This document shows, piece by piece, positions 1 to 64,000 of a DNA stretch of 64,000 nucleotides. The stretch is from the NCBI GenBank assembly GCA_041743715.1, contig JBGTMH010000045.1:18092-82091 (forward strand). The letters run 5' to 3'. Position numbers and translations under genes: made by a program. Numbering within the stretch: the first letter of the stretch is position 1; every line of letters starts with the position of its first letter. The DNA is from Patescibacteria group bacterium (lineage in GTDB: Bacteria > Patescibacteriota > Microgenomatia > Levybacterales > UBA12049). The notes below the pieces were generated by a model that saw nothing but the letters and a program-made list of their open reading frames with translations, searched no databases and was not told where the DNA came from.

Positions 1-74
1 GACGCCCCAGCTGGAAAAATGGTTTATACGGTGGTTTCGATAAGTTAATTATTAGCCTCATATATAAGTCCCTG

Positions 75-103
75 TTGACCCCTCGAACCTGAAGTTTTAT
101 AAT
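75..103 (+). promoter_or_regulatory. sigma70-type promoter TTGACC-17 nt-TATAAT upstream of the phosphoketolase gene
   Basis: TTGACC at 75-80, exactly 17-nt spacer, TATAAT at 98-103. The -10 box overlaps the first ATG (102), so the in-frame ATG at 117 is the more likely start. Confidence 0.55.
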
Positions 104-2879
104 GCAAGATACTGCTATGGATAAAGCGATTGAGAACATACGAAAATATGTCAGGGCTGCGAATTATCTTTCTGTTACGCAGATTTATCTTCAAGATAAC
201 TTTCTCTTGCATCGTGCTCTGAAACCAACGGACATCAAACCCAAACTTTTCGGTCACTGGGGGACGTGTCCGGGGATTAATTTTGTCTATGGACACCTGA
301 ACTATTTAGTCAAAAAGCATCAGCAGTCTACAATTTTTGTGTTGGGTCCCGGGCACGGGATGCCGGGGTTACAGGCAAATTTATTCCTTGAGGGAACGCT
401 CCAGAAATATTATCCGCAAGCGACACGAGACGCAAAAGGTATTGGGTATATCTCGAAGATGTTTGCCTGGCCATATGGATTCTCAAGTCACGCGACTCCT
501 GAGGCTCCGGGGACGATACTTGAGGGAGGAGAGTTGGGGTATTCTTTGGCATCTGCTTATGGGGCGATTCTTGATAATCCTGATTTACTAGCTGTTACGT
601 TGATCGGTGATGGGGAAGCTGAAACAGGTGCCATCGCTGCAGCGTGGCATATTAATAAATTGATTGATCCGGCAACCAATGGCGCAGTTTTGCCGATTCT
701 CCATGTTAATGGATATAAAATTTCAGGACCGACAATTTTTGGCCGGATGAGTAATAAAGAATTAGAAGACTTATTCAGCGGGTATGGATACGAGCCGTTT
801 TTTGTGGAAGGCGAAAATATTGATGTACAGATGTTCACGACACTGGAAAAATGTTACCAAACCATAAAAGGAATCCAATCGACTGCACGTGAGAATCCAA
901 ATGCTTATAAACCCCGCTTCCCGATGATTGTTATGCGGACACCAAAGGGGATGACGACTGTGAAAGAATTGCGGGGGATAAAGATTGAAGGCACGATACT
1001 TGCGCATCAAGTCGTTATGCCAACAGTCCGTGGCGATGATCAGGAATTACATGCTCTCGAGGAGTGGCTTCGTTCCTATCATTTCGAAGAATTATTTGAT
1101 ACGGAAAAAGGGTTTGAAGACGCGATCTTGGATGTCATTCCACAGGACAGCCTTCTTATTGGAGATAATCGTGACGTCTTGGGTGGAACATATAAACCAC
1201 TTGTGCTTCCTGAGACAAAAAAATTGGCCAAACCTGTTGCTATGCCTGGAAAAGTTCAATCAAATGCCCTGCGTATGTCAGGTACCTATTTGAAAGAAAT
1301 CTTTCGTCTCAATAGTGAACAAAAGAATTTCCGACTTATGTCTCCTGATGAAACCTATTCAAATCGTCTGGACGAAGTTTTCCAAGTAACATCTCGAGGA
1401 TGGGTTTGGCCACATGATCCACAAGATCGTGATATCACCAGAGACGGAAGAGTCATGGAAATCCTTTCAGAGCACAATATGCATGGGCTGGCGCAGGGGT
1501 ATGTGTTGACCGGACGCCATGCTGTTTTTACCACCTATGAAGCATTCGCCCAAATCTTCTCAAGCATGGCACATATGTATCAGAAGTTTCTCAAATACGT
1601 ACGCAAGATGCCATGGCGGGAGGATATTGCATCGATGAATTATTTGTTAACTTCAACGGCTTGGCGGCAAGAGCACAATGGGTATTCTCATCAAAATCCG
1701 AGCTTTGTCTCAGGTATGCTGGAAAAACACAATGACTTCATAAAAGCATATTTCCCAGTAGATGATAACAGCATGCTTGCAGTGATGGAAGAGACGATGT
1801 CCTCCAAAAATCAAATGAATATTATCACTGCTGGTAAAACACCTGAGCCCCGATGGTTGACATATGAGCAAGCGAAAGAAACGTTAAAGACCGGTCTTCT
1901 GACGTGGGATTTTGCGAGTGATGAAAATCCTCATGTGGTATTGGTCGGAATCGGGGACTATGTTACCAAAGAAGCGCTTGCAGCGGTTGAATTAATTAAA
2001 AAAGACGCACCTGAAATTCGAGTACGCTTTGTGAATATCGCCCGTCTGCAAGCAGCCTGTTCCTGCGTTGGAGAGTTTCATCCACAACTTCCTGATGCTG
2101 AACGCCATTTTACTGTAGACAAACCGGTCATTATTAATTTCCACGGGTATCCCGAAGTGATGCAAGCGATGCTGACACACGTGAAGAATCCTGGACGTTT
2201 CTCAGTTCATGGGTATGTAGAAGAAGGTGGGACAACGACGCCGTTTGATATGCAGGTGAGAAATAAAACAGACCGTTATCATCTGGCAATTGAAGTATTG
2301 TATATAATGGAAAAAAATGGAATAGTAACGAGTGAAAAAGCACAAGAATTACAAGAGCAGTACAAAAAAGCATTGAACGATCATTATTCATATGTTACCG
2401 AAAACGGTGCTGATCCTATAGAGATTGAACAATGGCAATGGGATGGCGTTGTACCTGAAACAAATGTCGCGAGGGGTGTTGATCACGAAACAGTATTAAA
2501 AAATGCCCGCACGATTGCTTTTGTGGGACTATCAGATAAGCCAGAGCGGCACAGTCACAAAGTTGCAAAATATTTCCAGAAGAAAGGATACCGAGTTATC
2601 CCCGTTAACCCGAAGTTACAGGAAGTACTGGGCGAAAAATCTTATGCCAGCATAACGGAAATTCCAGGAGATATTCATATAGACATCGTCGATATCTTCC
2701 GCAAACCAACCGAAGTCATCCCCCACATGCAAGAAATTGTCGAGCGGGGCAACATAAGAACAGTCTGGCTCGCTGACGGAGTCAATACACACGAAGCCGA
2801 AGATTTCGCCGAAGACTATGGCCTTTCTCTCGTGACTAACTACTGTATCCTCGATGCGTATAAGGATATGCAGAAGTAG
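102..2879 (+). CDS. xfp: Xylulose-5-P/fructose-6-P phosphoketolase fused to a C-terminal CoA-binding (YccU/CoA_binding_2-like) domain
   Basis: 925-aa ORF. N-terminal ~790 aa is typical XFP (RAANYLSVTQIYLQDN, GHWGTCPG, EGGELGYS, GDGEAETG). The last ~135 aa (ARTIAFVGLSDKPERHSHKVAKYFQKKGYRVIPVNP...) match the small CoA-binding protein family. Likely true start is ATG 117. Confidence 0.9.
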   Translation: MQDTAMDKAIENIRKYVRAANYLSVTQIYLQDNFLLHRALKPTDIKPKLFGHWGTCPGINFVYGHLNYLVKKHQQSTIFVLGPGHGMPGLQANLFLEGTLQKYYPQATRDAKGIGYISKMFAWPYGFSSHATPEAPGTILEGGELGYSLASAYGAILDNPDLLAVTLIGDGEAETGAIAAAWHINKLIDPATNGAVLPILHVNGYKISGPTIFGRMSNKELEDLFSGYGYEPFFVEGENIDVQMFTTLEKCYQTIKGIQSTARENPNAYKPRFPMIVMRTPKGMTTVKELRGIKIEGTILAHQVVMPTVRGDDQELHALEEWLRSYHFEELFDTEKGFEDAILDVIPQDSLLIGDNRDVLGGTYKPLVLPETKKLAKPVAMPGKVQSNALRMSGTYLKEIFRLNSEQKNFRLMSPDETYSNRLDEVFQVTSRGWVWPHDPQDRDITRDGRVMEILSEHNMHGLAQGYVLTGRHAVFTTYEAFAQIFSSMAHMYQKFLKYVRKMPWREDIASMNYLLTSTAWRQEHNGYSHQNPSFVSGMLEKHNDFIKAYFPVDDNSMLAVMEETMSSKNQMNIITAGKTPEPRWLTYEQAKETLKTGLLTWDFASDENPHVVLVGIGDYVTKEALAAVELIKKDAPEIRVRFVNIARLQAACSCVGEFHPQLPDAERHFTVDKPVIINFHGYPEVMQAMLTHVKNPGRFSVHGYVEEGGTTTPFDMQVRNKTDRYHLAIEVLYIMEKNGIVTSEKAQELQEQYKKALNDHYSYVTENGADPIEIEQWQWDGVVPETNVARGVDHETVLKNARTIAFVGLSDKPERHSHKVAKYFQKKGYRVIPVNPKLQEVLGEKSYASITEIPGDIHIDIVDIFRKPTEVIPHMQEIVERGNIRTVWLADGVNTHEAEDFAEDYGLSLVTNYCILDAYKDMQK

Positions 2880-2915
2880 AGCCTCAATTTTTATATTCAT
2901 GAACTTTTTTCTGTC

Positions 2916-2951
2916 TTGACTCGGGTACTTTGTACATGTAATATATGTACA
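2916..2951 (+). promoter_or_regulatory. Promoter TTGACT-17-TAATAT with overlapping inverted repeat TGTACAT/ATGTACA (candidate BrnA operator)
   Basis: TTGACT 2916-2921, 17-nt spacer, TAATAT 2939-2944. The 7-bp inverted repeat 2931-2937 / 2945-2951 straddles the -10 box. Confidence 0.5.
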
Positions 2952-3245
2952 GTGATTGATCTGAGGAAGATAATAGGATTTGAATGGGATGAAGGGAATT
3001 TTGATAAAAACTACAAAAAACACGGAATAACAACGAAGGAGGCAGAAGAGGTTTTTTTAGATGAGAAACAGTTAGTTTTAGAAGATGATAGGCATTCTCA
3101 AAAAGAAGAGCGATTTACCATGATCGCTAGGAGTACAAATAATAAAGTGCTTTTTATAGTATTTACGATGAGGGGAAATAGTATTCGAATTATTTCAGCA
3201 CGAAAAGCAAATAAGAAAGAGGTGAGGTTATATGAAGAAATTTAA
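2952..3245 (+). CDS. brnT: BrnT-family (DUF497) type II toxin
   Basis: FEWDEGNFDKNYKKHGITTKEAEEVF...IRIISARKANKKE is the BrnT/DUF497 pattern. The ORF-track start (TTG 2916) is the -35 box, so the start is taken as in-frame GTG 2952 (uncertain). Overlaps brnA by 14 nt. Confidence 0.75.
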   Translation: MIDLRKIIGFEWDEGNFDKNYKKHGITTKEAEEVFLDEKQLVLEDDRHSQKEERFTMIARSTNNKVLFIVFTMRGNSIRIISARKANKKEVRLYEEI

Positions 3246-3495
3246 GAAAATTCCAAAGTTTAAATCAGAAGCAGAAGAAAGAGAATTTTGGCAGACTCAT
3301 GATTCAACTGAGTATGTCGATTGGTCAAAAGCCAAAAGAGGAATCCACTTTCCTAATCTCAAACTTACTACGCGTCCAATTACCTTACGGCTTCCCGAAG
3401 GCATGATTGATAGATTAAAAATCCAAGCGCATAAGATGGATATTCCTTATCAAGCACTGATTAAAAAATTCATCTTTGATGGTTTGGCAAAATAG
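3232..3495 (+). CDS. brnA: BrnA-family antitoxin (CopG/RHH-like C-terminus)
   Basis: 87 aa: FKSEAEEREFWQTHDSTEYVDWSKA...ITLRLPEGMIDRLKIQAHKMDIPYQALIK. Typical BrnA, translationally overlapped with brnT. Confidence 0.75.
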   Translation: MKKFKKIPKFKSEAEEREFWQTHDSTEYVDWSKAKRGIHFPNLKLTTRPITLRLPEGMIDRLKIQAHKMDIPYQALIKKFIFDGLAK

Positions 3496-3518
3496 GTGTT
3501 AACTTTGTAATGCGAGGG

Positions 3519-4091
3519 TTAATGAGTGTTCTTATACCAGTCCGTTATTGCTGCTCGATGTTTGTAGGCGATATTCTGAGGGAGATTATCTGATGTAAAG
3601 TAGCGCAAATCGGTAAATTCACTACCCCGCGTGATAGGTCCACTAACTGTTCCAAAAAATATAATATCCAGATGCATTCCGCGAGGATCATCATCAATCA
3701 GATATGTTCCGATTATTCCTTCAATGATAATGTTTGTCCCAATTTCTTCTTGTGCTTCTCTTCGGACTGCGACTTCTGCCGTTTCTTCATAGCTGATAAA
3801 TCCACCCGGAAGCACCCAGTAATCCTTAAAGGGTTCATGTGCCCGCTTAAGCATGAGCACTTTTCCGTCTTGATGTAAGAGTATACTCACAACGGGTTTG
3901 GATTTATTCCAGAAAATAAAGTCACAATTTGTACAGGCTTTTACTTTTTCCCGGTCAATTTTTTTGGCAATAAGTGGTTTACAGCAGTGAGGGCAGAATT
4001 TGTAGAGATTATATTGGTTCGGTGGTGACGGCATACATTGATTATAACAGTCTTTCTTGTATTTTGATTCAATCGGGATTACAATATACAT
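3519..4091 (-). CDS. NUDIX hydrolase with N-terminal CxxC...CxxC zinc ribbon
   Basis: Nudix box GGFISYEETAEVAVRREAQEEIG. CPHCC...CTNC lies upstream of it. Start moved to ATG 4091 (MYIVIP...) because the longer ORF overlaps the divergent gene at 4095. Confidence 0.8.
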   Translation of the reverse strand: MYIVIPIESKYKKDCYNQCMPSPPNQYNLYKFCPHCCKPLIAKKIDREKVKACTNCDFIFWNKSKPVVSILLHQDGKVLMLKRAHEPFKDYWVLPGGFISYEETAEVAVRREAQEEIGTNIIIEGIIGTYLIDDDPRGMHLDIIFFGTVSGPITRGSEFTDLRYFTSDNLPQNIAYKHRAAITDWYKNTH

Positions 4092-4094
4092 ATT

Positions 4095-4418
4095 ATGCAA
4101 CCACTCGTTATTGAAGCAAAACTTTTGGTGCAAGCGATAGTAAAGAATTACCATCCTGAGAAAGTTATTCTTTTTGGATCGGGAGCACGCGGGGATTCTC
4201 ATGGTAATTCCGATATTGATCTTCTTATTATCAAAAAAAGCGATAGAAAAAAAGCATATAGGATAAAAGAAGTCTTTGAATCGCTTCGCACGACACCTCG
4301 TACCTATCCTTTGGACCCAATTGTTTATACTCCAGATGAAATTAAGAAACGTCTTTCTCTGGGTGATTACTTCATAAAACGAATAATGGCAGAAGGAAAA
4401 ATATTGTATGGAAAGTAA
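4095..4418 (+). CDS. Nucleotidyltransferase-domain protein (MNT-type, HEPN/MNT antitoxin-like)
   Basis: LFGSGARGDSHGNSDIDLLII is the minimal nucleotidyltransferase GS-x9-DxD motif. 107 aa. Confidence 0.75.
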   Translation: MQPLVIEAKLLVQAIVKNYHPEKVILFGSGARGDSHGNSDIDLLIIKKSDRKKAYRIKEVFESLRTTPRTYPLDPIVYTPDEIKKRLSLGDYFIKRIMAEGKILYGK

Positions 4419-4476
4419 GAAGCAGAAGTTAGCGCAAGAATGGTTTGATGCAGCTTTAAGCGATTATGAATATTAA
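4408..4476 (+). pseudogene. 22-codon relic of the cognate HEPN gene
   Basis: ATG 4408 overlaps the MNT stop by 11 nt, as in HEPN/MNT pairs. It encodes MESKKQKLAQEWFDAALSDYEY then stops, which resembles only a HEPN N-terminus. The acs start codon (4466) lies inside it. Confidence 0.35.
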
Positions 4477-6220
4477 TGCAAGTATTATTAAAAAAGAAGT
4501 AAAGAAATTTTCTCTTGTACCCAATCTTTCTGATTACGAAAAAATCTACAAATCCTTCTCTTGGAAGAAGGCTGAGAAAGAGTTGGTGGATTTTTTTGCT
4601 GATGGGACGTTGAATATTGCATATAACTGTATTGACCGGCATGCGAAGTCAGAGAAAAAGGATAAAACTGCTTTGTTGTTCACTGATGCAAACGGGGGGA
4701 AAGAAGCGTATACATTTGGGGATTTAAAAAAGCAGACTGATAAGTTTGCGAATGTTCTCACTTCAAACAAAATAATAAAAGGTGACCGAGTCTTTCTTTT
4801 CTTGCCGCCAATTCCTGAAAGGTATGTCGCCTTTTTTGGAATCTTAAAAGTGGGTGCAGTGGCAGGAACACTTTTTTCTGCATTTCAGGAGATGGCGCTT
4901 TTGGATCGACTGAAAGATAGTGGGGCAAAAATGGTGATTACCAATGCAGTGTTGTATCCCCGGATTGAAAAGATTTGGAAAGACCTGCCTGATCTTGAAA
5001 AAGTTATTGTTGTTGAACGAGGATCTGAGGATCAACCCCAGGGGAAAAAGATTGTTTATTATGGGAAGGAAATGAAAAGTGCCTCAGAAGACTTTGAAAC
5101 TGCGCATCTTAAGAAAGATGATTACTCCTATATGCTTTATACATCAGGGACAACCGGCAAACCAAAAGGCGTTATGCATGCGCACTATGATGTACTCCAG
5201 GCGATGGTAACGACCAAATATGTGCTTGATCTTCAAGAAAAAGATATCTATTGGTGTACAGCGGATCTCGGTTGGGTGACCGGTGTTGTCTATGGTGCAC
5301 TCGGTCCGTGGGGGCTTGGGATAACGCAAGTTTTGTCTGAAGGACGGTTTAGTCCGCAAGGGTGGTATACCGTTTTGAAAGAAAATAAAGTAACTGTTTG
5401 GTATTCTGCACCGACTGCTATCCGTATGTTAATGGGAGCAGATGTTGATCCAAAGAAATTTGAGCTCACGGATCTCCGGTATCTGGCCAGTGTGGGTGAA
5501 CCATTAAATCCAGAAGCTATTTGGTGGGCGCTTGAGAAATTTGGGTTGCCGTTTCATGACACCTGGTGGCAAACAGAACAAGGTGGTATTACGATTACCA
5601 ATTACCCTGTGATGGATATCAAGCCCGGTTCTATGGGTAAGCCGCTTCCTGGAGTTGTCGCAGCAATTATTGATGATAACGGGAAAGAGTTACCTGTCGG
5701 ACAAGAAGGTAATTTGGCATTACTTGCAACAAGTGTTTCTTCTTTAATGAAAACAATTTGGAAGAATGAAGAAAAGTTTCGGTCGTATTTTAAGGACAAA
5801 TGGTACATCTCTGGTGACCGTGCTGTGAAAGATACGGATGGCTATTATTGGTTTATCGGTCGGGCAGATGATGTGATCAATACGTCGGGTGAACGTGTTG
5901 GACCATTTGAAGTAGAAAGCGCGCTCGTTGAGTATCCTGATGTCGTTGAAGCAGGTGTGATTGGCAAGCCGGATGCAGTACGCGGGGAAATTATTAAAGC
6001 ATTTGTGGTGGTAAAACCAGGCGTTGCACAAACGGACGAATTGATAGAAAAGCTCAAACAGCATGTTAAAAAACATTTGGCAGGTCATGCATATCCCAGA
6101 GAGATTGAGTTTATCGACAAGTTGCCAAAGACTCGCTCAGGCAAAATCATGAGAAGGATTTTGAAAGCCAAAGAATTAGGCCTCCCTATTGGTGATACTT
6201 CAACGCTTGAGGATTATTGA
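4466..6220 (+). CDS. acs: AMP-forming acetyl/acyl-CoA synthetase
   Basis: 584 aa with adenylate-forming motifs YTSGTTGKPKGV, WWQTEQGG, YISGDRA and LPKTRSGKIMRR. The N-terminus resembles Bacillus-type AcsA. Confidence 0.85.
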   Translation: MNINASIIKKEVKKFSLVPNLSDYEKIYKSFSWKKAEKELVDFFADGTLNIAYNCIDRHAKSEKKDKTALLFTDANGGKEAYTFGDLKKQTDKFANVLTSNKIIKGDRVFLFLPPIPERYVAFFGILKVGAVAGTLFSAFQEMALLDRLKDSGAKMVITNAVLYPRIEKIWKDLPDLEKVIVVERGSEDQPQGKKIVYYGKEMKSASEDFETAHLKKDDYSYMLYTSGTTGKPKGVMHAHYDVLQAMVTTKYVLDLQEKDIYWCTADLGWVTGVVYGALGPWGLGITQVLSEGRFSPQGWYTVLKENKVTVWYSAPTAIRMLMGADVDPKKFELTDLRYLASVGEPLNPEAIWWALEKFGLPFHDTWWQTEQGGITITNYPVMDIKPGSMGKPLPGVVAAIIDDNGKELPVGQEGNLALLATSVSSLMKTIWKNEEKFRSYFKDKWYISGDRAVKDTDGYYWFIGRADDVINTSGERVGPFEVESALVEYPDVVEAGVIGKPDAVRGEIIKAFVVVKPGVAQTDELIEKLKQHVKKHLAGHAYPREIEFIDKLPKTRSGKIMRRILKAKELGLPIGDTSTLEDY

Positions 6221-6230
6221 CAGAATTGAT

Positions 6231-7514
6231 TTAATAAGTATACTTATCAATAACCCTTGCCGCATCGGGATTTTGTCTTAACAGTTGAATCACTTCTGGA
6301 TGAACATACTCTGTGAGAGCCAGTGATGTTCTAATCACTTCTTTGAGTTGCGCTCTCCGGTGTCCTGTTAAACCGTCTAAACATTTTGGCAAATAATTAG
6401 GTGCTGTAGCAAGAATGGTAATTAAAGATGATGTCGCTTCATCGGGATTGCTAAAAGCATGTCCTCCAAAAATTTCATCTCTTGTGCCGAGTAATGTTTT
6501 CGTAGCTTTTCCATCCTTCAGACATGTAAACTCTTGGTCATTATTATAATATTGTTTGACTGCTACTGGAATGAGTGGTGTCGCCTCTTGATATATCGTG
6601 TAATTATCTAAAAGTTTTCCACGGACACCTTTAACATAATAAGGCACTTCAAATATACTTACTGCTTCGCAGCCTGGATTGGTGAAGGGGGCGTAGATTT
6701 CAGGTTGATCCTCGAGCATTGCTTGAGAAGTAAACTCCATGGCCTGTACATAATTAGTTACTCGGTCTATGCCGTATACTTGAATAACTTCTGGATCTTG
6801 CAACACAAGATTAAATCTTTTTGAGGTTTCTAGAAAAGCATCTGCAATTGCGTCTCTATTGTCTGATATGAAGTCGCGATAGAGTGAATCCCGTACAACT
6901 TTACAAGCATTTCTTACCCGATTTATTTTTTCAGTAAGTGTTTTATCTTCTGGTATGGTATTTGTTTCAAGGTATTGATTCCAATCCTGATTCAATCCGT
7001 GCGTTGCTTCGTGGATACCAGTAGTTTTAAATAGTCTTTTATTAAAATAAACACCTTGTTCAGTAGGCCCATAACCGTCACTAATAAAAAAGTTAACAGA
7101 TTTATCTCGTAGATTAAAGTTTCCGTTATCTTGAGCGCTTGGTAAAACCCTAATGCTTCTAATATTGCCTTTTTTTGCAGCAAGCTTGAAGAGTGGGTGA
7201 TTAATGGTTTCTAAAAATGCTTCTTTATAAGCTGTTGGTAGTATCTCTGCAAATTGCATATCGGCATACTCGCCATTTTCTACTGTGACTACTGCGGCAG
7301 GAGTAACGGGTTCATCGCCTTCGTACCACTTCCCTGTGATTGGGGGGAGTGCATTTTTTTCTTGAATGGGTGCTCTTTCAGCGTGGGTACCGGTTGATGG
7401 GAATTGCGGTGCTTGTGTTTCTGCTCTTGAGCATGCACTTGGAAGCAAAAATAAAGGTACTACAGCCGCTGCTGCAAGTCTCCTTCTTAGTCTTCGTGGA
7501 TTTTCTGGAGTCAT
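6231..7514 (-). CDS. Secreted protein / putative lipoprotein with HExxH metalloprotease-like motif
   Basis: Start taken at ATG 7514 (MTPENPRRLRRRLAAAAVVPLFLLPSAC...), giving a signal peptide with a lipobox-like SAC. It carries a single HEATH motif. No family recognised. Confidence 0.5.
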   Translation of the reverse strand: MTPENPRRLRRRLAAAAVVPLFLLPSACSRAETQAPQFPSTGTHAERAPIQEKNALPPITGKWYEGDEPVTPAAVVTVENGEYADMQFAEILPTAYKEAFLETINHPLFKLAAKKGNIRSIRVLPSAQDNGNFNLRDKSVNFFISDGYGPTEQGVYFNKRLFKTTGIHEATHGLNQDWNQYLETNTIPEDKTLTEKINRVRNACKVVRDSLYRDFISDNRDAIADAFLETSKRFNLVLQDPEVIQVYGIDRVTNYVQAMEFTSQAMLEDQPEIYAPFTNPGCEAVSIFEVPYYVKGVRGKLLDNYTIYQEATPLIPVAVKQYYNNDQEFTCLKDGKATKTLLGTRDEIFGGHAFSNPDEATSSLITILATAPNYLPKCLDGLTGHRRAQLKEVIRTSLALTEYVHPEVIQLLRQNPDAARVIDKYTY

Positions 7515-7575
7515 CGAGGAATTATAACTTATAGTATCGACTTGTGCAATCCAATGAGTTTGTATATATGACTCA

Positions 7576-8004
7576 CTATTTACGCATATAAAACTTCTTT
7601 TCCAAATAACATGCAACGCCTAATCTGCTTGCTTCATAATGCGGTTCGGTGAGTTTTCGAGGGTCACACCAGAACCATTCAGTAAGTTTCTCTGGTTCCA
7701 TCACTTTGGGTGTTCCAGAAAAAGTTTTTGCAAGAAGGATAATAGAAACTGAGTGTCTTCCTTCTTCATTGAACGTTTCTAAATTGTTGGTAATGCATAG
7801 GACTTTTGGACTCCTAATATCCAGATCAGTTTCTTCTTTTACTTCTCGTATTGCGGCTTCCTCAAAGGTTTCACCTAGTTCTAAAGAGCCCCCGACTATG
7901 GAGTATTTCGGTGCATGTGTACCAATTCGTTTGGCAATCAGGATATTTCCGTTCTTATTTTCAATAATGACACCGATGCCGACCAGGGGTCTTTTGCATA
8001 GCAT
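7576..8004 (-). CDS. NUDIX hydrolase (MutT-like)
   Basis: Nudix box GGSLELGETFEEAAIREVKEETDL. 142 aa. Confidence 0.8.
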   Translation of the reverse strand: MLCKRPLVGIGVIIENKNGNILIAKRIGTHAPKYSIVGGSLELGETFEEAAIREVKEETDLDIRSPKVLCITNNLETFNEEGRHSVSIILLAKTFSGTPKVMEPEKLTEWFWCDPRKLTEPHYEASRLGVACYLEKKFYMRK

Positions 8005-8024
8005 AGATCGATTATACCAAGAAA

Positions 8025-10166
8025 TTAATATTTGAAGATTTGGAAAAGGTTGCTGTAGTCATCTGTCCAGAGTTTTATGTCTGTTCTACTTGGCTTGTCC
8101 TTTTTTGCTTTGTTAAGTGCTGAGGTCGTAAGTAATGATTTATCAGCCGCGAGAAACGCCCATTTGGAACGTGACTGCATATCATTTGCAGGAGGCACAT
8201 CGATAAAAATAACATGCATCTTGTGATATTGCGCAGCTTTTTGGATGACAGGAATGAGATCAAGATAGGTATTTGAAATATGGACCGCGATAATACTCTC
8301 CTTTGCAAGATGTGCTTTATAGAGTGCAAATGCTTCTTTGGTCAGCAGATGTACGGGGATTGCGTCATCGTTAAATGCATCCACGATAAAGAGATGATAG
8401 TTCTGCTTGTTATTTTCTTTGAGTTCTTTTTCCATTGAAAGCCTTCCATCACCGACAACATTTGTCACTTTTGCAGGTGTGTTGGCAAGATAGGTAAAAT
8501 GTGTCTTTGCCAGTTCTACATCTAACGGATTTAATTCATAAAATTTGATAGTATCTCCCTCTTGTCCATATGCTGCGATTGTCCCAACACCCAGTCCGAT
8601 AACACCAATCTGTAGTGGAGTCGTTTTTTCGCGAACACTATCGACAGCAAGTCCGATACTCTTTTCTCCAAAATATGTTGTCGGTTTCATCTTTTGTGAC
8701 TCAGCCAAGGGTTGGCAACCATGGATAATTTTGCCATTGAGTAGGCATCGGGTATCGGTTTTTTCTTGCTGCATTATTCGGAGTGTACCGTAGGAATTTC
8801 TCCAAACGCCAACTGAATTATTTGTTTGTTCAAGAAATAAGGCTATGGAAATGATTCCAAAAAAGAAACTGACAACAGCGATAAGAAAGACGGTCATTTC
8901 TTTTTGGGACCGGAGACCAAAATCAAGTCGGCGGTACAGAAATGAATTTTTATACTTGATAAGCACAAGGACTGCAATAAGCGTTGTTAAAAATAACCCA
9001 AGCAAGAATTCCCAAAAGAGTCCAATAAAAAAAATCGGCGCGATAATCGCGACAATTAATGCTCCTACCACACTGCCGAAAGCCATTACTAAGTAAAAGG
9101 CATTTATGTCTTTTGTTGGGGGTCTCGTGGCAAAAAGTTCACCGTGACACACCATAAAACAGCTGAAAAGCATAATGGTATACAAAACAAGCTCGACAAA
9201 AATGCTCAGTGCAGGCGGCTGGGTCAGAAGGGCTAGGACTACAGGAATAGTCAGAAGAAAACAATACGCGTAGAGATTCCGTTTGTAAAAAGATCGCTCA
9301 CTAAAGCATAGGATAAAAGAAAGAAGATATAATCCGAGCGGCAGAAGCCAAAGAAACGGAATCGGGGCGATACCCTGTGTCAATTGATGTGTTCCAGCAA
9401 GAAGCATGAGTGATGAGACTGCGGGAAGAAAGAGCCAGAGTCTATACTGTGTCATCCCGACCGAGTCCGCAGACGAGTGGAGGGATCTTTTCAACTGTGC
9501 CGCTTGTGGTGAGAAGATTCCTCGACTCCTTTCAGTCGCTCGGAATGACAAATAAGTACAAAATACAAGTAATAAACATAAAATAATAAAAATAAGTGAC
9601 CAAATCTGTCCTTGGTTTTGTAATGAAAGAAAGGGTTCGATAAAAAAAGGATAACTAATAATTGCCAACAGGGAGCCCGCATTGGAAAGAGCATAGAGTG
9701 GATAAGGAGATTTTTTATGAGGAAGTACACTGAACCATTTTTGTAAAAGCGTGCTGGTTGTGGAGAGAAGAAAATATGGTAGCCCGACACTTATCAGTAA
9801 GATAGCAAGTACCTGGATTACCGGTGCGTATGTCTCAGGAAGTTTTAGTTCAACTCCTGGTGTAATAGGTGAGTTCCAATGTGAAAATAAAAGCACCGTA
9901 ATAATGACAATTGTCACAACTAATGTACTATGAAGCAAGAGCTGCTGTCTTAATGAGAATTTTGTGAGCAGATACGCGTACAAGTAACCCGCCAAAAGCA
10001 GGGTTTGAAAAAATAACAGTGAGGTTATCCAAACAAACGATGTTCCACCAAACCATGGAAGAATATATTTTCCGATGAGCGGTTGGACTTGGAAGAGCAG
10101 AAAAGCGCTGAGGAAGATGGTTACTGAAAAACTGATGAAGTAGAGAAGCGAATGGTTGTATTTCAT
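8025..10166 (-). CDS. Polytopic membrane domain fused to a spermidine-synthase-like (class I methyltransferase fold) domain
   Basis: 713 aa. About 450 aa of TM helices, then VIGLGVGTIAAYGQEGDTIKFYELNP...LFIVDAFNDDAIPVHLLTKEAF, a spermidine synthase family signature. Confidence 0.75.
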   Translation of the reverse strand: MKYNHSLLYFISFSVTIFLSAFLLFQVQPLIGKYILPWFGGTSFVWITSLLFFQTLLLAGYLYAYLLTKFSLRQQLLLHSTLVVTIVIITVLLFSHWNSPITPGVELKLPETYAPVIQVLAILLISVGLPYFLLSTTSTLLQKWFSVLPHKKSPYPLYALSNAGSLLAIISYPFFIEPFLSLQNQGQIWSLIFIILCLLLVFCTYLSFRATERSRGIFSPQAAQLKRSLHSSADSVGMTQYRLWLFLPAVSSLMLLAGTHQLTQGIAPIPFLWLLPLGLYLLSFILCFSERSFYKRNLYAYCFLLTIPVVLALLTQPPALSIFVELVLYTIMLFSCFMVCHGELFATRPPTKDINAFYLVMAFGSVVGALIVAIIAPIFFIGLFWEFLLGLFLTTLIAVLVLIKYKNSFLYRRLDFGLRSQKEMTVFLIAVVSFFFGIISIALFLEQTNNSVGVWRNSYGTLRIMQQEKTDTRCLLNGKIIHGCQPLAESQKMKPTTYFGEKSIGLAVDSVREKTTPLQIGVIGLGVGTIAAYGQEGDTIKFYELNPLDVELAKTHFTYLANTPAKVTNVVGDGRLSMEKELKENNKQNYHLFIVDAFNDDAIPVHLLTKEAFALYKAHLAKESIIAVHISNTYLDLIPVIQKAAQYHKMHVIFIDVPPANDMQSRSKWAFLAADKSLLTTSALNKAKKDKPSRTDIKLWTDDYSNLFQIFKY
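9451..9549. repeat. 99-bp nested palindromic element (GTCATCCCGACCGAG...GTCGCTCGGAATGAC) inside the coding sequence
   Basis: Outer arms 9451-9465 / 9535-9549 pair at 12 of 15 positions. Inner arms 9475-9492 / 9511-9528 pair at 15 of 18. 99 bp is 33 codons, read through as LSFRATERSRGIFSPQAAQLKRSLHSSADSVGMT between TM helices. Confidence 0.7.
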
Positions 10167-10175
10167 GTGGGTGCA

Positions 10176-10204
10176 TTGATTATAGCAGAGAAATTATCTA
10201 CAAT
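10176..10204 (+). promoter_or_regulatory. Promoter TTGATT-17-TACAAT for murB
   Basis: TTGATT 10176-10181, 17-nt spacer, TACAAT 10199-10204. The murB ATG lies 8 nt after the -10 box and there is no SD. Confidence 0.5.
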
Positions 10205-10212
10205 TAACTGCT

Positions 10213-11178
10213 ATGTTGATTCAACAAGACTTTTCGCTTTCAGAACGACTTTGGTATAAAATCGGCGGCAGGGCAAAATATTTTTTGACTGTTGAGAACA
10301 GGGACGACATCACAGAAGCGCTTGCCTTTGTCAAAAAACGTAAACCGAATCGTTTATTTATCTGTGGACTCGGATCTAACCTCATTTTTTCGGATGAGTA
10401 CTTTGATGGGGTTGTAATTCAAATTGTTTCAACAAAAAATCATTCTGTGCACGCTATAGAAGGGGGGAAAATTACTGTTTTTGCCGGGACTGTTCTTGAC
10501 GATGTCATTACGTTTTCTTTTAGTCATAACCTGACTGGACTTGAGTGGGCTGGTGGTTTGCCTGGTACAGTGGGTGCTGGGGTTCGTGGAAACGTGGGTG
10601 CTTATGGCGGAGAGATAAAAGATTCGCTCGTTACTGCTGAAGTGTTGGATTATTCGGGTGGCAACCTAGTTGTAAAAACGTTAACAAACGAGCAATTACA
10701 ATTTGTTTACAGGGGGAGTTTGATAAAGTCCCACAAAAAAATGGTGGTTATATCTGCAACGTTTGGACTCAAAAAAAGTTCGGAGGAGAAAATAGAAGAA
10801 GCACAAAAAGTTTACATGCACAACAAACAGTTACGAAAAGACAAACATCCTCTAGAGTATCCCAACTGTGGATCGGTATTTAAGAATTTAAGAAAGAAAG
10901 ATGAGATTGAAAAAGTTCTCTCAATCTATCCGGAGTTCAGAGAAAATGTTGAGAAGAAATGGTTTGGCAAAATTGCAGTGGCAAGTTTGATAGAACGGTT
11001 AGGATTAAAAGGATACCGGATAGGGGATGCACAAGTGTCAACTAAGCATGCACTTTTTATCGTCAATCTCGGTCACGCAAAAGCAAAAGATGTGTTGCAG
11101 ATCATTCAAGACATTCAGGAAAAATTTGAGAACGTCTTCGGATTTCAGTTGGAAGTTGAAGTTGAAATTGTAAAATAG
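10213..11178 (+). CDS. murB: UDP-N-acetylenolpyruvoylglucosamine reductase
   Basis: YKIGGRAKYF, GLGSNLIF, GLPGTVGAGVRGNVGAYG and NCGSVFKN are all MurB/FAD-binding PCMH signatures. Confidence 0.9.
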   Translation: MLIQQDFSLSERLWYKIGGRAKYFLTVENRDDITEALAFVKKRKPNRLFICGLGSNLIFSDEYFDGVVIQIVSTKNHSVHAIEGGKITVFAGTVLDDVITFSFSHNLTGLEWAGGLPGTVGAGVRGNVGAYGGEIKDSLVTAEVLDYSGGNLVVKTLTNEQLQFVYRGSLIKSHKKMVVISATFGLKKSSEEKIEEAQKVYMHNKQLRKDKHPLEYPNCGSVFKNLRKKDEIEKVLSIYPEFRENVEKKWFGKIAVASLIERLGLKGYRIGDAQVSTKHALFIVNLGHAKAKDVLQIIQDIQEKFENVFGFQLEVEVEIVK

Positions 11179-11190
11179 TTCTGTTACAAT
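11162..11190 (+). promoter_or_regulatory. Promoter TTGAAA-17-TACAAT overlapping the murB stop, driving the lysine-operon leader
   Basis: TTGAAA 11162-11167, 17-nt spacer, TACAAT 11185-11190. Confidence 0.5.
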
Positions 11191-11202
11191 GCATTTATAT
11201 CT

Positions 11203-11253
11203 ATGAAATCTGTTACCTTAATTTCAAAAAAGTCAAAGAAGCCTCTCGCCTGA
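11203..11253 (+). CDS. Candidate regulatory leader peptide MKSVTLISKKSKKPLA (5 Lys in 16 codons)
   Basis: ATG 11203 lies 12 nt after the -10 box. Lys codons sit at 11206-11208 and in a KKSKK cluster at 11227-11241. The stop TGA 11251-11253 overlaps the 5' arm of the antiterminator stem. Confidence 0.45.
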   Translation: MKSVTLISKKSKKPLA

Positions 11254-11288
11254 GGGACTCTCTTTGTGGAAAAGAAAGAGCGCCCCTC
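11252..11288 (+). promoter_or_regulatory. Antiterminator hairpin of the lysine-operon leader
   Basis: 11252-11265 (GAGGGACTCTCTTT) pairs with 11275-11288 (AAAGAGCGCCCCTC), giving 12 Watson-Crick pairs and 2 mismatches with a 9-nt loop. It consumes CCCCTC (11283-11288), which the terminator needs. Confidence 0.5.
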
Positions 11289-11304
11289 AAATGAGGGGTT
11301 TTTT
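11283..11304 (+). terminator. Intrinsic terminator CCCCTC-AAAT-GAGGGG-TTTTTT
   Basis: 6-bp GC-rich stem 11283-11288 / 11293-11298, a 4-nt loop, and a run of six T at 11299-11304. It lies 30 nt upstream of the lysA start, whose SD is AAAGGA. Confidence 0.65.
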
Positions 11305-11333
11305 AGTGGAAAAATTTAGAGAAAGGAAATATT

Positions 11334-12656
11334 ATGCAAAGAGTTGATAGAAGTGAGTCAAGAAATGGTGTTTCGCCAGATCGTGCAACATTAAAAAGTT
11401 TGACACTACCATTTCACAGAGAACGGCTTATTGCAATAACAACTGAATATCCAACACCAGTTTATCTCTACGATGAAGCAGGAATAAGAGCAAGCGCACG
11501 AAGATTAATCGATGCTTTTTCTTGGGTAAAAGATGGAAGAGGTGGGGGATTTAAGAATTTTTTTGCAGTGAAGGCTACCCCAAATCCTGCAATATTGGGA
11601 ATTCTGAGAGAGGAAGGTCTTGGTGCAGATTGTAGTTCACTTCCCGAGCTGATGCTTGCTGAGCGCTCAGGGATAGTCGGTGAAGATATCATGTTCACTT
11701 CAAATAATACTCCAGCGGAAGAATTTGTAGCAGCAAGAAGATTAGGTGGAATCATAAATCTTGATGATATTAGTCATATTTCATTTTTAGAAAGACATGC
11801 TGGGATACCACCAGTAATTAGTTTTCGTTATAATCCTGGTCCTCTGCGTGAAGGAAATGTAATTATCGGAAATCCAGAAGAAGCAAAATATGGTTTGACG
11901 AGAGAACAGATTTTTGATGCATATGAAATTATGAAGGGAAAAGGTGTACGAAGATTTGGTTTGCATACAATGGTTGCGTCTAATGAACTAGACCCCCAAT
12001 ATTTTGTAGAGACGGCAAAAATGCTTTTTGAATTAGTCGGGGACTTGAGTGAGCGTGGAATTAACATGGAGTTTGTCAATTTAGGCGGGGGTATTGGAAT
12101 TCCATACAAACCAGAACAAGAGCCAGTAGATGTTGAAGCAATTTCAGCTGGAGTGAAAGAGGCATATGATGAACTAATTGTGGCAAGAGACTTAGATCCA
12201 CTGGGAATCACGATGGAATGCGGAAGATATATTACCGGCCCTCATGGTTTTCTTGTCGCTAAAGCGATACATAAGAAAGATATTTATAGGAAATATGTCG
12301 GGGTTGATGCAAGTATGGCAAACCTTATGCGTCCAGGTATGTATGGTGCATATCATCATATCACTATTCCTGGAAAAGAACGTGCTCCACGAGATCGTAC
12401 TTATGATGTAACTGGAGGGCTGTGTGAGAATAACGATAAGTTTGGGGTTCAAAGAGATTTACCGGAAATACAGATTGGGGATTTTGTTGTCATTCATGAT
12501 GCAGGCGCGCATGGGCATTCAATGGGTTTTAACTATAACGGCAAACTGCGTTCCGCTGAGGTCTTACTTCGACCTGATGGGAGTACTCAGCTTATAAGAA
12601 GAGCTGAAACAATCGCTGATCATTTCACGACCTTAGTTTTTGATGGAGCACAGTAG
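11334..12656 (+). CDS. lysA: Diaminopimelate decarboxylase (PLP, Orn/DAP/Arg decarboxylase fold)
   Basis: PTPVYLYDE, FAVKATPNP (PLP-binding Lys), GGGIGIPY, GGLCENNDKF. The operon context with the dap genes supports lysA over other family members. Confidence 0.8.
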   Translation: MQRVDRSESRNGVSPDRATLKSLTLPFHRERLIAITTEYPTPVYLYDEAGIRASARRLIDAFSWVKDGRGGGFKNFFAVKATPNPAILGILREEGLGADCSSLPELMLAERSGIVGEDIMFTSNNTPAEEFVAARRLGGIINLDDISHISFLERHAGIPPVISFRYNPGPLREGNVIIGNPEEAKYGLTREQIFDAYEIMKGKGVRRFGLHTMVASNELDPQYFVETAKMLFELVGDLSERGINMEFVNLGGGIGIPYKPEQEPVDVEAISAGVKEAYDELIVARDLDPLGITMECGRYITGPHGFLVAKAIHKKDIYRKYVGVDASMANLMRPGMYGAYHHITIPGKERAPRDRTYDVTGGLCENNDKFGVQRDLPEIQIGDFVVIHDAGAHGHSMGFNYNGKLRSAEVLLRPDGSTQLIRRAETIADHFTTLVFDGAQ

Positions 12657-12678
12657 GTTATCTTTAGTGGCTAATACT

Positions 12679-13902
12679 ATGGCAAAAATTAATAAAAATT
12701 TTAAAAAATTACAAAAAAACTATCTATTTATAGATATTGCAAAGCGGACAAAAGCGTTTATAGAAGCAAATCCCGGTGTTACGGTTTTGCGTCTTGGTAT
12801 CGGTGATACAACCGAACCCATTCCGCCAGTTGTCATAGCCGGTATGCACGCAGGTGTTGAGAAATTATCAAAAAGAGAAACGTACACAGGGTATGACGAC
12901 AATCTCGGAAATCCGCGGCTTAAGCAGGCTTTTGTGGATTGGTATCAACAGCGCGGCGTTTCCCTTGATACATCGGAAATTTGTATTGGGGATGGAGGAA
13001 AACCTGATAGTGGAAATATTCAATCAATTTTTTCTCCCAAAAACATCATTGCCGTTTCTGATCCTGTTTATCCGGTATATGTTGACAGTAATGTTATAGC
13101 TGGAAGAACTGGAACCTATGCAAACGGAAAATATAAAGGAGTTGTCTATATGCCCCTCACAAGTAAAAATAATTTCATCCCCAAAGTACCTGATGTAAAA
13201 GTAGATTTGATTTATTTATGCAGTCCAAATAATCCGACCGGAGGAGTGATGAGTAAAAAAGATCTTGAGCGGTTTGTGAAATATGCCAGGAAAAACAAAT
13301 CAGTCATTATCTTCGACTCCGCCTACTCAATGTATATAAAAGATAGCGATTTGCCGAGAAGTATTTATGAAATTGAAGGAGCAAAATCTTGCGCGATAGA
13401 AATCAGCAGTTTTTCAAAATGGGCTGGATTCACAGGGGTGCGGCTGGGGTGGACGATTGTCCCAAAAGAATTGGTCTCAGAAGATTCGGAGAAAGGGGAA
13501 TTACATGCGATGTGGTTCCGTCGACAGACGACTATGTTTAATGGCGCATCAAATATTGCTCAAGAAGGCGGCATAGCTGTTTTGTCAAAACAAGGGCAGA
13601 AGCAGTGTCAGCAACTGGTTGATTATTATATGGGAAATGCACAGTTAATTAGAAATACATTTTTAAAATTAGGATTCACTGTCTATGGAGGAGAAAATGC
13701 GCCGTATATTTGGCTTAAAACACCGACTGGTTATAGCTCTTGGGAATTTTTTGATAAAGTACTCAGTGAGACTCATATCGTCGGAACACCTGGATCAGGA
13801 TTCGGCAGTTGTGGAGAGGGATATTTCAGACTCTCAGCATTTGGAAAGAGGGAGAATATTGAGAAAGCGGTTAAAAGTATACAGAAGAATTTAAAACTAT
13901 GA
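12679..13902 (+). CDS. dapL: LL-diaminopimelate aminotransferase
   Basis: N-terminus MAKINKNFKKLQKNYLFIDIAKR is DapL-typical. Also SFSKWAGFTGVRLGW (PLP-binding Lys) and CSPNNPTG. Start taken at ATG 12679 rather than the ORF-track start 12640. Confidence 0.85.
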   Translation: MAKINKNFKKLQKNYLFIDIAKRTKAFIEANPGVTVLRLGIGDTTEPIPPVVIAGMHAGVEKLSKRETYTGYDDNLGNPRLKQAFVDWYQQRGVSLDTSEICIGDGGKPDSGNIQSIFSPKNIIAVSDPVYPVYVDSNVIAGRTGTYANGKYKGVVYMPLTSKNNFIPKVPDVKVDLIYLCSPNNPTGGVMSKKDLERFVKYARKNKSVIIFDSAYSMYIKDSDLPRSIYEIEGAKSCAIEISSFSKWAGFTGVRLGWTIVPKELVSEDSEKGELHAMWFRRQTTMFNGASNIAQEGGIAVLSKQGQKQCQQLVDYYMGNAQLIRNTFLKLGFTVYGGENAPYIWLKTPTGYSSWEFFDKVLSETHIVGTPGSGFGSCGEGYFRLSAFGKRENIEKAVKSIQKNLKL

Positions 13903-15242
13903 TTATCGCTAAATTTGGTGGGACATCGGTGAGTACAAAAGAGCGGTTTGAGACAATTTGTCAGATAGTTCTGAAAGAAAAAGAGAGACAGCCAGTTGTT
14001 GTTGTGTCCGCGATTCGTGGTATTACAGATCTATTGTTAGCATCTGTTGATGCTTCGTCTCAAGAAAGGAAATCAATTTTTAATCAGATCGAGAAGATGC
14101 ATATGGATCTTGTCCGGGCTTTTTGGAAAAAGCAGGATGTGACAGATATCGAAATATATCTGAAAAAATGTTTGCAGCAATTGGAGCATTTGTTAACAAA
14201 AAAAGAAAGAAGCAAGGCACTTTCTGATGAAATTGTCTCTTTTGGTGAGATGCTTTCTTCTTATGTAATTAGTAAAGCCCTTGAGACAAAAGGTTTTCGT
14301 TCGCAGCAGGTCGTTGCGACTGAGTTGATTGTTACTAATGTTGAATTCGGTGCTGCTGAATTTTTGCCAAAAGAAACTGTGCAAAAATCGAAAAAAGTTA
14401 TCATGCCATTGATCGAGAAAGGGATTATTCCGGTTGTTACCGGGTTTATCGGTAGTACCAAAGATGGACGAATTACAACGCTAGGAAGAGGTGGTTCAGA
14501 TTATAGTGCTGCTGTTTTGGGGTTTGCATTGCAGGCTGAGGAAATTCAAATTTGGACTGATGTTGATGGTATATTTACGACTGATCCACGGTATTTTAAA
14601 GATGCTTTTGTTTTGTCACATGTGTCGTATAAGGAAGCATCAGAGCTTGCTTCCTTTGGAGGAAAAGTTCTTCATCCACGGACAATTCGTCCGGCGATAC
14701 ATGCTGGGATTCCGGTTCGTGTACTGAATACACTTAATCCGGCTTTTCAAGGAACGCTGATTACAGAAAAGCCACTACAGACTTCTCATATTGCAGCAAT
14801 TGCTTCAAAACGAAAAATAACGCTTGTGAATTTATACTCGACAGAGATGTTATTTAGCAAAGGATTTTTAGCTCGTGTCTTTACTGTTTTTGCAAAACAT
14901 AATATTTCAGTGGACCTTGTCAGTGTCTCTGAGGTAAGCGTTTCTGTAACACTTGATAACGATGAGAACTTAAAAGATGCTACTTGCGAATTAGAGAAAT
15001 TTACTGCGGTGACAACGGATGATAAATATGGTATGGTTTCACTTATCGGTGACGGAATAGTCAGCGTTAAAAATATTATGAGAAATATTTTTTCGATTCT
15101 TGAACAGTTCCATATAGAAGTCAAAATGATATCACTTGGAGCAACAGACATTAATATTAGCTTAGTTATTCCAACAGTACAGGTTGACGAAGCAGTTTCA
15201 GTTTTGCATAGAACAATGGTTGTCAGGAAAGGATACATATGA
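13899..15242 (+). CDS. lysC: Aspartate kinase
   Basis: IIAKFGGTSV, GRGGSDYSAA, IWTDVDGIFTTDPR, plus C-terminal ACT-like repeats. ATGA overlap with dapL. Confidence 0.9.
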   Translation: MIIAKFGGTSVSTKERFETICQIVLKEKERQPVVVVSAIRGITDLLLASVDASSQERKSIFNQIEKMHMDLVRAFWKKQDVTDIEIYLKKCLQQLEHLLTKKERSKALSDEIVSFGEMLSSYVISKALETKGFRSQQVVATELIVTNVEFGAAEFLPKETVQKSKKVIMPLIEKGIIPVVTGFIGSTKDGRITTLGRGGSDYSAAVLGFALQAEEIQIWTDVDGIFTTDPRYFKDAFVLSHVSYKEASELASFGGKVLHPRTIRPAIHAGIPVRVLNTLNPAFQGTLITEKPLQTSHIAAIASKRKITLVNLYSTEMLFSKGFLARVFTVFAKHNISVDLVSVSEVSVSVTLDNDENLKDATCELEKFTAVTTDDKYGMVSLIGDGIVSVKNIMRNIFSILEQFHIEVKMISLGATDINISLVIPTVQVDEAVSVLHRTMVVRKGYI

Positions 15243-15982
15243 AAATCGCACTGATTGGTTATGGAAAAGTTGGAAAAGAAATAGAGCGGATTGTTGCAGA
15301 AAGCAAAGAGCACTCGATTGTTTCAGTCAGTAATACAAAAAGCAAAGGATTGGATAAAGCGGGATTACGAAAAGCGGATGTGGCAATTGATTTTACAACT
15401 CCTGACGTTGTTCTCCAAAATATTAGTGAAGTCTTGTCAATGAAAATACCAATGGTTATTGGAACAACTGGATGGTACGATCAACTGCCAACAGTCGAAA
15501 AACTTGTCAAAGAAACGAAAACAGGATGTATCTACGGACCGAATTTTTCGATTGGTGTGAATATCTTTTTTAATATCGTTGAGCATGCAGCGAGTCTCGT
15601 TAAGCGATTTGATGGATATGATGTTTTTGGGATAGAGACGCATCATACAAGTAAAAAAGATAGCCCGAGCGGTACTGCACGGAAACTGTCAGATATTATA
15701 CTAGAGAATTATCCTCGTAAAAAAACACTGCAAACAGAAACGCTTAATCGACCGATTCGATCAGACGAATTACATCTAGTTTCAGTTCGGGGGGGGCGGA
15801 GTTTTGGTAAACATGAAATTACGTTTGACAGCCAATCAGATGAAATACAATTGGTTCATCAGTCTTGGGGAAGAAGAGGATTTGCCGAAGGGGCGCTGAT
15901 CGCTGCGAAGTTTATCGAAAATAAAAAAGGACTTTATAATTTTAGTGATATTTTTGCAAAGGAATGGGGTGAAAACATATGA
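15239..15982 (+). CDS. dapB: 4-hydroxy-tetrahydrodipicolinate reductase
   Basis: MKIALIGYGKVGKEI, GIETHHTSKKDSPSGTA (DapB E-x-HH-x-K-D-APSGTA motif). ATGA overlap with lysC. Confidence 0.9.
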   Translation: MKIALIGYGKVGKEIERIVAESKEHSIVSVSNTKSKGLDKAGLRKADVAIDFTTPDVVLQNISEVLSMKIPMVIGTTGWYDQLPTVEKLVKETKTGCIYGPNFSIGVNIFFNIVEHAASLVKRFDGYDVFGIETHHTSKKDSPSGTARKLSDIILENYPRKKTLQTETLNRPIRSDELHLVSVRGGRSFGKHEITFDSQSDEIQLVHQSWGRRGFAEGALIAAKFIENKKGLYNFSDIFAKEWGENI

Positions 15983-16863
15983 AAAAAATTACTGGAGCAT
16001 TAACAGCGGTTGTTACACCATTTGAAACAGATGGAAATGTTGATGTGAAAGCCTTAAAAAAACTTGTACAGTTTCAAATAAAAAACGGCATTGCAGGTAT
16101 TGTCCCTTGTGGATCGACAGGTGAAGCGGCAACACTGACTCTTGAGGAGTATCGATTGGTTGTCGAAACTGTTGTCAAAGAAGTAGCAGGTCAAGTATAC
16201 GTTATCGCAGGTGCGACACATAATGATACAAGTCGTGCAATCGAACTTTCTATAATCGCCAAAAAAGCCGGCGCTGATGGTCTTTTGCATGCAACGCCTT
16301 ATTACAATAAACCAACCCTCACAGGACTGATTGCTCACTATAAAGCAATTGCAGCAAACGCAAATTTGCCTATTATTCTTTACAATGTCCCCGGAAGAAC
16401 AGGACTTAATTTGACTTCCGATATGACATTAACACTTGCAAAAGAAATATCGCATGTTGTGGGAATAAAAGAAGCATCAGCAAATATTGTGCAAATAATG
16501 GATGTTATCAAACGTGCACCAACCGACTTTTCTATTCTTTCAGGTGACGACGCGTTTACGTTTTCCATTATGGCACTTGGAGGACACGGTATTATTTCTG
16601 TTGCTGCAAACGAGATTCCAAAAGAAATTGCAGCCCTAACAACGGCAGCTTTAGAAGGCGATTGGAAAAAAGCGAGAAAAATCCATTATGAATGGCTTGA
16701 TTTAATGCATATTAATTTCATTGAATCAAACCCACAGCCTGTAAAAACTGCGCTCTTTTTGATGGGGAAAATAAAGGAAGTTTTTCGTTTACCACTTGTT
16801 CCTATGCAAGATAAAAGCAAAGAAACGCTGAAAAAAGTTTTGAAAGGACATAATCTCACATGA
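15979..16863 (+). CDS. dapA: 4-hydroxy-tetrahydrodipicolinate synthase
   Basis: GSTGEAATLT, YNKPT, YNVPGRTG, GIKEASAN (Schiff-base Lys). ATGA overlap on both sides. Confidence 0.9.
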   Translation: MKKITGALTAVVTPFETDGNVDVKALKKLVQFQIKNGIAGIVPCGSTGEAATLTLEEYRLVVETVVKEVAGQVYVIAGATHNDTSRAIELSIIAKKAGADGLLHATPYYNKPTLTGLIAHYKAIAANANLPIILYNVPGRTGLNLTSDMTLTLAKEISHVVGIKEASANIVQIMDVIKRAPTDFSILSGDDAFTFSIMALGGHGIISVAANEIPKEIAALTTAALEGDWKKARKIHYEWLDLMHINFIESNPQPVKTALFLMGKIKEVFRLPLVPMQDKSKETLKKVLKGHNLT

Positions 16864-17936
16864 AAAAAATACCAGTCGGCATTTTAGGAGCAACTGGTAT
16901 GGTGGGGCAGAGGTTTGTACAACTTCTGTCCGATCATCCGTGGTTTGCTGTAAAAGTAGTAGCAGCATCACCCAGATCAGCAGGCATACCGTATAAAGAT
17001 GCGGTTTCAAATAAATGGATTTCAGAACTCCCTATCCCAAAGGAAGTCGCTGAGATGAAAATACTGGCTGTGGAAGATGATATTGATTCCATATGTCAAA
17101 GCGTCCGTCTTGTATTTTCTGCACTTGATTTGGATAAAGAAAAAATTAAGAAGATTGAAGAAGATTATGCTGCTCGTGGGGTATTTGTTGTCACGAATAA
17201 TTCAGCTCATCGGTGGACTGAGGACGTGCCGTTGATACTGCCGGAAATAAACCCGCATCTTTTAAAAATTATAGCAAGTCAGCGAAAGAAGCGGGGATGG
17301 AAGGATGGGGGAATAATTGCGAAATCAAATTGTTCTATACAATCGTACGTATCCGTTCTTGAAGCATTTAAAACATTTGAACCGATAGAAATTATTGTTA
17401 CGAAAATACAAGCGATTTCAGGAGCAGGAAAAACGTTTGCGACTTGGCCCGAAATGGTTGACAATGTTATTCCTTATATCGCTGGTGAAGAAGAAAAAAG
17501 TGAAAGAGAACCACTGAAAGTTTGGGGGACTATTAAAAATGGGAAAATTCAATCTGCAAAACTACCATTTATTTCAGCAACTTGTCTTCGAATCGCTGTA
17601 TCAGATGGCCATATGGCATCAGTAAGTGTAAAATTTAGAAAAAAGCCAACACAGAAAGATTTGATTGCAGCCATCAAACACTATAAAAATCCAATAGCAA
17701 AATTCAACTTACCATCGGCTCCCAAAGAGTTCTTAAAATATTTTGAAGAAGAGGATAGACCCCAGACAAAGTTAGATCGTGAATCTGGGAATGGGATGAC
17801 TGTAAGTGTGGGCAGGATACGCGAAGATCATGTTTTAGATTATAAATTTGTAGCGCTTTCTCATAACACAATCCGAGGAGCAGCTGGAGGCGCTGTCTTG
17901 GCAGCAGAACTTCTCAAAGTAGAGGGCTATTTATAA
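16860..17936 (+). CDS. asd: Aspartate-semialdehyde dehydrogenase
   Basis: GILGATGMVGQRF, KSNCSIQ (active-site Cys), SHNTIRGAAGGAV. Confidence 0.9.
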   Translation: MKKIPVGILGATGMVGQRFVQLLSDHPWFAVKVVAASPRSAGIPYKDAVSNKWISELPIPKEVAEMKILAVEDDIDSICQSVRLVFSALDLDKEKIKKIEEDYAARGVFVVTNNSAHRWTEDVPLILPEINPHLLKIIASQRKKRGWKDGGIIAKSNCSIQSYVSVLEAFKTFEPIEIIVTKIQAISGAGKTFATWPEMVDNVIPYIAGEEEKSEREPLKVWGTIKNGKIQSAKLPFISATCLRIAVSDGHMASVSVKFRKKPTQKDLIAAIKHYKNPIAKFNLPSAPKEFLKYFEEEDRPQTKLDRESGNGMTVSVGRIREDHVLDYKFVALSHNTIRGAAGGAVLAAELLKVEGYL

Positions 17937-17976
17937 ATGTATAGTACTTGTCATAAGAAAAGGATACAATAAGAAT

Positions 17977-20214
17977 ATGTTTTGGGCGGATGAACTACTA
18001 AAAAAGAGAAAAGGAAAAGAGTGGGTGAATGATGCATGGACACCGTCAGGCATTGTTCATATGGGTGGTTTAAAGGGACCTGTAATTCATGATGTTCTTT
18101 ATAAAATCCTCAAGGAGCAGCAAAAAGATGTGACGTATACTTTTGGTTTTGATGATTTTGATCCGATAGACGGATTACCTCCAAGTCTTCAAGAATCTCA
18201 CAAAGCATATATGGGTATCCCAACATTTTTGGCGCCGTCGCCTGACGGTAATGGAACATTTGCAGATTTTTATGGCAATAAAATGCGAGCCATGTTTAAG
18301 GCAGTCGGAATCGAGACGACTATCTATCTGGCATCAGTTAATTATAAAAAAGGTGTCTACAACGATGGCATTAAAATAATGCTTGATGGTGTCAAAAAGG
18401 TCCGTCAGGTTTATGAAGAGATGTATAAAAAATCTGTGAAGAATGATTGGTACCCACTACAAGTAATATGTCCGAAGTGCGGAAAACTGGGAACAACCAA
18501 AGTAACTGATTGGGATGGAAAGGTCGTGACTTTTACTTGTATGTCTGATCTTGTCACGTGGGCTAAGGGGTGTGAATATACCGGAAAGATTTCTCCATTT
18601 GACGGGAATGCAAAGATGCCTTGGAAACCTGAGTGGTCGGTTAAATGGTATACATTCAAAGTAACAATTGAAGGTGCTGGAAAAGATCATATGTCTGCAG
18701 GGGGGTCGTTTGAAATTGCTGCAAATATCCTCAAAGCTGTCTTTAATCAAGAACCACCTATGGAATTACCATATGAATTTTTTCTTTGGAACGGAAAAAA
18801 AATGTCTTCCTCAAAAGGGCTCGGGTTAACAGCGGAAGAGCTGTTAGAAGTTTTGCCCCCGCAGTTGGTTAGGTTTTTAATGATCAAAACTGAACCAAAT
18901 CGAGCAGTAGAATTTAATCCTAAAGGCACAGATATCATCCCAAAACTATTTGATGAATACCAAAAAGCAGCAGATGCATATTTCAAGAACGGAGATAAAG
19001 ATTTAGCGAGAGTATTTGAATTGTCACAAATTGAAAAAATAAAAAAGCCACCAGTTGTCCGCTTTTCTGTTCTCGCCCAGTGGGTGCAGATGCCAAATAT
19101 GCAGCAGAAAATTACAGAGGAAGGGCTTGAAGAATGGGCAAAGTATGCGAGAGCTTGGTTAGAAAACTATGCCCCGGATTCAGAGAAGTTTTTCGTTCAG
19201 AAAGACTTACCAGAAGCTGCCAAGGATCTAACGAATCAACAAAAAGTGCTTTTACAAAAGATAGCAGCGGAGCTAAACAAGGACTGGGATGCAGAAGCAT
19301 TCCAAACGAGACTATATGATATTGGAAAAGAAGTAGGTCTCAATGGCAAAGAAACATTTACTGCGATTTACAAGGTTTTGATTGGGAAAGATCACGGACC
19401 CAAAGCTGCATGGTTAATTTTGTCGTTGGACAAAGAGTTTGTTAAAGAACGATTTGAAGAGGCTGCAAAAGAGAATCAAGAATCAGGAAGCAAGAATCAA
19501 GATGTATTTTTAGTTACTCGTTTGAATAAACCGGAAATTTTTTCTCTGAACTCGAAGGTTAAAGAGAAATATCCTTCAATATCAATCGGTATTGCAGTTA
19601 TTAAAGGAGTTACTGTCGAAAAAACACATCCATCGCTCGAGGAGGAAAAAGAAAAATTGCTTACATCATTGGAAGGTTTCACCACTGAGCAACTCGGTCA
19701 GAATCCTGAAATTATTAGTTATCGAAAGCTCTACAAAGAGATGGGAGTTGATTGGCATTCTCGCAGACCAAGCCCCGAAGCGCTACTTCGACGGGTTGCA
19801 CTCCACAAAGGATTGTACACCATTAATACATGCGTTGATGCATACAATCTTGTTGTTATGAAACGCAGAGTTTCAGTCGGTGCATTTGATTTCGATACAA
19901 TCGAATTTCCCACTGAACTTCGTTTTGCAAAATCAGGCGCAGAAATTTTACTTCTCGGCGATACAACACCTACGAAATACAAACCAACAGAGCTCGCGTA
20001 TTCTGACCAAAAAGGCGGATATAATATCGACTTTAATTTCCGCGACACGAAACGTACTGCTGTAAATCTTGAAACAAAAAATGTCTATATCAATGTCGAT
20101 GGTGTGTACGACATTACATCTGAAGAAGTAGAAAAAGTTTTGCGAGAAGCATGTGATGCAATATTAAAATATTGTGGCGGAAGTCTTGAAACATTTGGAG
20201 TAGAAGAAGTATAG
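17977..20214 (+). CDS. lysK: Class I lysine--tRNA ligase with a C-terminal B3/4-like (PheRS-beta editing-domain-like) extension
   Basis: The first ~505 aa are class I LysRS (PSGIVHMGGLKG, zinc knuckle CPKCGK, KMSSSKG). The region from aa ~509 to 745 (YRKLYKEMGVDWHSRRPSPEALLRRVALHKGLYTINTCVDAYNLVVMKRRVSVGAFDFD) matches stand-alone B3/4 domain proteins. Confidence 0.85.
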   Translation: MFWADELLKKRKGKEWVNDAWTPSGIVHMGGLKGPVIHDVLYKILKEQQKDVTYTFGFDDFDPIDGLPPSLQESHKAYMGIPTFLAPSPDGNGTFADFYGNKMRAMFKAVGIETTIYLASVNYKKGVYNDGIKIMLDGVKKVRQVYEEMYKKSVKNDWYPLQVICPKCGKLGTTKVTDWDGKVVTFTCMSDLVTWAKGCEYTGKISPFDGNAKMPWKPEWSVKWYTFKVTIEGAGKDHMSAGGSFEIAANILKAVFNQEPPMELPYEFFLWNGKKMSSSKGLGLTAEELLEVLPPQLVRFLMIKTEPNRAVEFNPKGTDIIPKLFDEYQKAADAYFKNGDKDLARVFELSQIEKIKKPPVVRFSVLAQWVQMPNMQQKITEEGLEEWAKYARAWLENYAPDSEKFFVQKDLPEAAKDLTNQQKVLLQKIAAELNKDWDAEAFQTRLYDIGKEVGLNGKETFTAIYKVLIGKDHGPKAAWLILSLDKEFVKERFEEAAKENQESGSKNQDVFLVTRLNKPEIFSLNSKVKEKYPSISIGIAVIKGVTVEKTHPSLEEEKEKLLTSLEGFTTEQLGQNPEIISYRKLYKEMGVDWHSRRPSPEALLRRVALHKGLYTINTCVDAYNLVVMKRRVSVGAFDFDTIEFPTELRFAKSGAEILLLGDTTPTKYKPTELAYSDQKGGYNIDFNFRDTKRTAVNLETKNVYINVDGVYDITSEEVEKVLREACDAILKYCGGSLETFGVEEV

Positions 20215-20257
20215 TATGCGTCTTTACTCTTTATGCAAATAATGTTACCATTTCTGC

Positions 20258-21028
20258 ATGACTGATCTGTCGGAATATAAAAAGGTCGCAATTGATGCAG
20301 TAAGGAGAGCTGAAGAAAGAATTCTCTACTATTTCCACCATCTTCCGAAAATTGAAAAAAAAGTTAACATGACTCCCGTAACGTTGGCTGATAAAGAAGC
20401 GGAGGAAATAATTGTCGATACGATAAAGAAAAAATTTCCCACGCATGGATTTCTTGGTGAAGAATTTGGTTCTGATAATGGAACAGCAGAATTTGTATGG
20501 ATTATTGATCCAATAGATGGCACGAAGAATTTTATTCACGGAATAGATTTTTTTGGTACTGTTTTAGGTCTAAAATATCAGGGAAAAATAATCATGGGAC
20601 TTTCCAACATGCCCTCACTCAATGAATTGCTATTTGCTTCTGTACAAGAGCACACAACTTTAAATGGAAAAGAAGTTTCTGTTTCACATATAGAATCATT
20701 ACAAGACGCATTTGTAAATATAGGTGGCTTTTCTCAATTAAAGGAAAAAACTTTTCTTGATGCAGTAATTGCAATAAATGATAAAACTATTAATATGAGA
20801 GGATATGGCGACGTGCTAGGTTATCATTTAGTTGCAACAGGAAGAGCTGATGTTATGTTTGAGCCACGCACTAACCCATGGGATATCTCTGCTTACCAAA
20901 TTATTATTAAACAAGCTGGAGGAACATATTCCGATTTCAACGGCAACGAGTTAGCATTGGGACCCACTTCCCTTGCTACCAATGGACTTCTTCATAAAGA
21001 AATGCTCGAAATATTAAATGTTCAGTGA
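20258..21028 (+). CDS. Inositol monophosphatase family phosphatase (IMPase/HisN/FBPase-like)
   Basis: LGEEFG, WIIDPIDGTKNF and the WD motif near the C-terminus (NPWDISA). Confidence 0.8.
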   Translation: MTDLSEYKKVAIDAVRRAEERILYYFHHLPKIEKKVNMTPVTLADKEAEEIIVDTIKKKFPTHGFLGEEFGSDNGTAEFVWIIDPIDGTKNFIHGIDFFGTVLGLKYQGKIIMGLSNMPSLNELLFASVQEHTTLNGKEVSVSHIESLQDAFVNIGGFSQLKEKTFLDAVIAINDKTINMRGYGDVLGYHLVATGRADVMFEPRTNPWDISAYQIIIKQAGGTYSDFNGNELALGPTSLATNGLLHKEMLEILNVQ

Positions 21029-21068
21029 ATAGATTAACACAAAAGCTTACCAATGTAATCTTTAAAAT

Positions 21069-21686
21069 GTGAAAGTAAAAAAACTTCTTATTGCCACGAC
21101 AAATAAAGGAAAACTGCATGAGTTGTCCGCATTTTTGTCTGATTTGCCGGTGCAACTCGTTACACTGGCTGATTGTGGGGTTACTGATGATGTTGTAGAA
21201 GATGGGAAAACGTATCAAGAAAATTCTCAGAAAAAAGCGGTGTATTATAGTCAGAAAAGCGGGCTTGCGGCAATTGCTGATGATGGGGGTTTGGAAATTA
21301 CTGCGTTGCATGGAGAGCCGGGAATTCGATCCAGACGGTGGTTGGGTTTTGAGGCGAGTGATGAAGCATTGATTGAACACATGAAAAACATCGCAAATGA
21401 ATTACCTGATAATAATCGTCAAGCGTTTTTTAAAACAGTTGTTTCTCTTGCTTTGCCAAATGGCAAGGTATGGAGCTTCTTCGGTGAGATTGAAGGAATT
21501 ATTCCAAAAGAACCATTATTACAAGTAACAACAGGGTATCCGTATCGGTCGTTTTTCTTTCTGCCACATCTAAACAAATATTATTTTGAAAGTGAATTAA
21601 CTTCTGAGGAGATGAAGAAATATAATCACCGTTTCGAAGCAGTGCAAAAGTTAAAAAAGATTCTTATTGATGAGATTTCTCAGTAG
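21069..21686 (+). CDS. rdgB: Non-canonical purine NTP pyrophosphatase (RdgB/HAM1)
   Basis: GTG start. LIATTNKGKLHE, ADDGGLEI, GEPGIRSRRW, FFFLP...F(E)SEL. Confidence 0.85.
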   Translation: MKVKKLLIATTNKGKLHELSAFLSDLPVQLVTLADCGVTDDVVEDGKTYQENSQKKAVYYSQKSGLAAIADDGGLEITALHGEPGIRSRRWLGFEASDEALIEHMKNIANELPDNNRQAFFKTVVSLALPNGKVWSFFGEIEGIIPKEPLLQVTTGYPYRSFFFLPHLNKYYFESELTSEEMKKYNHRFEAVQKLKKILIDEISQ

Positions 21687-22035
21687 GCTTCTGACGGTTT
21701 TTCCCTTTAGCAAAAACTAAATACAATTCATAGAATGCCTTGATAAATGGTAATGTCCGCATAGCTAAAAAAAAGTCATCGTCCTGGCCAGTATCATTTT
21801 GTCTTCGGTTATTAAGCACGTGCTGGTAAATAGCATAGATAACAACTAAGAGTGCTAATGGCACTAAGGTTATACTTGGATTTCCCCTTGTCGTTTCAGA
21901 CCCAAAAATGGCCAATACGAGAAAACCAACCAGAAAAGCAAGAATGATGAATGAAAAGGCACCAATGAGAGAGCCGAGTATATATTGACTCCGGTTAGTT
22001 TTGCCTTTATATATTTTCTTAAACCAATGAAGCAT
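21664..22035 (-). CDS. Small membrane protein, DUF805-like
   Basis: 123 aa with 3 TM segments. KGKTNRSQY and NNRRQNDTGQ resemble the DUF805 G-R-x-R-x-x-Y / RRLHDxG motifs. Weak call. Confidence 0.4.
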   Translation of the reverse strand: MLHWFKKIYKGKTNRSQYILGSLIGAFSFIILAFLVGFLVLAIFGSETTRGNPSITLVPLALLVVIYAIYQHVLNNRRQNDTGQDDDFFLAMRTLPFIKAFYELYLVFAKGKNRQKPTEKSHQ

Positions 22036-22077
22036 ATAATAAAAGTATAGAAAAATGTGTTGGGCAAGTCAAATTCG

Positions 22078-22106
22078 TTGTCTTACCAAACCTCCTATGA
22101 TAAGAT
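22078..22106 (+). promoter_or_regulatory. Promoter TTGTCT-17-TAAGAT
   Basis: 17-nt spacing. The first ATG (22110) is only 3 nt after the -10 box, which favours ATG 22128 as the real start. Confidence 0.4.
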
Positions 22107-22127
22107 GAAATGTACCCATTGTACTCC

Positions 22128-22982
22128 ATGAAGAAAATTGTTTTTGTTTTTATTGCGTCATTTGTTTTGGCTTTAGGACTCTTTTTGGCAATTCAATATT
22201 ATTTAAATATAAATGCCCGGAAAGGAGCTCTTCAAGTTACATCGAATCCTGAAAGTAAAGTATATCTCAATAATAAATATTTGGGCCAAACACCGCTTTG
22301 TAAATGTGAAGCAACAGATATGCTGTCAGCTGGAGAATACACGATCCGATTGGTGCCGTTAGATAGCGAATTACGGGAGTTCCAGGAAAAAATTACTATT
22401 TCCCAGGCTGTACTTACCGTGGTTGATCGAAAGTTTGGTAAGAATGCCCTGTCAGAAGGCAGTATTATATCTCTCTCTCCGCTGATCGATCGGAAAAAAA
22501 CTGAGCTTCTTGTTGTTTCTTTCCCACAAGGTGCCGAAGTGCTCCTTGATGATGCCTTACTAGGTAATACACCGCTTCTTTCGAAAGATCCCACAGAATC
22601 CGACCATGTGTTAAAAGTCAGAAAGGAAGGATATTCTGAAAAAGAAGTACGTATCCGTACGCCTTTAGGATATAAGTTAACAGTTGCTGCATATCTCAGT
22701 ACGAATAACGCTGCACCTGCTCCGGCTGTAGATTCCACAACGCCAACGCCTTCAGAAAATACATTGTCGCCAACACCAAAAGAAGAGCGTGTTGTTATTC
22801 TCAATACTCCGACCGGCTTTCTTCGTGTCCGGTCTGCAGCTGCAACCACTGGATTTGAAGTAGGCAGAGTAAAACCGGGGGAGACATTTCCTCTGAATAT
22901 TGAACAAGATGGGTGGTTTGAGATAACGCTTACTGATGGTACCCGCGGTTGGGTCAGTTCTGATTATGCTGAAAAACAATAG
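22128..22982 (+). CDS. Membrane-anchored PEGA-domain protein with C-terminal SH3b domain
   Basis: MKKIVFVFIASFVLALGLFLAI signal anchor. Two PEGA-like units (SNPESKVYLNNKYLGQTPL, FPQGAEVLLDDALLGNTPL). C-terminal GFLRVRS...GWFEITLTDGTRGWVSSDY is SH3_3-like. Confidence 0.75.
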   Translation: MKKIVFVFIASFVLALGLFLAIQYYLNINARKGALQVTSNPESKVYLNNKYLGQTPLCKCEATDMLSAGEYTIRLVPLDSELREFQEKITISQAVLTVVDRKFGKNALSEGSIISLSPLIDRKKTELLVVSFPQGAEVLLDDALLGNTPLLSKDPTESDHVLKVRKEGYSEKEVRIRTPLGYKLTVAAYLSTNNAAPAPAVDSTTPTPSENTLSPTPKEERVVILNTPTGFLRVRSAAATTGFEVGRVKPGETFPLNIEQDGWFEITLTDGTRGWVSSDYAEKQ

Positions 22983-22984
22983 TT

Positions 22985-23929
22985 TTAATACGATTTAATG
23001 AAATAAGTCAGAATGATGACAGAGAGCACCCAGACGATAACTGAAATTAACAAAGGTTTATCTTCAAATACAAGCCGCTCTGGACTTTCTCCTTCATGTT
23101 TTTCATAAATTCTTTGCAAGTAACGCATGATGCCATAAGCAACAGGGATGATTGTTACCATAAGCCATTTTCTTTGTAAATATGTTCCTAAGATATCGGC
23201 CGGGATGAGTTCAAAATTAAATTGTATTCCTGCAGGATTTTCCAAAAAAGTAAAAAGCGCGTAAGACATAAATGTGGATGTTGCGAAAATAGAAAGATAG
23301 ACATCAAGGAGTTTATCAGTGTAATGAGAAAGCGTTTTCCGGGTTGTTAATTGTGCGCCTGGTTGATTGGATAACAATGTTATTTCAGATCGTCGTTTAC
23401 CGATTGCGAGAAAAATAGAAATTGAGATAACAGTCAAGAAAAGCCAGGCTGATATATGCGTATCACTGACAACTTCACCTGCAAAAACGCGGAGTATGTA
23501 TCCTGCAGCAAGCGTCAAAATATCAACAATTTCAATATGTTTGAGATACGCAGAGTAAGCCAAGTGCAGAACAAAATAAACAATCGTAATAACAAAGAAT
23601 GCTGGATTGAGAAAATAGCTTGCTGTTATCGCGCTGGCAGCAAGTATAGTGGCAATAATAATACCAGTACGGACGGATACATTACCATGCGCAATGGGCC
23701 GGAATTTTTTAAAAGGATGAAGTTTATCTTTTTCTACATCCAAGATATCATTGATGACATAAATTGCACTAGAAATTGCACAGAAAATAAGGAATCCAAT
23801 ACTTACTTTTTCAAGTAATATCAGATCGAAAAGTTGGCCACTAAAAAGAAGAGCGGCAAAAATAAGAAAGTTTTTAATCCACTGGCGTGGACGGAGCAGA
23901 CGGAAGATGTCACGAGCTGATTTCTTCAT
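22985..23929 (-). CDS. UbiA-family prenyltransferase, decaprenyl-phosphate phosphoribosyltransferase (DPPR synthase)-like
   Basis: LLRPRQWIKNFLIF and NDILDVEKDKLHPFKKFRPIAHG match the DPPR-synthase subfamily signature (ND..D.E.D..HP.K..RPIA). Start taken at ATG 23929. Confidence 0.75.
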   Translation of the reverse strand: MKKSARDIFRLLRPRQWIKNFLIFAALLFSGQLFDLILLEKVSIGFLIFCAISSAIYVINDILDVEKDKLHPFKKFRPIAHGNVSVRTGIIIATILAASAITASYFLNPAFFVITIVYFVLHLAYSAYLKHIEIVDILTLAAGYILRVFAGEVVSDTHISAWLFLTVISISIFLAIGKRRSEITLLSNQPGAQLTTRKTLSHYTDKLLDVYLSIFATSTFMSYALFTFLENPAGIQFNFELIPADILGTYLQRKWLMVTIIPVAYGIMRYLQRIYEKHEGESPERLVFEDKPLLISVIVWVLSVIILTYFIKSY

Positions 23930-25013
23930 TTTTTGTTTTTGTGATCCTATGTAAAAAGAGCAATGCTCCTCCTGTGATTGCAACTACCATAATAATTGCA
24001 AAAACTTTGCTTTTACTTTCAAGTGTTAATGAAAGCATACCTAATATAGCAGAGAAACACCAATAAAATAATGCAACTTGTCTTTGATTATACCCTAATT
24101 TAAGGAGAATGTGGTGAAGATGTTTTTTGTCCCCCTTAAAGGGAGATTGTTTGTTAAGAATTCTTCGTATAATAATAAAAATAAAATCAACCATAGGAAC
24201 GCCCATCACAAGAATCGCTGTTGCCAATTTCGCGCTCGTCAGAATTGAAGCGACCGCGAGCAAGAGATACAGAGACGTTGCACCAAATCCTGGGAAGATT
24301 TTGGCAGGGTGAAAATTGAAAAATAAGAAGCCAACTGCTGCACCAGCGATGATGAACGAGAGTTCTGCATCTATTGATCCTCCTTGCCCAGCAGGGTTAA
24401 GCCGAAGGCTGAGAATACCTATAACAATTGCTGAGATCGCAACAATGCCTGGCATCTGTCCATCGACTCCTTTGCTCCAGTTAATCATGTTCATTACCCA
24501 GATAAGCCAGATAACGGTAATAAGATCCGACAACAATAGCGAAAATGGTAAAAATGGCAATGAAAATTTTATGGCATCCAGATGCAAAACGCCACCACCG
24601 AATGGATTGGTAATAAAGTGAATGCTTAAGCCGCTCCCGACAACAATAACAGCTGTTAAAATATTGACCAAAAAACGAAGATAGGGAGAAACATCTTTTG
24701 ATTGTGCGTTGAGTTTATCATCAATAAGTCCGATGGAGAGTGCTAAGAACGCTGCAAAAAAAACCGAAATGGTAATGTTATTAAAAGGAAGAAAAAAAAG
24801 CGAGGTAAAGAGTGTTCCAAAAAATAACGGGATACCTCCTCCGCGTGGAATTGGTTTGGTATGAAGTATGGCTGGGTGTTTATGGATTTTGGGATCATCC
24901 CAGAGACCAAGTTTTTTGACCAAAGTGATAGAAAAAAATGTTAGCACAGAAGTAAGTAGCAACGCAGTTACGAAAGGTAAAAGTGCAACCATAGTAATAT
25001 CTCCGTTTGTCAT
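23910..25013 (-). CDS. Glycosyltransferase family 4 polyprenyl-phosphate sugar-1-phosphate transferase (MraY/WecA family)
   Basis: 367 aa, ~10 TM. IGLIDDK, NMINWSKGVDGQ and HLHH are motifs of the MraY/WecA superfamily. Confidence 0.8.
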   Translation of the reverse strand: MTNGDITMVALLPFVTALLLTSVLTFFSITLVKKLGLWDDPKIHKHPAILHTKPIPRGGGIPLFFGTLFTSLFFLPFNNITISVFFAAFLALSIGLIDDKLNAQSKDVSPYLRFLVNILTAVIVVGSGLSIHFITNPFGGGVLHLDAIKFSLPFLPFSLLLSDLITVIWLIWVMNMINWSKGVDGQMPGIVAISAIVIGILSLRLNPAGQGGSIDAELSFIIAGAAVGFLFFNFHPAKIFPGFGATSLYLLLAVASILTSAKLATAILVMGVPMVDFIFIIIRRILNKQSPFKGDKKHLHHILLKLGYNQRQVALFYWCFSAILGMLSLTLESKSKVFAIIMVVAITGGALLFLHRITKTKNEEISS

Positions 25014-25384
25014 TAAATAATTAACTGTAGCGTGCGAACAATAAGAATAAATGAAAGTAACGCTGCGAGAAGTGTGGTAATACTGAGAATTCGCGAGACG
25101 AGGGGCATGGTAGCATAGAGTTTGGCTAGGAGAAAATAATTAAAGGAAAAAAATATAACAGTTATCACAAGTGGCAGTACGATCTCAAGACGAGTTCCTA
25201 GCCTTGCTTCTCCCCAAGGCATTTGATTATAGAGTGGAATAACCGGGGGAAGTGAAAAATAAAATATGCCAAGAGATAAGGTATGAAGCAAAAGAAGCAT
25301 AAATGCCATGGTCATTGCCCAACGAATAATCTTATCTGCTTTAATATGACTAAAGACTCCGTTCATAAATTGTAGCTCCCTCAA
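25013..25384 (-). CDS. Small hypothetical membrane protein
   Basis: 123-aa ORF with 4 hydrophobic segments, tightly packed between two envelope genes. The start is uncertain (overlaps the upstream gene by 35 nt). Confidence 0.5.
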   Translation of the reverse strand: MRELQFMNGVFSHIKADKIIRWAMTMAFMLLLLHTLSLGIFYFSLPPVIPLYNQMPWGEARLGTRLEIVLPLVITVIFFSFNYFLLAKLYATMPLVSRILSITTLLAALLSFILIVRTLQLII

Positions 25385-26921
25385 GGGTAAAGCGCATTAT
25401 ATAAAGTGTCGCACGAAACGGCAAGGGCTCTATTTCATTCAGGGTAATAATATACTTTGGTTTTGCGCGATCGATAGCTTCTTGTGTTTCATTTATTGCG
25501 GCTTTGTTCTGGCTTATGTGATAGGCGACAGTATATTTGTTCGGTGGCAGTTTATTAGAGAGGGCATAAATTTGCGCATTATTACCCCAAATAAAAACAT
25601 TATCTTCTGGCGTTGTATGCGTATTGATAAAAGACGCGACTGCATAATCACGAGGAGTTTTGCGATCGAAAAACGCTTGATAAGATGTGACGTCTTTTTC
25701 CCCTGTGACGAATAGGAGAGTGTTTTGGTAATACGCAATTGTTTTCGTAACACCAAAACGGAACTGAGACATAGTGAGAAACATAACAATTATTATGCAC
25801 AACAGAATGCTAACTCGTTGCGGTTTGGTCCGGCTCGCGAAGAATAATCCTATGAGTAAACAAAAACTTGGAAGCAGGACCAACACATAATGTGTATAAG
25901 GACGTCCCGAAAAAAATGTATTAAAAAGAGAAAACACAACCCAGAGCGCGATAAAGAGTGCTGTATGGGAGAATAATTTTCTTTTAAGGAAAACGATAAG
26001 TAAAACGATGACGAGGAGTAATAGCTTGAGAAGAAGAAACCCTTGAGGTATTCCTAAAAAATTGTTCTGCCAGCCAACATATCCAACATTACCGAAAAAT
26101 GCCGCTTGTATAAAGTCTTTAAGAGCACCGTGAGATGCAAAATAGAGGATGGTGATAAGGAGTGGCAGGAAGAATCCAAAAGTCATTGGCAACACATATT
26201 GAAGTACTTGTTTGAAATGTTTTCGGTTTATTTTTTGTAAGTTCATAGAAAGGACAAATAAGAAGAATGCAGCAAAGTCAAAGAGAGCGACTATTTTAAA
26301 GAGAAAAGCAATACCGAGTAAAAGACCGGCAATGAAAAGTTTCATTTTGTTGTCATTGCGAGCGACTGATAAGGAGCGCGGCAATCCCCAGCTTTTTGGC
26401 AAATCCACAGGGGATTGCTTCGTCGTTCCTTCTCGCAATGACGAAGTATAGACAATCAATCCAGCCATAATGATTGGTAGCAACATGAAATTCTCGGCAT
26501 TGGCAATATTTCCTTCAACGAGTGGCGTTGCAAAGAGCAGTATATAAAGAGAGGTTGTCGCGATGCTTATGCGAAGTGAAGAGAAAAGTTTTTTGGAAAG
26601 CAAAAAGAAAAAAACAACTGAAAGCAAGCCCACAACAAGCGACATGACTCGAACTGTAGTTTGATCACCGTTTGCAACTGCATATACGAGATACAAGAGG
26701 GGAGGTTTGTTGTCCCAAATGTCACGATACAAAAGCCAACCTTTATCAATTGCTTGGCCCATAACTTCATAAATTCCTTCATCTCCGTACCAATACGGTT
26801 CAATCACTGAAGGAAGTCGAAGCAGAAAAAAAATAATACAAAGTACAAGAAGTGACCAAAAAAACTTACTTTTTTCTAAATAGGTGAGGAACTTCATAAT
26901 CTTAAATTTTCCATTGTCCAT
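25350..26921 (-). CDS. GT-C fold glycosyltransferase (ArnT/PMT_2-like, family 39/83-like)
   Basis: 523 aa, polytopic. The first loop YWYGDEGIY / DNKPPL is typical of ArnT/PMT_2 enzymes. It contains the palindromic element at 26352-26442. Confidence 0.7.
   Translation of the reverse strand: MDNGKFKIMKFLTYLEKSKFFWSLLVLCIIFFLLRLPSVIEPYWYGDEGIYEVMGQAIDKGWLLYRDIWDNKPPLLYLVYAVANGDQTTVRVMSLVVGLLSVVFFFLLSKKLFSSLRISIATTSLYILLFATPLVEGNIANAENFMLLPIIMAGLIVYTSSLREGTTKQSPVDLPKSWGLPRSLSVARNDNKMKLFIAGLLLGIAFLFKIVALFDFAAFFLFVLSMNLQKINRKHFKQVLQYVLPMTFGFFLPLLITILYFASHGALKDFIQAAFFGNVGYVGWQNNFLGIPQGFLLLKLLLLVIVLLIVFLKRKLFSHTALFIALWVVFSLFNTFFSGRPYTHYVLVLLPSFCLLIGLFFASRTKPQRVSILLCIIIVMFLTMSQFRFGVTKTIAYYQNTLLFVTGEKDVTSYQAFFDRKTPRDYAVASFINTHTTPEDNVFIWGNNAQIYALSNKLPPNKYTVAYHISQNKAAINETQEAIDRAKPKYIITLNEIEPLPFRATLYIMRFTLEGATIYERSL
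26352..26442. repeat. 91-bp nested palindromic element (GTCATTGCGAG...CTCGCAATGAC) inside the coding sequence
   Basis: Perfect 11-bp outer arms 26352-26362 / 26432-26442. Perfect 9-bp inner arms GCAATCCCC 26381-26389 / GGGGATTGC 26410-26418. The ORF reads through it as SLREGTTKQSPVDLPKSWGLPRSLSVARNDNK. Confidence 0.75.
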
Positions 26922-27015
26922 ATACCATTCTCCATGTTATTTATTAATTGTTCAATAGCATTATTTTCCTAAATAGAAAATCAATGGAAAATGGAACCTG
27001 GAAAATGGAAAATTC

Positions 27016-28509
27016 TTATGCCTTATCTGTCACTTTATATTCTAATCGTTTTCCAAACATTAATTGTGTATGTGAAATAAGTGCCGGAAGCGCGGAAAGA
27101 AAGAAGCCAACAAGCGGCATGAGTAAAAATTCGAATGGAAAAAGAATTTTGCGATAAAGGGGTAAGTGTTTATTTGAAGGACGGTTTTTATAGTCAATAA
27201 ACAGCATTGCCAGGAGGGCGATGAGGGCGATGTTAAGAATGGCTCCCGCTAGTTGCGGCAAAGAAAATCCGAGTGGCTGCCGGGAGAACATAGGATTGAT
27301 AATTGCCATGACATTTGCAGCAATTGTTATTATGAACCAACTACTTGGCCAAAGGATATGGTCTACGAGAACATTTAACATGAGAGCGGTTTTGCGGTAA
27401 AACGGGACACCTGGGACATTGAGCCACCATTTAATAAAAAGAGGATTATCTGATACACCCCATGACCAACGCCGTTCTTGATGATATTTGTTTTTCAGAC
27501 TGTTGATATAGCCTTTTGAAAATGCCGCATCCATAGAAGTTTTGAGGAATATGGGTTCAACCCAAATTTCTCCTTTCTTTTGATAAAAAGCTTTGAAAAA
27601 AATGCGATAATCTTCAGGTATAACATCAACATCCCAAAAATCAATCTCTTTGAGCAGCTTAAATGAAAGCGAGTACGTTGCATGGGTCAGTAAACGGTCT
27701 CCTTGGACGAGTAATGCAATTCGATATAACGTGCCGAAGAATGATGTAACACGGGTAGGTGCTGGCACTTCCCAAATATTATTATGAAAGACAACTGCTG
27801 ACTGCCAGAACTTGTTGTACCGTTTTGGATCAGATAAAAACTTATAGGCAAGATATGCAAAATATTCTTTATGAAAAATAGAGTCGGCATCAACTGATGA
27901 AACGGTTGCATAGTTAATATCTAATGGACCATCCTTAAAGAGTTTTTTATATGCCGCGCGTCCTGCATATGCTTCATTGGATGATTTTCCTTTTACCTCA
28001 CCAGGTACATCGGGATGGTAAGTCGCAAAGATATTGCCAAAGTTGTGTTTATATTCTTTTATTAATATTTCTCCACGTTCTTTTGCTTCTTGTTCCCGCT
28101 CTTCCATAGCCAGGACAATATGGAGTTGCTTTGCAGGGAAGCTCTGTTTGGCAAGAACATCCAAGGTGAGACGGAGTTTTTCAACGGATTCTTTATAATT
28201 GAGGATAATAAGGACATGATGTGTATCATTGATGTGGGGAAGTTCCCGGGCTTTTGCATACCAGTCAGTTTTTTCAGCCGCTCTGATTTTTTTTGATGAG
28301 ATGGAGGCTGTTATCACTAAAAAGAATGATTTATAGAGCCAATAGACATCAAAAAAGAGGATAAAGTAAGCAAGTGCTGTAGGAATAAGAAAGGAGCCCC
28401 AAACTGGAGAAAGAATAATTGTCCAGGCCATAAATCCCGGAAGGAGCTCGAGGAATCGGCGTGTTTTAACAGGATAGCGGGTAAAAAGTTTGTTGAAAAA
28501 GTCGTTCAT
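27016..28509 (-). CDS. Processive-type family 2 glycosyltransferase with flanking TM domains
   Basis: SVDADS (DxD) and YHQERRWSWG (QxxRW) motifs, with 2 N-terminal and ~4 C-terminal TM helices. Start taken at ATG 28509 (MNDFFNK...). Confidence 0.8.
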   Translation of the reverse strand: MNDFFNKLFTRYPVKTRRFLELLPGFMAWTIILSPVWGSFLIPTALAYFILFFDVYWLYKSFFLVITASISSKKIRAAEKTDWYAKARELPHINDTHHVLIILNYKESVEKLRLTLDVLAKQSFPAKQLHIVLAMEEREQEAKERGEILIKEYKHNFGNIFATYHPDVPGEVKGKSSNEAYAGRAAYKKLFKDGPLDINYATVSSVDADSIFHKEYFAYLAYKFLSDPKRYNKFWQSAVVFHNNIWEVPAPTRVTSFFGTLYRIALLVQGDRLLTHATYSLSFKLLKEIDFWDVDVIPEDYRIFFKAFYQKKGEIWVEPIFLKTSMDAAFSKGYINSLKNKYHQERRWSWGVSDNPLFIKWWLNVPGVPFYRKTALMLNVLVDHILWPSSWFIITIAANVMAIINPMFSRQPLGFSLPQLAGAILNIALIALLAMLFIDYKNRPSNKHLPLYRKILFPFEFLLMPLVGFFLSALPALISHTQLMFGKRLEYKVTDKA

Positions 28510-28516
28510 GGAAATT

Positions 28517-28614
28517 AAAGTCAAAATGCAAAAGTCAAAATTGTAAGTTAAAATTCAAAAGTTGTGTTACTTTTTACTTTTGAGTTGCACTTTTGACTTT
28601 TGCATTTTGACTTT
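28517..28614. repeat. Perfect 24-bp inverted repeat separated by 50 bp
   Basis: AAAGTCAAAATGCAAAAGTCAAAA at 28517-28540 is the exact reverse complement of 28591-28614. The spacer holds a further CAAAAGT/ACTTTTG pair. It lies between the tatD stop and the GT2 start, and its right arm supplies the last tatD codons. Confidence 0.8.
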
Positions 28615-29485
28615 TTAATTTACTAAATATAGTATATACATTTCTATCTGTTTGTTCTACAAGTTTTTCATATGATATCCCTTTGAGATCTGCTATGAAT
28701 TTTGCTGTCAGTATAGCATGTTGGGGTATGTTTCTCTGACCTCTGTAAGGGACAGGCGTGAGATATGGCGCGTCAGTCTCAATCACAATTCGGTCAAGAG
28801 GGGTCATCAGTGCCAGTTCTCTCAGTTCTACTGTCTCTCTTGGTGCTAAGCCTTTGTAAGTGATATTCCCATCAAACCCGATACAAAATCCCAATTCTAA
28901 AGTATTTTTCAGAAATTCCCGGTCTCCTGCGAAGCAATGAAACATACCTGGAGGATCTAAAAGTAACTTTTTATGGTGACGGAGAATTTCGATTACATTC
29001 CGCCCTGCGTGACGGTTATGAATTTGCAGTGGGAGGCGACTATGATGTGCGAGCTCAATTTGTGCTTCGAAAATCTCTTTTTGCAATTTTGGATCAACAA
29101 TGCCATTTGATTTATAAGAAAAGTAATCCATGCCGATCTCTCCTATTCCGATCACTTTTGGATGTAAAGTGAGTTTCTTGAGTTCTTTAAGCCAATAATC
29201 TTTGTCTCGTGGAGATGCATCGATTGTTTGATTTGATGGAGTATCCTCAGTTCTCTCAACAACATCTGGATGTTTTTGAATTTTATCAGCATGATGGGGA
29301 TGGATACCGATGATAGCAAAAAGATTGTCGTACTTCTCTGCAAATTCAACAGCCTTTTGACTTGAAGAGAGCTGTGTGCCGGTATTGACGATAGCCGTTA
29401 TACCTTCAGCGAAGGCATTTTTTATCACAGCATCATAATCGTTTTCAAATGCTTTAAATTGGAGATGACAATGGACATCAATCAT
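28574..29485 (-). CDS. tatD: TatD-family metal-dependent hydrolase
   Basis: MIDVHCHL, GIHPHHA, IGEIGMDY, LQIHNRHA, HCFAG, ETDAPYLTP. The C-terminal SQNAKVKSATQK tail is read from the palindrome. Confidence 0.85.
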   Translation of the reverse strand: MIDVHCHLQFKAFENDYDAVIKNAFAEGITAIVNTGTQLSSSQKAVEFAEKYDNLFAIIGIHPHHADKIQKHPDVVERTEDTPSNQTIDASPRDKDYWLKELKKLTLHPKVIGIGEIGMDYFSYKSNGIVDPKLQKEIFEAQIELAHHSRLPLQIHNRHAGRNVIEILRHHKKLLLDPPGMFHCFAGDREFLKNTLELGFCIGFDGNITYKGLAPRETVELRELALMTPLDRIVIETDAPYLTPVPYRGQRNIPQHAILTAKFIADLKGISYEKLVEQTDRNVYTIFSKLKSQNAKVKSATQK

Positions 29486-29489
29486 AAGT

Positions 29490-29560
29490 AGGAATCAGGA
29501 AGTATGAATCATGAATTAGGGTTTCTTTTCCCTGATTCCTAATTCCTTATTCATGATTCA
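29490..29560. repeat. Interleaved inverted repeats (A-B-A'-B') between metG and tatD
   Basis: A AGGAATCAGG 29490-29499 pairs with A' CCTGATTCCT 29531-29540 (10 of 10). B TGAATCATGAAT 29504-29515 pairs with B' ATTCATGATTCA 29549-29560 (12 of 12). Confidence 0.7.
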
Positions 29561-29561
29561 A

Positions 29562-30998
29562 CTATATTCTAGGAAATAAAGGCTTTTCACTTTTTATTTT
29601 CGGTCCCTTGAACTGTTCTGCGATATGTTTTGCAGTTTCTGGTAGAAAGGGTTGCAAGAGATATGCTGTTTCTTGAATTTGGTCCACACAATGTGCGAGG
29701 ACACTTGATGCGCGGTCGGTGTTGGTTTTAACCAGTGTCCATGGTTTTTCTTCATTAATGAAGCGATCAAGAGCGGAGATCTTTTCCCATATATAACTGA
29801 GTGCTTCATTAAATTTATATTCTTCAAGCGCTTTCATGTACGATTCATCACTGAGCACATGTTCGCTCAAATGATCGTTTGAGCCCATATGAGTATAATC
29901 CATTGTTTCGCAAAGCTTTGCTACCCGTGCAACCACATTGCCAAGTCCATTTGCTAAGTCGGAGTTGTAGGCTTTTTTAAACTTATCCCATGAAAAATCA
30001 CTATCTTCCCAAGGATGAAGTTTGGCAAGCAGATAGTAACGTAACGTATCTGTCCCATATTTCTCAGTTACCTCAATAGGGTCAATGGTATTACCGAGGC
30101 TTTTACTAATTTTCTGTCCGTCTACTGTCAAAAATCCATGGATAAATATTTGTCTGGAACTGGGTAAGTTCGCTGACATAAGCATTGCTTGCCACATAGC
30201 TGCTTGTTGACGTACCTGATCTTTTCCAGCAAATTGTACTCCTGGCCAATATGTTTTGAAGTTCTTTTGATTCTTAGGCCATCCGATGGTCGAAATATAG
30301 TTAATGAGTGCGTCAAACCAGACATACATAACATGATCCGGATCACCAGGGACATCGATTCCCCAGGGCATTTTTGCTTTCACCCGAGAAATGCTAAAGT
30401 CCTGTAAGCCTTTTTTAACAAAATTTGTAATTTCATTGAGCTTGCTCTCAGGTAACACAAAATCGGGGTTTTTCTTATAAAGCTCAAGGAGTTTCTTCTC
30501 GTAACGAGAAAATCGGAAAAAGTAGTTTTCTTCTTCATAATTTTGCATTTCTTGTTTGGGATGCAAAGGGCATCTGCCATCTACCAGTTCAGAATCTGTT
30601 TTTTCCAATTCACAACCAACACAATATTTGATTTTATAAAGTTTTTTGTAAATATCGCCATTTGCCAAACATATTTTCCAGAACTCTTTTGCTGCTTCAA
30701 TATGGTATTTATCGGTTGTACGAATAAAATTCGTATAACTTAAGTTAAGCGCATCCTTTAAGGCATCAAACGTTGCTGCATACTTATCACAGTAATCCTG
30801 AGGCGACATGTCTGATTCCAATGCTTTCTCATAAATCTTGAGACCGTGTTCATCTGTGCCAAAATTAAAAATAACATCATCTCCTTTAATCCGATGGTAA
30901 CGGGCGATAACATCTGCTTGAATGATTTCTAGCGCGAATCCAATATGCGGTTCAGCATTGACATAAGGAAGAGTCGTGGTGAGATAAAATTTTGTCAT
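29562..30998 (-). CDS. metG: Methionine--tRNA ligase
   Basis: TTTLPYVNAEPHIGF (HIGH-type), CxxC...C zinc knuckle, KISKSLGN (KMSKS). Start moved to ATG 30998 because the ORF-track extension MLKQVQHDKKP is read from the palindromic element. Confidence 0.9.
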   Translation of the reverse strand: MTKFYLTTTLPYVNAEPHIGFALEIIQADVIARYHRIKGDDVIFNFGTDEHGLKIYEKALESDMSPQDYCDKYAATFDALKDALNLSYTNFIRTTDKYHIEAAKEFWKICLANGDIYKKLYKIKYCVGCELEKTDSELVDGRCPLHPKQEMQNYEEENYFFRFSRYEKKLLELYKKNPDFVLPESKLNEITNFVKKGLQDFSISRVKAKMPWGIDVPGDPDHVMYVWFDALINYISTIGWPKNQKNFKTYWPGVQFAGKDQVRQQAAMWQAMLMSANLPSSRQIFIHGFLTVDGQKISKSLGNTIDPIEVTEKYGTDTLRYYLLAKLHPWEDSDFSWDKFKKAYNSDLANGLGNVVARVAKLCETMDYTHMGSNDHLSEHVLSDESYMKALEEYKFNEALSYIWEKISALDRFINEEKPWTLVKTNTDRASSVLAHCVDQIQETAYLLQPFLPETAKHIAEQFKGPKIKSEKPLFPRI

Positions 30999-31007
30999 AG
31001 GTTTTTT

Positions 31008-31074
31008 GTCATGCTGAACCTGTTTCAACATCTTATCAGTTATAATGAGGATCCGGAAACAAGTTCAGGATGAC
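31008..31074. repeat. 67-bp palindromic element (GTCATGCTGAACCTGTTTC...GAAACAAGTTCAGGATGAC) in the metG 5' region
   Basis: 19-bp arms 31008-31026 / 31056-31074 pair at 17 of 19 positions, with a 29-nt loop. It shares GTCAT/ATGAC termini with the elements at 9451 and 26352. Confidence 0.75.
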
Positions 31075-31121
31075 AATTTATTGTACCATAAACAAAGGCA
31101 TATTGCGAGGCTAATGTGGAT

Positions 31122-31481
31122 TTATTTCCGGTATGAAACAAGTAATTCTAGAGTGAGAAATAATGCAAAAAGTAAAATAAAGAAAAAAGGGTGGGTGAGG
31201 TTATTCAAACGAAAAACAAGATAAATAATAACGAAAGCTGCAATGAGTATCCCGTGCTTCTTGCTTTTAAAAATATACGTTCCGAATGAAAACAGAAAAA
31301 CTGCAAGTAAAATAAAAAAGAGCGGGAAAGGAGAAAGTTGGTTCCATTTAGTCCACGATGTTAAGGGTGGGAAGTCAAGTGTTGCTATCTGTCCATTAGG
31401 TGGGAAGTAATAAATAAGTGATGCAAGTAAGAGAAGACTTGCCATACTCAAGAGTAATAATAGCAGCGGTCGTTTTCTCAT
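31122..31481 (-). CDS. Small hypothetical membrane protein
   Basis: 119 aa with 4 hydrophobic segments. It begins 2 nt downstream of the Cys-rich pilin-fusion gene on the same strand. Confidence 0.5.
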   Translation of the reverse strand: MRKRPLLLLLLSMASLLLLASLIYYFPPNGQIATLDFPPLTSWTKWNQLSPFPLFFILLAVFLFSFGTYIFKSKKHGILIAAFVIIYLVFRLNNLTHPFFFILLFALFLTLELLVSYRK

Positions 31482-31483
31482 GC

Positions 31484-32776
31484 TTATGGGCCAAATTCAG
31501 GTATCCGGAGGATATCAAAGCCTATGACTTGGAGCAAGACAAACGAGAAAATGAGAAAAATAAGTCCCACAATGGCGGCGATTAATTGATCCCGGCCATT
31601 TTGCATTTTTTCAGGATTGCCTTGTGATGTCATCAGCTGGTACCCGGATTTGATAATTAAAAGAAGCGCAATGCCGCCCGACATACTGAGTAGAATAGCA
31701 AAAAGCCGGTTGATAAATCCTCCCGGTTCGGTTTTGAGATTTCCAACTGCTGTTCCGACCTCGGTACATTTTCCATTGTCCCAGGTAACACAAGGAGGTG
31801 ACGGGGGAGGAGGAATCTCTGGTATTCCGCATCGTATTCCTTTGACAGGAGCCCCGCCAAAGATTTTATCTTTAATTTCATAGATTGTCGAGTTTGGGTC
31901 ACTTATACAAGCCAGGCTTTGGGTTTTACAAAAACTTTTTTCCTCTTTACCAAACTGCTCACAAGTAAATCCATTTTTCCCATCGCCAGTTTGGTTAGGG
32001 GTGTCACACCGACACGTAGCTACTGGTCTTTTGCATGATATGCCACTGATATTATACCCTTGATTCCCAGTCAGCTTAGCAATAGCATCGCCAATAATAC
32101 CAGGACCTAATTTATCAAGAAAGCCAGTATAGTTTCCAACGGTATTCACATCAGTTGCTAAATTAGGAGTATTTTGACATTGATCAGTTGCACTTTTACA
32201 AGTTCCCCCTCCAGTCATAGCAGCAGCATCTTCTCCTTCTTTATAGCACTCAAAGAAGTTTTGTTTGTCAGTTCCCTGGGGACCTTTACATTTACAAATT
32301 GCTTTACCTTCCTTTTTCCCAGAGCACATCACTCCCCTAAGCTTGCGAGTGGCGTCAATCTGACCCCCATCTTTTATAGACCCACTGTCTATCTCTGCAT
32401 CAGACGGATTACACGCCATATCTTCGGTTTTGCAGAAATAAGGTTTCCCATCGCACGTAAAGCCGTTATTTCCAACGCCTGTTTGACCTGGTTTTGTGCA
32501 GGTACATTGCTCAAATACTTGCTTGACACACTTGCCTTTCAGAAGTATAGTTGGTTGATCACACCTGAATCCAGGATCACACCTTTGATTAAGCTCAGCT
32601 GAATCACAAGGTTGACCTTCTCCCACTGCTTCAACTGAAGGAATATTTTGGAATAGAGATCCTGCTATAAAAAGGAAAGATAATGTAAAAAGAAAATACT
32701 TCCTCACATATCCAGCATGGCAAAAAAATTGGAGAATTGCAAGAGCGTTACAGTAGTCCTTGACAAGGGTTGGCAC
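31484..32776 (-). CDS. Cysteine-rich secreted domain fused to a C-terminal TrbC/VirB2-like pilin module
   Basis: The C-terminal ~90 aa (GGIALLLIIKSGYQLMTSQGNPEKMQNGRDQLIAAIVGLIFLIFSFVLLQVIGFDILRIPEF) are paralogous to the 100-aa pilin at 38127. The ectodomain has 24 Cys (my count) and three CxC...NGFTC...FCKT...AC modules. The real start may be the internal GTG (VRKYFLF...). Confidence 0.7.
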   Translation of the reverse strand: MPTLVKDYCNALAILQFFCHAGYVRKYFLFTLSFLFIAGSLFQNIPSVEAVGEGQPCDSAELNQRCDPGFRCDQPTILLKGKCVKQVFEQCTCTKPGQTGVGNNGFTCDGKPYFCKTEDMACNPSDAEIDSGSIKDGGQIDATRKLRGVMCSGKKEGKAICKCKGPQGTDKQNFFECYKEGEDAAAMTGGGTCKSATDQCQNTPNLATDVNTVGNYTGFLDKLGPGIIGDAIAKLTGNQGYNISGISCKRPVATCRCDTPNQTGDGKNGFTCEQFGKEEKSFCKTQSLACISDPNSTIYEIKDKIFGGAPVKGIRCGIPEIPPPPSPPCVTWDNGKCTEVGTAVGNLKTEPGGFINRLFAILLSMSGGIALLLIIKSGYQLMTSQGNPEKMQNGRDQLIAAIVGLIFLIFSFVLLQVIGFDILRIPEFGP

Positions 32777-32796
32777 TCGTGTTATATTATTGCTAA
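32760..32796 (+). promoter_or_regulatory. hrcA promoter TTGACA-17-TATATT overlapped by a degenerate CIRCE-like inverted repeat
   Basis: TTGACA 32760-32765 and TATATT 32783-32788. TTGGCACTC-N9-TATTGCTAA at 32770-32796 compares with the CIRCE consensus TTAGCACTC-N9-GAGTGCTAA (1 + 2 mismatches). Confidence 0.55.
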
Positions 32797-32814
32797 TTCT
32801 GCCAATAGGAAGAT

Positions 32815-33546
32815 ATGCATAATTTAACCCAGCGACAGATTGAAATTCTGCGCAGTATTATCGAGGAATATATCGAGACAGCTGATCCTGTTGGTTCTGA
32901 AACAATTGAAAAAAAACATAATTTGAGCGCCAGTCCAGCGACCATCCGGAACGAAATGGTTAAGCTCTCTGAGTATGGATATCTCAAAAAACCACACTCA
33001 TCAGCAGGACGTATCCCCACTGCAGCGGGACTTAAATTTTACGTCCGCGAGCTGATGAAAGAGAAAGAGCTTTCGACGGTCGAGGAAGTGGCCTTAAAAG
33101 AAAAAGTGTGGGATTATCGGGAGCGGATGCAACGGTTTCTCAAAGAATCAACACGGTCACTGGCTGAGAAGACAAATACATTGGCGATAGCGACAACCAA
33201 TGAAGGAGAAATCTTTTGTTCAGGGTACGCAAATATTCTTGAGATGCCTGAATTCTATGATATCGATGTAACGAAAAATTTACTTGAAGCGCTTGATGAG
33301 TATGCGAGTATTGAGAATATTTTTTCCAATGCGCATGAAGAAGATGGTATCCATATCTTAATTGAAGATGAGCTTGGCTCACGCCTACAAGGGCCATATG
33401 GATTTATCTATACAGAATATACAACACCGTTAAATGTGCAGGGGAGAATAGGGGTTCTCGGACCAGCGCGATTACGGTATACTTCAATTATCCCGACAGT
33501 TCGTTATTTTGGGGAATTGATCAATACAAGTGCTAAGGGATGGTAA
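32815..33546 (+). CDS. hrcA: Heat-inducible transcription repressor HrcA (short form)
   Basis: LTQRQIEILRSIIEEYIETADPVGSETI, SPATIRNEM, PHSSAGRIPT, GRIGVLGPARLRY. 243 aa against ~340 for typical HrcA. Preceded by SD AGGAAG. Confidence 0.85.
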   Translation: MHNLTQRQIEILRSIIEEYIETADPVGSETIEKKHNLSASPATIRNEMVKLSEYGYLKKPHSSAGRIPTAAGLKFYVRELMKEKELSTVEEVALKEKVWDYRERMQRFLKESTRSLAEKTNTLAIATTNEGEIFCSGYANILEMPEFYDIDVTKNLLEALDEYASIENIFSNAHEEDGIHILIEDELGSRLQGPYGFIYTEYTTPLNVQGRIGVLGPARLRYTSIIPTVRYFGELINTSAKGW

Positions 33547-33588
33547 CTCGAAGTGAGAAGTGCGAAATGAGAAGTGAGAAATAAAAAG

Positions 33589-34089
33589 ATGACGAAGAAA
33601 GAACCTAAAAAACAAAACATAGAAAATTTAGACGAATCTGCTTTTGAAGATGAATTGGTGAAATTACGGGAAGAGTTTGAGATAACGCAGCAAAGAATTT
33701 CTGAGTCGGAAGAAAAGTATAAAAGAGCGCTAGCGGACTATCAGAATTTGCAAAAAAGGTCATATGAGGATCGTCAAGAATGGATACGATCGGCAAATAA
33801 AGAATTACTCTTGAGAATTTTAACTATTTTGGATACAATGATATTGGCATACCAGCATAGTCAAGATAAAAATTTACAGATAAGTATCAATCACTTTTTG
33901 GATATTTTAAAATCAGAAGGAGTGACAAGAATCGAAACTGCGGGACAAGAGTTCAGCCCAGTCTCTATGGAAGCGATTGCAACTGCAGAAGGTGAAGAAG
34001 GGAAAGTTATTGCTGAAACGAGAGCTGGGTTTATGTTACATGATAAATTATTGCGAGCAGCGCAGGTTACAGTTGGTAAAAATGGTTAA
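33589..34089 (+). CDS. grpE: Nucleotide exchange factor GrpE
   Basis: KYKRALADYQNLQKR, LLRILTILDTM, FSPVSMEAIA, LLRAAQVTVGK. Start taken at ATG 33589 (ORF-track GTG 33574 is also possible). Confidence 0.85.
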   Translation: MTKKEPKKQNIENLDESAFEDELVKLREEFEITQQRISESEEKYKRALADYQNLQKRSYEDRQEWIRSANKELLLRILTILDTMILAYQHSQDKNLQISINHFLDILKSEGVTRIETAGQEFSPVSMEAIATAEGEEGKVIAETRAGFMLHDKLLRAAQVTVGKNG

Positions 34090-34144
34090 ATTGCTATATT
34101 GTTAAATTGTTGAGATCAATTTAGCCATATAACAATTTAGCAAT
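34090..34144. repeat. Imperfect AT-rich hairpin between grpE and dnaK
   Basis: ATTGCTA(T)ATTGTTA at 34090-34104 pairs with TAACAAT(T)TAGCAAT at 34130-34144 (14 pairs, 1 mismatch). A further AATTG/CAATT pair lies across an 8-nt bulge. Confidence 0.55.
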
Positions 34145-34161
34145 GAAACAGGAGAACAATT

Positions 34162-36081
34162 ATGGGAAAAATAATAGGTATTGATTTAGGGACAACAAAT
34201 TCATGTGTGGCTGTGATGGAGGGGGGCTCACCGAAGGTGATTCATTCTGCAGAAGGGCGTAACACAATTCCTTCAGTGGTTGATCCAAAAACACATGTGG
34301 TGGGTGATGTTGCAAAAAGACAACTGGTTTTGAAGTCAAAGCAAACGATTTTTTCAATCAAACGGTTGATGGGGAAGAAATTCAGTGATCCAACGGTCCA
34401 GGAAGATATCAAGTGGCTTCCCTACACTATCAAATCCGGCCGTGATGACATGGCAGTTGTGGAAGTGGATGGTAAGACCTATACACCGCAAGAAATTAGC
34501 GCAATGATTTTACAGAAGATCAAAGCGGATGCTGAATCGTACTTGGGTGATAAAATCACACAAGCAGTGATTACCGTTCCTGCATATTTTGACGACAGTG
34601 AACGGCAAGCGACCAAACAAGCTGGAGAAATCGCAGGCCTTGAAGTCCTCAGAATCATTAACGAGCCAACTGCGGCAGCGCTCGCATATGGACTCGACAA
34701 GAAAAATGCCCACACTATAGCGGTCTACGATCTGGGTGGAGGAACATTTGATATTTCAATTCTTGAGCTTGGTGAAGGTGTGTATGAAGTGAAATCCACC
34801 AATGGTGACACCCATCTGGGTGGAGATGATTTTGATAAAAAGATTATTGATTATATTGCCTCAGAGTTTCAGAAAGAAAACAATGTTGATCTGATGCGCG
34901 ATCCACAGGCGCTTCAGCGGCTCAAGGAATCGGCTGAAAAAGCAAAGATTGAACTCTCCACGTCACAAGAAGCACAAATTAATCAGCCATTTATTACTCA
35001 AGGCAAAGACGGCCCGTTGCATCTGACAATGACCCTGACCCGTGCCAAGCTTGAGCAGATTGTTGATGATTTGGTACAAAAAACACTTGGCCCGGTTGAA
35101 AAAGCACTCAAAGACGCAGGCAAGAAAGTTGCAGACATTGATGAAGTCATAATGGTGGGTGGTATGACCCGCATGCCAAAAATTGTTGATGCTGTCACCA
35201 AATTCTTCGGCAAAGAAGCTAACCGTTCAGTCAACCCAGATGAAGTCGTCGCCATAGGAGCAGCTGTACAGGCTGGCGTATTAGGTGGAGAAGTAAAAGA
35301 TGTGTTGCTTTTGGATGTCACACCATTGACCCTGGGTATTGAGACATTGGGGAGTGTTTCAACACCGCTTATCAATAGAAATACGACTATTCCAACTTCC
35401 AAATCGCAGGTGTTCTCAACGGCAGCTGACAATCAAACCCAAGTTGAAATTAATGTCCTCCAAGGCGAGCGGCCCATGGCAGTGGATAACAAAACACTTG
35501 GAAGATTTATCCTCGATGGCATCCCTCCAGCACCACGGGGTGTCCCACAAGTTGAAGTGACTTTTGATATTGATACCAACGGTATTCTCAACGTTACCGC
35601 AAAAGACAAAGCATCCGGCAAAGAACAAAGTATCAAAATCACAGGCAGTACAGGTCTCTCAAAAGAAGAAGTTGAAAAGATGACCAAAGAAGCAGAACTC
35701 CACGCGAAAGAAGATGAAGAGAAGAAAGGCAAGATTGAAGCCAGAAATCATGCAGACGCGCTTATCTTCACAGCTGAAAAATCACTCAAAGACGGTGGAG
35801 ACAAAGTCGATCCCGCAGTCAAAACAGAAGTTGAAGAAAAGATGAAAGCCCTGAAAGACATTTTAGACAGCGGCAGCAAAGAAGAACTAGAAACAAAAAC
35901 AAAAGAACTCTCAGAGTCACTACAAAAAATAGGAGAAGCAGCCTATCAACAAGGCCAACAAGCGCAAGAACAACCAGAGATTGAAAAAGAAGAAAAAGAA
36001 GGCACCCCAGCAGATGAGGCTTCTGATAATAAAGACAAAAAGAGTAAAGAGAAGCCGGTTGAAGGTGAAGTTGTGGAGTAA
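34162..36081 (+). CDS. dnaK: Molecular chaperone DnaK (Hsp70)
   Basis: [29 protein letters not shown]. 639 aa. SD AGGAGA upstream. Confidence 0.95.
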
Positions 36082-36104
36082 CGATTTGTTACAAACGTCG
36101 CTGT

Positions 36105-36131
36105 AAACACCCCAGAGTTAAGGGGTTTTTT
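36105..36131 (+). terminator. Weak intrinsic terminator after dnaK
   Basis: CCCC 36110-36113 / GGGG 36122-36125 with an 8-nt loop, flanking A/T pairs, and a run of six T at 36126-36131. Confidence 0.45.
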
Positions 36132-36145
36132 ATTGGTCACAAAGA

Positions 36146-37099
36146 ATGATTACTCTTGAGGAAATAGATAGAAGAGGGTATGAATTTGTCTTTGGCGACC
36201 GCAGTTTTGTAGAGAACGCCCCAAATCAAACGATAAAACTTTTTGCGGCCCACGTGCATACTTCATACAGCGATGGCATTCATGCTCCAGAACAAGTTAT
36301 ATACGCTGCTGCATCGTTGGGCATTGACGCGATTACGTTAACTGATCATGATACCAATGAAGGGAATCTTGAGTTTGCTGAATTAATCAAAAGTTATGGT
36401 CTCGATAACTATCAAGGGGTAGAATATACGTCCTTTGTTGAACTGCCAAGTGGATTGTTACAACCAGCACATTTAATTGCTCAAAAAAACGAGAAAGGCA
36501 TAGAAACACCTTTGATTGTGCCCAAAAAAGTATTGCCTCCTGAAGAAGTTATTGTAGAAATGCACAATCAAAATGCTTCTGTAACAGGACCACATCCGAA
36601 TCATCACCACGACTCTCTAACAACACCAGTAATCATAAAAATACAATCAAATTCTGAACAAAGGAATAGATTGGATTTTCTTGAAGTTGACAATGGAGCT
36701 ATCCGTCAGTTAGAACATGTAGCCGATGTGTTGGGGCCTCTCGGGTGGATTATGCGGAAAATGGATAAAATACCTGCAGTCGGAGGCAACGAAGAAGCTA
36801 GAATAATCTATGAACATCTCAAAGATCGTAGGAATACGCTTCATCCTGTGAACGCAATAGCCGGGTCTGATTCACATAGAGCAGGTGATGTTGGAAAAAC
36901 AGTGGTGGGGTATTTAGGTGATAATCCGATTAAGGCAGCAAAATCAGGAGATATTATAATCCTTGCTCAAAAGCCAACCATGTATTCGTTCAGGGAATAT
37001 TTGCAGTTTCATCGGCGAGCTAAACGAGTGGATAATAATTGGCATAATCGAATGACTCGGCAAACAGCTCAAGGACGGGCTATGCTATCAGCGGCTTGA
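36146..37099 (+). CDS. PHP-domain (polymerase/histidinol phosphatase-like) metal-dependent phosphoesterase
   Basis: HVHTSYSDG...GIDAITLTDHDT and a late GSDSH motif. Inserted between dnaK and dnaJ. Confidence 0.7.
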   Translation: MITLEEIDRRGYEFVFGDRSFVENAPNQTIKLFAAHVHTSYSDGIHAPEQVIYAAASLGIDAITLTDHDTNEGNLEFAELIKSYGLDNYQGVEYTSFVELPSGLLQPAHLIAQKNEKGIETPLIVPKKVLPPEEVIVEMHNQNASVTGPHPNHHHDSLTTPVIIKIQSNSEQRNRLDFLEVDNGAIRQLEHVADVLGPLGWIMRKMDKIPAVGGNEEARIIYEHLKDRRNTLHPVNAIAGSDSHRAGDVGKTVVGYLGDNPIKAAKSGDIIILAQKPTMYSFREYLQFHRRAKRVDNNWHNRMTRQTAQGRAMLSAA

Positions 37100-37121
37100 G
37101 GAAGATGTTTTTGCTTAGAGG

Positions 37122-37130
37122 TGGTATAAT
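37122..37130 (+). promoter_or_regulatory. Extended -10 element TGGTATAAT upstream of dnaJ
   Basis: TGg + TATAAT at 37122-37130 with no convincing -35 box. The dnaJ ATG follows 12 nt later without an SD. Confidence 0.35.
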
Positions 37131-37142
37131 AAAGTAATCATT

Positions 37143-38024
37143 ATGGCGGACAATAAAGATTACTATGACATTTTAGGGGTTTCGAAATCTGCAACGGCGG
37201 AGGAGATAAAGAAGGCTTATCGGAAGTTGGCTTTGCAGTATCATCCTGACCGGAATAAGTCCAAAGATGGAGAGGGGAAATTTAAAGAAGTTACAAAGGC
37301 ATATGAAGTCTTGTCCAATGTGGAAAAACGGAAGTCGTACGACCAGTTCGGACATGCGGCTTTTGAGCAGGGAGCAGGTCAAGGTGGTCCGGGTGGGCAG
37401 CAGGGGGGAGGACAGTATGGGCCGTTTACGTATACTTATTCCAATAATAATCAGGGTTTTGACATGGGTGGATTTTCCGATCCATTTGAAATTTTTGAGC
37501 AATTCTTTGGCGGTGGATCGCCGTTTGGTCAACAAGCAAGACGGCCCGTTTATTCACTTTCATTGACTTTTTCCGAAGCTGTTCACGGGACAGAGAAAGC
37601 AGTAACCATAAATGGCAAAAAACAACAAATCAAAGTACCCGCCGGTGTTGACAGGGGTTCGCGTATACGATTTGATGACTATGATGTCATTCTTGATGTG
37701 ACACCAGACAGTAGATTTGGACGAGAAGGGTACGATATTATTACCGAAGAAGAAGTGTCATACGCGCATGCCGCATTAGGAACAGAACTTTCGGTTGAAA
37801 CCATCGATGGTGCAATAAAATTTAGGGTACCCGCCGGAACACAACCCGGGACTCTCATCCGCTTAACCGGTCGAGGCGTCCCTCGTCTGAGAGGTGGGGG
37901 TAAGGGAGATCATTATGTAAAAATAAAAATAGTCATTCCTAAGAAACTGAGCCACAAACAAAAAGAGCTCCTCGAAGAGTTGGAGAGAGAAGAACATAAA
38001 GGAAAAGGCTGGTTTAGTTCTTAA
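37143..38024 (+). CDS. dnaJ: J-domain co-chaperone (DnaJ/CbpA type, lacks the Cys-rich zinc-finger domain)
   Basis: DYYDILGV...YHPDRNK J-domain, G/F-rich linker and C-terminal substrate-binding domains. No CxxCxGxG repeats are present. Confidence 0.85.
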
Positions 38025-38126
38025 ATGAGTTGAACACCCTCAAATACTTTTTCACTCTGATGGCATGCGATTTCTCGTACTCTTTGCTATTTGCTTTTTA
38101 ATAATCCCCTATGCTAGTGTTAAATT

Positions 38127-38429
38127 ATGGCCAATTTTAACTGTTCGTTGAGCGAAATATCAACTGATCTGGGATGTTTCCCAAATGATCCGATTGGATT
38201 TGTACAGAAATTTTATGCTTATGGGTTGGGTTTTGTTGCCGGTATCGCGCTTCTCTCTCTTATTTGGGGAGGTTATTCCATTCTTATGTCAAAAGGCGAG
38301 CCATACAAGGTGAATATCGGAAAAAGCTATATTTTTTATGCAATTTGTGGATTACTCCTCGCCATTTTCGGTTATGTCTTTATCCAAGTAGTGGTAGTTG
38401 ACATATTGAAGGTTCCTGGGTTTAAATAG
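38127..38429 (+). CDS. TrbC/VirB2-like type IV secretion-type pilin (CPR 'pilin' family)
   Basis: 100 aa with two TM helices flanking SKGEPYKVNIGKS and a C-terminal VDILKVPGF. Paralogous to the C-terminus of the 31484-32776 product. No signal peptide in this frame (see findings). Confidence 0.7.
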   Translation: MANFNCSLSEISTDLGCFPNDPIGFVQKFYAYGLGFVAGIALLSLIWGGYSILMSKGEPYKVNIGKSYIFYAICGLLLAIFGYVFIQVVVVDILKVPGFK

Positions 38430-38435
38430 AGATAG

Positions 38436-41330
38436 ATGAAAAAATTACTGCCCTTATTGTTCGTTGGTGTTTTTGCGCTTGTCGTACTTTTATTGCCATC
38501 TTTAGTTTCTGCGCAGGGGATAGGTCCAGGCCGTCCTAATCCTATTCAACAACTACAGCCAAATCAAAATGCTTCCAGCAGTGCTCAACCTCAACCAGAG
38601 AATAGTTCAATCTGGGTCATTGATCCCGAGGTTACCTTCATAGGTAAGAATGCTGCCCGTGCAGGAGTGTTTTTGGACTGGACACTGAAAAATTACAATT
38701 GGGTTTGTGTCAATAAAGTCAATGAACGCCAATGTGATGACAGTAATAATCCAATTGCCAAATATTGGTCTTTGATCGTTCTCTATATCGTTGTTCCACT
38801 GCTTTTTGTGGTCATTTTATTCACCTCAGCTATTATTATCATTACCCGGGGCAAAAGCTTGACCATTATGCGTTTTATTCCTCGTTTTGTGGCTGTTGTT
38901 CTCTTGATTGTCTTCTCGTATTCGTTACTACAATTCTTTTACCAGTTTACAGATTTGATACAAGGCTTTTTCCTCAGGTCTGATATCAATAAGCCATGTC
39001 CGCCTGATTGTATCCAGCAAACAGACTTATTATATGTGGGTTGGAAATACAAAACCTTTATTGGTCTGCGTTTATTGGGAGATCAGAATGCTGAATCAGC
39101 CTTTATATCGCTTCTCTTAACCAAATTAACAGCACTCACCTATTTTGTAATGGTATTTTTGCTTCTGGTGAGAAAGATTATTTTATGGTTTTTCATTATT
39201 GTTTCACCTATTTTCCCAATACTTCTTCTTTTCTACCCTGTCCGAAACACAGGTAAAATTTGGATTGGTGAATTCTTTAGGTGGCTATTATATGCTCCAC
39301 TTTTTGCGATTTTCCTTAATGGTCTTGTCTATCTGTGGAAGAATCAAATCCCGCTCGTTTTTGTGAATCCGAACATCGGGAATGCAAGCCAAATCGTTTT
39401 CCCAACCGCTGTTAACATATTGTTGGGTGGTCCGAGACAGTTCGTGACGCCAACCAATAGTGTCAATTTAGTTGAAACATTTGCGCTCTATGTGGTATCA
39501 CTTATCATGCTTTGGATTGTCATTTTGCTACCATGGATTCTGTTGCAGATTTTTCTCGACTACGCCTCCAATTTTGCACCTGGGGATACTGCTGTGATGA
39601 AGACGCTTGTAAATATGGCATCAAATCGCCCATCCCAACCTGGTGGAGGCGGTGGTAGTCAGCCACCTTCTCAAGGAGGAGGAGCAACGCTCAACTTGCC
39701 GTTCTCTAAAAAGTTTTCTATTCCTAAGGATCTGCAAAACAAACCCGCAGGTGAGGCAAAGGAGATTAAGATTGATAATGCAACCCTTAGCAATGCAACC
39801 TTTAATAAACCAGCATTCATTCCTAATGCGACGGTAAATACTGTTAATGTCGCGACAAATGTACCAACAAGTACAAATGTTCCAATAAATACAGCCGCAA
39901 ATATACCGGCGAATGCAGAGGTACTGACTCTTGCGAAGGTGAAGCTTCCTACGATGCGAGATATTGCGAAATATGATACCGCGCTTACCTCTCGTAGCCA
40001 GACCAAGCTCCAAGATGTTGCTGTTACGACACAGGCTCTTATAAGTATTGCCAATCCAGCTGTTTCGACTGTTGATAAAGAGCAGTACACAGAAATTCGT
40101 GAAAAAATCGTTGAGAAAAGTCAGCAAGGAAATATCATGGCTAGCTCTATACTCAATGCCGCAAAAGTTGCTTCTCAAAAAAATACCCAAGTGTCCAATC
40201 AGCAAGTGAAAGAATCGCTGAAGCAAATGGCAAATCCTGCGTCAGCCCCGAATACCAATAGAGACAAGATGAGTCGATTGAACAATATGCTTCAAAAAGA
40301 AAGCAGTACGAATAATAATCAAATTGCATCAAAAATTTTGAAAGTGTCTGATAAGACATCAGATAAAGAAATAGAATCACTGAAAAATAATCTCTCAGCA
40401 ACAGCGTCGAGCCATGTAAGTAAATCAGTTAATTCAGCCATCTCTCATGATGCACAAGCAACAACAAAGATAAAGGATGTGCTGAAGCAAGTAGCAGCAC
40501 CTGTTTCTGGAGCTACGGCACCAGGAGCTAAATCTGCTGCACCGCAACAGGTGACAAAGCTTCGTGGCACTTTAGAAAAAGCAAGCAAAGAAGGAAATCA
40601 GCTTGCAACATCTATACTCAAAGTTAATGATAAAACATCAGCTGATGAGATAGTAGCTCTTCAGAAGAAAATTCAAGAAGCAAAAGCAAAAGGTGAACCA
40701 GTTGCGACCGAGGTTGCAGCATTGGCTGAGCAGACTGCTGCACTGCCTACAGTAAACAGAGTACAGACAGTGAGCAAAGAAGACTACCAGGCGGTACGGG
40801 ATATGTGGAAACAAAATTACCAGAATCTAGAGGTACCTCAAGGTATGGCTGGTACACGTGCAGAGTGGATTAAGGACGATATAGCAAGTATCGATGAGAC
40901 AATTGGTTTACTTTCCTCTTCAGATCAAGACAAAGTCGAAGAAGGTATGGAGCAAGTATCCAATCTTATGCCCTTCCTGATGATGGGTGGTTTCTCTCAG
41001 ACAGAAATTGTTGATTACTTAAAAGCCAAACAAGATGCTGCCAAAGATATATCTCAGGTACTTACGAAAGAAGAAGAAGAACAAGTGACTGTCGGAACCA
41101 AACACGTTGCAGCAGAAGGTCACTTGGAAGCAACATTGGAAGATGATGAAAAGTCACCTGAGCAAAAAGCGAAGGAGGAAAACAATGCCGAAATCAAACC
41201 AGAAGGCCAGGAGAAGGAAAAACAAGCAGAAGACGCGAGTAAAACACCTACTGTAGATAAAGAGCCAGAAGACCCAATGGATAAAGTTGAGGCTGTAGAA
41301 AATGATAAGAACAAACCTGAAAATAAATAA
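38436..41330 (+). CDS. Large polytopic membrane protein with a long C-terminal repeat-containing tail
   Basis: 964 aa: signal peptide (LVSAQG), ~7 TM helices up to aa ~390, G/P/S linker (PSQPGGGGGSQPPSQGGG), three copies of a helical module (nt 40008-40735), then an acidic tail. Position next to the pilin is reminiscent of TrbL/VirB6, but I cannot verify homology. Confidence 0.7.
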   Translation: MKKLLPLLFVGVFALVVLLLPSLVSAQGIGPGRPNPIQQLQPNQNASSSAQPQPENSSIWVIDPEVTFIGKNAARAGVFLDWTLKNYNWVCVNKVNERQCDDSNNPIAKYWSLIVLYIVVPLLFVVILFTSAIIIITRGKSLTIMRFIPRFVAVVLLIVFSYSLLQFFYQFTDLIQGFFLRSDINKPCPPDCIQQTDLLYVGWKYKTFIGLRLLGDQNAESAFISLLLTKLTALTYFVMVFLLLVRKIILWFFIIVSPIFPILLLFYPVRNTGKIWIGEFFRWLLYAPLFAIFLNGLVYLWKNQIPLVFVNPNIGNASQIVFPTAVNILLGGPRQFVTPTNSVNLVETFALYVVSLIMLWIVILLPWILLQIFLDYASNFAPGDTAVMKTLVNMASNRPSQPGGGGGSQPPSQGGGATLNLPFSKKFSIPKDLQNKPAGEAKEIKIDNATLSNATFNKPAFIPNATVNTVNVATNVPTSTNVPINTAANIPANAEVLTLAKVKLPTMRDIAKYDTALTSRSQTKLQDVAVTTQALISIANPAVSTVDKEQYTEIREKIVEKSQQGNIMASSILNAAKVASQKNTQVSNQQVKESLKQMANPASAPNTNRDKMSRLNNMLQKESSTNNNQIASKILKVSDKTSDKEIESLKNNLSATASSHVSKSVNSAISHDAQATTKIKDVLKQVAAPVSGATAPGAKSAAPQQVTKLRGTLEKASKEGNQLATSILKVNDKTSADEIVALQKKIQEAKAKGEPVATEVAALAEQTAALPTVNRVQTVSKEDYQAVRDMWKQNYQNLEVPQGMAGTRAEWIKDDIASIDETIGLLSSSDQDKVEEGMEQVSNLMPFLMMGGFSQTEIVDYLKAKQDAAKDISQVLTKEEEEQVTVGTKHVAAEGHLEATLEDDEKSPEQKAKEENNAEIKPEGQEKEKQAEDASKTPTVDKEPEDPMDKVEAVENDKNKPENK

Positions 41331-41376
41331 CACTTGCTGTTTATCCTGTTTTAGTATTTAATAAAGAATAACCTCT

Positions 41377-44300
41377 ATGTTTGGAAGTATTTTTAATCAA
41401 AAGAAAAATCAAGATCAGGCTGCGCCACCGCAGCCAAATCAGGCACCTGCTGATGGTTCTCAGCCTGCTCAGACAGCTTCTGCTGATCCAAATGCAGAAC
41501 AACTCCAACCACAAACGCCTCAAACGCAGCCTCCTACTGGGGGTGCTCAAGATCCCAATGCGCCACAGACAGCTGGGGGTACTCCCCAAGATCCAAACGC
41601 TCCTCAGGATCCTAATGCTCCGCAAGATCCAAATGCACCGAAAGATCCAAACGCTCCCCAGGATCCTAATGCTCCGAAGGATCCAAACGCTCCACAAGAT
41701 CCAAATGCAGCAGGAAAACCGGGGCAGCCGGGACAACCAGGTGCAAAACCTGATCCAAATAACCCTGTAGCAGCGGCCAATGCATCGGCGCTCAGTCATC
41801 TTGATCCGCGTGCTACTCAGGTGCTCACACATGCACAGGAAGAGACCAAGCGAATAAAACAGCAGATGGTCGAACCTGACCAAATTCTGATTGGACTCCT
41901 CTATGATGAGAAAATTTTTGCCTCCCTTAAGGAATTACAAGCAGATGGCGGTGTCATCTCCAAAGAAATTCAAGCTGCTGAAAAAATGGGTGTGTATAAA
42001 GGTCAGCCCACGCTGAGTAAACCGTCTCAAGAAATATTTGAGCAGGCATATCGCGACTCAAAAATGCGCGGTGCGAATTTCATTACACCTGAGGATATTT
42101 TTGTTGTTATGTTCGATCCTAAGTATTCAACGTCCAAATTTTTGGAGAAACATAATCTTAAAAAAGATATGGTCGTTGAAAAATTGGCAAAGGACCCCAA
42201 ACTTAACTTTGCCAAGAGAACAGTTCTTGAAAAATATGGTATTGATTTAACAGAAGAAGCTCGTGCAGGAAAGCTGGACCCTGTTGCCGGTCGAGACAAA
42301 GAAATGGACCGAATGGTACATATTCTCCTGCGAAGAACCAAAAACAATCCTATAATCATTGGAGAAACCGGTGTTGGAAAAACCGCTATTGTCGAGGGAT
42401 TGGCGCAAAAGATTGTCGCGGGTACAGTCCCCAAGGATTTGTTAGAAAAACGAATTTTTCAGTTGGATGTCGCGTCCCTTATTGCCGGGGCGAGTCACCG
42501 TGGAGAATTTGAAGAGCGATTAAAGGAAGTTATTAATGAAGTACTTGGTTCCAACAACCGCATTATTTTGTTTATCGATGAAATCCACTCACTTATGGGA
42601 AATGGTGATGGTGAAGGTATGAATGCCGCCAATATCATAAAACCCCACTTGGCTCGCGGTCACTTTCAACTGATTGGTGCAACGACGACGATTGAGTATC
42701 GAAAGAATTTTGAAAAAGATAAAGCGTTTGAACGTCGTTTCCAGCCTGTCACAGCTGAGGAACCGAGTGAAGAAAACGCGTTTGAGATGATGAAGGTGCT
42801 TCGTCCGAAATATGAGAAGTTTCATAAAATCCAATTCCCTGATGAGGCGCTGAAAGAATGTGTCAAATTATCCAAAAAATACATTGGTGAGCGCTACCTT
42901 CCTGATAAAGCAATTGATTTACTTGATGAAGCATCAGCTGAAGTAAAATTACAGATTGATGCAGGTAATCGCGGTGGCGGCGACAGTGTGGTTAAAAAAA
43001 CTGACATTGAAAAAGTGGTCAGTGCATGGACAGGAATTCCAATTACGAAGTTGACAGAGGATGAAAGTGAGAAATTACTCAAGCTTGAAGATCGTATCCA
43101 CAAACGATTGATTGATCAAGAACAGGCAGTGGGTGCGGTTTCGGAAGCCGTCAGACGTGGAAGAATTGGACTGGCAGCTGCCAATAGACCGATTGCCTCA
43201 TTTGTTTTCCTCGGACCAACCGGTGTTGGAAAAACAGAACTTGCCAAAACGCTTGCAGAGTTGCTTTTTGGAAAAGATGATGCTATGGCTCGACTGGATA
43301 TGTCAGAGTACATGGAAAAGCATGAGGTCGCCAAGCTCATCGGTGCGCCTCCAGGATATGTCGGTTATGAGGAAGGTGGACAGCTGACTGAAGCGGTTCG
43401 TAAAAAGCCTTATTCAATTGTGCTTCTAGACGAAATTGAGAAAGCACATCCTGATGTGTTTAATATCTTGCTGCAGCTTTTGGAGGACGGACGACTGACT
43501 GATAATAAAGGTAATACAATTTCCTTTAAAAATACGATTGTTATTTGTACCAGTAACATTGGAAGTCAGACGATTCAGAAATATTTGAGTCAGATTGATC
43601 CGAAAGCGAAAAAGAATACAGAACAATCCGAAAAAGTCTTTAAAGAACTCTCCGATAAGGTCAAAGACGAGTTAATCAAATTCTTCAGACCTGAGCTTCT
43701 CAATCGTTTTGATGAGGTTGTTATCTTTAAGCCATTGTTGATGGAGCACATGGCAGGTATCGCGCGTCTAGGTATTTCCAAAACTGCAAAGCTTCTCAAG
43801 GAGCAAGGATACGGTTTGCAAATTACTGAAAAGGCAATAGCACAGTTGGCAAAGGACGGATACGATCCTGTTTATGGAGCACGACCTTTGAGGAGACTTA
43901 TCCAAACTGCTATTGAAAATCCTATTGCTTTGGCTATTATTTCCAAAAAGTTTGTACCCGGAGATACGATTGTTATTGATTTTAGCGAGAACACCAATGA
44001 ATTCACCTTTAGTAAAGATGGTGGCAAAGAAGATTTGGCACCGTTGACTGATGAGCAATTCCGAACTGTCTTGTCACAACTTGCCAATCCTGACACAGTC
44101 ACCAATGCTCTTGACCGGCAGCATTTCGCGGAAGTACATGACAAGTTGATACTCGCACGGTCTGAAAATAATAAGACCGCGACTGCTATCTTGGAAGTGA
44201 CTGTTACAACTGACGTTGCAAAAATTAAAGCCATACGAAAAGAACTTGATGATGCAAAAGCCAAAGGTGATGCGTTGGCGCAAGAAATTTTAGAGTTGGC

Positions 44301-45675
44301 AGCAAGCATGGCCCATCAAATCCAAGCTTCTCTCAAGCTGAAAAAGATTCTACTTCAGATCATCCATCCGGAAGCGATTACAGATCTTGCGAAGAAAGAG
44401 AAATTTACACAACTGCATGACAAGGTAGTAGAGGCAAGTCAGCGAGATAATGCTCTGGCGCTTAAGATTCTGGCAGTCAATGAGACAACACCGGAAGCTG
44501 CGATTGACGAGCTTATGGATGAACTCAAGGCAGCCCGTGAGCAGGGGGATGATTTGGCGGAGACTATTCTATCAGTGGTCAATAGCGAAATTACATCGGA
44601 AGCAGACGCAGCTCGTGAACAAGAGCCTGAGACGAAATTTAAAAATGTACTCAAACAAATTATTAATCCGCTCTATGCGGCAACGCCTGAAAATAAAGCT
44701 AAATTCACCTTAATTTATGAGAAGATCTCCAAAGCCAATGAAGAAAATAATCCCTTGGCTGCAAAAATACTTGCAATTACTGATTTGACTTCAAATGGTG
44801 ATATCAAGCTGCTGAAAGAGGATCTTGAAAAAGCGAAAGCAGAGGGTGATCCGTTAGCCAAAGAAATACTGGAAACAATTGAGGAGGAGATAAAGATGGA
44901 ACCTTTGAGGAAGTTTAAGAAGGGTATTCTTCTTATCGCGACACCGGCTACTGCAGAAACTCCGAAAGAGCGGGAACACTATGCGGGAATTCAGACAAAA
45001 GTTACCGAAGCCGGTCAAAAAGGCAATCAACTCGCGACTGCTGTCCTGGCAGTAAAAGACACAATTACTCCTGATGAGCTACAAAAATTATTGGAACAAT
45101 TTACCAAGGCTGCAGCAGAAAAAGATGAGGTGGCACTATTGATACTAGAAGCTGTTGGAATGGGAGGAGTAGGATCTGCTCAAGCAGAGGGCGATGGGAA
45201 TGAAAAATCACCTGAGGAAATGGCTGCCGAACAAAAAGAACAAGCCGAAAAACAAGCACAAGATGGTTCTGCACCTCCGGCAGATGGCACAAATCCTGAT
45301 CAAGCAGGAGAACCTATGACGGCTGCCTCTCTTGACGCAGGTTCACCAGCTCCAACAGATACACCACCAGCTCCAGCAGGTGCGGAGATGCCTGTTCCTG
45401 ATGCAGCTTCAGCTCAACCAGCAGTACAAGATGCAACTTCAGCAACAACTCCTCCTACTGACTATGCAGGACCTGCAATTCAACCGCCACCTGCACCATC
45501 AGCTCCTCCACCTGCAGCAAGTGGCGCAGCAGTAGGTACTATGGCAAATGGAGCAACAAGTACAACCGGAGCTCCTGTTAATCCACAATCTGTTTACAAT
45601 TTCTCCGGCATACCAGCGTCATCGCGACCAATAAACTACATCGCCCCTCAGACGACACAAGAAGAGGTAGAATAA
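41377..45675 (+). CDS. Clp/Hsp100 double-AAA+ ATPase lacking an M-domain, with N-terminal PQDPNA repeats and a ~540-aa C-terminal repeat extension
   Basis: Clp_N-like region from aa ~141. D1 is [15 protein letters not shown] / FIDEIHSL. D2 is [15 protein letters not shown] / [27 protein letters not shown] / GARPLRR. Only ~20 aa lie between the D1 small domain and VVSAWTGIP (no coiled-coil), and no IG[FL] loop was seen. aa 890-1263 are four repeat modules, followed by a P/A-rich tail. Confidence 0.85.
41584..41709 (+). repeat. Seven tandem 18-bp units encoding P(Q/K)DPNA
   Basis: A contiguous run of 7 x 18 bp (ccNcaRgatccWaaYgcN) at 41584-41709, with one further diverged copy at 41548-41565. 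Confidence 0.85.
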
Positions 45676-45692
45676 CTGATTATAATAATTTT

Positions 45693-46064
45693 ATGGGAAG
45701 TATTGTTGAGCTAAATGACACACTACAGATAACAAAAGAGCAAGGGTTTCCTCAAGATCTTGATCTTGAAAAGCATTTAAAAAATCCATTAAAAGCAGAA
45801 GATTTTGCTGGTATTGAGTTTGAATTTCACAGCAAACCTAAGATTAGAAATTATCAGGCATCACCTATACGTAACTTCTTAGTCGAAAATAGAGGTGGAA
45901 AATGGATTTATTGGGGATTAGTTCATATTACGGAGGTACAGTTAGATTATAAAAACAATACAACTTCAGGAAAATTTAAAATAGAGTACCTTTATAATCC
46001 TAATGAAATGAAGAAGGCACATGAACTTATCGATAGAAATCCAGACACTAATTACTTCAACTAA
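45693..46064 (+). CDS. Hypothetical protein
   Basis: 123-aa ORF starting 17 nt after the Clp-like stop. No family recognised. Confidence 0.55.
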   Translation: MGSIVELNDTLQITKEQGFPQDLDLEKHLKNPLKAEDFAGIEFEFHSKPKIRNYQASPIRNFLVENRGGKWIYWGLVHITEVQLDYKNNTTSGKFKIEYLYNPNEMKKAHELIDRNPDTNYFN

Positions 46065-46282
46065 AAGGTTGCACTGGTTAGCCACCTGTTTGTATTCATT
46101 CTCTATAGTATGTTGCTTAATTTTTCAAGTTCCTTGCATAGTCAGTTTGGTCAAATACAAATTATTAATAAATCATCTACGGACCAGAAGAGGGAAAAGT
46201 ATAAAATATTTTGCGTCAAGCAGGATTAACAACCGCAGAATTGCTAGTGCTACGAAAAAAATGAGTGACGTTCACCGCGCAT

Positions 46283-46311
46283 TTGACAACAATCTCAAAA
46301 CTATATAAAAT
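46283..46311 (+). promoter_or_regulatory. Promoter TTGACA-17-TAAAAT
   Basis: TTGACA 46283-46288, 17-nt spacer, TAAAAT 46306-46311. ATG 46320 follows after 8 nt with no SD. Confidence 0.5.
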
Positions 46312-46319
46312 GGCACTAT

Positions 46320-46550
46320 ATGAAGAAAATGAATGTTTCAACAAATCAGATGGAGAAATTTGCAGGCATGTGGGTGGCGATTGATCATCAAAACGACAAG
46401 ATTATTGCCGCTGGAGATACCTTTGAAGAAATTGCTCCCTTAGTAAGTGGAAAAATAAAAGATAAAAATAAAATTAAGGCTTCTGCGTTTAAGGTACCAA
46501 CAAAAGACGAAGGTTATCTCATCTTGACCACGTTACATGAGAGCATTTAA
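46320..46550 (+). CDS. Small DUF5678-like protein
   Basis: 76 aa. FAGMWVAIDHQNDKIIAAGDTFEEI resembles the DUF5678 core as I remember it. Overlaps the downstream protease gene by 14 nt. Confidence 0.5.
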   Translation: MKKMNVSTNQMEKFAGMWVAIDHQNDKIIAAGDTFEEIAPLVSGKIKDKNKIKASAFKVPTKDEGYLILTTLHESI

Positions 46551-46926
46551 ATATCAAAGGTTTACCGGAGGAATTTATTTCCCAATTATTACAGTCAACA
46601 TAATTCATAAAAATAAGTTTTTTCGTGTTGATACACTGTTAGATTCAGGAGCAAGCACATCTCTTTTTACACCAGATACTGCAAGACAATTAGGCATTGA
46701 TACCAAATCCGGAAAGAGAATTGTTTTGGGAGGAGTAGGAGGAAAAATTGATGGTTATATTAACAATCTGGAACTGGAAATTGCAGGCAAAAAATTACAC
46801 GCGCCAGTCGTATTTTCCGAAAATTATCAGGTAAGTTTTAATCTCTTAGGACGTGAGGGAATCTTTGAAAATTTCAAAATTACTTTCGACGAAAAAAACC
46901 TCGTGGTAAATTTTGAATCAAAATAA
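46537..46926 (+). CDS. Retropepsin-like (clan AA) aspartic protease
   Basis: VDTLLDSGASTSLF (D-S-G-A catalytic motif) and a C-terminal LLGREGIF...ITFD, typical of single-domain bacterial retropepsin-like proteins. Confidence 0.7.
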   Translation: MRAFKYQRFTGGIYFPIITVNIIHKNKFFRVDTLLDSGASTSLFTPDTARQLGIDTKSGKRIVLGGVGGKIDGYINNLELEIAGKKLHAPVVFSENYQVSFNLLGREGIFENFKITFDEKNLVVNFESK

Positions 46927-46961
46927 GCGAGTAAGTCTCAGCCACCACAATTTAACATTGT

Positions 46962-47948
46962 ATGACTAATTTAATAATACCTTATAAAGATGAATTGGAG
47001 GTATTAACTACCACAAAATCTCTTGTTCAAAATGCCCAATACGTATCAATTAATGAAGGAGCGATTGAAAAAATTATACATCTTATAGAAAATCGTTTGC
47101 AACGAGGTTTGCAGACTGAAAACGCGTTTACTCCCCAAATGCATTATGTCGAAGATGTCCAAGTACTCTTTTTTCAAAATGCTGTTAATTTCTGCTTTTG
47201 GGCAGAAAAAGATACTCCGAAGTGGCAAGTGGAATGGCCTAAAGGAACTATTATTACCGGGGGAGAATTTGGTATGATGGCTTGTTTTAAACGCGCTTTG
47301 GCAGAAGGAGTGCCAGTGACAGATGCACTGTACTGGCAAAATATTACAAAAAAGCAAATAGCGTATTTTTTTAGAAGTAGTAATCAAACAGAAATACCTC
47401 TGTTGGAAAAAAGACGAGAGAATCTCGCTGAGGCCGGCAGAGTTTTAGATGAGAAGTACAACGGACAATTTATACATGTTCTTGAAGCAGCAAAATATGA
47501 CGTAGTGAATTTAGTAAAGTTGACTGCGCAGGAATTTTTATCATTTACGGATAGAGTAACAATAAATAATAGTAAAGTATACTTTCTAAAAAGAGCCCAA
47601 TTTAATGCAAGTGCGATATCAAAACTTACGTATCCAGGAGCTAAAAAAATAAATCGAACCCATCTCCTCACAGCATTTGCTGATTATAAAATTCCACAGA
47701 TGTTGAGAAAGTATGGTGTCATACTATATAAATCAGATTTATCAGAAAGAATTGATAGTTATATCTTACTGCCTGCAGGAAGTACCGAAGAAAGAGAAAT
47801 ACGAGCAAGTTCCATCTGGGCTCTAGAGCTTATAAGACAAAAAATACAAAAATATACTGCTGCACAAATAGCTGATGCATTGTGGCTTATAAGTCAAAAT
47901 CAAACAGATGTTAAACCATATCACCGGACTCGGAGTAGTTATTACTGA
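46962..47948 (+). CDS. Queuosine-salvage family protein (DUF2419/Qng1-like)
   Basis: 328 aa. FWAEKDTPKW and AFADYKIPQMLRKYGVILY resemble the DUF2419 family from memory, not verified. Confidence 0.5.
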   Translation: MTNLIIPYKDELEVLTTTKSLVQNAQYVSINEGAIEKIIHLIENRLQRGLQTENAFTPQMHYVEDVQVLFFQNAVNFCFWAEKDTPKWQVEWPKGTIITGGEFGMMACFKRALAEGVPVTDALYWQNITKKQIAYFFRSSNQTEIPLLEKRRENLAEAGRVLDEKYNGQFIHVLEAAKYDVVNLVKLTAQEFLSFTDRVTINNSKVYFLKRAQFNASAISKLTYPGAKKINRTHLLTAFADYKIPQMLRKYGVILYKSDLSERIDSYILLPAGSTEEREIRASSIWALELIRQKIQKYTAAQIADALWLISQNQTDVKPYHRTRSSYY

Positions 47949-48026
47949 TGAATAATTGCATGTAACTACACGCTATTTTTTCCTTCCTGCATTGTAATTT
48001 ACCACCAGACTCCATATACTTAATAT

Positions 48027-48668
48027 ATGTCCCGAACTCGTTTCGGGCTATTAGTAATGGAAACAAAAGATACGAAACAAGATCCAAAATTAGGCGCAAA
48101 ACCTGAAACAAAAATGCAAATACCAAATAAGTTTTTGGCATTTTTCTCGAACTTTAAAAAGGGGCCTAATGTGGATCCCAAAGCAGGCGCGAAGCCTGAG
48201 AAAAAATTTCAAATTCAAAATATCTCTTCAGCGCTTCCCTTGATTCTCTCGAAATTGAAGAAAGAAACCAAACAGGATCCGAAAGTGGGCGCAAATCAAC
48301 AGCCAAAAACAGACGCGAAGCCTGGAGTACCGTTTCGGATACCCAAATACTTAGTACTTCCCCTAATGTTCTTGAAATTTTGGTTTTATGAAAGTCCTGT
48401 GGGGATATATAAGTTTTTTGCATCGCTTAACAATGCATTTTTCCAGCTTTTTTCGTTGCCACTTCTTGTCAAGACATACTTTAAGCCGCTTAAAAATGAA
48501 TATCGACAAGGACTGGTCGGATTTTCTATTGGAATGGGTATGTTCGTCAAAACCTTTTTTATCATTGCGGATGTTATTATGTTGGTATTATTACTCCTTT
48601 TTGAAGTTACCGTGCTTGTCTCATTTGTTTTTTTGCCAATTGCGACATTTTGGTTGCTTTTTTTGTAA
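48027..48668 (+). CDS. Membrane protein with three N-terminal DPKxGAKP repeats
   Basis: Repeats TKQDPKLGAKPETKMQIPN / NVDPKAGAKPEKKFQIQN / TKQDPKVGANQQPKTDAKPGVPFRIPK, then ~3 TM helices. The real start may be ATG 48057 (METKD...), because 48032-48048 forms a CCCGAA/TTCGGG hairpin. Confidence 0.55.
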   Translation: MSRTRFGLLVMETKDTKQDPKLGAKPETKMQIPNKFLAFFSNFKKGPNVDPKAGAKPEKKFQIQNISSALPLILSKLKKETKQDPKVGANQQPKTDAKPGVPFRIPKYLVLPLMFLKFWFYESPVGIYKFFASLNNAFFQLFSLPLLVKTYFKPLKNEYRQGLVGFSIGMGMFVKTFFIIADVIMLVLLLLFEVTVLVSFVFLPIATFWLLFL

Positions 48669-48674
48669 ACAATT

Positions 48675-51086
48675 ATGGAATTATCAGCACATATATATCA
48701 TATTTATAGAACCGCGCTTTTCCGGAGTATTCGGCTTTTAACATTTACCGTGTTATTTTCTTTCATTGTCTATCAATTTTTGATTCTTCATACGTCTCCC
48801 AATTTTACCGTCTTTTTCTTTAATCTCTTGGTCATGTTTGAGGTTTTTTTCCATTATAAAATAAGCCGAGCAACACCTCCTGTTCTAGCTGCAGAGAATA
48901 AAGTTGAGACGATGTATGAATCATTTACGTTGCAAGCACTCTACGGTTTTGTTACCCAACCGACGACTGAAGGAGTGATTAAAAAACTCATTACTTATCC
49001 ACAGATAAAACTTGTCATGCAAAAAGCTAATTTGAATAAGAAAGAATTAAAATATTCAGATTTGCCGAAAGATCTGTTGGCGGAAAGTGCTTTTCAGACA
49101 GCACAGACTTTCAAAGGGAAATATGTCACCACACTCGATATTTTTGTCGCGTATCTTTTTATGATTGAGGCAGACAGTAAGTTGCTTTTTGCCAAACAAC
49201 TCAAGATAACAGATCTCTCAAACATTCTCTATTGGGTCAGGCTTGAAATGCCAGAAGAGGAGAGTCCTCCAAAAGCACGGGTACATTTCTCAGGCGTTGG
49301 GATTGGTGAACAATTAACCTCGGGATGGACACCTGAAACAAAGAAGTATACTGCTCAATTTACGACATATGCTCTCAAAACTGAGCCATTGATTGGTGGG
49401 CATGAAAATGAATTCAAAATCCTTCTTGAAGGACTGATGAAAATGGAGAACAGTAATGTCTTATTGGTAGGAGACATAGGAGCAGGGAAGGAAAATTTGG
49501 TGCGCGCCCTTGCCTATCATAGTTATGATGGGAACTTGGGAGGATATCTTAATTATAAACGCGTTTTTCAACTGCTCGTCGGTGCATTGACCGCAGGAGC
49601 TGGAGATAGGGGTAATTTAGAAACACGGCTGCAACAAATTATTGCTGAAATTTCTCATGCGAATGACGTCTTTCTCTATATCCCGGATTTTCAAAATATC
49701 TTAGGCGGTACCTCATATAAGCTTGATTTATCAGGGGCACTCCTTCCCTATCTAAAAGATGGCAATATACCCATAGTTGCGACGATGACAACTGGAAATT
49801 ATAAAGCATACATGGAAAAAAATCCTCTCAAAGAAGTGTTTACCGTTGTGCAACTCAAGCCGCCTGACCAAGATACAGCGGTACAGATGGCACTGGGAGA
49901 AGCGACAAAGATTGAAAAAAAGTACAAAGTTATCGTGAGTTATCGGGCACTTATCAGTGCGGTTGAATTAGCAGATCGGTTTTATCAAGATCAAGTGCTG
50001 CCGGGAAGCGCTATTGCTCTTTTGGAAACTGTTGCCAATGCTGTTGCATTAGAGAAAGATCGTCCTACCTATGAAAAGACACAGAGAAAAATGGTACTTG
50101 AAGCAGATGTGGTAAAAAAAGTAGAACAAACAAGCCATGTCGCAATTGCATTGCCTACAGGGAAAGAGATAAACTTACTGCTTCATTTGGAGGACAAATT
50201 GCATGAGCGGGTGATAGCGCAAGATGAGGCGGTGAGTGCCATTAGCGAGGCCATGAGGCGGATTAGATCTGGCATGACGACCAGCGAACGGCCGATTTCT
50301 TTTCTTTTCTTAGGCCCGACTGGTGTAGGAAAAACAGAAACAGCAAAGGCCCTTGCTGATTTTTATTACGGCGGACAGAAAAATATGATCAGGCTTGATA
50401 TGAGTGAGTACACCGATGCAAATGGTCTCAAGCGGTTGTTAGGCGCGCTTCCTGGAGAAGGAGAGGAGCGGGGACTGTTAACTGATAAAATTCATGATAA
50501 TCCTGCATCACTTGTCTTGCTTGATGAATTTGAGAAAGCATACCCTGCAATTCACAATATATTTCTTCAAGTTCTGGATGATGGACGACTGACCGATAAC
50601 AAAGGCGTCACAGTATCTTTCCGCAATGCCATTATTATCGCCACCTCAAATGCAGGATCTGAGTTCATTCGGGAAGCAGTGGAGAAGGGAGTGCCAATTG
50701 ACAAAAGTTTTGAACAACAACTTTTGGAACAATTGCAATCCCAAGGTATTTTCAAACCAGAATTACTCAACCGTTTTGACGATGTCATAACATTTAAACC
50801 CCTCGGGACTGAGCAAGTAACTGCAGTAACGAAGCTTGTATTGCAGCAACTGACGAAGACAATGGAAAAGCAAGATATTACATTGACCTTTGATGATGCG
50901 GTTATTGAAAAAATTATCAGAGAGGGCTACGACAAAGATTTCGGCGCCAGACCCCTCCGCCGCTACATACAGGATACGGTAGAAGACATGATCGCACAGA
51001 AACGCTTAACCAAAGAAATAGACCGAGGCAAAAAAGTTGCTTTTTCTATTGATGGTACAGGGGCACTTCAGGCAACGATAACGTAA
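48675..51086 (+). CDS. Membrane-anchored Clp/Hsp100-like ATPase with degenerate first AAA+ module
   Basis: Two N-terminal TM helices, then a Clp_N-like double repeat. D1 Walker A is GDIGAGKE (no T/S) and the Walker B position is IPDFQN (no DE). D2 is intact: [32 protein letters not shown]. Confidence 0.8.
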   Translation: MELSAHIYHIYRTALFRSIRLLTFTVLFSFIVYQFLILHTSPNFTVFFFNLLVMFEVFFHYKISRATPPVLAAENKVETMYESFTLQALYGFVTQPTTEGVIKKLITYPQIKLVMQKANLNKKELKYSDLPKDLLAESAFQTAQTFKGKYVTTLDIFVAYLFMIEADSKLLFAKQLKITDLSNILYWVRLEMPEEESPPKARVHFSGVGIGEQLTSGWTPETKKYTAQFTTYALKTEPLIGGHENEFKILLEGLMKMENSNVLLVGDIGAGKENLVRALAYHSYDGNLGGYLNYKRVFQLLVGALTAGAGDRGNLETRLQQIIAEISHANDVFLYIPDFQNILGGTSYKLDLSGALLPYLKDGNIPIVATMTTGNYKAYMEKNPLKEVFTVVQLKPPDQDTAVQMALGEATKIEKKYKVIVSYRALISAVELADRFYQDQVLPGSAIALLETVANAVALEKDRPTYEKTQRKMVLEADVVKKVEQTSHVAIALPTGKEINLLLHLEDKLHERVIAQDEAVSAISEAMRRIRSGMTTSERPISFLFLGPTGVGKTETAKALADFYYGGQKNMIRLDMSEYTDANGLKRLLGALPGEGEERGLLTDKIHDNPASLVLLDEFEKAYPAIHNIFLQVLDDGRLTDNKGVTVSFRNAIIIATSNAGSEFIREAVEKGVPIDKSFEQQLLEQLQSQGIFKPELLNRFDDVITFKPLGTEQVTAVTKLVLQQLTKTMEKQDITLTFDDAVIEKIIREGYDKDFGARPLRRYIQDTVEDMIAQKRLTKEIDRGKKVAFSIDGTGALQATIT

Positions 51087-51204
51087 TAATTTATTCTCAA
51101 GTGTATTTCTATTATTGAAACATAGGCTTTTAACCAGAGTAGAAAGCCTGTATTGGGACAATACATCTTACATTCAGCTATTCTTTAAATAATTACGTAA
51201 TTTC

Positions 51205-51639
51205 ATGAATCTCAACTTTCATATCACGTTTAATTTTTTGAATGTAAAGATTAATATTCTTAGTATAATTGTATTATCAGTTTTGCTTAGTATATTTTTT
51301 ACCCAAACTGGTAGTGCTGCAAGTTTTCAGCTTTCAGGAGTGGTATCAGATAATTCGAATATTCCAATCGCAAAGGCAAGCATAGAGGTTATTAATACAG
51401 ATACAAATACTGTTGTTGCTCGTACAGAAAGCAGTGCCGATGGATACTATAATATTGTATTGGAAGGCGGATCATATACAATAAAAGTTACGTCGATTGA
51501 CAGTAGTGATTTGAAACCAGATATTTCACTATATCAAACAATTGCTAAGGACACTGTTTTTAATATTATTATTGTATCTGATTCTTCTGATCCGAAGAGG
51601 CATCTCTATAATATAATTACAAACCCGTTTTACAAATAA
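51205..51639 (+). CDS. Secreted carboxypeptidase-regulatory-like (CarboxypepD_reg) domain protein
   Basis: Signal anchor, then LSGVVSDNSNIPIAKASIEVINTDTNTVVARTESSADGYYNIVLEGGSYTIKV. Confidence 0.6.
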   Translation: MNLNFHITFNFLNVKINILSIIVLSVLLSIFFTQTGSAASFQLSGVVSDNSNIPIAKASIEVINTDTNTVVARTESSADGYYNIVLEGGSYTIKVTSIDSSDLKPDISLYQTIAKDTVFNIIIVSDSSDPKRHLYNIITNPFYK

Positions 51640-51648
51640 GATTGTGCT

Positions 51649-53421
51649 ATGAAAGATAACGAACAGGACTGGTCATTAAAACAATACTTCGTTCCCCTGA
51701 CTACATTAAAAGCAATTCATATTATTACCATCGTCGGCTTTGTCGTTTTCGGCAATGCACTTTTTAATGGTTTTGTATGGGACGATTTGATATATATTGT
51801 TAATAATCAACAGGTCCATACTTTTAATATTTTTACAAGCTTTGGAGAAAATCGGTTTAATATAGCTGGACAATATCGTCCTATTCCCTCTCTCTATTTT
51901 TCCTCAATGTATTCTTTGTTTAGAGATTTTCCATTTTTTTACCATTTTTTCAGTATTTGCATTCATATAATAAGTAGCTTATTAGTATTCGTTTTATTTA
52001 GCAGATTTTTTAAAAACCATCTGTCTTTATTTCTCTCTTTAGTTTTTCTTGTTCACCCCATGCAGGTTGAGTCCGCTTCATTTGTTTCTACATCTGGAAA
52101 TAATTTATTTTTCGTATTTGGATTACTTGCACTAATTCTGAGTATGAAAGAGCAATTGATTGCAAAGAGATTATTACTTATAGGATTATTATTATTATTA
52201 TCTCTTTTATCAAAGGAAACTGGAATTTTATTTCTTCTTATGATTTTTGTTTTACGAATTTTTTATCAGAAAAAAAATCTTACAGCATATTTATTTATTG
52301 GCATAGGAATAATCTTCGTTTATCTAGCTTTTAGATTTGGAATTGGCAAAATTTATCTAACTCAACAGTTAGGATTTATTCCTATTGAAAGACTATCTTT
52401 GGAACAACGACTTATTAATATCCCCGCAATAATTTATTATTACCTATCAACTTTTTTTCTGCCGCTCAAATTAACAATAATGCAGTATTGGGTTGTCGTA
52501 AAAGTAGATTATACTAGTTTTTATCTCCCCCTTTTTTTGGATTTTGTATTTTTTGCTTGCTTAGGTGTTGTTGTGAGATTTTTAAAAAAAAGAACACTTA
52601 AAGTCTTTATATTCTTTTTCTTATGGTTTTTTCTTGGAATGTTGCTTCATCTACAAATTTTCCCACTAAATATGACAGTAGCAGACCGATGGTTTTATTT
52701 TGCGATGGTGGGTCTACTTGGTGTTATAGGTATAATCTTACAAAAGATAGTCACCACATACAAAAATTTACAGTATCTGCTATTGATGATGGGAGTTATT
52801 ATTTTGGTACTTTTATCCTTAAGAACTGTAGAAAGGAACACTAACTGGCAAAGCAATCTTGCTTTGTATAGTCATGATGCTAAAGTCAATGAAAATTTTA
52901 TTCTTGAAAATAATTTAGGTGTCGAGTATCGTCGCCAACAAAATCTTCAAGAGGCAAAAAAACATTTCGAGAGGTCGGTTCAATTACATCCATATCAGGG
53001 AAATCTTTTCAACTTAGCTATTGTAAGTCAAGCGTTAAACGATAAGCAACAGGCAATAGAATATTTTTTCAGAATTCTTACGGTAACTGATTTTCAAGGG
53101 GAAGAGTATAGGGGGGAGGAATATAATCGAAGATTGACAATGTCGTCTTGGGTGCTTATCCAACTAGATTCTCCAACAAATGCGAAAGCCTTTATCCAGA
53201 AGGCTTTAATAAAAGACCCAAATAATGGATACTTATGGGCGAATCTGGCTATTAGTGAGTATAAATTGAATAACCGAGAAGAGGCGCTCAAAGCTGTAAA
53301 AAGAGCAAAAATTTTCTCTGCAACTCCAGCGGTTAACAATTTATATACAATTATTGTTAATAAAAAAAGTATTCCAGAAAATATAACTATATCTTTTTTC
53401 AATGAAATTTCTAACGAATAA
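51649..53421 (+). CDS. GT-C glycosyltransferase of the PMT/TMTC type with C-terminal TPR repeats
   Basis: 590 aa, ~11 TM. The first loop is NGFVWDDLIYIVNN (the FVWDD acidic motif of TMTC/DUF1736-type enzymes). The C-terminal ~190 aa are TPR-like. Confidence 0.7.
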   Translation: MKDNEQDWSLKQYFVPLTTLKAIHIITIVGFVVFGNALFNGFVWDDLIYIVNNQQVHTFNIFTSFGENRFNIAGQYRPIPSLYFSSMYSLFRDFPFFYHFFSICIHIISSLLVFVLFSRFFKNHLSLFLSLVFLVHPMQVESASFVSTSGNNLFFVFGLLALILSMKEQLIAKRLLLIGLLLLLSLLSKETGILFLLMIFVLRIFYQKKNLTAYLFIGIGIIFVYLAFRFGIGKIYLTQQLGFIPIERLSLEQRLINIPAIIYYYLSTFFLPLKLTIMQYWVVVKVDYTSFYLPLFLDFVFFACLGVVVRFLKKRTLKVFIFFFLWFFLGMLLHLQIFPLNMTVADRWFYFAMVGLLGVIGIILQKIVTTYKNLQYLLLMMGVIILVLLSLRTVERNTNWQSNLALYSHDAKVNENFILENNLGVEYRRQQNLQEAKKHFERSVQLHPYQGNLFNLAIVSQALNDKQQAIEYFFRILTVTDFQGEEYRGEEYNRRLTMSSWVLIQLDSPTNAKAFIQKALIKDPNNGYLWANLAISEYKLNNREEALKAVKRAKIFSATPAVNNLYTIIVNKKSIPENITISFFNEISNE

Positions 53422-53476
53422 CATATTAAAATAAAATGAGCATTAGAAGTTCTGAGGAAATCATGTATAATTTTAT

Positions 53477-53538
53477 ATTCTAAATAGCTATTCTAAATAG
53501 GCGTGATCCTTGACAAATATGCAATACTTGTCTTAAAT
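53477..53538 (+). promoter_or_regulatory. Promoter TTGACA-17-TTAAAT preceded by an 11-bp direct repeat
   Basis: ATTCTAAATAG at 53477-53487 and 53490-53500, bridged by the 10-bp palindrome AATAGCTATT. TTGACA 53510-53515 and TTAAAT 53533-53538. Confidence 0.45.
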
Positions 53539-53568
53539 AAGACTGGGATATTATTAAATTGCTTATAA

Positions 53569-55695
53569 ATGAAAATAAAGATTAAACTTGCAAGTCTCTT
53601 CCTATTTGCTTTGATTCTCGGAGGGTTATTTTCTACAAATACTGCCTTTGCCGCTACAGTTACTCTTTCAGGTAGCATTAAAGACTCATCAGGGAATGGC
53701 ATTGCTAACGCCTCTATTAGCGTCACGGATTCTGATAGTGGAGCAAATGTGGGGAGTACGGCGACGGACGATGACGGTTCTGGAAACTATAGCATGATTG
53801 TTATGGAAGGGACCTATGATGTGCAAGTGAATCCTCCTGTTGAGAGTGGTTTTTCTTCTGCTATTGCTTTCAGCCAAAATATCTTAGGAGATACTACTTT
53901 GAACTTTATTCTTACCCCTGTAGGAACAGTTACGCTCAGCGGTCATATATATGACCCACTTGGGAATCCACTTCAAAATCAAAAAGTTTTTTTACTGGAT
54001 ACGGAAATTGGATCGGTGGTCGCTTCAGCAACTACCAATGCAACAGGGGATTATTCGTTTCAAGTAAGTCCTGACACATATAGGATTAAAGTTGAGGCAG
54101 AGTATAATGACGGAGTTAATGCCCCGCAATACTATGGTTTTAGTGTTCGTACCTATGAGCTTACTCAAAGTACTATCTTAGATTTTACTCTCCCTTTGAA
54201 AAGAGTTACTGTGCATGTGCAGGATGCAGTAAATAATCCTGTAAGTGGGGTTAGGCTTAAAACGCAGCCAGTGGGTAGTGTAAACGACAACCTTTTGTTC
54301 GGAAATGGTCTTAGTGCTATTCTAGCTTTTTCTGCATATGATGTGCCGGGGAAAACAGATCCAGGTCCTCTGACAGACGCTTCAGGAAATGTGACTTTAT
54401 GGCTTTTCCCAACAGAGTCAGGTCGCACGTATCAGTTTATTGCAACTCCTCCGAGTGGAAGTCCATACTCTCAGTTTACTTTTCAAAGTATTCATGTAAC
54501 GGGTGATCAAACTGAGTTTATTTCTCTGCAATTTAACCACGCTTCTCCCGTGACGACTGCAACTTTGGAGACGCAAAAAGGAGATGGAACATATAGTGAT
54601 CCAACCACCGTAACGCTGATAGCCGTTGCTGATACTGGCTATACGATCGCCAACATATATTATGCCATCAATGGTGGAGCACAGCAGACATATACAGCAC
54701 CCTTTACTGTCATAGGCAATGGAGCGCATGCAATTGAATACTGGTCTGTCGATAATAGTGGAGCCCAGGAAACACATAAGACTAAAACATTTACCATTCT
54801 TGCCAGATATAATCTGGTAGGGGCGGTCTATATCGATAGTAATCAAAATGGTGTGCAGGATATAGGAGAATTAGGATATGGTGACGCAACACTGAGCTTG
54901 AATACCGGACAGACAGTGACAACTAATTCAAGTGGTGAGTACTCTTTCTCCAATTTACCAACTGATGTCTATACAGAAACCTTGACAGTTCCCAATGGGT
55001 ATGCCGCAACAACAACCAATCCAGCATCTGTTCCCCTCTCTGCTGATACAACACAAAATTTCGGTATTGCTCCCATTCCTACCAATACTCCTACACCAAC
55101 AGAAACACCTATCCCAACACCGACCAATACACCTACACCCACCCCAACAGAAACACCAACACCTACGCCAACAAATACACCGACGCCTACACCAAATCCA
55201 ACCCAACTCACATCTCTGAGTCCGGCAAAGATGTGGGTAGGATTATCTAACTTCTTTGGTTTTGGTACAAAGTTTGATGTGAAAGCAGAAGCATATAAAG
55301 ATACAACACTGATCAGCTCAGGACAACTCAATAGTATAGATCCAGGGTTTGGTTTTGGTGGATTTGCTAGTGCAAAACTGAATACCATTCCCTTCAACGC
55401 ATTCCAACCAGTTGATTTTCCACAGGGATCAAAGTTGAGTATCAAAGTATCTGCCAGGACAGCTTGCACTGGCTCAGTAAACCCTCTCGGTACGGCACGG
55501 CTCTGGTATAATGATAGTCAAGCGAACAGTAATTTTGGTGCAACGATTGGAGCAAATGCAGGCTTCTATTATCTGAGAACTAACTCTGCCCTCGCAGCAG
55601 CAGTAGGAAGTGGACCTAAGCAAACTGTTGATGTGCAAGGTGGAGCTGCTTGTAGTGCTTTCAAATCTTTTGGTACATGGATGATTACTCCATAA
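53569..55695 (+). CDS. Large secreted multi-domain surface protein (CarboxypepD_reg-like repeats, chitobiase/hexosaminidase-C-like domain, SdrD-B-like domain, Pro/Thr linker, unknown C-terminal domain)
   Basis: Signal peptide (NTAFA). Repeated GxIxDxxGNxxxNAxIxV...GxYxxxVxxGTY units. YYAINGG...YTAPFTV...IEYWSVDNSG. VYIDSNQNGVQDIGE...SGEYSFSNLP. PT linker at nt 55078-55203. Confidence 0.7.
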   Translation: MKIKIKLASLFLFALILGGLFSTNTAFAATVTLSGSIKDSSGNGIANASISVTDSDSGANVGSTATDDDGSGNYSMIVMEGTYDVQVNPPVESGFSSAIAFSQNILGDTTLNFILTPVGTVTLSGHIYDPLGNPLQNQKVFLLDTEIGSVVASATTNATGDYSFQVSPDTYRIKVEAEYNDGVNAPQYYGFSVRTYELTQSTILDFTLPLKRVTVHVQDAVNNPVSGVRLKTQPVGSVNDNLLFGNGLSAILAFSAYDVPGKTDPGPLTDASGNVTLWLFPTESGRTYQFIATPPSGSPYSQFTFQSIHVTGDQTEFISLQFNHASPVTTATLETQKGDGTYSDPTTVTLIAVADTGYTIANIYYAINGGAQQTYTAPFTVIGNGAHAIEYWSVDNSGAQETHKTKTFTILARYNLVGAVYIDSNQNGVQDIGELGYGDATLSLNTGQTVTTNSSGEYSFSNLPTDVYTETLTVPNGYAATTTNPASVPLSADTTQNFGIAPIPTNTPTPTETPIPTPTNTPTPTPTETPTPTPTNTPTPTPNPTQLTSLSPAKMWVGLSNFFGFGTKFDVKAEAYKDTTLISSGQLNSIDPGFGFGGFASAKLNTIPFNAFQPVDFPQGSKLSIKVSARTACTGSVNPLGTARLWYNDSQANSNFGATIGANAGFYYLRTNSALAAAVGSGPKQTVDVQGGAACSAFKSFGTWMITP
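55078..55203 (+). repeat. Pro/Thr-rich linker coding repeat
   Basis: Encodes PTNTPTPTETPIPTPTNTPTPTPTETPTPTPTNTPTPTPNPT. Imperfect ACNCCN periodicity. Confidence 0.8.
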
Positions 55696-55732
55696 CCCCT
55701 TGATATCTAAATAATATTTTACTTCTTTGAGG

Positions 55733-55761
55733 TTGAAGGTTACCCTTGTATCTGGTATACT
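55733..55761 (+). promoter_or_regulatory. Promoter TTGAAG-17-TATACT for nusA
   Basis: TTGAAG 55733-55738, 17-nt spacer, TATACT 55756-55761. ATG 55769 lies 7 nt after the -10 box. Confidence 0.5.
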
Positions 55762-55768
55762 AAGCCTT

Positions 55769-56887
55769 ATGCCAGCTATACAACGGAGTGAATTTGCATT
55801 AGCTTTAAATCAAGTCGCCTCAGAGCGTGGGGTTGATGTGGACGTGGTGCTCGATACCGTACAAAATGCGATTTTGGCAGCGTATCGGAAAGATCATCCA
55901 GGTGTTGAGGTGGAAGATTATCGTGCAGTACTTGATCCCAACACAGGGGAAGCCAAGATTTATCAAGAAGATAAAGATGTGACTCCTCCTGGATTTGGAC
56001 GGATTGCCGCACAAACTGCTAAGCAAGTCATACTTCAGAAAATTCGTGAGAAAGAAAAAGAAGCGATTTTTACTGATTATCGGATAAAAATCGGTACCAT
56101 AGTGAATGGTATGGTGCTCCGTTTTGCCGGTCCAAATATTATTATCGATATAGGAAAAGCAGAAGCAATTATGCCGGTCTCCGAACAAATCCCCAATGAA
56201 AAATATCATCTGAATCAGCGGCTCGTTTTTTATCTTTCAGAAATCCGCCAAGGAATGAAAGGCGAAGAAATTGTCGTGTCACGTGCTGACATAGGACTTC
56301 TTGAGGGGTTATTTAAGAGGGAAGTTCCGGAAGTTGCTCAGGGAAGTGTTGAGATCAAAGCAATTGTTCGGGAGCCAGGTAATAGAGCAAAAATAGCTGT
56401 GTTCTCAACGCAGCCGGGAATTGATCCTGTAGGTTCTTGTGTCGGACAAAAAGGGGTTCGTGTTCAAGCAATCATTCAAGAGTTGGGTGGTCTTGAAAAA
56501 ATTGATATTATTCAGTGGTCTGATGACACAAAGACTTACATAGCCCAAGCGCTCTCTCCCGCAAAGAATGTCCAGGTAGAAATTGATGAAGAAGCAAAAG
56601 AAGCTCGTGTGTTTGTCCCACAAGAGGAACTATCGTTAGCCATTGGAAAAGAAGGACAGAACGTTCGCCTTGCCTACAAATTGACACAATACAGAATCGA
56701 AATTGAAGGAAAAGCCCCACTTGGTGGATTAGATAGTGAAGACACAGATGAAGTAGTAGAGGATACAGCCACGAAAGAAGGAGAAGAAAAAAAAGAAGAT
56801 AAGGTAGAAAAAAAGACTAAGGCGAAAGAATCAAGCAAAAAAGAAGTTAAAGAGAAAAAAGAAAAAGAAAACAAAGATGAAAAATAA
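55769..56887 (+). CDS. nusA: Transcription termination/antitermination factor NusA
   Basis: EFALALNQVASERGVDVDVVLDTVQNAILAAY N-terminal domain, S1 and two KH regions (GSCVGQKGVRVQ, AIGKEGQNVRLA), and a K/E-rich tail. The ORF-track TTG 55727 lies upstream of the promoter -10, so ATG 55769 is used. Confidence 0.9.
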   Translation: MPAIQRSEFALALNQVASERGVDVDVVLDTVQNAILAAYRKDHPGVEVEDYRAVLDPNTGEAKIYQEDKDVTPPGFGRIAAQTAKQVILQKIREKEKEAIFTDYRIKIGTIVNGMVLRFAGPNIIIDIGKAEAIMPVSEQIPNEKYHLNQRLVFYLSEIRQGMKGEEIVVSRADIGLLEGLFKREVPEVAQGSVEIKAIVREPGNRAKIAVFSTQPGIDPVGSCVGQKGVRVQAIIQELGGLEKIDIIQWSDDTKTYIAQALSPAKNVQVEIDEEAKEARVFVPQEELSLAIGKEGQNVRLAYKLTQYRIEIEGKAPLGGLDSEDTDEVVEDTATKEGEEKKEDKVEKKTKAKESSKKEVKEKKEKENKDEK

Positions 56888-56888
56888 A

Positions 56889-57018
56889 ATTCGAAGCACG
56901 AATACCGAAATTCGAAACAAATTCAAATTACCATAATCAAAATGACTAAAAACGTTTTATATTTTAAACTTTTGAATTTTGATATTGTTTCGGATTTCAG
57001 ATTTCGAAATTCGGATTT
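56889..57018. repeat. Composite ~130-bp inverted-repeat region between nusA and infB
   Basis: CCGAAATTCGAAA 56905-56917 pairs perfectly with TTTCGAAATTCGG 57002-57014. CAAATTCAAA 56918-56927 pairs with TTTGAATTTT 56971-56980 (9 of 10). Central palindrome AAAACGTTTT 56949-56958. TTCGGATTT is duplicated at 56989 and 57010. Confidence 0.65.
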
Positions 57019-57027
57019 AAGCGATAT

Positions 57028-58512
57028 ATGGTCAAAAATAACTTGCAATCAAAGACAAACATTCAAACTCAGCACTTCCCTCCAGTAGTAGCCGTTCTCG
57101 GTCATGTTGATCATGGCAAAACCACACTGCTTGATGCTATCCGTAAAAGTTCTATCGCACAGGGAGAAAAAGGTGGGATCACGCAGAAAATTGGAGCTTC
57201 TGCAATTGAGATACAGCACGAGGGCCGCGAGCGGTGGATAACATTTATTGACACACCTGGACATGAAGCTTTCACCAAAATGCGTGGGCGGGGTGTACAA
57301 GCTGCGGATTTGAGTTTATTAGTCATTTCAGCAGTTGATGGCGTCAAACCCCAAACAAAAGAAAGTATTAAGGCGCTTCAGGAGGCAAAAACGCCTTTTA
57401 TTGTTGTCCTCACCAAATCAGATCTTCCGACCAAAAATACTGAAAAAGTGAAACAGGAGCTTTTGAAAGAACAAATCCAACTGGAAGATTATGGTGGCGA
57501 CATACCTGTAACCGAGGTTTCGGCCAAAACAAATCACAATATTAAGGAACTTCTCGATCTCATTCTTCTGATGTTTGATATGCGCCAAGCGCCTCAACAC
57601 GCTCAAGAAATTTCAAGTGAAGCGCCTCTTTCAGCCGTTGTCATTGAGTCAAAGCTTGACAACCGTGCCGGTCCCAAAGCAACAGTTATTATAAAAAACG
57701 GAAGTATGACCGTGCGGGAAGAAGTGCAAGTCGATGGGCAAATATTTAAAATTCGGATGCTTCTGAATACACTTGGTAAGCCTGTGTCTTCAGCGACTGT
57801 GGGTGATGCTGTTGAGATTTTAGGATTTACCATAGTGCCACAAGTCGGTAGCCTGATTTCTGATAAAGCTAATGCGCAATCTGCAACACCGGAAGTTGCA
57901 GAAAAGGCGCTTAAAAAAGAGTTAGTCTATCAACAAGTAGTAGCACATAAAGGAATTTCTGTTGTGCTCGTCGCTGATTCAGAAGGGTCTCTTGAGGCGA
58001 TAGTGAATGCGCTACCAGAAGGAATAAAGCTGGTTTTGCAAAAAACTGGTGAAGTCAATGATGCTGACGTCCTACTCGCGAAATCAACGGGGAGTATCCT
58101 TTTGAGTTTTAATACAAAACTCAAGCCTGATATTGTGAATCTTGCCTATGTAGAAAAAGTACTTCTGCGCAACTACGATATCATTTACGAACTGCTTGAC
58201 GAAATAAAAGATGCACTTGAGGGAAAGCTGCAGTCGCAAATGGAACATGTTTTCGGAACAGCTAAAATTTTAGCGAAATTTCCATTTGAAAAAACCTTTG
58301 CATTTGGGGTCTCCGTTCTTGATGGAAGAATCGCGCGTGGCGACCGCCTACGGATTATGCGCGGTGAAGATGTCATAGGCGAAACGACCATGAATTCACT
58401 CCGAGTCGGTAAAAATCCAACCTCAAAAGTCGAGAAAGGCCACGAAGCAGGACTAGTTCTTGCGCCGGGTCTTGACATACAGGTAGGAGATGTGATAATA
58501 TCCCATAGTTAA
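57028..58512 (+). CDS. infB: Translation initiation factor IF-2 (short form lacking the N-terminal region)
   Basis: PPVVAVLGHVDHGKTTLLD, DTPGHEAF, TKSD. 494 aa. Confidence 0.9.
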   Translation: MVKNNLQSKTNIQTQHFPPVVAVLGHVDHGKTTLLDAIRKSSIAQGEKGGITQKIGASAIEIQHEGRERWITFIDTPGHEAFTKMRGRGVQAADLSLLVISAVDGVKPQTKESIKALQEAKTPFIVVLTKSDLPTKNTEKVKQELLKEQIQLEDYGGDIPVTEVSAKTNHNIKELLDLILLMFDMRQAPQHAQEISSEAPLSAVVIESKLDNRAGPKATVIIKNGSMTVREEVQVDGQIFKIRMLLNTLGKPVSSATVGDAVEILGFTIVPQVGSLISDKANAQSATPEVAEKALKKELVYQQVVAHKGISVVLVADSEGSLEAIVNALPEGIKLVLQKTGEVNDADVLLAKSTGSILLSFNTKLKPDIVNLAYVEKVLLRNYDIIYELLDEIKDALEGKLQSQMEHVFGTAKILAKFPFEKTFAFGVSVLDGRIARGDRLRIMRGEDVIGETTMNSLRVGKNPTSKVEKGHEAGLVLAPGLDIQVGDVIISHS

Positions 58513-58603
58513 TTAAATTGAGTAGCATTTATAGTACTTTAGCGTAGTTGTTTCGTCACTGAATAATGCTGAACACAGCTGAATTACAAAGGTAGGTAAT
58601 ACT

Positions 58604-59656
58604 ATGGATAAAACAACATTACAGAAATTAAAAGATGCGATCGCTAAAAGCAATAACATCGGTATTGCAGTAGGGCGAGAGCCAACTATTGATGAAATGG
58701 GAGCGGGTCTTGCTCTCTATCTTCTGCTTAAAAATGCTAATAAAAAGGTGAGCATTGCGAGTCCCACTGATCCTATTGTTGAAATTTCCTCACTAGTCGG
58801 TATTGATCGGGTTCAGCGGCAATTTGGCGGAGACGCAGGAGATTTGGTTGTTTCATTTCCTTATGAAGAAGGAGAAATTGAAAAAGTGTCATATACTCTT
58901 GAAAATAATTTTCTCAATATTATCGTTAAAGCTTCAGAACAAGGACTTTCTTTTAATGAAAAAGATGTTAAGTACACACGTGGAAGTGGCACTATCGACC
59001 TGCTGATTGCCGTAGGTGCAGCCAATCTTTCTGACTTAGGTGAGGTTTTTGATGAACAAAAACTTTCAAACGTGACTGTCATTAATATTGATATTAAGCA
59101 AAACAACCAAGGGTTTGGTGACATTGTATTAATTTCGCCCCAAGCATCATCAGTCTGTGAACATGTCGGAGATATTGCGTTAACACTTGGTTTCTCGCTT
59201 GAACAGGATGCATCGCAAAATCTTTTAAGTGGCATTATGTCAGCTACCAAGAACTTCCAAGATCCAAAAACGAGCTCACTCGCTTTTGAAATTGCTTCCT
59301 TTCTTATGAAGCACGGCGCACGCCGAGTAAGTACACAATCTCAACCCGGGCCACGAATGCAACAAGGTAATCAGCAACAGCAACCAAAGCCACGATATTC
59401 TGATGAACCACAGCAAAAAAGAGAAGAAAGACGTCCTGAAGATCGTCAACCAAGACCTGATGATAACAATCAGGTGAACCAGCCCAGAATACCACAACCC
59501 CGACCTATGAATACTGCACCACGACAGCAGGAATCTGTACCAGCTCCCAGACAGTCACAACCACAACCGCAACCAAAAAATGAGGATCAAGCAGATGACG
59601 CACCTCCACTCGATTGGTTAACACCAAAAGTCTACAAAGGATCCTCTGAGGTATAA
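58604..59656 (+). CDS. DHH/DHHA1-fold (NrnA-like) protein with degenerate catalytic motifs and a Q/P-rich tail
   Basis: The overall pattern matches NrnA. However, motif I is GREPTIDEMGAG where H..PDGDA.GS is expected, and the DHH position reads IDIKQN. The C-terminal ~110 aa are Q/P/R-rich. Confidence 0.6.
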   Translation: MDKTTLQKLKDAIAKSNNIGIAVGREPTIDEMGAGLALYLLLKNANKKVSIASPTDPIVEISSLVGIDRVQRQFGGDAGDLVVSFPYEEGEIEKVSYTLENNFLNIIVKASEQGLSFNEKDVKYTRGSGTIDLLIAVGAANLSDLGEVFDEQKLSNVTVINIDIKQNNQGFGDIVLISPQASSVCEHVGDIALTLGFSLEQDASQNLLSGIMSATKNFQDPKTSSLAFEIASFLMKHGARRVSTQSQPGPRMQQGNQQQQPKPRYSDEPQQKREERRPEDRQPRPDDNNQVNQPRIPQPRPMNTAPRQQESVPAPRQSQPQPQPKNEDQADDAPPLDWLTPKVYKGSSEV

Positions 59657-59670
59657 AATTTCAAAAAGCT

Positions 59671-60456
59671 ATGGCTGAAAGAAGAAGAACTGATCAAAGG
59701 ATTTCGCATCAACTGGAAAGACATCTAAGGGAAATAAGCTGGGGCGGATTACAAACATGTACTCCTCAAGAATTATTAGAAGTAACCACACATAAAGGAA
59801 GAAGGAGAGAACCGTTAGTGGTAGAGGACAGAAACCAATTAGTTGCTGCAGTAACAGGAGAACTTCGTCCGGGCGTCTATATAGAAATGGGTACAGGTAA
59901 TAATTCTTATGCTTTTACTACAAGGCGTACATTTACTCCACAAAGTCCTTATATAGGGATGGGAGTTACCTATGATAGTAAAAGCCATCATCCATCATGG
60001 AATGTTAATGTAGATTTACAGGGAAGGAGCGAAAATATTATAACCGGAGAAGCGCAAGAGGTTTTTATGGGTAACGTATCGTTTTCCTCAAAAGATTTAG
60101 GACCTCTTTTGCATTTGGAATTGCTTCAGGAAGCAAAAAGATTTCTTGATCCTGACACAGGCATACTGGTTCTCGCTATAAATGATACTTTCTCTCCACC
60201 TCAGCGCTTCGGAACGCTAGGGTTTCTATTGGAACACGCGGGCTTTGGGAGACGCATGTATCTTGATAATAGCGATCCCTCTTTCGATCAAGTTCAAGAA
60301 ACTTTTGGTTGGTATGGCGATGAAAATACTATGGAGGGAACTGGTATACTTGATCCAAACTGCCAATACATCATCGCTCAACAGGGATCTTTATCTGGAG
60401 AAAGAAGTAGTCGTTTTCCTAGAGGACTAATTAGCAGCTGGACGAGCCGAGGCTAG
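59671..60456 (+). CDS. Hypothetical protein (possibly a degenerate Rossmann/methyltransferase-like fold)
   Basis: 261-aa ORF. VYIEMGTGNN and GILVLAIND loosely resemble SAM-MTase motifs I and IV. No confident family. Confidence 0.4.
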   Translation: MAERRRTDQRISHQLERHLREISWGGLQTCTPQELLEVTTHKGRRREPLVVEDRNQLVAAVTGELRPGVYIEMGTGNNSYAFTTRRTFTPQSPYIGMGVTYDSKSHHPSWNVNVDLQGRSENIITGEAQEVFMGNVSFSSKDLGPLLHLELLQEAKRFLDPDTGILVLAINDTFSPPQRFGTLGFLLEHAGFGRRMYLDNSDPSFDQVQETFGWYGDENTMEGTGILDPNCQYIIAQQGSLSGERSSRFPRGLISSWTSRG

Positions 60457-60524
60457 TGCATACTAATTTTATATATAAGGGAAGTTATTTTTAAACATTA
60501 CATAATCGCTAAAAAATTACTAAC

Positions 60525-60553
60525 TTGTTCTGAATCTAGGGAAATGGTATAAT
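60525..60553 (+). promoter_or_regulatory. Promoter TTGTTC-17-TATAAT with TGn extended -10, for rpsO
   Basis: TTGTTC 60525-60530, TGG 60545-60547, TATAAT 60548-60553. ATG 60564 follows after 10 nt with no SD. Confidence 0.55.
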
Positions 60554-60563
60554 ACAATCTGTT

Positions 60564-60833
60564 ATGCCGTTATCAACGACTCAGAAACAAGAAATTATTA
60601 ATGAATTCCAGACAGCAAAAGGGGATACTGGGAGCCCAGAGGTGCAGATTGCGCTTCTTTCAAATAGAATCCAACGTCTTGCTGAGCATTTGAAAGCTCA
60701 CGCACATGATGTCCACAGTAGACGCGGACTTCTCTCGATGATTGCAAAACGTCGAAGACTCATCAACTTCCTCAAAAAGGTTGACGATAAAAGAGTCTCT
60801 GGTATACTTAAGAAGATCGGATTAAAAGACTAA
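60564..60833 (+). CDS. rpsO: 30S ribosomal protein S15
   Basis: GDTGSPEVQIALLSNRIQRLAEHLKAHAHDVHSRRGLLSMIAKRRRL. 89 aa. Confidence 0.95.
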   Translation: MPLSTTQKQEIINEFQTAKGDTGSPEVQIALLSNRIQRLAEHLKAHAHDVHSRRGLLSMIAKRRRLINFLKKVDDKRVSGILKKIGLKD

Positions 60834-60920
60834 GCTACGATTGTACCCACATACTCTCTCAAAGAGGATGAATGAACATCAGTAAGTAGTTGTATAACGA
60901 AAGGATATATAAAAAACAAA

Positions 60921-63287
60921 ATGAATAAAACCTCAGTACCTGTAGAATTTGCAGGGAAAACATTGACACTTGAAACAGGACAGTTAGCAGTACAAGCTAC
61001 AGCAGCAGTCTATGCCCGTCTTGGGGATACTGTTGTTCTCGCGACTGTTGTTGAAGGTGGCAAAAGAGCAGATCTGGATTATTTTCCTCTTTCAGTTGAG
61101 TACGTTGAAAGATTGTATGCTGGTGGAAAAATAAAAGGCAGCCGTTGGGTAAAGCGCGAAGGCCGTCCTTCGGACGAAGCAATTCTTGCTGGACGATTGA
61201 TTGACCGTTCGATTCGTCCGCTCTTCCCGAAAGAATTTAAAAATGAGGTGCAAATCATGGTTACTGTATTGTCTGTAGATAGCGAAAACGAACCAGACAT
61301 TTTGGCATTAAATGCTGTTTCAGCAGCTTTAGCAATTTCTAGAATTCCTTGGAATGGGCCTATTGCTGCAGTCCGTATGGGGTACATAGAAGAAAGTGAA
61401 GGCAATCAAGCTGCATACCTTCCAAATCCTACCTCAAGTGAATTACTTATTTCCACACTTGATATCGTCGCTTCCCAAAGTCATGATAAAACCGTTATGG
61501 TTGAGGCAGGCGCGATGGAAGTTCCGGAAGATGTTGTCGCGGGAGCAATTGAAAAAGCGCATACGGAGACGAGAAAAATGCTTGCTGGTATTGAAGAGTT
61601 TGTTAAAAAAGTAGGGCAGAAAAAACTTACTGTCGCGAAAGACGCATCTCTTGCTGAATCAGTACATCTCTTTGAAAAAACCTACAAAAGTGATATTGCT
61701 GCGCTGATTGAAACCAGAGTGAAAAAAGAAGGTGGAGGAAATGAAACAGAAGATTTGATTGATCGGGTCTATGACGAATTGAAAATGAAAGACCCTCAAG
61801 CGGAGGTTGATAAAAAATCACTTTCAAAAGCGCTTGAGCAGGTTATGTTTAAGATGATCCGGGCAGATGTCGTCAATAAAAAGAAACGCGCTGATGGTCG
61901 GGCGGTTGATGAAGTACGTGAAATCTCAGCGCAAGTCAGCATGTTACCAAGAACTCACGGATCAGCGTTCTTTCAACGAGGGATAACACAAGCATTAAGT
62001 ATTGTGACACTTGGTTCACCTCGTCTTGAACAACTGATTGAGTCCGCAGAAGGCGAAGAAACCAAACGCTACATTCATCATTACTCAGGTCCTCCATACT
62101 CTTTCGGACAAGCTGGAAGAGCTGGATTTGTTTCCCGTCGAGAAATCGGTCATGGCGCCCTCGCGGAACGGGCACTCAAAGCTGTTATTCCATCGCAAGC
62201 AGATTTCCCTTACACAATTCGGGTTGTTTCTGAAGTCTTGTCTCAGAATGGTTCAAGCTCTATGGCTTCTACATGTGGCTCAACGCTGGCTCTCATGGAT
62301 GCTGGTGTGCCGATCACTGCTCCCGTTGCTGGTATCTCAATCGGTATGATGTCAGAAGGCGATAAATATGTTTTGTTGACTGATATCATCGGTCTTGAGG
62401 ATTTCTCAGGGGATATGGATTTCAAAGTGGCAGGTACCGAAAAAGGTATTACCGCGATTCAACTTGATGTGAAAATCCCTGGATTAACCGATGCGCAAGT
62501 TGTTGAAATTTTGGCCCGTGCCCGCACAGCCCGCATGACGATTCTAGAAAAGATGCTTGCCGCGATCCCGGAGTCACGTTCAGAAGTCTCAGAATACGCG
62601 CCAAAGATTGAACAAATTCATATTCCAGTTGATAAAATTGGTGAAGTTATCGGACCTGGTGGCAAAAATATTAAAGCTATTATTGCGACAACTGGAGCTG
62701 ATGTTGATATCGACGACGATGGCATGGTCAGTGTTTCAGGTATTTCTGCTGACGCAGTTCAAAAAGCAGTGGACTGGATCAGCGGTATGACCCGAGACGT
62801 AACCCCTGGTGAGGAATTTGATGGTGAAGTAAAACGCATTTTGCCATTTGGAGCCTTCGTCGAATATCTTCCAGGACGGGAAGGTATGGTCCATGTTAGT
62901 AAAATGAAAAGAGGCTTTGTCAAAGATCCGTCCGAAGTCGTTGCTGTTGGAGATAAAGTAAGAGTCAAAGTCGAAGAGCGCGACCAGCAGGGAAGAATCA
63001 ATCTTTCTATGTTACTCGGTGATGATAATGATCAGCCACAGCAATCACAACCACAATCACAACCACAATCACAACCGCAACCAAATTTTGATCGCCCACA
63101 ACCGCAAGGTGGAGATGATCGAGGTGGACGTCCATTTGAAAGAAGAACTGACAACAGAAATGACCGACCTGGCTTTGATCGCCCTGATCGCTCAGATCAT
63201 CCTCTCTCACGCCAATTACGCCGCCAAAACGATGAAAAAAGAACCGGCGGCCGCAAATTTCCTCCAAAGAAACGGTTTAGTAGGTAA
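60921..63287 (+). CDS. pnp: Polyribonucleotide nucleotidyltransferase (PNPase) with a low-complexity C-terminal tail
   Basis: Two RNase PH domains (RADGR, GSSSMASTCG), KH (IGPGGKNIK), S1 (GAFVEYLPGREGMVHVS), then a ~95-aa QPQSQ / RGG-DR-rich extension. Confidence 0.95.
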   Translation: MNKTSVPVEFAGKTLTLETGQLAVQATAAVYARLGDTVVLATVVEGGKRADLDYFPLSVEYVERLYAGGKIKGSRWVKREGRPSDEAILAGRLIDRSIRPLFPKEFKNEVQIMVTVLSVDSENEPDILALNAVSAALAISRIPWNGPIAAVRMGYIEESEGNQAAYLPNPTSSELLISTLDIVASQSHDKTVMVEAGAMEVPEDVVAGAIEKAHTETRKMLAGIEEFVKKVGQKKLTVAKDASLAESVHLFEKTYKSDIAALIETRVKKEGGGNETEDLIDRVYDELKMKDPQAEVDKKSLSKALEQVMFKMIRADVVNKKKRADGRAVDEVREISAQVSMLPRTHGSAFFQRGITQALSIVTLGSPRLEQLIESAEGEETKRYIHHYSGPPYSFGQAGRAGFVSRREIGHGALAERALKAVIPSQADFPYTIRVVSEVLSQNGSSSMASTCGSTLALMDAGVPITAPVAGISIGMMSEGDKYVLLTDIIGLEDFSGDMDFKVAGTEKGITAIQLDVKIPGLTDAQVVEILARARTARMTILEKMLAAIPESRSEVSEYAPKIEQIHIPVDKIGEVIGPGGKNIKAIIATTGADVDIDDDGMVSVSGISADAVQKAVDWISGMTRDVTPGEEFDGEVKRILPFGAFVEYLPGREGMVHVSKMKRGFVKDPSEVVAVGDKVRVKVEERDQQGRINLSMLLGDDNDQPQQSQPQSQPQSQPQPNFDRPQPQGGDDRGGRPFERRTDNRNDRPGFDRPDRSDHPLSRQLRRQNDEKRTGGRKFPPKKRFSR

Positions 63288-63295
63288 AACACATG

Positions 63296-64000
63296 TCACG
63301 AGGTAGTACTGCTTCTCTGACTCTGTACTGTAGTTAAAACCCGCATTGCATCGTCAATATTGTCGTCATCATGATCTTTTAGTTGGAAAACTTTTTGTGC
63401 ATTTTCTTCTCCGAGTATTGCTATAATTTGTTGACTTGCGTCCCCTGTTCTAAGATATCGATCTTTATCCAGAATATCACGACCGGTATTAACTGCTGTT
63501 TCTGTATCTATCTCAGGATCAAACGTACCAGACGTATTGCGTCCGACTAGTTCACAGAGTTTACGAATAAAGAGATATTCTTTTAATTGGTCAATACTTA
63601 GTGAAGGTGGTATTACTTTGCGAAGTAAAGAAATGCCGTCAAAATTGACAAACGGGAGAACATGTTGCGAGTTAAAAGAACCGTAAAGAGATGAATCGAC
63701 TGCAGCATCATAGTCTCTTTCTAAAAATGTAGCATCTATCCACTTTCTCCTTCCTGATTTGTCTGTCGTAGTCCACCTTTTTCGTCTATTGTAATCTTTA
63801 GGGAACAGAGTCCTCATATTAGTATGAAAAAAATCAACTTGATCAAAATAAACCATCCCTTCTTCAATTCCGGATGCCATTGTTTTACCAGCTTCTATAA
63901 ACTCCATTCCTATAGCAGTCGTCTTTGTAAAATTTTCCGCTTTGTCTCCCCGAAAATTGAATAGTATTTCTTTACTTACTGAAGCATGACTTGTTTCATG
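63296..64000 (-). CDS. Hypothetical protein, 5'-truncated by the window edge, with an HExxH motif at the edge
   Basis: The reading frame stays open upstream of the ORF-track ATG (63907) to nt 64000. The extra residues read HETSHASVSKEILFNFRGDKAENFTKTTAIG, so the gene probably starts outside the window. Confidence 0.5.
   Translation of the reverse strand, partial: HETSHASVSKEILFNFRGDKAENFTKTTAIGMEFIEAGKTMASGIEEGMVYFDQVDFFHTNMRTLFPKDYNRRKRWTTTDKSGRRKWIDATFLERDYDAAVDSSLYGSFNSQHVLPFVNFDGISLLRKVIPPSLSIDQLKEYLFIRKLCELVGRNTSGTFDPEIDTETAVNTGRDILDKDRYLRTGDASQQIIAILGEENAQKVFQLKDHDDDNIDDAMRVLTTVQSQRSSTTS

What the first reader, a model, noticed from the sequence alone, without database searches (positions are those of the whole stretch)
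19501..20214. Class I LysRS carries a C-terminal B3/4 (PheRS-beta editing-like) domain
After the complete class I LysRS body and a short linker (KENQESGSKNQ), about 235 aa follow with the hallmark of stand-alone B3/4 domain proteins: ISYRKLYKEMGVDWHSRRPSPEALLRRVALHKGLYTINTCVDAYNLVVMKRRVSVGAFDFD...LRFA..GAEILLLGD. In PheRS this fold is the post-transfer editing site. Fused to LysRS it could provide tRNA binding or editing of near-cognate products, for example ornithine or homocysteine-type misactivation, which is speculative. I am not aware of this architecture being characterised.
Basis: partly seen in the sequence, partly recalled or inferred. Interest (0 to 1): 0.55.

Follow-up and report, generated by a model that had tools for sequence, protein, structure and literature searches.

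The report
LysRS with tethered CtdA-like editing module
This candidate-phyla bacterium's lysine-charging enzyme carries a complete, highly conserved copy of a tRNA "proofreading" enzyme on a flexible tether, and closely related copies sit on the unrelated second type of lysine-charging enzyme in related bacteria; this points to an undescribed error-correction step for lysine, which textbooks say has none after the amino acid is loaded.

Summary
Window 17977-20214 (+) is one uninterrupted 745-aa ORF made of four parts:
- a class I LysRS (TIGR00467, 336 bits)
- a disordered, hypervariable linker
- a 230-aa module that passes Pfam B3_4 (76 bits; cutoff 29.3)

The module is a whole CtdA-type stand-alone aminoacyl-tRNA deacylase unit, not just a PheRS-beta B3/4 look-alike. 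Its AF2 model (pLDDT 94) best matches canavanyl-tRNA(Arg) deacylase 9mkl/9f7e (TM 0.76-0.80).

The fusion is the usual LysRS of Microgenomates-type Patescibacteria: 202 GTDB species genomes hold a relative, and the 80 best are all full-length. The module is more conserved than the synthetase body (0.72 vs 0.56-0.62 mean identity).

Modules of the same clade (up to 70% identical) sit on the C-terminus of non-homologous class II LysRS, and they also occur alone. More distant modules are fused to ArgRS, where they carry the CtdA pocket signature, and to TyrRS and MetRS.

The catalytic and CCA-rim residues are kept. The side-chain pocket is distinct (N-G-F-N-D-N, deep-end D708).

Best reading: a tethered post-transfer editing deacylase for mischarged tRNA-Lys. 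The substrate is unknown and is probably a cationic lysine look-alike. No activity is shown. I found no paper describing this architecture.

The parts
17977..19032 (+). Class I LysRS catalytic (Rossmann) domain, aa 1-352, including the HIGH-type motif region (H28) and KMSSSKG (K275-G281).
   Evidence: Pfam tRNA-synt_1f at aa 4-352, E 4.7e-83. TIGR00467 at 336 bits. K275, M276, S279, K280 and G281 and four Cys (165, 168, 188, 199) are invariant in 46 homologues.
19033..19470 (+). Alpha-helical anticodon-binding domain of class I LysRS, aa 353-498.
   Evidence: Pfam Anticodon_2 at aa 404-496. The helical AF2 model has pLDDT of about 80-93 here.
19471..19515 (+). Flexible linker, about aa 499-513 (ENQESGSKNQDVFLV).
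   Evidence: AF2 residues 500-511 have pLDDT <50. Mean pairwise identity is 0.22 with no invariant column, and length varies from 18 to 41 residues among 46 homologues. A class II homologue is split into two genes exactly inside its linker (L003).
19516..20211 (+). CtdA-like B3/4 module, aa 514-745: the putative aminoacyl-tRNA deacylase. The Pfam B3_4 core is aa 582-734 (nt 19720-20178).
   Evidence: PF03483 at 76-80 bits. AF2 pLDDT 94, pTM 0.91. Foldseek best hits are CtdA 9mkl/9f7e, TM 0.76-0.80, E about 1e-13 to 1e-14. Mean pairwise identity is 0.72, with 29% invariant columns.
19750..19812 (+). Invariant DWHSRRPSPEALLRR motif (aa 592-606), which includes the basic pair R605/R606: the putative CCA-end binding rim.
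   Evidence: Invariant in 46 K1 fusions. R605/R606 align with CtdA K86/R87, part of the positively charged cavity entrance proposed to bind CCA-3' (bioRxiv 10.1101/2024.11.30.626143).
19843..20100 (+). Span holding the predicted aminoacyl-pocket residues: Y623, N624, G635, F637, Y675, D677, N683, D685, F686, R689, D690, N706, D708.
   Evidence: One-to-one alignment with CtdA Y104, N105, G116, E118, W158, D160, C166, R168, W169, R172, Q173, I189, E191, and with E. coli PheRS-beta N254, H265, F267, A312, G318, E334. Each is 72-100% conserved in the Lys clade.
20212..20214 (+). Stop codon of the fusion gene.

Best explanation
The gene encodes a working class I lysyl-tRNA synthetase. Its C-terminus carries, on a disordered tether of about 15-20 residues, a complete CtdA-type (B3/4-fold) aminoacyl-tRNA deacylase.

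Proposed mechanism:
1. LysRS occasionally loads a non-cognate amino acid onto tRNA-Lys.
2. The tethered module captures the aminoacylated CCA end on its basic rim (R597, R605, R606, R689).
3. The aminoacyl group enters a pocket built from Y623, N624, G635, F637, Y675, D677, N683, D685, F686, D690, N706 and D708.
4. The ester bond is hydrolysed by the substrate-assisted/water-positioning chemistry proposed for PheRS-beta and CtdA (N624 = PheRS N254 = CtdA N105). Lys-tRNA-Lys is rejected.

The same module works on class I LysRS, on class II LysRS at either end, as a split gene, and alone. It therefore behaves as a tethered trans-editing factor, kept at high local concentration next to its substrate source, and not as an integrated CCA-flipping domain.

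The pocket keeps aromatic walls and one deep-end acid (D708), plus D690 and D685, but lacks the second acid (CtdA E118 is F here) that CtdA needs to hold a guanidinium. The most likely substrates are therefore amino acids with a single terminal amine or a polar side chain: lysine look-alikes such as ornithine, or thia-, oxa- or hydroxy-lysine.

Shown: architecture, fold, conservation, distribution, and the pocket mapping. Inferred: hydrolytic activity, tRNA-Lys as target, and substrate class.
For: (1) Fold and homology to a proven deacylase. The best PDB matches are CtdA 9mkl/9f7e over the whole 235-residue unit, followed by PheRS-beta editing domains. CtdA is an experimentally shown Can-tRNA(Arg) deacylase (PMC10018355, PMC12449066).

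(2) Catalytic and junction residues are kept. Y623/N624, G635, D677, R689 and R606 are 84-100% conserved. They equal CtdA Y104/N105, G116, D160, R172 and R87, of which Y104, N105, G116, E118, E191 and Q173 were probed by mutagenesis.

(3) Purifying selection is stronger on the module than on the essential synthetase: 0.72 (core 0.77) vs 0.56/0.62 mean identity, and 29-39% vs 13-14% invariant columns.

(4) The module follows lysine, not the enzyme fold. In an NJ tree, one clade holds 50/51 class-I-fused and 19/20 class-II-C-fused modules, with no ArgRS-, TyrRS- or CtdA-type sequence. P0125 and P0225 are 70% and 57% identical to our module yet sit on bodies that pass the class II lysS model (10/10 above cutoff).

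(5) Calibration. ArgRS-fused modules cluster with CtdA and carry its pocket (E118, C166, E/Q173, E191). Fusion partner and pocket chemistry therefore match in the one case where the substrate is known.

(6) The module has its own partner-specific pocket signature, shared by K1-fused, K2-fused and solo members of the clade.

(7) Co-occurring domains elsewhere are tRNA-related: tRNA_bind and DUF2000.

(8) There is a need. Class II LysRS mischarges tRNA-Lys with several amino acids and has no post-transfer editing (PMC4173786).
Against: No biochemical data exist for any member of this clade. The pocket differs from both characterised relatives at 4 of 6 specificity positions, so activity cannot be transferred by homology alone. 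A close relative (P0108/L004, 82% identical, syntenic) has a 496-aa LysRS with no module, so the module is not essential to the synthetase. The relative orientation of the two domains is not predicted with confidence (pTM 0.64), so no cis channel between the active sites can be claimed. Mis-charging by class I LysRS has not been documented in the literature I could read. The tree is a quick NJ tree without support values and includes fragments. Three independent class II fusions (P0346, P0276, P0284) carry a CtdA-like pocket rather than the Lys-clade pocket, so 'LysRS partner' does not fix a single pocket chemistry.
Confidence: 0.6

Rival explanations
1. The module is a catalytically silent tRNA-binding appendage. 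It raises the affinity or selectivity of LysRS for tRNA-Lys, as Trbp111/EMAPII-type domains do in other synthetases, and hydrolyses nothing.
For: The B3/4 fold is annotated as a tRNA-binding domain. A conserved basic rim is present (R597, R605, R606, R689). A flexible tether is typical of appended tRNA-binding domains. Class I LysRS needs tRNA even for amino-acid activation (PMC7373986), so extra tRNA affinity could pay off.
Against: The strongest conservation lies in buried pocket residues rather than only on the surface rim. This includes the Asn equivalent to the water-positioning Asn of PheRS/CtdA and the Gly whose replacement inactivates CtdA. A partner-specific pocket signature would not be expected for a generic RNA binder. 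Some homologues add a separate tRNA_bind domain next to the module (P0235, P0254), which would be redundant. Stand-alone copies exist away from any lysS (L002).
Confidence: 0.15
2. The module is a deacylase, but its target is not a product of LysRS. It clears some other mischarged tRNA (for example an arginine-analogue-charged tRNA-Arg, as CtdA does, or D- or non-protein aminoacyl-tRNAs in general) and is fused to LysRS only for co-expression or ribosome/tRNA proximity.
For: CtdA acts in trans with no synthetase contact (PMC12449066). The tether and the stand-alone copies show that the module does not need LysRS. Some class II LysRS fusions carry a CtdA-type pocket (P0346, P0276, P0284).
Against: The clade is found on two unrelated LysRS types but on no other synthetase. 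ArgRS-, TyrRS- and MetRS-fused modules belong to other branches with other pockets. The essential CtdA residue E118 and the conserved C166 are replaced (F, N).
Confidence: 0.15
3. The module uses or regulates correctly charged Lys-tRNA-Lys. Examples would be controlled hydrolysis that tunes the charged pool, or handing lysine to another acceptor, by analogy with LysX, where LysRS is fused to a Lys-tRNA-consuming lipid lysyl-transferase.
For: There is precedent for a LysRS fused to a Lys-tRNA-using enzyme: the bifunctional LysX model NF002821 appears. The pocket has aromatic walls plus one deep acidic residue, which could fit lysine itself. In this window the gene ends a lysine-biosynthesis operon.
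Against: The B3/4 fold is only known as a hydrolase of wrong aminoacyl-tRNAs. Futile hydrolysis of the enzyme's own product would be costly in organisms with very small genomes. The operon linkage is not general (4 of 82 loci).
Confidence: 0.07
4. Artefact: two neighbouring genes were joined by an assembly or sequencing error.
For: None found. Single interrupted examples exist in other organisms (L001 in-frame TGA; L003 frameshift or split in the linker).
Against: The frame is open in the window. 80 of 80 best GTDB loci and more than 100 protein clusters from independent samples show the same continuous ORF.
Confidence: 0.01

Closest known systems
CtdA, canavanyl-tRNA(Arg) deacylase (stand-alone B3/4 protein; PDB 9f7e, 9mkl; PMC10018355, PMC12449066, bioRxiv 10.1101/2024.11.30.626143)
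   Same: It has the same complete fold, including the helical insert that forms the cavity entrance (TM 0.76-0.80 over about 235 columns), and the same size (about 230 aa). The ribose-junction Tyr-Asn, the pocket Gly, D160, R172 and the K86/R87 basic pair are conserved. Stand-alone members of our clade exist (L002).
   Different: Sequence identity is only 16-23%. The specificity residues differ: E118->F, C166->N, R168->D, Q173->D, I189->N, E191->D. Our module is covalently tethered to LysRS and falls in a separate tree clade. The substrate is therefore not expected to be canavanine.
PheRS beta-subunit B3/B4 editing domain (for example E. coli 3pco/6oz5, T. thermophilus 1pys)
   Same: It shares the B3/4 core fold (TMq about 0.6) and gives the best plain sequence hit (3pco_B, E 1e-3). 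It shares the A-F-D motif (F637 = F267) and the Asn (N624 = N254). It is also a cis-acting post-transfer editing site within a synthetase polypeptide.
   Different: PheRS residues H265, A312, G318 and E334 are G, N, D and N here. Our module has a different helical insert topology (CtdA type). It has no B1/B2/B5 neighbours and is not packed into a multi-domain enzyme; it hangs on a disordered linker. The partner is LysRS, not PheRS.
Canonical LysRS (class I, e.g. P. horikoshii 1IRX; class II, e.g. E. coli LysS)
   Same: The synthetase body is an ordinary class I LysRS by HMM, motifs and predicted fold.
   Different: Known LysRS enzymes have no post-transfer editing domain. [quoted passage not shown] This protein adds a candidate one.
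Appended or free editing modules shared between synthetases and trans-factors (AlaX/AlaRS/ThrRS, INS/YbaK/ProXp with ProRS)
   Same: The evolutionary logic is the same: one hydrolase fold occurs both free and fused, at either terminus, on several synthetases (AARS Online, PMC11580382). Here the fold is found on LysRS-I, LysRS-II, ArgRS, TyrRS and MetRS.
   Different: The fold is different (B3/4). Until now it was known in cis only in PheRS and in trans only as CtdA.

Membership tests
Class I lysyl-tRNA synthetase (TIGR00467 / PF01921) | The whole-protein HMM score is above the curated cutoff. | tested here: met
   TIGR00467 scores 336 bits vs 147.55. PF01921 scores 279.5 bits vs 27.
Class I lysyl-tRNA synthetase (TIGR00467 / PF01921) | Class I signature motifs (HIGH-type, KMSKS-type) and an alpha-helical GluRS-like anticodon-binding domain are present. 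| tested here: met
   KMSSSKG (aa 275-281) and H28/H38 are invariant or nearly so in 46 homologues. Anticodon_2 covers 404-496.
Class I lysyl-tRNA synthetase (TIGR00467 / PF01921) | The enzyme has lysylation activity on tRNA-Lys. | not testable with these tools
   This needs an enzyme assay. No second lysS and no tRNA gene lies in the 64-kb window.
Pfam B3_4 domain (PF03483) | The HMM score is above the gathering threshold. | tested here: met
   76.4 bits in the full protein and 80.5 bits in the module alone, vs 29.3.
CtdA family (canavanyl-tRNA(Arg) deacylase) | The protein has the full stand-alone B3/B4 fold with the CtdA-type helical insert. | tested here: met
   Foldseek TM 0.76-0.80, 234-235 aligned columns, E 3e-14 to 1.5e-13 against 9mkl/9f7e, using a model with pLDDT 94.
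CtdA family (canavanyl-tRNA(Arg) deacylase) | Conserved pocket residues N105, G116, E118, C166, Q/E173, I189 and E191 are present. E118, E191, G116 and Q173 are required for activity, and C166 is strictly conserved. | tested here: not met
   Only N105 and G116 are kept. E118->F637, C166->N683, Q173->D690, I189->N706, E191->D708 (requirements). It is therefore CtdA-like in fold but not a CtdA orthologue.
CtdA family (canavanyl-tRNA(Arg) deacylase) | The sequence groups phylogenetically with characterised CtdA. | tested here: not met
   The NJ tree places CtdA with the ArgRS-fused modules and places our module in a separate 121-leaf clade. The tree has no support values.
CtdA family (canavanyl-tRNA(Arg) deacylase) | The protein hydrolyses Can-tRNA(Arg). 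| not testable with these tools
   This needs a deacylation assay.
PheRS beta-subunit editing domain | Editing-site residues (E. coli R244, N254, Y255, H265, F267, A312, G318, E334) are present. | tested here: not met
   Only N254 (N624) and F267 (F637) match. R244->Y614, H265->G635, A312->N683, G318->D690, E334->N706.
PheRS beta-subunit editing domain | The domain sits in a PheRS-beta context (B1/B2, B5, B6-7, B8 domains). | tested here: not met
   TIGR00472 scores 19-23 bits vs cutoff 402.65 and matches only positions 231-337.
Post-transfer editing domains of aminoacyl-tRNA synthetases (functional class) | There is a separate hydrolytic site in the same polypeptide as the synthetic site, and it clears mischarged cognate tRNA. 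| tested here: inconclusive
   A separate domain of a hydrolase fold with a conserved pocket is shown. Hydrolysis and tRNA-Lys targeting are inferred only.

The most novel reading that the evidence does not exclude
This is the first post-transfer editing domain of any lysyl-tRNA synthetase. A lysine-dedicated clade of CtdA-like deacylases has been attached to both evolutionarily unrelated LysRS classes (and also works alone or as a split gene). It protects the lysine codons of Patescibacteria against a naturally occurring lysine look-alike, such as ornithine or a thia-, oxa- or hydroxy-lysine antimetabolite. More broadly, the CtdA/B3-4 fold would be a general plug-in proofreading cassette whose pocket is retuned to the partner synthetase (LysRS, ArgRS, TyrRS, MetRS).
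Probability: 0.5. Interest if true: 0.78.

Novelty: new variant of a known kind. Interest (0 to 1): 0.66.

Why it matters
LysRS is the textbook example of a synthetase that exists in two unrelated classes, and neither class is known to proofread after transfer. A dedicated editing module that tracks lysine across both classes would have four consequences:
- It would add a missing quality-control step to the genetic-code machinery.
- It would provide a natural experiment showing that editing modules are selected by amino acid and tRNA, not by synthetase architecture.
- It would point to an unrecognised lysine-like toxic metabolite in the habitats or hosts of ultra-small, host-dependent bacteria.
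- It would supply compact (230-aa), portable deacylases with new specificities for genetic-code engineering.

The idea is directly testable with standard deacylation assays.

Tried and rejected
1. Link to lysine biosynthesis. In the window, lysS is the last gene of a lysA/DapL-like/lysC/dapB/dapA/asd operon. The one close relative without the module also lacks the operon. This suggested a pathway intermediate such as DAP as the substrate. It is rejected as a general rule: only 4 of 82 loci have the operon next to lysS, and L005 (77% identical) keeps the module without it.

2. Genetic code 25 in L001. I first read the in-frame TGA at the invariant Gly of the class II LysRS as UGA=Gly. This is rejected because 5 of 10 genes in that locus end in TGA. 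It is a substitution or error, and uninterrupted class II fusions exist anyway.

3. Regulatory RNAs. There are no Rfam matches (lysine riboswitch, T-box) in the whole window. Promoter and terminator scans are at chance level, apart from one good terminator between murB and lysA.

4. tRNA-Lys peculiarities. There are no tRNA genes in the window.

5. Taxonomic names for the class II, ArgRS, TyrRS and MetRS fusions. The cluster look-up returned no names.

6. Literature. No paper in the searchable library describes LysRS with a B3/4 domain. The three CtdA papers do not mention fusions.

7. Domain docking. The full-length AF2 model gives confident domains but pTM of only 0.64 and a disordered tether, so I draw no conclusion on a cis channel.

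8. An early local classification run used a wrong reference record for the class II body. It was redone.
Full report
1. THE OBSERVATION

The window holds one uninterrupted ORF at 17977..20214 (+), 745 aa. The finding's range, 19501-20214, corresponds to aa 509-745 plus the stop codon, and the quoted peptides are present.

Pfam finds three domains:
- tRNA-synt_1f at aa 4-352 (E 4.7e-83)
- Anticodon_2 at aa 404-496
- B3_4 at aa 582-734 (E 2.7e-21; 76.4 bits against a gathering score of 29.3; 80.5 bits for the C-terminal part alone)

NCBIfam's class I lysS equivalog TIGR00467 scores 336 bits against a cutoff of 147.55.

2. IT IS NOT A ONE-OFF OR AN ARTEFACT

- Nearly all of the 120 best protein clusters (56-80% identity) are 740-770 aa long and carry both PF01921 and PF03483.
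- A scan of one genome per GTDB species found 202 genomes encoding a relative. The best 80 all match query residues 1-742/745 in one stretch.
- Those records are titled Levy-, Gottesman-, Davies- and Dojkabacteria, Microgenomates and Patescibacteria, plus some bulk-labelled MAGs.

The fusion is therefore the normal LysRS of this candidate-phyla-radiation lineage. Sources annotate it simply as 'lysine--tRNA ligase'.

3. ANATOMY

AlphaFold2 on a 46-sequence alignment gives a confident synthetase body and a confident C-terminal domain. They are joined by a segment (aa 500-511) with pLDDT below 50. Overall pLDDT is 88 but pTM only 0.64, so the mutual orientation of the domains is undetermined.

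Conservation across the 46 homologues:

| Region | Mean pairwise identity | Invariant columns |
|---|---|---|
| Catalytic domain | 0.56 | 14% |
| Anticodon-binding domain | 0.62 | 13% |
| Linker (18-41 residues long) | 0.22 | 0% |
| Module | 0.72 | 29% |
| Module core (aa 582-734) | 0.77 | 39% |

The appended domain is thus under tighter constraint than the essential enzyme that carries it.

4. WHAT THE MODULE IS

Folded alone, the module gives pLDDT 94 and pTM 0.91.
- Its best PDB matches are the two crystal structures of CtdA, the stand-alone canavanyl-tRNA(Arg) deacylase: 9mkl and 9f7e, TM 0.76-0.80 over 234-235 columns, E 3e-14 to 1.5e-13.
- After them come about 30 PheRS-beta chains at TMq about 0.6.
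- Sequence search of the PDB gives the same three groups weakly.

CtdA is an experimentally characterised trans-editing enzyme of the B3/B4 fold (PMC10018355; PMC12449066; bioRxiv 10.1101/2024.11.30.626143). The module is therefore a whole CtdA-type unit, including the helical insert that shapes the cavity entrance. It is not merely a PheRS B3/4 fragment.

5. THE DECISIVE COMPARATIVE RESULT

An exhaustive HMMER search with the module found 1786 cluster representatives at E<=1e-3. I classified the listed proteins locally, with NCBIfam and with Pfam. The module occurs in six settings:

(i) After class I LysRS.

(ii) After class II LysRS. Examples are P0225, P0228, P0233, P0234, P0237, P0244 and P0247. 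Ten of the ten tested pass the lysS model NF001756, at 497-653 bits vs a cutoff of 468.

(iii) Before class II LysRS (P0276, P0310).

(iv) Alone. P0160 in L002 has no lysS within 6 kb.

(v) As a separate gene overlapping the end of a complete class II lysS, with the break exactly in the linker (L003).

(vi) More distantly, before ArgRS (six representatives, one with two modules), before TyrRS, and inside MetRS.

In an NJ tree of 197 modules, one clade contains 50 of 51 class-I-fused and 19 of 20 class-II-C-fused modules, interleaved. It contains no ArgRS-, TyrRS-, N-terminal-LysRS-II- or CtdA-type sequence. Class-II-fused modules reach 70% identity to ours (P0125) although the two synthetase bodies are not homologous at all. 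A partial class II fusion is from a Gottesmanbacteria MAG (P0138), and GTDB Gottesmanbacteria also have class I fusions. The module therefore follows lysine/tRNA-Lys, not a particular synthetase scaffold.

6. CALIBRATION OF THE LOGIC

Five of the six ArgRS-fused modules cluster with CtdA. They carry its pocket signature, E118, C166, E/Q173 and E191, in 83-100% of sequences. In the one case where the substrate of the free enzyme is known (an arginine analogue), the fused partner is the matching synthetase. That supports reading the Lys clade as serving LysRS.

7. THE POCKET

Six positions line the aminoacyl site in both characterised relatives, and they align one-to-one with our module:

| Protein | Pos. 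1 | Pos. 2 | Pos. 3 | Pos. 4 | Pos. 5 | Pos. 6 |
|---|---|---|---|---|---|---|
| CtdA | N105 | G116 | E118 | C166 | Q173 | I189 |
| E. coli PheRS-beta | N254 | H265 | F267 | A312 | G318 | E334 |
| This module | N624 | G635 | F637 | N683 | D690 | N706 |

Kept family-wide:
- the ribose-junction Tyr-Asn (Y623/N624)
- G635 (G116H and G116W inactivate CtdA)
- D677 and R689
- the basic pair R605/R606, equal to K86/R87 of the rim proposed to bind CCA

Changed, and shared by the K1-fused, K2-fused and solo members of the clade (63-100% conserved):
- E118->F
- C166->N
- R168->D
- Q173->D
- I189->N
- E191->D708

CtdA needs both deep-end acids, E118 and E191, for its guanidinium ligand. The Lys clade keeps only one (D708), between aromatic walls (Y675, F686). 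My inference is a substrate with a single terminal amine or a polar group, that is, a lysine look-alike rather than an arginine analogue. This step is inference only.

8. MECHANISM PROPOSED

The module is a tethered trans-editing factor.
1. LysRS releases or presents the aminoacylated CCA end.
2. The module, held nearby by a floppy linker, binds it on its basic rim.
3. It hydrolyses non-cognate esters and spares Lys-tRNA-Lys.

The mixture of C-terminal, N-terminal, split and free arrangements, on a class I enzyme and a class II enzyme, argues against a fixed CCA-swinging geometry (inference).

The need is plausible. [quoted passage not shown] Only pre-transfer cyclisation of Hcy/Hse/Orn is known (PMC7373986).

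9. CAVEATS

- No activity is shown for any clade member.
- A syntenic relative 82% identical in the body lacks the module entirely (P0108/L004), so the module is dispensable in some genomes.
- Three independently fused class II LysRS modules carry a CtdA-like pocket.
- The tree lacks support values.

10. CONTEXT AND DISCARDED LEADS

In the window, lysS is the last gene of a lysA/aminotransferase/lysC/dapB/dapA/asd operon. There is no terminator in the 40-nt gap before it. This linkage holds in only 4 of 82 loci, so it does not explain the module. The window has no tRNA genes and no Rfam matches. My first reading of L001 as a code-25 genome was wrong.

11. NOVELTY

The fold, the CtdA family and cis-editing domains are all known. 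A B3/4 editing-type module on LysRS, of either class, is not described in any paper I could search. I rate it a new variant of a known kind, of solid interest to the synthetase field and directly testable.

Noticed in passing
window 11334-17936 (+), upstream of the finding: A compact lysine-biosynthesis operon runs into lysS: a lysA-like PLP decarboxylase (11334-12656), a class I/II aminotransferase, possibly DapL (12640-13902), aspartokinase with ACT domains (13899-15242), dapB (15239-15982), dapA (15979-16863) and asd (16860-17936). Gene starts overlap and there is no terminator before lysS. No dapF lies in the cluster. Only 4 of 82 related loci share this arrangement.
   Followed up: yes
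L004 5001-6491 (Logan SRR30654423 contig, P0108): A close relative (82% identical, same murB...IMPase-Ham1-PEGA-UbiA synteny) has a 496-aa class I LysRS that ends right after the anticodon-binding domain, with no module. This is a clean natural deletion or pre-fusion state. Whether that genome has a free module elsewhere is unknown.
   Followed up: partly
proteins P0295, P0297, P0301, P0307, P0323, P0350 (not in the window): ArgRS enzymes of 870-1120 aa carry an N-terminal CtdA-like module. P0301 has two in tandem. The modules carry the CtdA pocket signature (E118, C166, E/Q173, E191) and cluster with CtdA, so they look like canavanyl-tRNA(Arg) deacylases built into ArgRS in cis. The CtdA papers I read do not mention this.
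   Followed up: partly
proteins P0334, P0344 (TyrRS) and P0332, P0352 (MetRS): B3/4 modules are also fused N-terminally to TyrRS and inserted between the anticodon domain and the tRNA_bind domain of MetRS. Their pockets differ again (H or Y at the E118 position, Q at the Q173 position). Substrates are unknown.
   Followed up: no
proteins P0346, P0276, P0284 (class II LysRS fusions outside the Lys clade): Three class II LysRS proteins, one C-terminal and two N-terminal fusions, carry modules with a CtdA-like acidic pocket (E/D118, C166, E173, E191) rather than the Lys-clade pocket. This may be relevant to the reported mischarging of tRNA-Lys with arginine by class II LysRS.
   Followed up: no
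proteins P0230, P0211, P0235, P0254, P0110: Some relatives have further domains attached to the module: DUF2000 after the module (P0230, P0211); a tRNA_bind domain before or after it (P0235, P0254); an HD domain at the C-terminus (P0235). P0110, a 959-aa class I fusion, has an HDVD-containing tail of about 200 aa with no Pfam hit.
   Followed up: partly
L001 4695-4697 and L003 5351-5364: In L001, a class II LysRS-module gene is interrupted by one in-frame TGA exactly at the invariant Gly of the EYG.PP motif. It is probably a GGA>TGA change or error, because TGA is a normal stop in that locus. In L003, the class II lysS and the module are separate overlapping genes, broken inside the linker, and the module has its own ATG.
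   Followed up: yes
window 102-2879 (+): A 925-aa phosphoketolase (XFP_N/XFP/XFP_C) carries a C-terminal CoA_binding_2 domain (aa 803-917), an architecture I did not look into.
   Followed up: no
window 8028-10166 (-) and 38436-41330 (+): Two large ORFs (713 and 964 aa) have no Pfam match at E<=1e-5. The 1432-aa ORF at 41377-45675 was not examined.
   Followed up: no
whole window 1-64000: There are no tRNA or tmRNA genes (ARAGORN) and no Rfam family at gathering score anywhere in the 64 kb.
   Followed up: yes
literature, PMC3766115: Stand-alone COG3382 (B3/4) genes of Clostridiaceae were listed in 2013 as members of the ykkC riboswitch regulon. My own knowledge: this riboswitch is now known as guanidine-sensing. 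That fits the later discovery that such proteins handle canavanine.
   Followed up: no

Follow-up and report, generated by a model that had tools for sequence, protein, structure and literature searches.

CGTC-tagged REPs, the nearest described kind to the element analyzed here (Di Nocera, De Gregorio, Rocco 2013, BMC Genomics 14:522; PMC3733652), are defined by an unpaired terminal CGTC, with TGTC and CCTC as variants. Each unit consists of a stem of 8-9 bp that starts with AT, a loop of 4-5 nt and an unpaired tail with the consensus CCA, and most of the repeats are head-to-head dimers that are able to fold as one large hairpin. No dedicated transposase is associated with these repeats, and the enzyme that mobilizes them was reported as unknown in 2013 (PMC3733652); our search of the later literature for this enzyme found nothing. 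When located within genes and in frame, CGTC-tagged REPs encode 20-30 amino acids (PMC3733652). The same family includes two of the Rickettsia palindromic elements (RPEs; Ogata et al. 2000, cited through PMC3733652), with RPE-6 corresponding to CGTC-1 and RPE-4 to CGTC-4.

Here we analyze a 64-kb stretch of DNA from a Patescibacteria group bacterium, hereinafter the window; the names of the homologues of its GT-C and TatD proteins point to a Levybacteria-like source with a tiny genome. We consider it likely that a segment of a membrane glycosyltransferase gene in this window originated from a palindromic, non-autonomous repeat, one copy of which was inserted into the gene and is tolerated in a permissive loop.

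A stable palindrome inside a glycosyltransferase gene

The gene and the components of the element within it are as follows.

25350..26921, minus strand: host gene, a membrane glycosyltransferase of the GT-C fold (ArnT/PMT/OST-like), 523 aa
26352..26442, no strand assigned: palindromic element, 91 nt, delineated by its arms, RNA and DNA folds and ranking in the window
26352..26362, plus strand: left outer arm GTCATTGCGAG; the preceding T gives the tag TGTC
26363..26380, plus strand: left variable segment CGACTGATAAGGAGCGCG; in the fold, 8 nt at its start form a bulge and the remainder pairs with 26419-26431
26381..26389, plus strand: left inner arm GCAATCCCC, which includes GCAATC, conserved in the family
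26390..26409, no strand assigned: central loop, hypervariable among family copies
26410..26418, plus strand: right inner arm GGGGATTGC, a perfect complement
26432..26442, plus strand: right outer arm CTCGCAATGAC, followed by G

The element is a head-to-head dimer of two half-units, each headed by GTCATTGCGAG, and spans 93 nt, or 31 codons, when the tag bases, T at 26351 and G at 26443, are included. Because a G follows the right outer arm, the gene-sense (minus) strand reads CGTCATTGCGAG, with the canonical CGTC tag. An earlier note on this DNA had described perfect outer and inner arms, and the sequence bears this out: the outer arms (GTCATTGCGAG and CTCGCAATGAC, 11 nt) and the inner arms (GCAATCCCC and GGGGATTGC, 9 nt) are each 100% complementary.

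By our estimate, about 1-1.5 inverted repeats of 11 bp within 100 nt are expected by chance per 64 kb, that is, about one in the window, which is the argument for a chance palindrome or an assembly artifact; a search with 11-mers yielded 3 matches against 0.83 expected. Such a repeat alone is thus within chance in 64 kb, and the structure as a whole is far beyond it. The RNA of the element folds at −47.4 kcal/mol (z = −6.2), with none of the 200 shuffled sequences as good; the minus strand folds with z = −5.6, and the DNA forms one single hairpin (z = −6.55). Among 5,325 sliding windows of 106 nt, the element ranks first by fold stability (window mean −18.6, s.d. 5.5), and its G+C content is 54% compared to 40% in the window. 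Given the nested arms, the extended pairing, the z values of about −6 and the first rank, along with the intact reading frame of a conserved gene across the element, chance or artifact retains a vanishingly small probability; hundreds of independent copies with the same termini in other assemblies already refute it.

The insert in the host protein

The GT-C fold of the host was confirmed by matches to AglB, ArnT and PMT. As had been proposed, the open reading frame (25350..26921, minus strand) reads through the element between transmembrane segments, as ...YTSSLREGTTKQSPVDLPKSWGLPRSLSVARNDNKMK..., and the frame across the element (SLR...RND) contains no stop codon. The insert comprises residues 161-190, between helices 142-162 and 188-208, and is net positive (6 K/R compared to 3 D/E). 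The open reading frame is intact, and every invariant GT-C residue is present. The AlphaFold2 model has a mean pLDDT of 92.5, and the only stretch below 60 covers residues about 163-187; the insert, with pLDDT of 45-60, is a coil between two transmembrane helices. The TM4-TM5 loop that harbors it appears to be cytoplasmic, at a distance from EL1 and EGNIANAEN, the conserved motifs that face outward.

Conservation of this segment at the protein level among GT-C orthologues would have spoken against an inserted repeat. Examination of 120 orthologues revealed no such conservation: most of them lack the segment, the closest ones included, and the loop is hypervariable in both length and sequence. 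The stretch from NIANAEN to LLLGIAF is 69 aa long here, compared to a minimum of 36-37 aa in orthologues, in which the loop is shorter by up to 32 aa. The absence of the insert is read from proteins, the nearest orthologue being only 58% identical, and not from an empty site at the DNA level. A Pfam search with the host protein and five element-encoded peptides gave no match. To judge from the orthologous proteins and the structural model, the insert is foreign to the gene and is not native protein sequence.

The earlier note had allowed for exaptation, under which the segment would long have been inherited vertically with the rest of the protein and recruited for a function, for example, as a cytoplasmic interaction loop. 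The insert is indeed in frame, free of stops and net positive, as expected of a cytoplasmic loop, and a comparable insert in the TatD protein is fixed across a large clade. All this notwithstanding, the closest orthologues do without the segment, the loop is hypervariable and the insert is predicted to be disordered throughout. Moreover, the peptide GLPRSLSVARND recurs in a copy of the element outside any long open reading frame (L128:4831), so that conservation is at the level of DNA. We found nothing in support of exaptation and regard it as very improbable.

A dispersed family with common termini

The element belongs to a family with the pattern (C/T)GTCATTGCGAG...GCAATCC-loop-GGATTGC...CTCGCAATGAC(G/A), whose members are found in intergenic regions, in other genes and in other phyla. 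Identical termini were detected in at least 120 genome loci from Alpha-, Gamma- and Deltaproteobacteria, Bacteroidota, Chloroflexi, Planctomycetota, Cyanobacteria and Patescibacteria, as well as in at least 120 IMG/VR viral contigs, two of which were checked and both carry phage structural genes; a blastn search of GenBank phages with the element gave no match. As far as the sequences examined go, the 11-nt termini of the subfamily are identical across very distant phyla. The closest copy, L128:4831, is intergenic in another Microgenomates-like contig; its arms are nearly identical to those of the present element, and its central loop differs. The left variable segment of the same subfamily is found in this copy and in L125:7724, and the same two loci, L125 and L128, contain related copies inside the TatD gene. 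In related Microgenomates-like DNA, 13 elements were identified compared to 1.8 expected from shuffling. The exact subfamily has a single copy in the window, which counts against the mobile-repeat reading as regards recent activity here.

Pairing of half-units is the rule in the family: with one mismatch allowed, 651 of the 735 heads are paired head-to-head within 40-200 nt. Among 124 copies, GTCAT is preceded by C in 84 and by T in 33, and the flanks show a complementary preference, with a pyrimidine at −1 and a purine at +1. These flanks bear on the possibility that the element is a classical MITE, that is, a deletion derivative of an insertion sequence with terminal inverted repeats bound by a DDE transposase. 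MITEs duplicate their target site, and their ends correspond to those of a known insertion sequence. The 11-bp terminal inverted repeats, the size range of 60-110 bp and the dispersal across many genomes all fit a MITE. However, a search for target-site duplications in the 124 copies, as the earlier note had advised, found none: direct repeats of 1-8 nt in the flanks are at or below chance, and the flanks are complementary instead. Furthermore, the complementarity spans most of the element and not the ends alone, and no longer element with these ends around a gene was seen in 2.9 Mb of element-bearing loci. The description of the segment as a mobile, MITE-like repeat thus holds for the mobile in-frame repeat, which is supported by the dispersed family and the absence from orthologues, and fails for the classical MITE, to which we assign only a slim chance.

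A different explanation is that the hairpin is maintained in place as a nucleic-acid signal that slows the ribosome between transmembrane segments, protects the transcript or serves as a processing site, with the encoded peptide as a by-product. No local fold in the window is more stable than that of the element, the outer and the inner arms are perfect despite the old host lineage, and two of the copies in the window are located between transmembrane segments. The outer arms of L202, a decayed copy, are altered on both sides with the pairing retained, and in short-type dimers, the variable bases of the half-units match in 17 of the 22 cases, compared to 0.31 expected. We note that the perfect arms, the paired changes in L202 and the matching of half-units could also reflect selection for the hairpin as opposed to recent insertion. 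Nevertheless, intrastrand templated repair can maintain the symmetry of a palindrome without selection, most GT-C orthologues manage without the element, and the family, which spans many phyla and extends to phage contigs, occurs both in intergenic DNA and in the gene of the soluble enzyme TatD and has no gene context in common. A search of Rfam with the window and 18 element-bearing loci yielded no match at the gathering score and, at a permissive threshold, only chance-level matches at the element (E ≥ 0.33). On balance, a signal role seems improbable. Our literature searches produced only unrelated primer matches for the terminal 11-mers and nothing relevant on in-frame palindromic elements in the Candidate Phyla Radiation (CPR).

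Other elements in the window

Several additional features in the window are related to the element.

8025..10166, minus strand: fused MFS/spermidine-synthase-like gene, 713 aa, host of the next element
9451..9549, no strand assigned: second superfamily member, GTCATCCCGA...TCGGAATGAC, 99 nt, third most stable fold in the window
29198..29281, minus strand: extra segment of the TatD gene, IQKHPDVVERTEDTPSNQTIDASPRDKD, with the DNA symmetry gone
31008..31074, no strand assigned: third superfamily member, GTCATGCTGAAC...GTTCAGGATGAC, 67 nt

The earlier note had assigned the same element type to loops of two membrane-protein genes and had called for a comparison of three copies. All three exist, those in the two membrane-protein genes included, and differ more than had been supposed: the copies at 9451-9549 and 31008-31074 belong to subfamilies other than that of 26352-26442, and the third is located at the 5' end of an open reading frame (29562..31031, minus strand), not in a loop. 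Because the three share only the GTCAT...ATGAC ends, they represent one superfamily and not one element type. In the case of the 713-aa protein, the host of 9451-9549, a variable loop of about the same length is already a feature of the orthologues. The segment 12832-12897, which passed the arm filter, was dropped as an apparent chance match.

The TatD gene is two genes away from the GT-C gene. Its extra segment coincides in position with the site at which orthologues carry intact superfamily elements and, to judge from this position, is probably a decayed remnant of an element. We also considered a derivation of the conserved TatD segment PEVVExTEG of Levybacteria from a TGCGAG unit and abandoned it, the DNA match being too weak.

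Recurrent occupation of the same loops

The GT-C loop appears to have been occupied independently in several orthologues. P0007/L001 has a TGCGAG-type copy of 70 nt in which the half-units come in the opposite order, other TGCGAG-type copies are present in P0009 and P0016, and P0002 and P0085/L203 have CGTC-1-type dimers (for P0009, P0002 and P0024, the elements were deduced from peptides only). The opposite order in L001 was considered as proof of independent insertion and was downgraded because a palindrome can invert in place. In a neighbor-joining tree, the carriers of elements in the GT-C loop are polyphyletic, and for both GT-C and TatD, carriers of different subfamilies are interspersed with relatives that carry none. 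Of the 12 credible elements in 874 kb of related, non-redundant DNA, 7 reside in two loops, the GT-C TM4-TM5 loop and the TatD loop that follows the HPHHADK motif, which by a rough estimate together account for about 0.5% of the sequence.

The presence of different superfamily elements in the same GT-C and TatD loops of scattered orthologues suggests, at the level of sequence comparison, that these loops are hot-spots. A stronger claim, that elements in Levybacteria-like genomes repeatedly return to a few protein loops beyond what random landing and filtering would produce, is in our assessment rather unlikely. Should it be true, it would imply either site-directed integration or resident remnants refreshed by recombination with active copies, a homing-like behavior that has not been described for REP or RPE elements; it would also provide a standing supply of loop diversity in streamlined genomes and make the choice of insertion site testable.

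A model for origin and mobility

Under the model that we favor, insertion of a repeat, the element would be a head-to-head dimer of GTCAT-headed half-units tagged CGTC or TGTC that landed in the GT-C glycosyltransferase gene. The insert could have persisted because it keeps the frame (93 nt with the tags), contains no stop codon and falls into the short, hypervariable TM4-TM5 loop; as a consequence, about 31 additional residues in the gene product, disordered and net positive, would be tolerated without being put to use. The element presumably moves, or moved, as a single-stranded hairpin and would be mobilized in trans by an enzyme encoded elsewhere. By analogy with REPINs, our leading guess, a tentative one, is a Y1/HUH transposase of the RAYT/IS200 type. 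Phages may help spread the family.

The search for such an enzyme covered the window and the 2.9 Mb of element-bearing loci, in which no match was obtained by tblastn with seven RAYT/TIRYT sequences that had been reconstructed from the PMC3733652 supplement. An inspection of the same 2.9 Mb for genes flanked by pairs of single heads, in a REPtron-like arrangement, revealed no meaningful case; the lone candidate in related DNA was a chance pair of heads with one mismatch inside lepA.

These observations have practical and evolutionary implications. In annotation, about 31 residues of the glycosyltransferase are to be treated as repeat-derived filler and not as a lineage-specific domain, and the same caution applies to stretches of TatD and probably also to the 713-aa membrane protein. 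The findings extend CGTC-type palindromic elements to the CPR and to phage contigs, and with them the in-frame colonization of genes by such elements that is best known from Rickettsia. The identity of the termini across distant phyla points to a widespread protein partner, and small CPR genomes, with few candidate enzymes, are possibly a good place to find the mobilizing one.

Comparison with known palindromic repeats

Similarly to bacterial MITEs, such as Correia/NEMIS, RUP and ERIC, the element is small, non-coding and dispersed and has terminal inverted repeats, and those MITEs are sometimes co-transcribed or read through. The differences are the flanks, TT and GA at this locus, with no target duplication, and the lack of a longer element with the same ends in the loci examined. 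With REPINs (Bertels and Rainey 2011; Nunvar et al. 2010), the element shares the two inverted units in one hairpin of 70-110 nt, insertion without target duplication, dispersal and non-autonomy. However, REPINs bear a GTAG tag and are accompanied by a RAYT gene that has the same REPs on its flanks, whereas the tags here are CGTC and TGTC, and no RAYT-like gene was found near any copy in the 64-kb window or in the 2.9 Mb of loci.

The right comparison is with CGTC-tagged REP dimers and the Rickettsia RPEs, not with a classical MITE. One end of the element, in gene sense, is CGTCATTGCGAG, with CGTC, and the other is TGTCATTGCGAG, with the TGTC variant. As in CGTC REPs, both homodimers and heterodimers of half-units occur head-to-head, with most heads in the family paired, and the entire element forms a hairpin (z of −6.5); no adjacent transposase was found, and the repeats are abundant in Bradyrhizobium, sphingomonads and Bacteroidetes. 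The stem, which starts with AT, resembles CGTC-3 (ATTGCCGGG...CCCGGCAAT-CCA) in that ATTGC...GCAAT is followed by CC. In contrast to CGTC REPs, pairing within the half-unit is limited to the 5 bp of ATTGC/GCAAT, around 16-21 nt, and the half-unit is not a stem-loop by itself: the two half-units alone fold no better than shuffled sequences, with z of −0.41 and −0.80, and the family consensus unit gives −0.02, compared to −5.5 for the CGTC-1 unit, so that a hairpin forms only in the dimer. The bases that come after GCAAT are CCCC in this element and CCAG or CTC in most members of the family; these CCCC bases do not form an unpaired tail because they are paired with the other half. The subfamily peptides SLRG, VIAS, HCE and LAMT are missing from the list of intragenic REPs in PMC3733652, and Patescibacteria, Chloroflexi, Planctomycetota and Cyanobacteria are outside the five phyla given there for CGTC repeats.

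The element also resembles RPEs, which are palindromic repeats in frame within genes for functional proteins of a small genome, function being predicted from sequence in the present case: the insertion is in frame, the product is intact and orthologues lack the insert. The hosts of RPEs include membrane proteins, for instance, cation/H+ antiporter subunits, AmpG and NADH dehydrogenase subunit L, and the RPE-6/CGTC-1 type itself is found in this very GT-C loop, in P0002 and P0085/L203 (VIPAKAGxQ...SGMT). What sets the present element apart from RPEs is the internal sequence of the TGCGAG subfamily and the host, a free-living or epibiotic CPR lineage and not an obligate intracellular alphaproteobacterium. 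Taken together, these comparisons show no sign of a new functional device; the element is a variant of known selfish DNA akin to the Rickettsia palindromic elements.

A palindromic element within the GT-C gene

The earlier note on this DNA read the segment at 26352-26442 as a mobile, MITE-like repeat tolerated or exapted where it lies in frame in a protein loop, and the reading as a tolerated mobile repeat turns out to be essentially right, with the palindromic insert being real. The perfect arms that it described are confirmed, with 100% complementarity in both the 11-nt outer and the 9-nt inner arms, as is the uninterrupted reading frame.

26352-26442, palindromic element, in the order GTCATTGCGAG CGACTGATAAGGAGCGCG GCAATCCCC AGCTTTTTGGCAAATCCACA GGGGATTGC TTCGTCGTTCCTT CTCGCAATGAC
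25350..26921, minus strand, GT-C gene of 523 aa, with the element translated as SSLREGTTKQSPVDLPKSWGLPRSLSVARNDNK (residues 161-190)

An 11-bp inverted repeat alone is unremarkable in 64 kb (by estimate, about 1.5 would arise by chance within 100 nt; an 11-mer search yielded 3 matches against 0.83 expected from shuffling); the whole structure of the element is remarkable. Folded as RNA, it reaches -47.4 kcal/mol on the plus strand (z = -6.2) and -42.8 on the minus strand (z = -5.6), with z = -6.55 for the DNA fold, and it ranks first in stability among 5,325 sliding 106-nt windows (mean -18.6, sd 5.5). Its G+C content is 54%, compared to 40% for the window.

The host protein has more than 2,000 homologues, the closest non-identical one at 58% identity; many have precomputed PMT_2, PMT or PF27757 matches, and one is named as an ArnT-family protein of Candidatus Levyibacteriota. 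Because the top structural matches of its AlphaFold2 model (62-sequence alignment; mean pLDDT 92.5, pTM 0.91) are archaeal AglB, ArnT, yeast OST/Stt3, DPY19 and PMTs, we assign it to the GT-C fold. The sole low-confidence stretch, residues ~163-187 (means of 60, 45 and 60 in 10-residue blocks), is modelled as coil between helices 142-162 and 188-208. With the conserved EGNIANAEN loop and the first loop, which faces outward and contains the invariant residues D47 and E48, as reference points for a helix count, the insert would lie between TM4 and TM5 and face the cytoplasm; its charge (6 K/R versus 3 D/E) fits this placement under the positive-inside rule.

Judging from the alignments, the insert is an addition rather than native protein sequence. 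Conservation of the segment in GT-C orthologues lacking the DNA symmetry, which the earlier note held would speak against its reading, was not found: most of the 120 aligned orthologues lack the segment, and the loop at this site is hypervariable, in sequence as well as in length. Across 80 further orthologous metagenomic loci, the shortest NIANAEN-to-LLLGIAF stretches measure 36-37 aa, compared to 69 aa in the window's protein.

A dispersed family

A scan for GTCATTGCGAG-N40-70-CTCGCAATGAC, with one genome per species, detected at least 120 loci. The matches listed include Bradyrhizobium, sphingomonads and other Alphaproteobacteria, Gamma- and Deltaproteobacteria, Pedobacter, Mucilaginibacter, Flavobacterium, Chloroflexi, Planctomycetota, Microcoleus, Patescibacteria and Berkelbacteria. 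The copies are built alike: (C/T)GTCATTGCGAG leads into either a short stretch rich in purines or a small GC hairpin; next come (G)AAGCAATC or G(C/T)GGCAATC and a loop that varies, and the complement completes the element. Among copies from the matches listed, lengths span 62-92 nt and the modulo-3 classes (45:44:35) show no preference, so that about one third of insertions would preserve the reading frame. Of 124 such copies, 84 have C and 33 have T directly before GTCAT; directly after ATGAC, 90 have G and 31 have A. The target-site duplications that the earlier note proposed to look for did not materialize, with direct repeats of 1-8 nt beside these 124 copies at or below chance frequency.

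The main evidence for the mobility claimed in the earlier note is the presence of one element family in different contexts of related genomes. The closest copy to the window's element, with nearly identical arms and a different central loop, lies outside any long ORF at position 4831 of metagenomic locus L128, a Microgenomates-like contig in which a GT-C orthologue is also encoded; near relatives lie inside the TatD gene in L125 and L128. The family pattern also occurs in at least 120 viral contigs of IMG/VR, and the two that were inspected encode portal, capsid and tail-like proteins, with the elements between genes, which suggests phages as carriers of the family. A blastn search of GenBank phage records with the window's copy of the element gave no match. 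Two or three intergenic elements of the TGCGAG type, the subfamily to which the element belongs, were observed in each of several contigs with phage portal, capsid and tail-like genes (L236 5836-6627, L269 1178-5238, L242 and L255).

Elements recurring in two loops

Besides the window's own protein, five of the 120 GT-C orthologues carry a recognisable element in the same loop. In P0007 (locus L001) this is a 70-nt TGCGAG copy with the half-unit order reversed; P0009 and P0016 (L202) have TGCGAG-type copies; and P0002 and P0085 (L203) have dimers of CGTC-1, one of the REP families discussed below. Another element type in P0024 is possibly a sixth case (the elements of P0009, P0002 and P0024 are read from peptides). 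In a neighbor-joining tree without support values, the carriers are polyphyletic, and the window's protein pairs with P0002, which bears the other element type.

A second loop of this kind is found in TatD, two genes upstream.

28574..29485, minus strand, TatD gene
29198-29281, minus strand, extra segment of TatD, IQKHPDVVERTEDTPSNQTIDASPRDKD

The TatD loop comes after HPHHADK, and its base length, counted from GxHP to GEIGxD, is 36 aa. A segment of ~23 aa is fixed in the closest relatives, which several sources name Levybacteria. Of the extra segment in the window's TatD, the first half (IQxNPEVVExTEG) shows protein-level conservation across more than 100 closest orthologues; more distant ones have no such segment and keep the 36-aa base length. 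Intact TGCGAG copies, all reading VIAS...PRND, are scattered across the tree in about 10 of 120 orthologues, and L001, L173 and L184 have other subfamilies at this site. Given such intact TGCGAG-type or other GTCAT elements at the segment site in scattered orthologues, the window's own segment, in which all DNA symmetry is gone, is probably an element remnant.

In a census of 874 kb of non-redundant related DNA, with an element defined by at least 10 of 12 arm matches, we detected 13 elements compared to 1.8 in shuffles, and 7 of the 12 credible ones reside in the GT-C and TatD loops. This enrichment is the least ordinary result of the analysis. Possibly, the loops are neutral landing pads, such that a loop once enlarged tolerates further insertions; alternatively, the insertions could be old and decayed in most lineages, or a real site preference could exist.

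Other inserts were observed in the same loops. One that recurs in the GT-C loop encodes variants of (Y)KILNTKYLIL (L001 3540-3580 and many orthologues, e.g. L128, L138, L144, L156, L173, L190, P0043 and P0047); it derives from short tandem DNA similar to AAATACTAAATAC, and intergenic low-complexity repeats of these genomes look much like it. The peptide IPASPAGR appears both in a 111-nt TGCGAG element of TatD (L128 7685-7795) and in the GT-C loop of L138, and its source, the small GC-rich hairpin CCTGCCTCGCCGGCAGGCAGG, may be a separate nested module.

Other palindromes in the window

9451-9549, second copy, in a loop of a 713-aa fused MFS/spermidine-synthase-like protein (8025-10166)
31008-31074, third copy, at the 5' end of ORF 29562..31031 (489 aa)

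Orthologues of the 713-aa protein have a variable loop of ~20-30 aa at the element site, nearly the same length as here, so that the net gain is only ~8-10 residues; the element either replaced older loop sequence or was inserted and followed by deletions. For the third copy, the ATG chosen by the ORF finder lies within the element (MLKQVQHDKKP); the second ATG, 11 codons on (MTKFYL), is probably the real start, which would place the element in the 5' leader.

A GTCAT...ATGAC pair at 12832-12897, in a long ORF, has 10 of 12 arm matches and was judged a chance occurrence, with no further pairing or family resemblance. An imperfect palindrome at 28517-28614, between TatD and the upstream 502-aa gene (46-nt arms, 87% complementary), is second in the window for fold stability (-45.6 kcal/mol); it is made up of low-complexity repeats similar to AAAGTCAAAATGC and has no relation to the GTCAT elements. 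The inverted repeat at 26905-27014, just upstream of the GT-C start (31-nt arms, AATTTTCCATTGTCCAT... / ...ATGGAAAATGGAAAATT, 84% complementary), is another low-complexity intergenic palindrome.

Possible mechanism of dispersal

The element is a hairpin of non-coding origin, dispersed without target duplication or an adjacent transposase. No single heads paired around a gene were found, and tblastn with seven RAYT/TIRYT sequences gave no match in the window or in element-bearing loci totalling 2.9 Mb. We infer that the element would move as single-stranded DNA, with the enzyme supplied in trans; by analogy with REPINs, a Y1/HUH enzyme is our best, albeit doubtful, guess. The identity of the 11-nt termini and the GCAATC core across phyla suggests that a conserved protein recognises them, rather than that structure alone matters.

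In short-type dimers, the single variable base is the same in both halves in 17 of 22 cases (0.31 expected). A decayed TGCGAG-type copy was observed at ~640-750 of L202, in the GT-C loop of P0016, with outer arms that are now TTCTTCTTTG / CAAAGAAGAA; two positions are altered on both sides, and the arms still pair. Selection for the hairpin and self-templated palindrome repair are each compatible with both patterns.

Comparison with known systems

Searches of Rfam with the window, the element and 18 element-bearing loci, and of Pfam with the element-encoded peptides, gave no family match. A close description is that of the CGTC-tagged REPs defined by Di Nocera, De Gregorio and Rocco 2013 (PMC3733652), which carry the tag CGTC, alternatively TGTC or CCTC, 8-9 bp stems beginning with AT, 4-5 nt loops and the tail CCA. 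These REPs form, for the most part, head-to-head dimers foldable as a single large hairpin, occur in five phyla, chiefly Alphaproteobacteria, and have no associated transposase; the Rickettsia palindromic elements RPE-6 and RPE-4 correspond to CGTC-1 and CGTC-4, respectively. Copies within genes encode 20-30 aa, and the peptides tabulated for them, several in membrane proteins, include VIPAKAGI, SFPRKRES and DSRFRGND (PMC3733652).

Like these REPs, the element is tagged, by CGTC on the gene-sense strand and by TGTC on the opposite one; it also has the AT start, a head-to-head arrangement and no transposase nearby, and its ATTGC...GCAAT-CC frame resembles that of CGTC-3. In one defining feature, however, it differs: its half-units do not fold alone (z of -0.4 and -0.8; -0.02 for the family consensus), whereas a CGTC-1 unit alone folds at z of -5.5. 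Moreover, the typical peptides of the subfamily are absent from the list in that paper. Accordingly, we treat the element as a variant of the CGTC-tagged REP kind and place it outside CGTC-1 to CGTC-4.

The element falls, as a variant, within a known class of selfish palindromic DNA, and cases of in-frame insertion in permissive loops are already known from Rickettsia and other bacteria. What is new is the CPR/Levybacteria host lineage, the occurrence of the family in phage contigs, a subfamily architecture that differs in its half-units, and the repeated use of the same two loops, in GT-C and TatD.

What the first reader, a model, noticed from the sequence alone, without database searches (positions are those of the whole stretch)
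31484..32776. Pilin module fused to a 24-cysteine ectodomain with three CxC...NGFTC...FCKT...AC repeats
The C-terminal ~90 aa align residue-for-residue in pattern with the 100-aa pilin at 38127 (G-Y-x-L-M-x-S-x-G-x-P-x-K...A-I-x-G-L...Q-V...D-I-L-(K/R)-(V/I)-P-x-F). They are preceded by about 330 aa rich in Cys (24, an even number), Gly and Asp. This part contains three related modules (for example CTCTKPGQTGVGNNGFTCDGKPYFCKTEDMACNPSD and CRCDTPNQTGDGKNGFTCEQFGKEEKSFCKTQSLACISDPNS) and a PPPPSPP hinge. If the pilin part polymerises, this would display a disulfide-knotted head on a filament, making it a possible adhesin or tip pilin. It is transcribed divergently from hrcA.
Basis: partly seen in the sequence, partly recalled or inferred. 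Interest (0 to 1): 0.55.

Follow-up and report, generated by a model that had tools for sequence, protein, structure and literature searches.

The report
Pilin carrying a swappable cysteine-rich head
An uncultivated ultra-small bacterium (Levybacteria, candidate phyla radiation) encodes a secretion-system pilin whose outward-facing end carries three copies of an undescribed disulfide-rich module; related genomes keep the pilin anchor but swap or rewrite this head, as expected for a protein that contacts a host or partner cell.

Summary
The ORF at 31484-32776 (-) ends in a VirB2-like pilin hairpin (Pfam PF18895, 37.4 bits against a cut-off of 26.6). This is preceded by a PPPPSPP hinge and an ectodomain with 24 Cys, laid out as 4 + 3x6 + 2. 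The three CxC modules are true repeats with six invariant Cys.

One correction: the first 23 codons overlap the hrcA promoter and its CIRCE operator. The real start is probably the GTG at 32707, giving a 407-aa precursor with a 27-aa signal peptide.

An exhaustive profile search found only 52 related clusters among 1.84 billion proteins. 52 of the 53 family sequences match the same pilin Pfam family, and the head has no Pfam match. The single module folds confidently (pLDDT 91) as a five-stranded beta domain with no PDB match.

In about 18 Levybacteria genomes the gene sits in the same slot (hrcA | pilin | 119-aa membrane protein | metG). The hinge and pilin parts are conserved (55-81%). The head is 13-50% identical, or is replaced by unrelated Cys-rich or Ig-like domains.

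Best reading: a modular T4SS-type pilin with a constant anchor and a hypervariable surface head, probably for cell contact. Whether it polymerises is untested. I rate it a new variant of a known kind.

The parts
31484..32776 (-).
31484..32707 (-). Probable true CDS: GTG start at 32707, a 407-aa precursor beginning MRKYFLF...
   Evidence: Most family members start M[KR]KY. Codons upstream overlap the hrcA promoter and CIRCE.
32627..32707 (-). Sec-type signal peptide (ORF residues 24-50), predicted cleavage VEA|VGEG
   Evidence: The sequence has a K/R n-region, a hydrophobic core and an AxA-like site. Not tested with a dedicated predictor.
32516..32626 (-). Distal 4-Cys cap (residues 51-87), the least conserved part (13-25% identity to orthologues)
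32312..32515 (-). CxC six-Cys module 1 (residues 88-155)
32027..32311 (-). CxC six-Cys module 2 (residues 156-250), with an insertion of about 25 aa that is partly helical and predicted with low confidence
31817..32026 (-). CxC six-Cys module 3 (residues 251-320). Modelled alone it gives a five-stranded beta domain with pLDDT 91.
31727..31816 (-). Polyproline hinge PPPPSPP plus a 2-Cys loop (C329...C337), residues 321-350. DNA-level conservation with other genomes resumes here.
31487..31726 (-). VirB2-like pilin hairpin (residues 351-430): two hydrophobic helices joined by the loop SQGNPEKMQNGRDQ
   Evidence: PF18895 at 37.4 bits. AF2 helices at 351-383 and 388-422. Hydropathy.
31122..31481 (-). 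Co-directional 119-aa membrane protein with four hydrophobic segments, 2 nt downstream. Conserved next to the pilin gene in all syntenic loci; role unknown.
   Evidence: No terminator lies between the two genes.
32714..32742 (-). Candidate promoter of the pilin gene: TTGCAA, 17 nt, (TG)C-CATGCT, ending 6 nt before the GTG. This would give a leaderless or near-leaderless mRNA.
   Evidence: The block is conserved in syntenic intergenic regions. It did not pass the consensus scan, so it is an inference.
32760..32796 (+). hrcA promoter (TTGACA-17-TATATT) overlapping a CIRCE-like operator TTGGCACTC-N9-TATTGCTAA. This is a boundary feature that explains the spurious N-terminal 'conservation'.
38127..38429 (+). 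Short 100-aa paralogous pilin, a candidate partner or major subunit
   Evidence: z=30 against the C-terminus of the fusion. PF18895 at 16.7 bits, below the cut-off. Conserved at 58-77% identity in syntenic loci.
38436..41330 (+). 964-aa protein with a signal peptide, six TM segments and a long hydrophilic tail, directly after the short pilin. It resembles an 'extended VirB6' in architecture only.
   Evidence: No family or PDB match.

Best explanation
The gene encodes a modular VirB2-type (PF18895) pilin of a Levybacteria (Patescibacteria/CPR) bacterium.

Inferred steps:
1. The precursor is exported by Sec and its 27-aa signal peptide is removed.
2. The two C-terminal helices insert as a hairpin with both ends outside the cell.
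3. The roughly 300-aa N-terminal part folds outside the membrane into a disulfide-stabilised stalk. From the anchor outward this is a 2-Cys loop, a polyproline hinge, three tandem six-Cys beta modules and a distal 4-Cys cap.

Shown: the hinge and pilin part is a constant anchor. The head is a hypervariable cassette, and the tip-most parts diverge fastest. In sister genomes the head is replaced by unrelated Cys-rich or Ig-like domains.

Inferred function: the head presents a lineage-specific binding surface to the host or partner cell of this presumably epibiotic bacterium. I consider it most likely that the protein is a minor or tip subunit that co-assembles through its pilin domain with short pilins such as the 100-aa paralogue 5 kb away. 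My sub-probability for that assembly is about 0.35-0.4.
For: Pilin membership:
- PF18895 scores above the curated cut-off.
- 52 of 53 family members match it.
- AF2 gives a two-helix hairpin whose best local PDB match is the Aeropyrum conjugation pilin 8dfu (prob 0.80, TM 0.61).
- The same pilin family sits in a monoderm conjugation cluster with VirB3-like and VirB4 genes.

Head outside the cell and oxidised:
- A signal peptide is present, and 42 of 44 family members have even Cys counts.
- An orthologue carries PG_binding_1 after the second helix. That places this end of the hairpin outside the cell, which is the VirB2 topology.
- CPR genomes are enriched in MdbA-like oxidoreductases and VKOR (bioRxiv 10.1101/335083).

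The module is a real domain: six invariant Cys and pLDDT 91 for a single module.

Constant anchor, variable head:
- Identity to orthologues rises from cap 13-25% to pilin 65-81%.
- Neighbouring HrcA is 81-91% and DnaK 81-93% identical.
- DNA alignability with syntenic genomes is lost across roughly 31814-32685 and, in the nine loci where it resumes within the gene, does so at or just after the hinge (L003 vs L015).
- The syntenic slot holds different head types.
- Tandem copies in L005 and L014 share 94% and 88% DNA identity over the hinge and pilin only.

Context from the literature: VirB2-like pilin arrays are widespread in Patescibacteria, sequence-divergent, and essential in S. epibionticum (PMC12102498, PMC10633639).
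Against: - No VirB4, VirD4 or other T4SS machine gene lies within the 64-kb window.
- The neighbouring short pilin scores below the Pfam threshold.
- A mature subunit of about 380 aa is 3-4 times the size of any characterised VirB2 pilin, and dense packing in a VirB2-type helix may be sterically hard. This is my estimate from published F-pilus geometry and was not computed here.
- No binding partner, expression data or filament evidence exists.
- Disulfide connectivity is unknown.
- The hairpin's match to solved conjugative pilins is not statistically significant (E=3).
- The PG-binding tail in one orthologue could equally mean that the protein stays in the membrane under the cell's own wall.
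Confidence: 0.5

Rival explanations
1. It is a membrane-anchored surface protein that never polymerises. The pilin-like hairpin serves only as a two-helix anchor, and the polyproline hinge lifts the Cys-rich head through the cell wall or S-layer. The head still acts in cell contact or as a receptor.
For: - Heads of 300-600 aa sit on the same anchor.
- One orthologue has a PG_binding_1 tail.
- There are no T4SS ATPase genes nearby.
- The gene sits among housekeeping genes (hrcA, metG).
Against: - The anchor is conserved far more strongly (65-81%, with many invariant positions) than a mere membrane anchor would need.
- It remains recognisably the same family as short 84-198-aa pilins and as pilins in VirB4 clusters.
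- The paralogous short pilin is conserved 5 kb away.
Confidence: 0.33
2. It is a structural envelope component, for example a wall-spanning spacer or coat protein. In this reading its variability reflects phage or predator evasion rather than host binding.
For: - The stalk is rod-like, repetitive and disulfide-rich.
- Surface proteins under phage pressure also show hypervariable distal parts (general knowledge).
Against: - The family is small and patchy: 52 clusters at 50% identity among 1.84 billion proteins.
- Wholesale replacement by unrelated domains argues against a fixed structural role.
Confidence: 0.1
3. It is the precursor of a released Cys-rich effector, toxin or antimicrobial peptide. 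The head would be cleaved off at the hinge, and the pilin part would be an export or retention device.
For: The weak, non-significant best fold neighbours of the module are small disulfide-rich beta proteins, namely PAF-type antifungal proteins at TM 0.33-0.37.
Against: - No processing motif is conserved at the hinge apart from polyproline.
- The modules are concatenated and the last strand of one leads directly into the next.
- The Foldseek matches are at chance level (E>1).
- Some relatives carry further modules after the second helix as well.
Confidence: 0.05

Closest known systems
VirB2-like pilins of the Patescibacteria T4SS (Pfam PF18895 T4SS_pilin), e.g. the essential six-pilin array of Southlakia epibionticum ML1 and the arrays catalogued by Quinonero-Coronel et al. 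2025 (PMC12102498; PMC10633639; PMC12857230)
   Same: It belongs to the same Pfam family above threshold and has the same two-helix hairpin. It comes from the same phylum, whose Microgenomatia class is rich in such pilins. Paralogous pilins in one genome are sequence-divergent in both cases, and both are proposed to act in host interaction.
   Different: The described pilins are small; the ones retrieved here are 84-198 aa. Here about 300 aa of disulfide-rich modules are grafted between the signal peptide and the hairpin. The gene is not in a pilin array or next to virB4 but in a fixed slot beside hrcA. In the described arrays the variation affects the pilin itself, whereas here it affects a separate head and the pilin is the constant part. 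The papers I could search do not mention such fusions.
Mbov_0395-family pilin-like conjugal transfer proteins of monoderm ICEs and plasmids (NCBIfam NF045849)
   Same: The C-terminus gives a sub-threshold match (26.3 bits, cut-off 40). The only plasmid relative (31% identity) is annotated as this family. It lies in a cluster ordered two pilins, a 779-aa protein, a TraL/VirB3-like protein, a TrsD-like protein, VirB4 and a PG hydrolase.
   Different: The score is below the family's curated cut-off. Those proteins are about 150 aa and lack a Cys-rich head. They are encoded on mobile elements, whereas this gene sits in a chromosomal housekeeping neighbourhood.
Modular type IV pilins of Streptococcus sanguinis (PilB with a vWA module, PilC with a lectin module). 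Recalled from the literature and not checked here; functional analogue only.
   Same: The design principle is the same: a pilin polymerisation module fused to a bulky functional or adhesive module, so that the filament displays it.
   Different: It is an unrelated pilin superfamily (type IV pili with a class III signal peptide and prepilin peptidase). The module is grafted at the C-terminus rather than the N-terminus. No such signal is present in this protein.
Variable pilus-associated T4SS components such as Bartonella Trw TrwL/TrwJ (VirB2/VirB5 paralogues) and VirB5 tip adhesins. Cited in PMC12102498 as precedent for pilin variation.
   Same: In both, T4SS surface components diversify to match host surfaces.
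   Different: Those are whole-gene paralogues or a separate tip protein (VirB5). They are not a pilin with a grafted head, and they occur in diderm systems.
Small disulfide-rich beta domains (PAF-type antifungal proteins, knottins such as Evasin-3, CBM14)
   Same: They have a similar size (57-70 aa), three disulfides and mostly beta structure.
   Different: There is no significant structural or sequence match: best E=1.7 and TM at most 0.41 for the module, and factor H CCP at E=0.05 by sequence. The CxC...C...C...C...C spacing matches no Pfam family.

Membership tests
PF18895 T4SS_pilin / VirB2-like conjugative pilins | Match to the family HMM above the curated gathering score | tested here: met
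   37.4 bits against 26.6, residues 351-418, profile positions 5-71 of 71. 52 of 53 relatives also match.
PF18895 T4SS_pilin / VirB2-like conjugative pilins | Two hydrophobic helices joined by a short polar or basic loop, forming a helical hairpin | tested here: met
   AF2 helices at 351-383 and 388-422 with pLDDT of about 83-86. Hydropathy peaks. The loop is SQGNPEKMQNGRDQ.
PF18895 T4SS_pilin / VirB2-like conjugative pilins | N-terminal signal or leader peptide, with both termini of the hairpin on the outer face | tested here: inconclusive
   A signal-peptide-like N-terminus is seen by inspection. An orthologue has PG_binding_1 after helix 2, and relatives have Cys-rich tails there. No dedicated predictor or experiment was available.
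PF18895 T4SS_pilin / VirB2-like conjugative pilins | Small mature subunit (roughly 70-130 aa) | tested here: not met
   The mature protein is about 380 aa. Typical relatives are 84-198 aa.
PF18895 T4SS_pilin / VirB2-like conjugative pilins | Encoded with T4SS machinery (VirB4, VirB3, VirB6 and others) | tested here: not met
   No VirB4 or VirD4 was found among the ORFs of at least 110 aa in the 64-kb window. Only a short pilin and a polytopic 964-aa protein lie about 5.3 kb away. The rest of the genome was not available.
PF18895 T4SS_pilin / VirB2-like conjugative pilins | Polymerises into an extracellular pilus | not testable with these tools
   This needs multimer modelling, cryo-EM/ET or biochemistry.
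NCBIfam NF045849, Mbov_0395 family pilin-like conjugal transfer protein | Score above the curated cut-off (40 bits) | tested here: not met
   26.3 bits, E=4.4e-6.
Type IV pilins, including modular type IV pilins | Class III signal peptide with the prepilin-peptidase site (G/FTLxE) and an N-terminal hydrophobic alpha-1 helix | tested here: not met
   The N-terminus is a classical Sec signal (MRKYFLF...VEA|VGEG) with no G-F-T-L-I-E motif. No T4P Pfam match was found.
Sortase-anchored Gram-positive pilins and adhesins | C-terminal LPXTG sorting signal | tested here: not met
   No LPxTG occurs in the sequence, which ends ...DILRIPEFGP.
Known Cys-rich domain families (EGF, knottin, granulin, CCP/sushi, PAF, CBM14) | Significant HMM or fold match | tested here: not met
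   No Pfam family matches at E<=1 other than the pilin domain and a weak TctB hit, both on the C-terminal hairpin. PDB profile searches gave nothing. Foldseek gave E>=0.12 for the full model and E>=1.7 for the module.

The most novel reading that the evidence does not exclude
Levybacteria build a T4SS-type pilus, or a pilin-based surface array, that works as a natural display scaffold. A constant VirB2-like subunit is fused at a polyproline joint to interchangeable receptor-binding heads. These heads are exchanged by recombination between the conserved signal-peptide and hinge-pilin sequences, and they determine which host cell the epibiont can attach to. The six-Cys CxC module would then be a new disulfide-rich fold dedicated to this recognition.
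Probability: 0.3. Interest if true: 0.8.

Novelty: new variant of a known kind. Interest (0 to 1): 0.6.

Why it matters
Almost nothing is known about how the many uncultivated CPR/Patescibacteria lineages outside Saccharibacteria recognise and hold on to their hosts. VirB2-like pilins are known to be abundant in the phylum and essential in its one genetically tractable member, but what they do is an open question.

A pilin whose anchor is constant and whose outward head is the most variable stretch of an otherwise well-conserved chromosomal neighbourhood is a concrete candidate specificity determinant. It is testable in several ways:
- The heads can be expressed and used as probes for host cells or ligands.
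- The locus can be tracked in metagenomes as a marker of host range.
- The fusion asks whether VirB2-type filaments can carry large cargo, which bears on T4SS pilus assembly and on engineering display scaffolds.

The CxC module also adds a confidently predicted disulfide-rich domain with no match in Pfam or the PDB.

Tried and rejected
1. Long TraA/VirB2-like leader peptide. The N-terminal 'MPxLVK...FCHA' segment seemed conserved with P0001 and others. I rejected this reading because the segment overlaps the hrcA promoter and CIRCE, and the conservation is at DNA level.

2. Known fold or enzyme for the head. I tried Pfam and NCBIfam, PDB sequence profiles, and Foldseek against PDB and BFVD with the full model and a single-module model. 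Nothing was significant.

3. Dsb/VKOR/MdbA in the window. None was found among the scanned ORFs. The rest of the genome was not available.

4. Exact look-up of the window protein in public assemblies with either start codon. It is not on record.

5. Word-indexed homologue search with the head. It found only one relative, and the exhaustive profile search was needed.

6. Length distribution of PF18895 proteins from the word-indexed search. The list showed only proteins under 200 aa and omitted known long members, so it cannot be used as an unbiased census.

7. Structure prediction of the 964-aa neighbour with orthologues taken from loci. A PDB profile search gave nothing. Comparison with the 779-aa protein of the Pontibacillus T4SS cluster was not significant (E=0.026). 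'VirB6-like' therefore remains an architectural guess.

8. Disulfide connectivity could not be derived, because no coordinates are returned and no family member lacks a Cys pair.

9. DGR-type mutagenesis as the source of variability. No reverse transcriptase was seen in the window, and the variation is by domain replacement rather than point hypermutation.
Full report
**1. What is in the sequence**

The minus strand carries an uninterrupted ORF at 31484..32776 (430 codons). Its translation has 26 Cys. Two of them (C9, C19) lie upstream of a typical signal peptide (RKYFLFTLSFLFIAGSLFQNIPSVEA|VGEG), and 24 lie in the predicted mature protein.

The 24 Cys are arranged as follows:
- a 4-Cys cap (C57, 66, 72, 83);
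- three six-Cys units that each begin with CxC (C91/93..151, C161/163..248, C255/257..316);
- a pair (C329, C337) right after a PPPPSPP stretch.

Against 1000 shuffles, module 1 vs 3 scores z=14.2 and module 2 vs 3 scores z=5.7. Module 1 vs 2 is not significant on its own, because module 2 carries an insertion of about 25 aa.

The last 80 or so residues match Pfam PF18895 (T4SS_pilin) at 37.4 bits against a gathering score of 26.6. They align with the 100-aa ORF at 38127..38429 at z=30. That short ORF is itself only a sub-threshold PF18895 match (16.7 bits). These are the only two pilin-domain ORFs in the window.

**2. Correction of the start**

The first 23 codons of the maximal ORF overlap the divergent hrcA promoter. 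That promoter reads TTGACA-17-TATATT at 32760-32788 on the plus strand, 11 of 12 matches. They also overlap a CIRCE-like inverted repeat, TTGGCACTC-N9-TATTGCTAA, at 32770-32796.

An alignment of 19 syntenic intergenic regions shows three elements in order:
- a conserved CIRCE/promoter block;
- a spacer of variable length;
- a conserved TTGCAA-17 nt-CATGCT block ending 6 nt before a GTG or ATG that is followed by (R/K)K codons.

Most family members begin M(K/R)KY. I therefore place the start at the GTG at 32707. This gives a 407-aa precursor, possibly translated from a leaderless or near-leaderless mRNA (inference). My first idea was that 'MPTLVK...FCHA' represents a long TraA-like leader conserved with P0001. 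I rejected it because that conservation belongs to regulatory DNA.

**3. Relatives**

A word-indexed search with the ectodomain found a single relative (P0001, 44% identity over the full length, same architecture).

An exhaustive HMM search with a profile of the two ectodomains found 52 clusters (50% identity level) among 1.84 billion proteins. Of these, 28 had E<=1e-10. All share the same organisation: a signal peptide, one to about five CxC modules, sometimes other Cys-rich repeats, a P-rich hinge ending in an invariant Cys, a second Cys 5-13 residues later, and then the pilin hairpin. Many carry further 4-Cys modules after the second helix.

Of the 53 family sequences, 52 match PF18895, and no other Pfam family is matched. 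NCBI names the long forms simply 'pilin'.

A crude signal-peptide cut leaves an even number of Cys in 42 of 44 proteins. This is strong indirect evidence that all the Cys are paired.

An alignment of 52 single modules has six invariant Cys plus a nearly invariant Asn and Gly. The consensus is CxC-x2-PG-x2-GxGxNGFxC-x~11-C-x6-C-x~25-GIxC.

**4. Structure**

AlphaFold2 with the 53-sequence alignment gave mean pLDDT 82. It predicts beta-rich modules (pLDDT above 90 in modules 1 and 3), a low-confidence helical insert in module 2, and two long helices at 351-383 and 388-422.

A single module modelled with the 52-module alignment gave pLDDT 91 and pTM 0.75, with five strands.

Foldseek found nothing significant:
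- Full model against PDB: best E=0.2. The hairpin's best local neighbour is the Aeropyrum pernix conjugation pilin 8dfu, with prob 0.80 and TM 0.61 over 65 columns but E=3.
- Full model against BFVD: best E=0.12.
- Single module against PDB: best E=1.7 and TM at most 0.41. The nearest look-alikes are PAF-type antifungal proteins and CBM14, at chance level.

PDB sequence-profile searches were also empty. So the head is not a known enzyme or adhesin fold. The module is best described as an unclassified disulfide-rich beta domain. The disulfide connectivity could not be read because no coordinates were available.

**5. Genomic context and the key comparative result**

The window is from a Levybacteria-type CPR genome. 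Its relatives in GTDB genomes are mostly labelled Candidatus Levyibacteriota.

Around the gene lie housekeeping genes:
- on one side metG, tatD and glycosyltransferases;
- on the other side hrcA-grpE-dnaK-(PHP)-dnaJ, then the short pilin, a 964-aa polytopic protein and a ClpB-like protein.

This order is conserved in about 18 genomes: ClpB-like <- 964-aa <- short pilin <- dnaJ <- dnaK <- grpE <- hrcA | -> pilin fusion -> 119-aa membrane protein -> metG -> tatD.

In that fixed slot the hinge and pilin part is 55-72% identical to the window protein. What precedes it differs between genomes:
- CxC modules in the window and in L001, L003, L004, L005b, L006, L007, L008, L010 and L023;
- other Cys-rich repeats in L005a, L011, L012, L014b, L016, L017 and L019-L021 (L013 combines such repeats with one CxC module);
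- Cys-poor, apparently Ig-like domains of about 400 aa in L014a and L018, in the same slot; L024 has a similar head, but no hrcA-side neighbours were found in that locus.

No head type matches a Pfam family.

Among orthologues that do share CxC modules, identity rises steadily from the distal end towards the anchor:

| Region | Identity to orthologues |
|---|---|
| 4-Cys cap | 13-25% |
| Module 1 | 21-32% |
| Module 2 | 18-40% |
| Module 3 | 24-51% |
| Hinge | 33-65% |
| Pilin | 65-81% |

For comparison, HrcA is 81-91% identical and DnaK 81-93%.

At DNA level, alignability between the window and every syntenic locus stops at about 32685-32814, that is, in the intergenic region or the first signal-peptide codons. 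In nine loci it resumes within the gene at about 31705-31813, at or just after the hinge; in the others it resumes only downstream of the gene. L003 and L015 show the same pattern, with flanks 82% and 78% identical and heads that cannot be aligned.

Two genomes carry tandem copies. Their DNA is 94% identical (L005) and 88% identical (L014), but only over the hinge and pilin segment, and the heads are unrelated.

The gene is thus built as a constant anchor plus a hypervariable, exchangeable head.

**6. Topology and chemistry**

One orthologue (L017) has two PG_binding_1 stretches (57.8 bits) after the second helix. Others have Cys-rich tails in that position. So the C-terminal end of the hairpin is extracytoplasmic. 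Together with the signal peptide, this gives the N-out/C-out topology known for VirB2/TraA pilins (established knowledge).

No thiol-disulfide oxidoreductase or VKOR is encoded among the scanned ORFs of the window. CPR genomes as a group are enriched in MdbA-like oxidoreductases with adjacent VKOR (bioRxiv 10.1101/335083), so extracytoplasmic disulfide formation is plausible. It was not shown for this genome.

**7. Link to type IV secretion**

The literature I could search establishes the following (PMC12102498, PMC10633639, PMC12857230):
- PF18895/VirB2-like pilins occur in about 1,950 Patescibacteria assemblies.
- They are often found in arrays of 2-11 divergent copies, especially in Microgenomatia and Saccharimonadia.
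- The pilin array in the T4SS locus of S. epibionticum is essential for epibiotic growth.

None of these texts mentions pilins with grafted Cys-rich or other ectodomains. Further searches for 'T4SS_pilin' and for 'cysteine-rich' with 'pilin' and CPR also found nothing on this point.

The only plasmid relative of the pilin part is an 'Mbov_0395 family pilin-like conjugal transfer protein' on a Pontibacillus megaplasmid. It lies in a cluster ordered two pilins, a 779-aa protein, a TraL/VirB3-like protein, a TrsD-like protein, VirB4 and a PG endopeptidase.

The window's pair of a short pilin and a 964-aa polytopic protein (signal peptide, six TM segments and a long hydrophilic tail) resembles the first two genes of that order. 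However, I could not demonstrate homology to VirB6 or PrgH. No VirB4 is present in the 64 kb.

**8. Mechanism**

Shown:
- pilin-family membership of the C-terminus;
- a secreted, repeat-built head that is in all likelihood fully disulfide-bonded and has a confidently predicted new module;
- a constant-anchor, variable-head organisation with a distal-to-proximal conservation gradient, in a fixed chromosomal slot.

Inferred: the head is a lineage-specific contact surface for the host or partner cell.

Open: whether the anchor polymerises.
- From published F-pilus geometry (recalled, not computed here), each subunit has roughly 26 x 26 Å of outer surface. An elongated stalk on a polyproline spacer could be tolerated sparsely or at a tip, but a homopolymer would be crowded.
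- The anchor is conserved far beyond what a simple membrane anchor needs, and a short paralogue is conserved nearby.
- I therefore favour co-assembly as a minor or tip subunit (about 0.35-0.4). The anchor-only surface protein is a close rival (about 0.33).

**9. Verdict**

In novelty terms this is a new variant of a known kind. It is a modular VirB2-type pilin, whereas the known Patescibacteria pilins are small and vary as whole genes. Its repeated module has no counterpart in Pfam or the PDB.

Interest is 0.6. It is not a new kind of system, but it gives a concrete and testable candidate for host-specificity determinants in an uncultivated lineage, and it raises a real question for T4SS pilus biology.

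Noticed in passing
window 38436-41330 and 41377-45675: The hydrophilic C-terminal half (residues 545-961) of the 964-aa polytopic membrane protein is homologous to the C-terminal extension (residues 944-1324) of the adjacent 1432-aa ClpB-like double-AAA+ protein (blastp E=1.4e-28, 24% identity over 433 aa). Both carry repeats of the type '...GNxLAxxILxVxDxTSxxEIxxL...AKAxGDxLAxEIL'. The gene order short pilin, polytopic protein, ClpB-like is conserved in Levybacteria. This could mean that an AAA+ unfoldase is recruited to a pilin-associated membrane protein.
   Followed up: partly
window 32760-32796 (+): The hrcA promoter (TTGACA-17-TATATT) overlaps a CIRCE-like operator, TTGGCACTC-N9-TATTGCTAA, which has 3 mismatches to the consensus. 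The block is highly conserved across Levybacteria loci and lies inside the maximal ORF of the pilin gene. Gene callers that extend the ORF therefore produce a spurious conserved N-terminus ('MPxLVK').
   Followed up: yes
window 32705-32742 (-): A conserved TTGCAA-17 nt-CATGCT block ends only 6 nt before the GTG or ATG start of the pilin gene in many Levybacteria loci. This suggests a leaderless or near-leaderless transcript with a GTG start. It did not pass the consensus promoter scan.
   Followed up: partly
L005 7332-9765 and L014 4411-7065: Tandem pilin-fusion genes have hinge and pilin segments that are 94% and 88% identical at DNA level, with completely unrelated heads (a Cys-rich repeat head next to CxC modules in L005; an Ig-like head next to a Cys-rich head in L014). 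The repeated constant segments would be natural substrates for head swapping by homologous recombination.
   Followed up: partly
L017 7383-8747: The syntenic orthologue carries two PG_binding_1 stretches (57.8 bits) after the second pilin helix. A peptidoglycan-binding tail on a pilin-family protein is unusual, and it could target either the cell's own wall or the host's.
   Followed up: partly
window 31122-31481 (-): A 119-aa protein with four hydrophobic segments follows the pilin gene after a 2-nt gap and is conserved in that position in all syntenic loci (43-64% identity). It has no family match beyond a weak DUF2157 hit. It may be a dedicated partner of the pilin fusion.
   Followed up: partly
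window 36146-37099 (+): A PHP-domain protein is inserted between dnaK and dnaJ. tblastn found no counterpart in any of the syntenic Levybacteria loci.
   Followed up: no
window 17977-20214 (+) and 102-2879 (+): Two unusual fusions among the housekeeping genes: a class I lysyl-tRNA synthetase with a C-terminal B3_4 domain (745 aa), and a phosphoketolase (XFP) with a C-terminal CoA_binding_2 domain (925 aa).
   Followed up: no
window 53569-55695 (+) and 51205-51639 (+): These look like further surface proteins: a 708-aa protein with CarboxypepD_reg and SdrD_B repeats, and a 144-aa CarboxypepD_reg protein. They flank a TPR/PMT_2-like 590-aa membrane protein.
   Followed up: no
L003, L006, L010, L013, L015, L023, L024 (record titles): Several MAGs that share the Levybacteria synteny and have 80-90% identical HrcA and DnaK are titled 'uncultured Gammaproteobacteria bacterium' (and others Acidiferrales, Sulfotelmatobacter, Limnocylindrales, Actinomycetota) in their public records. 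These labels look wrong.
   Followed up: no
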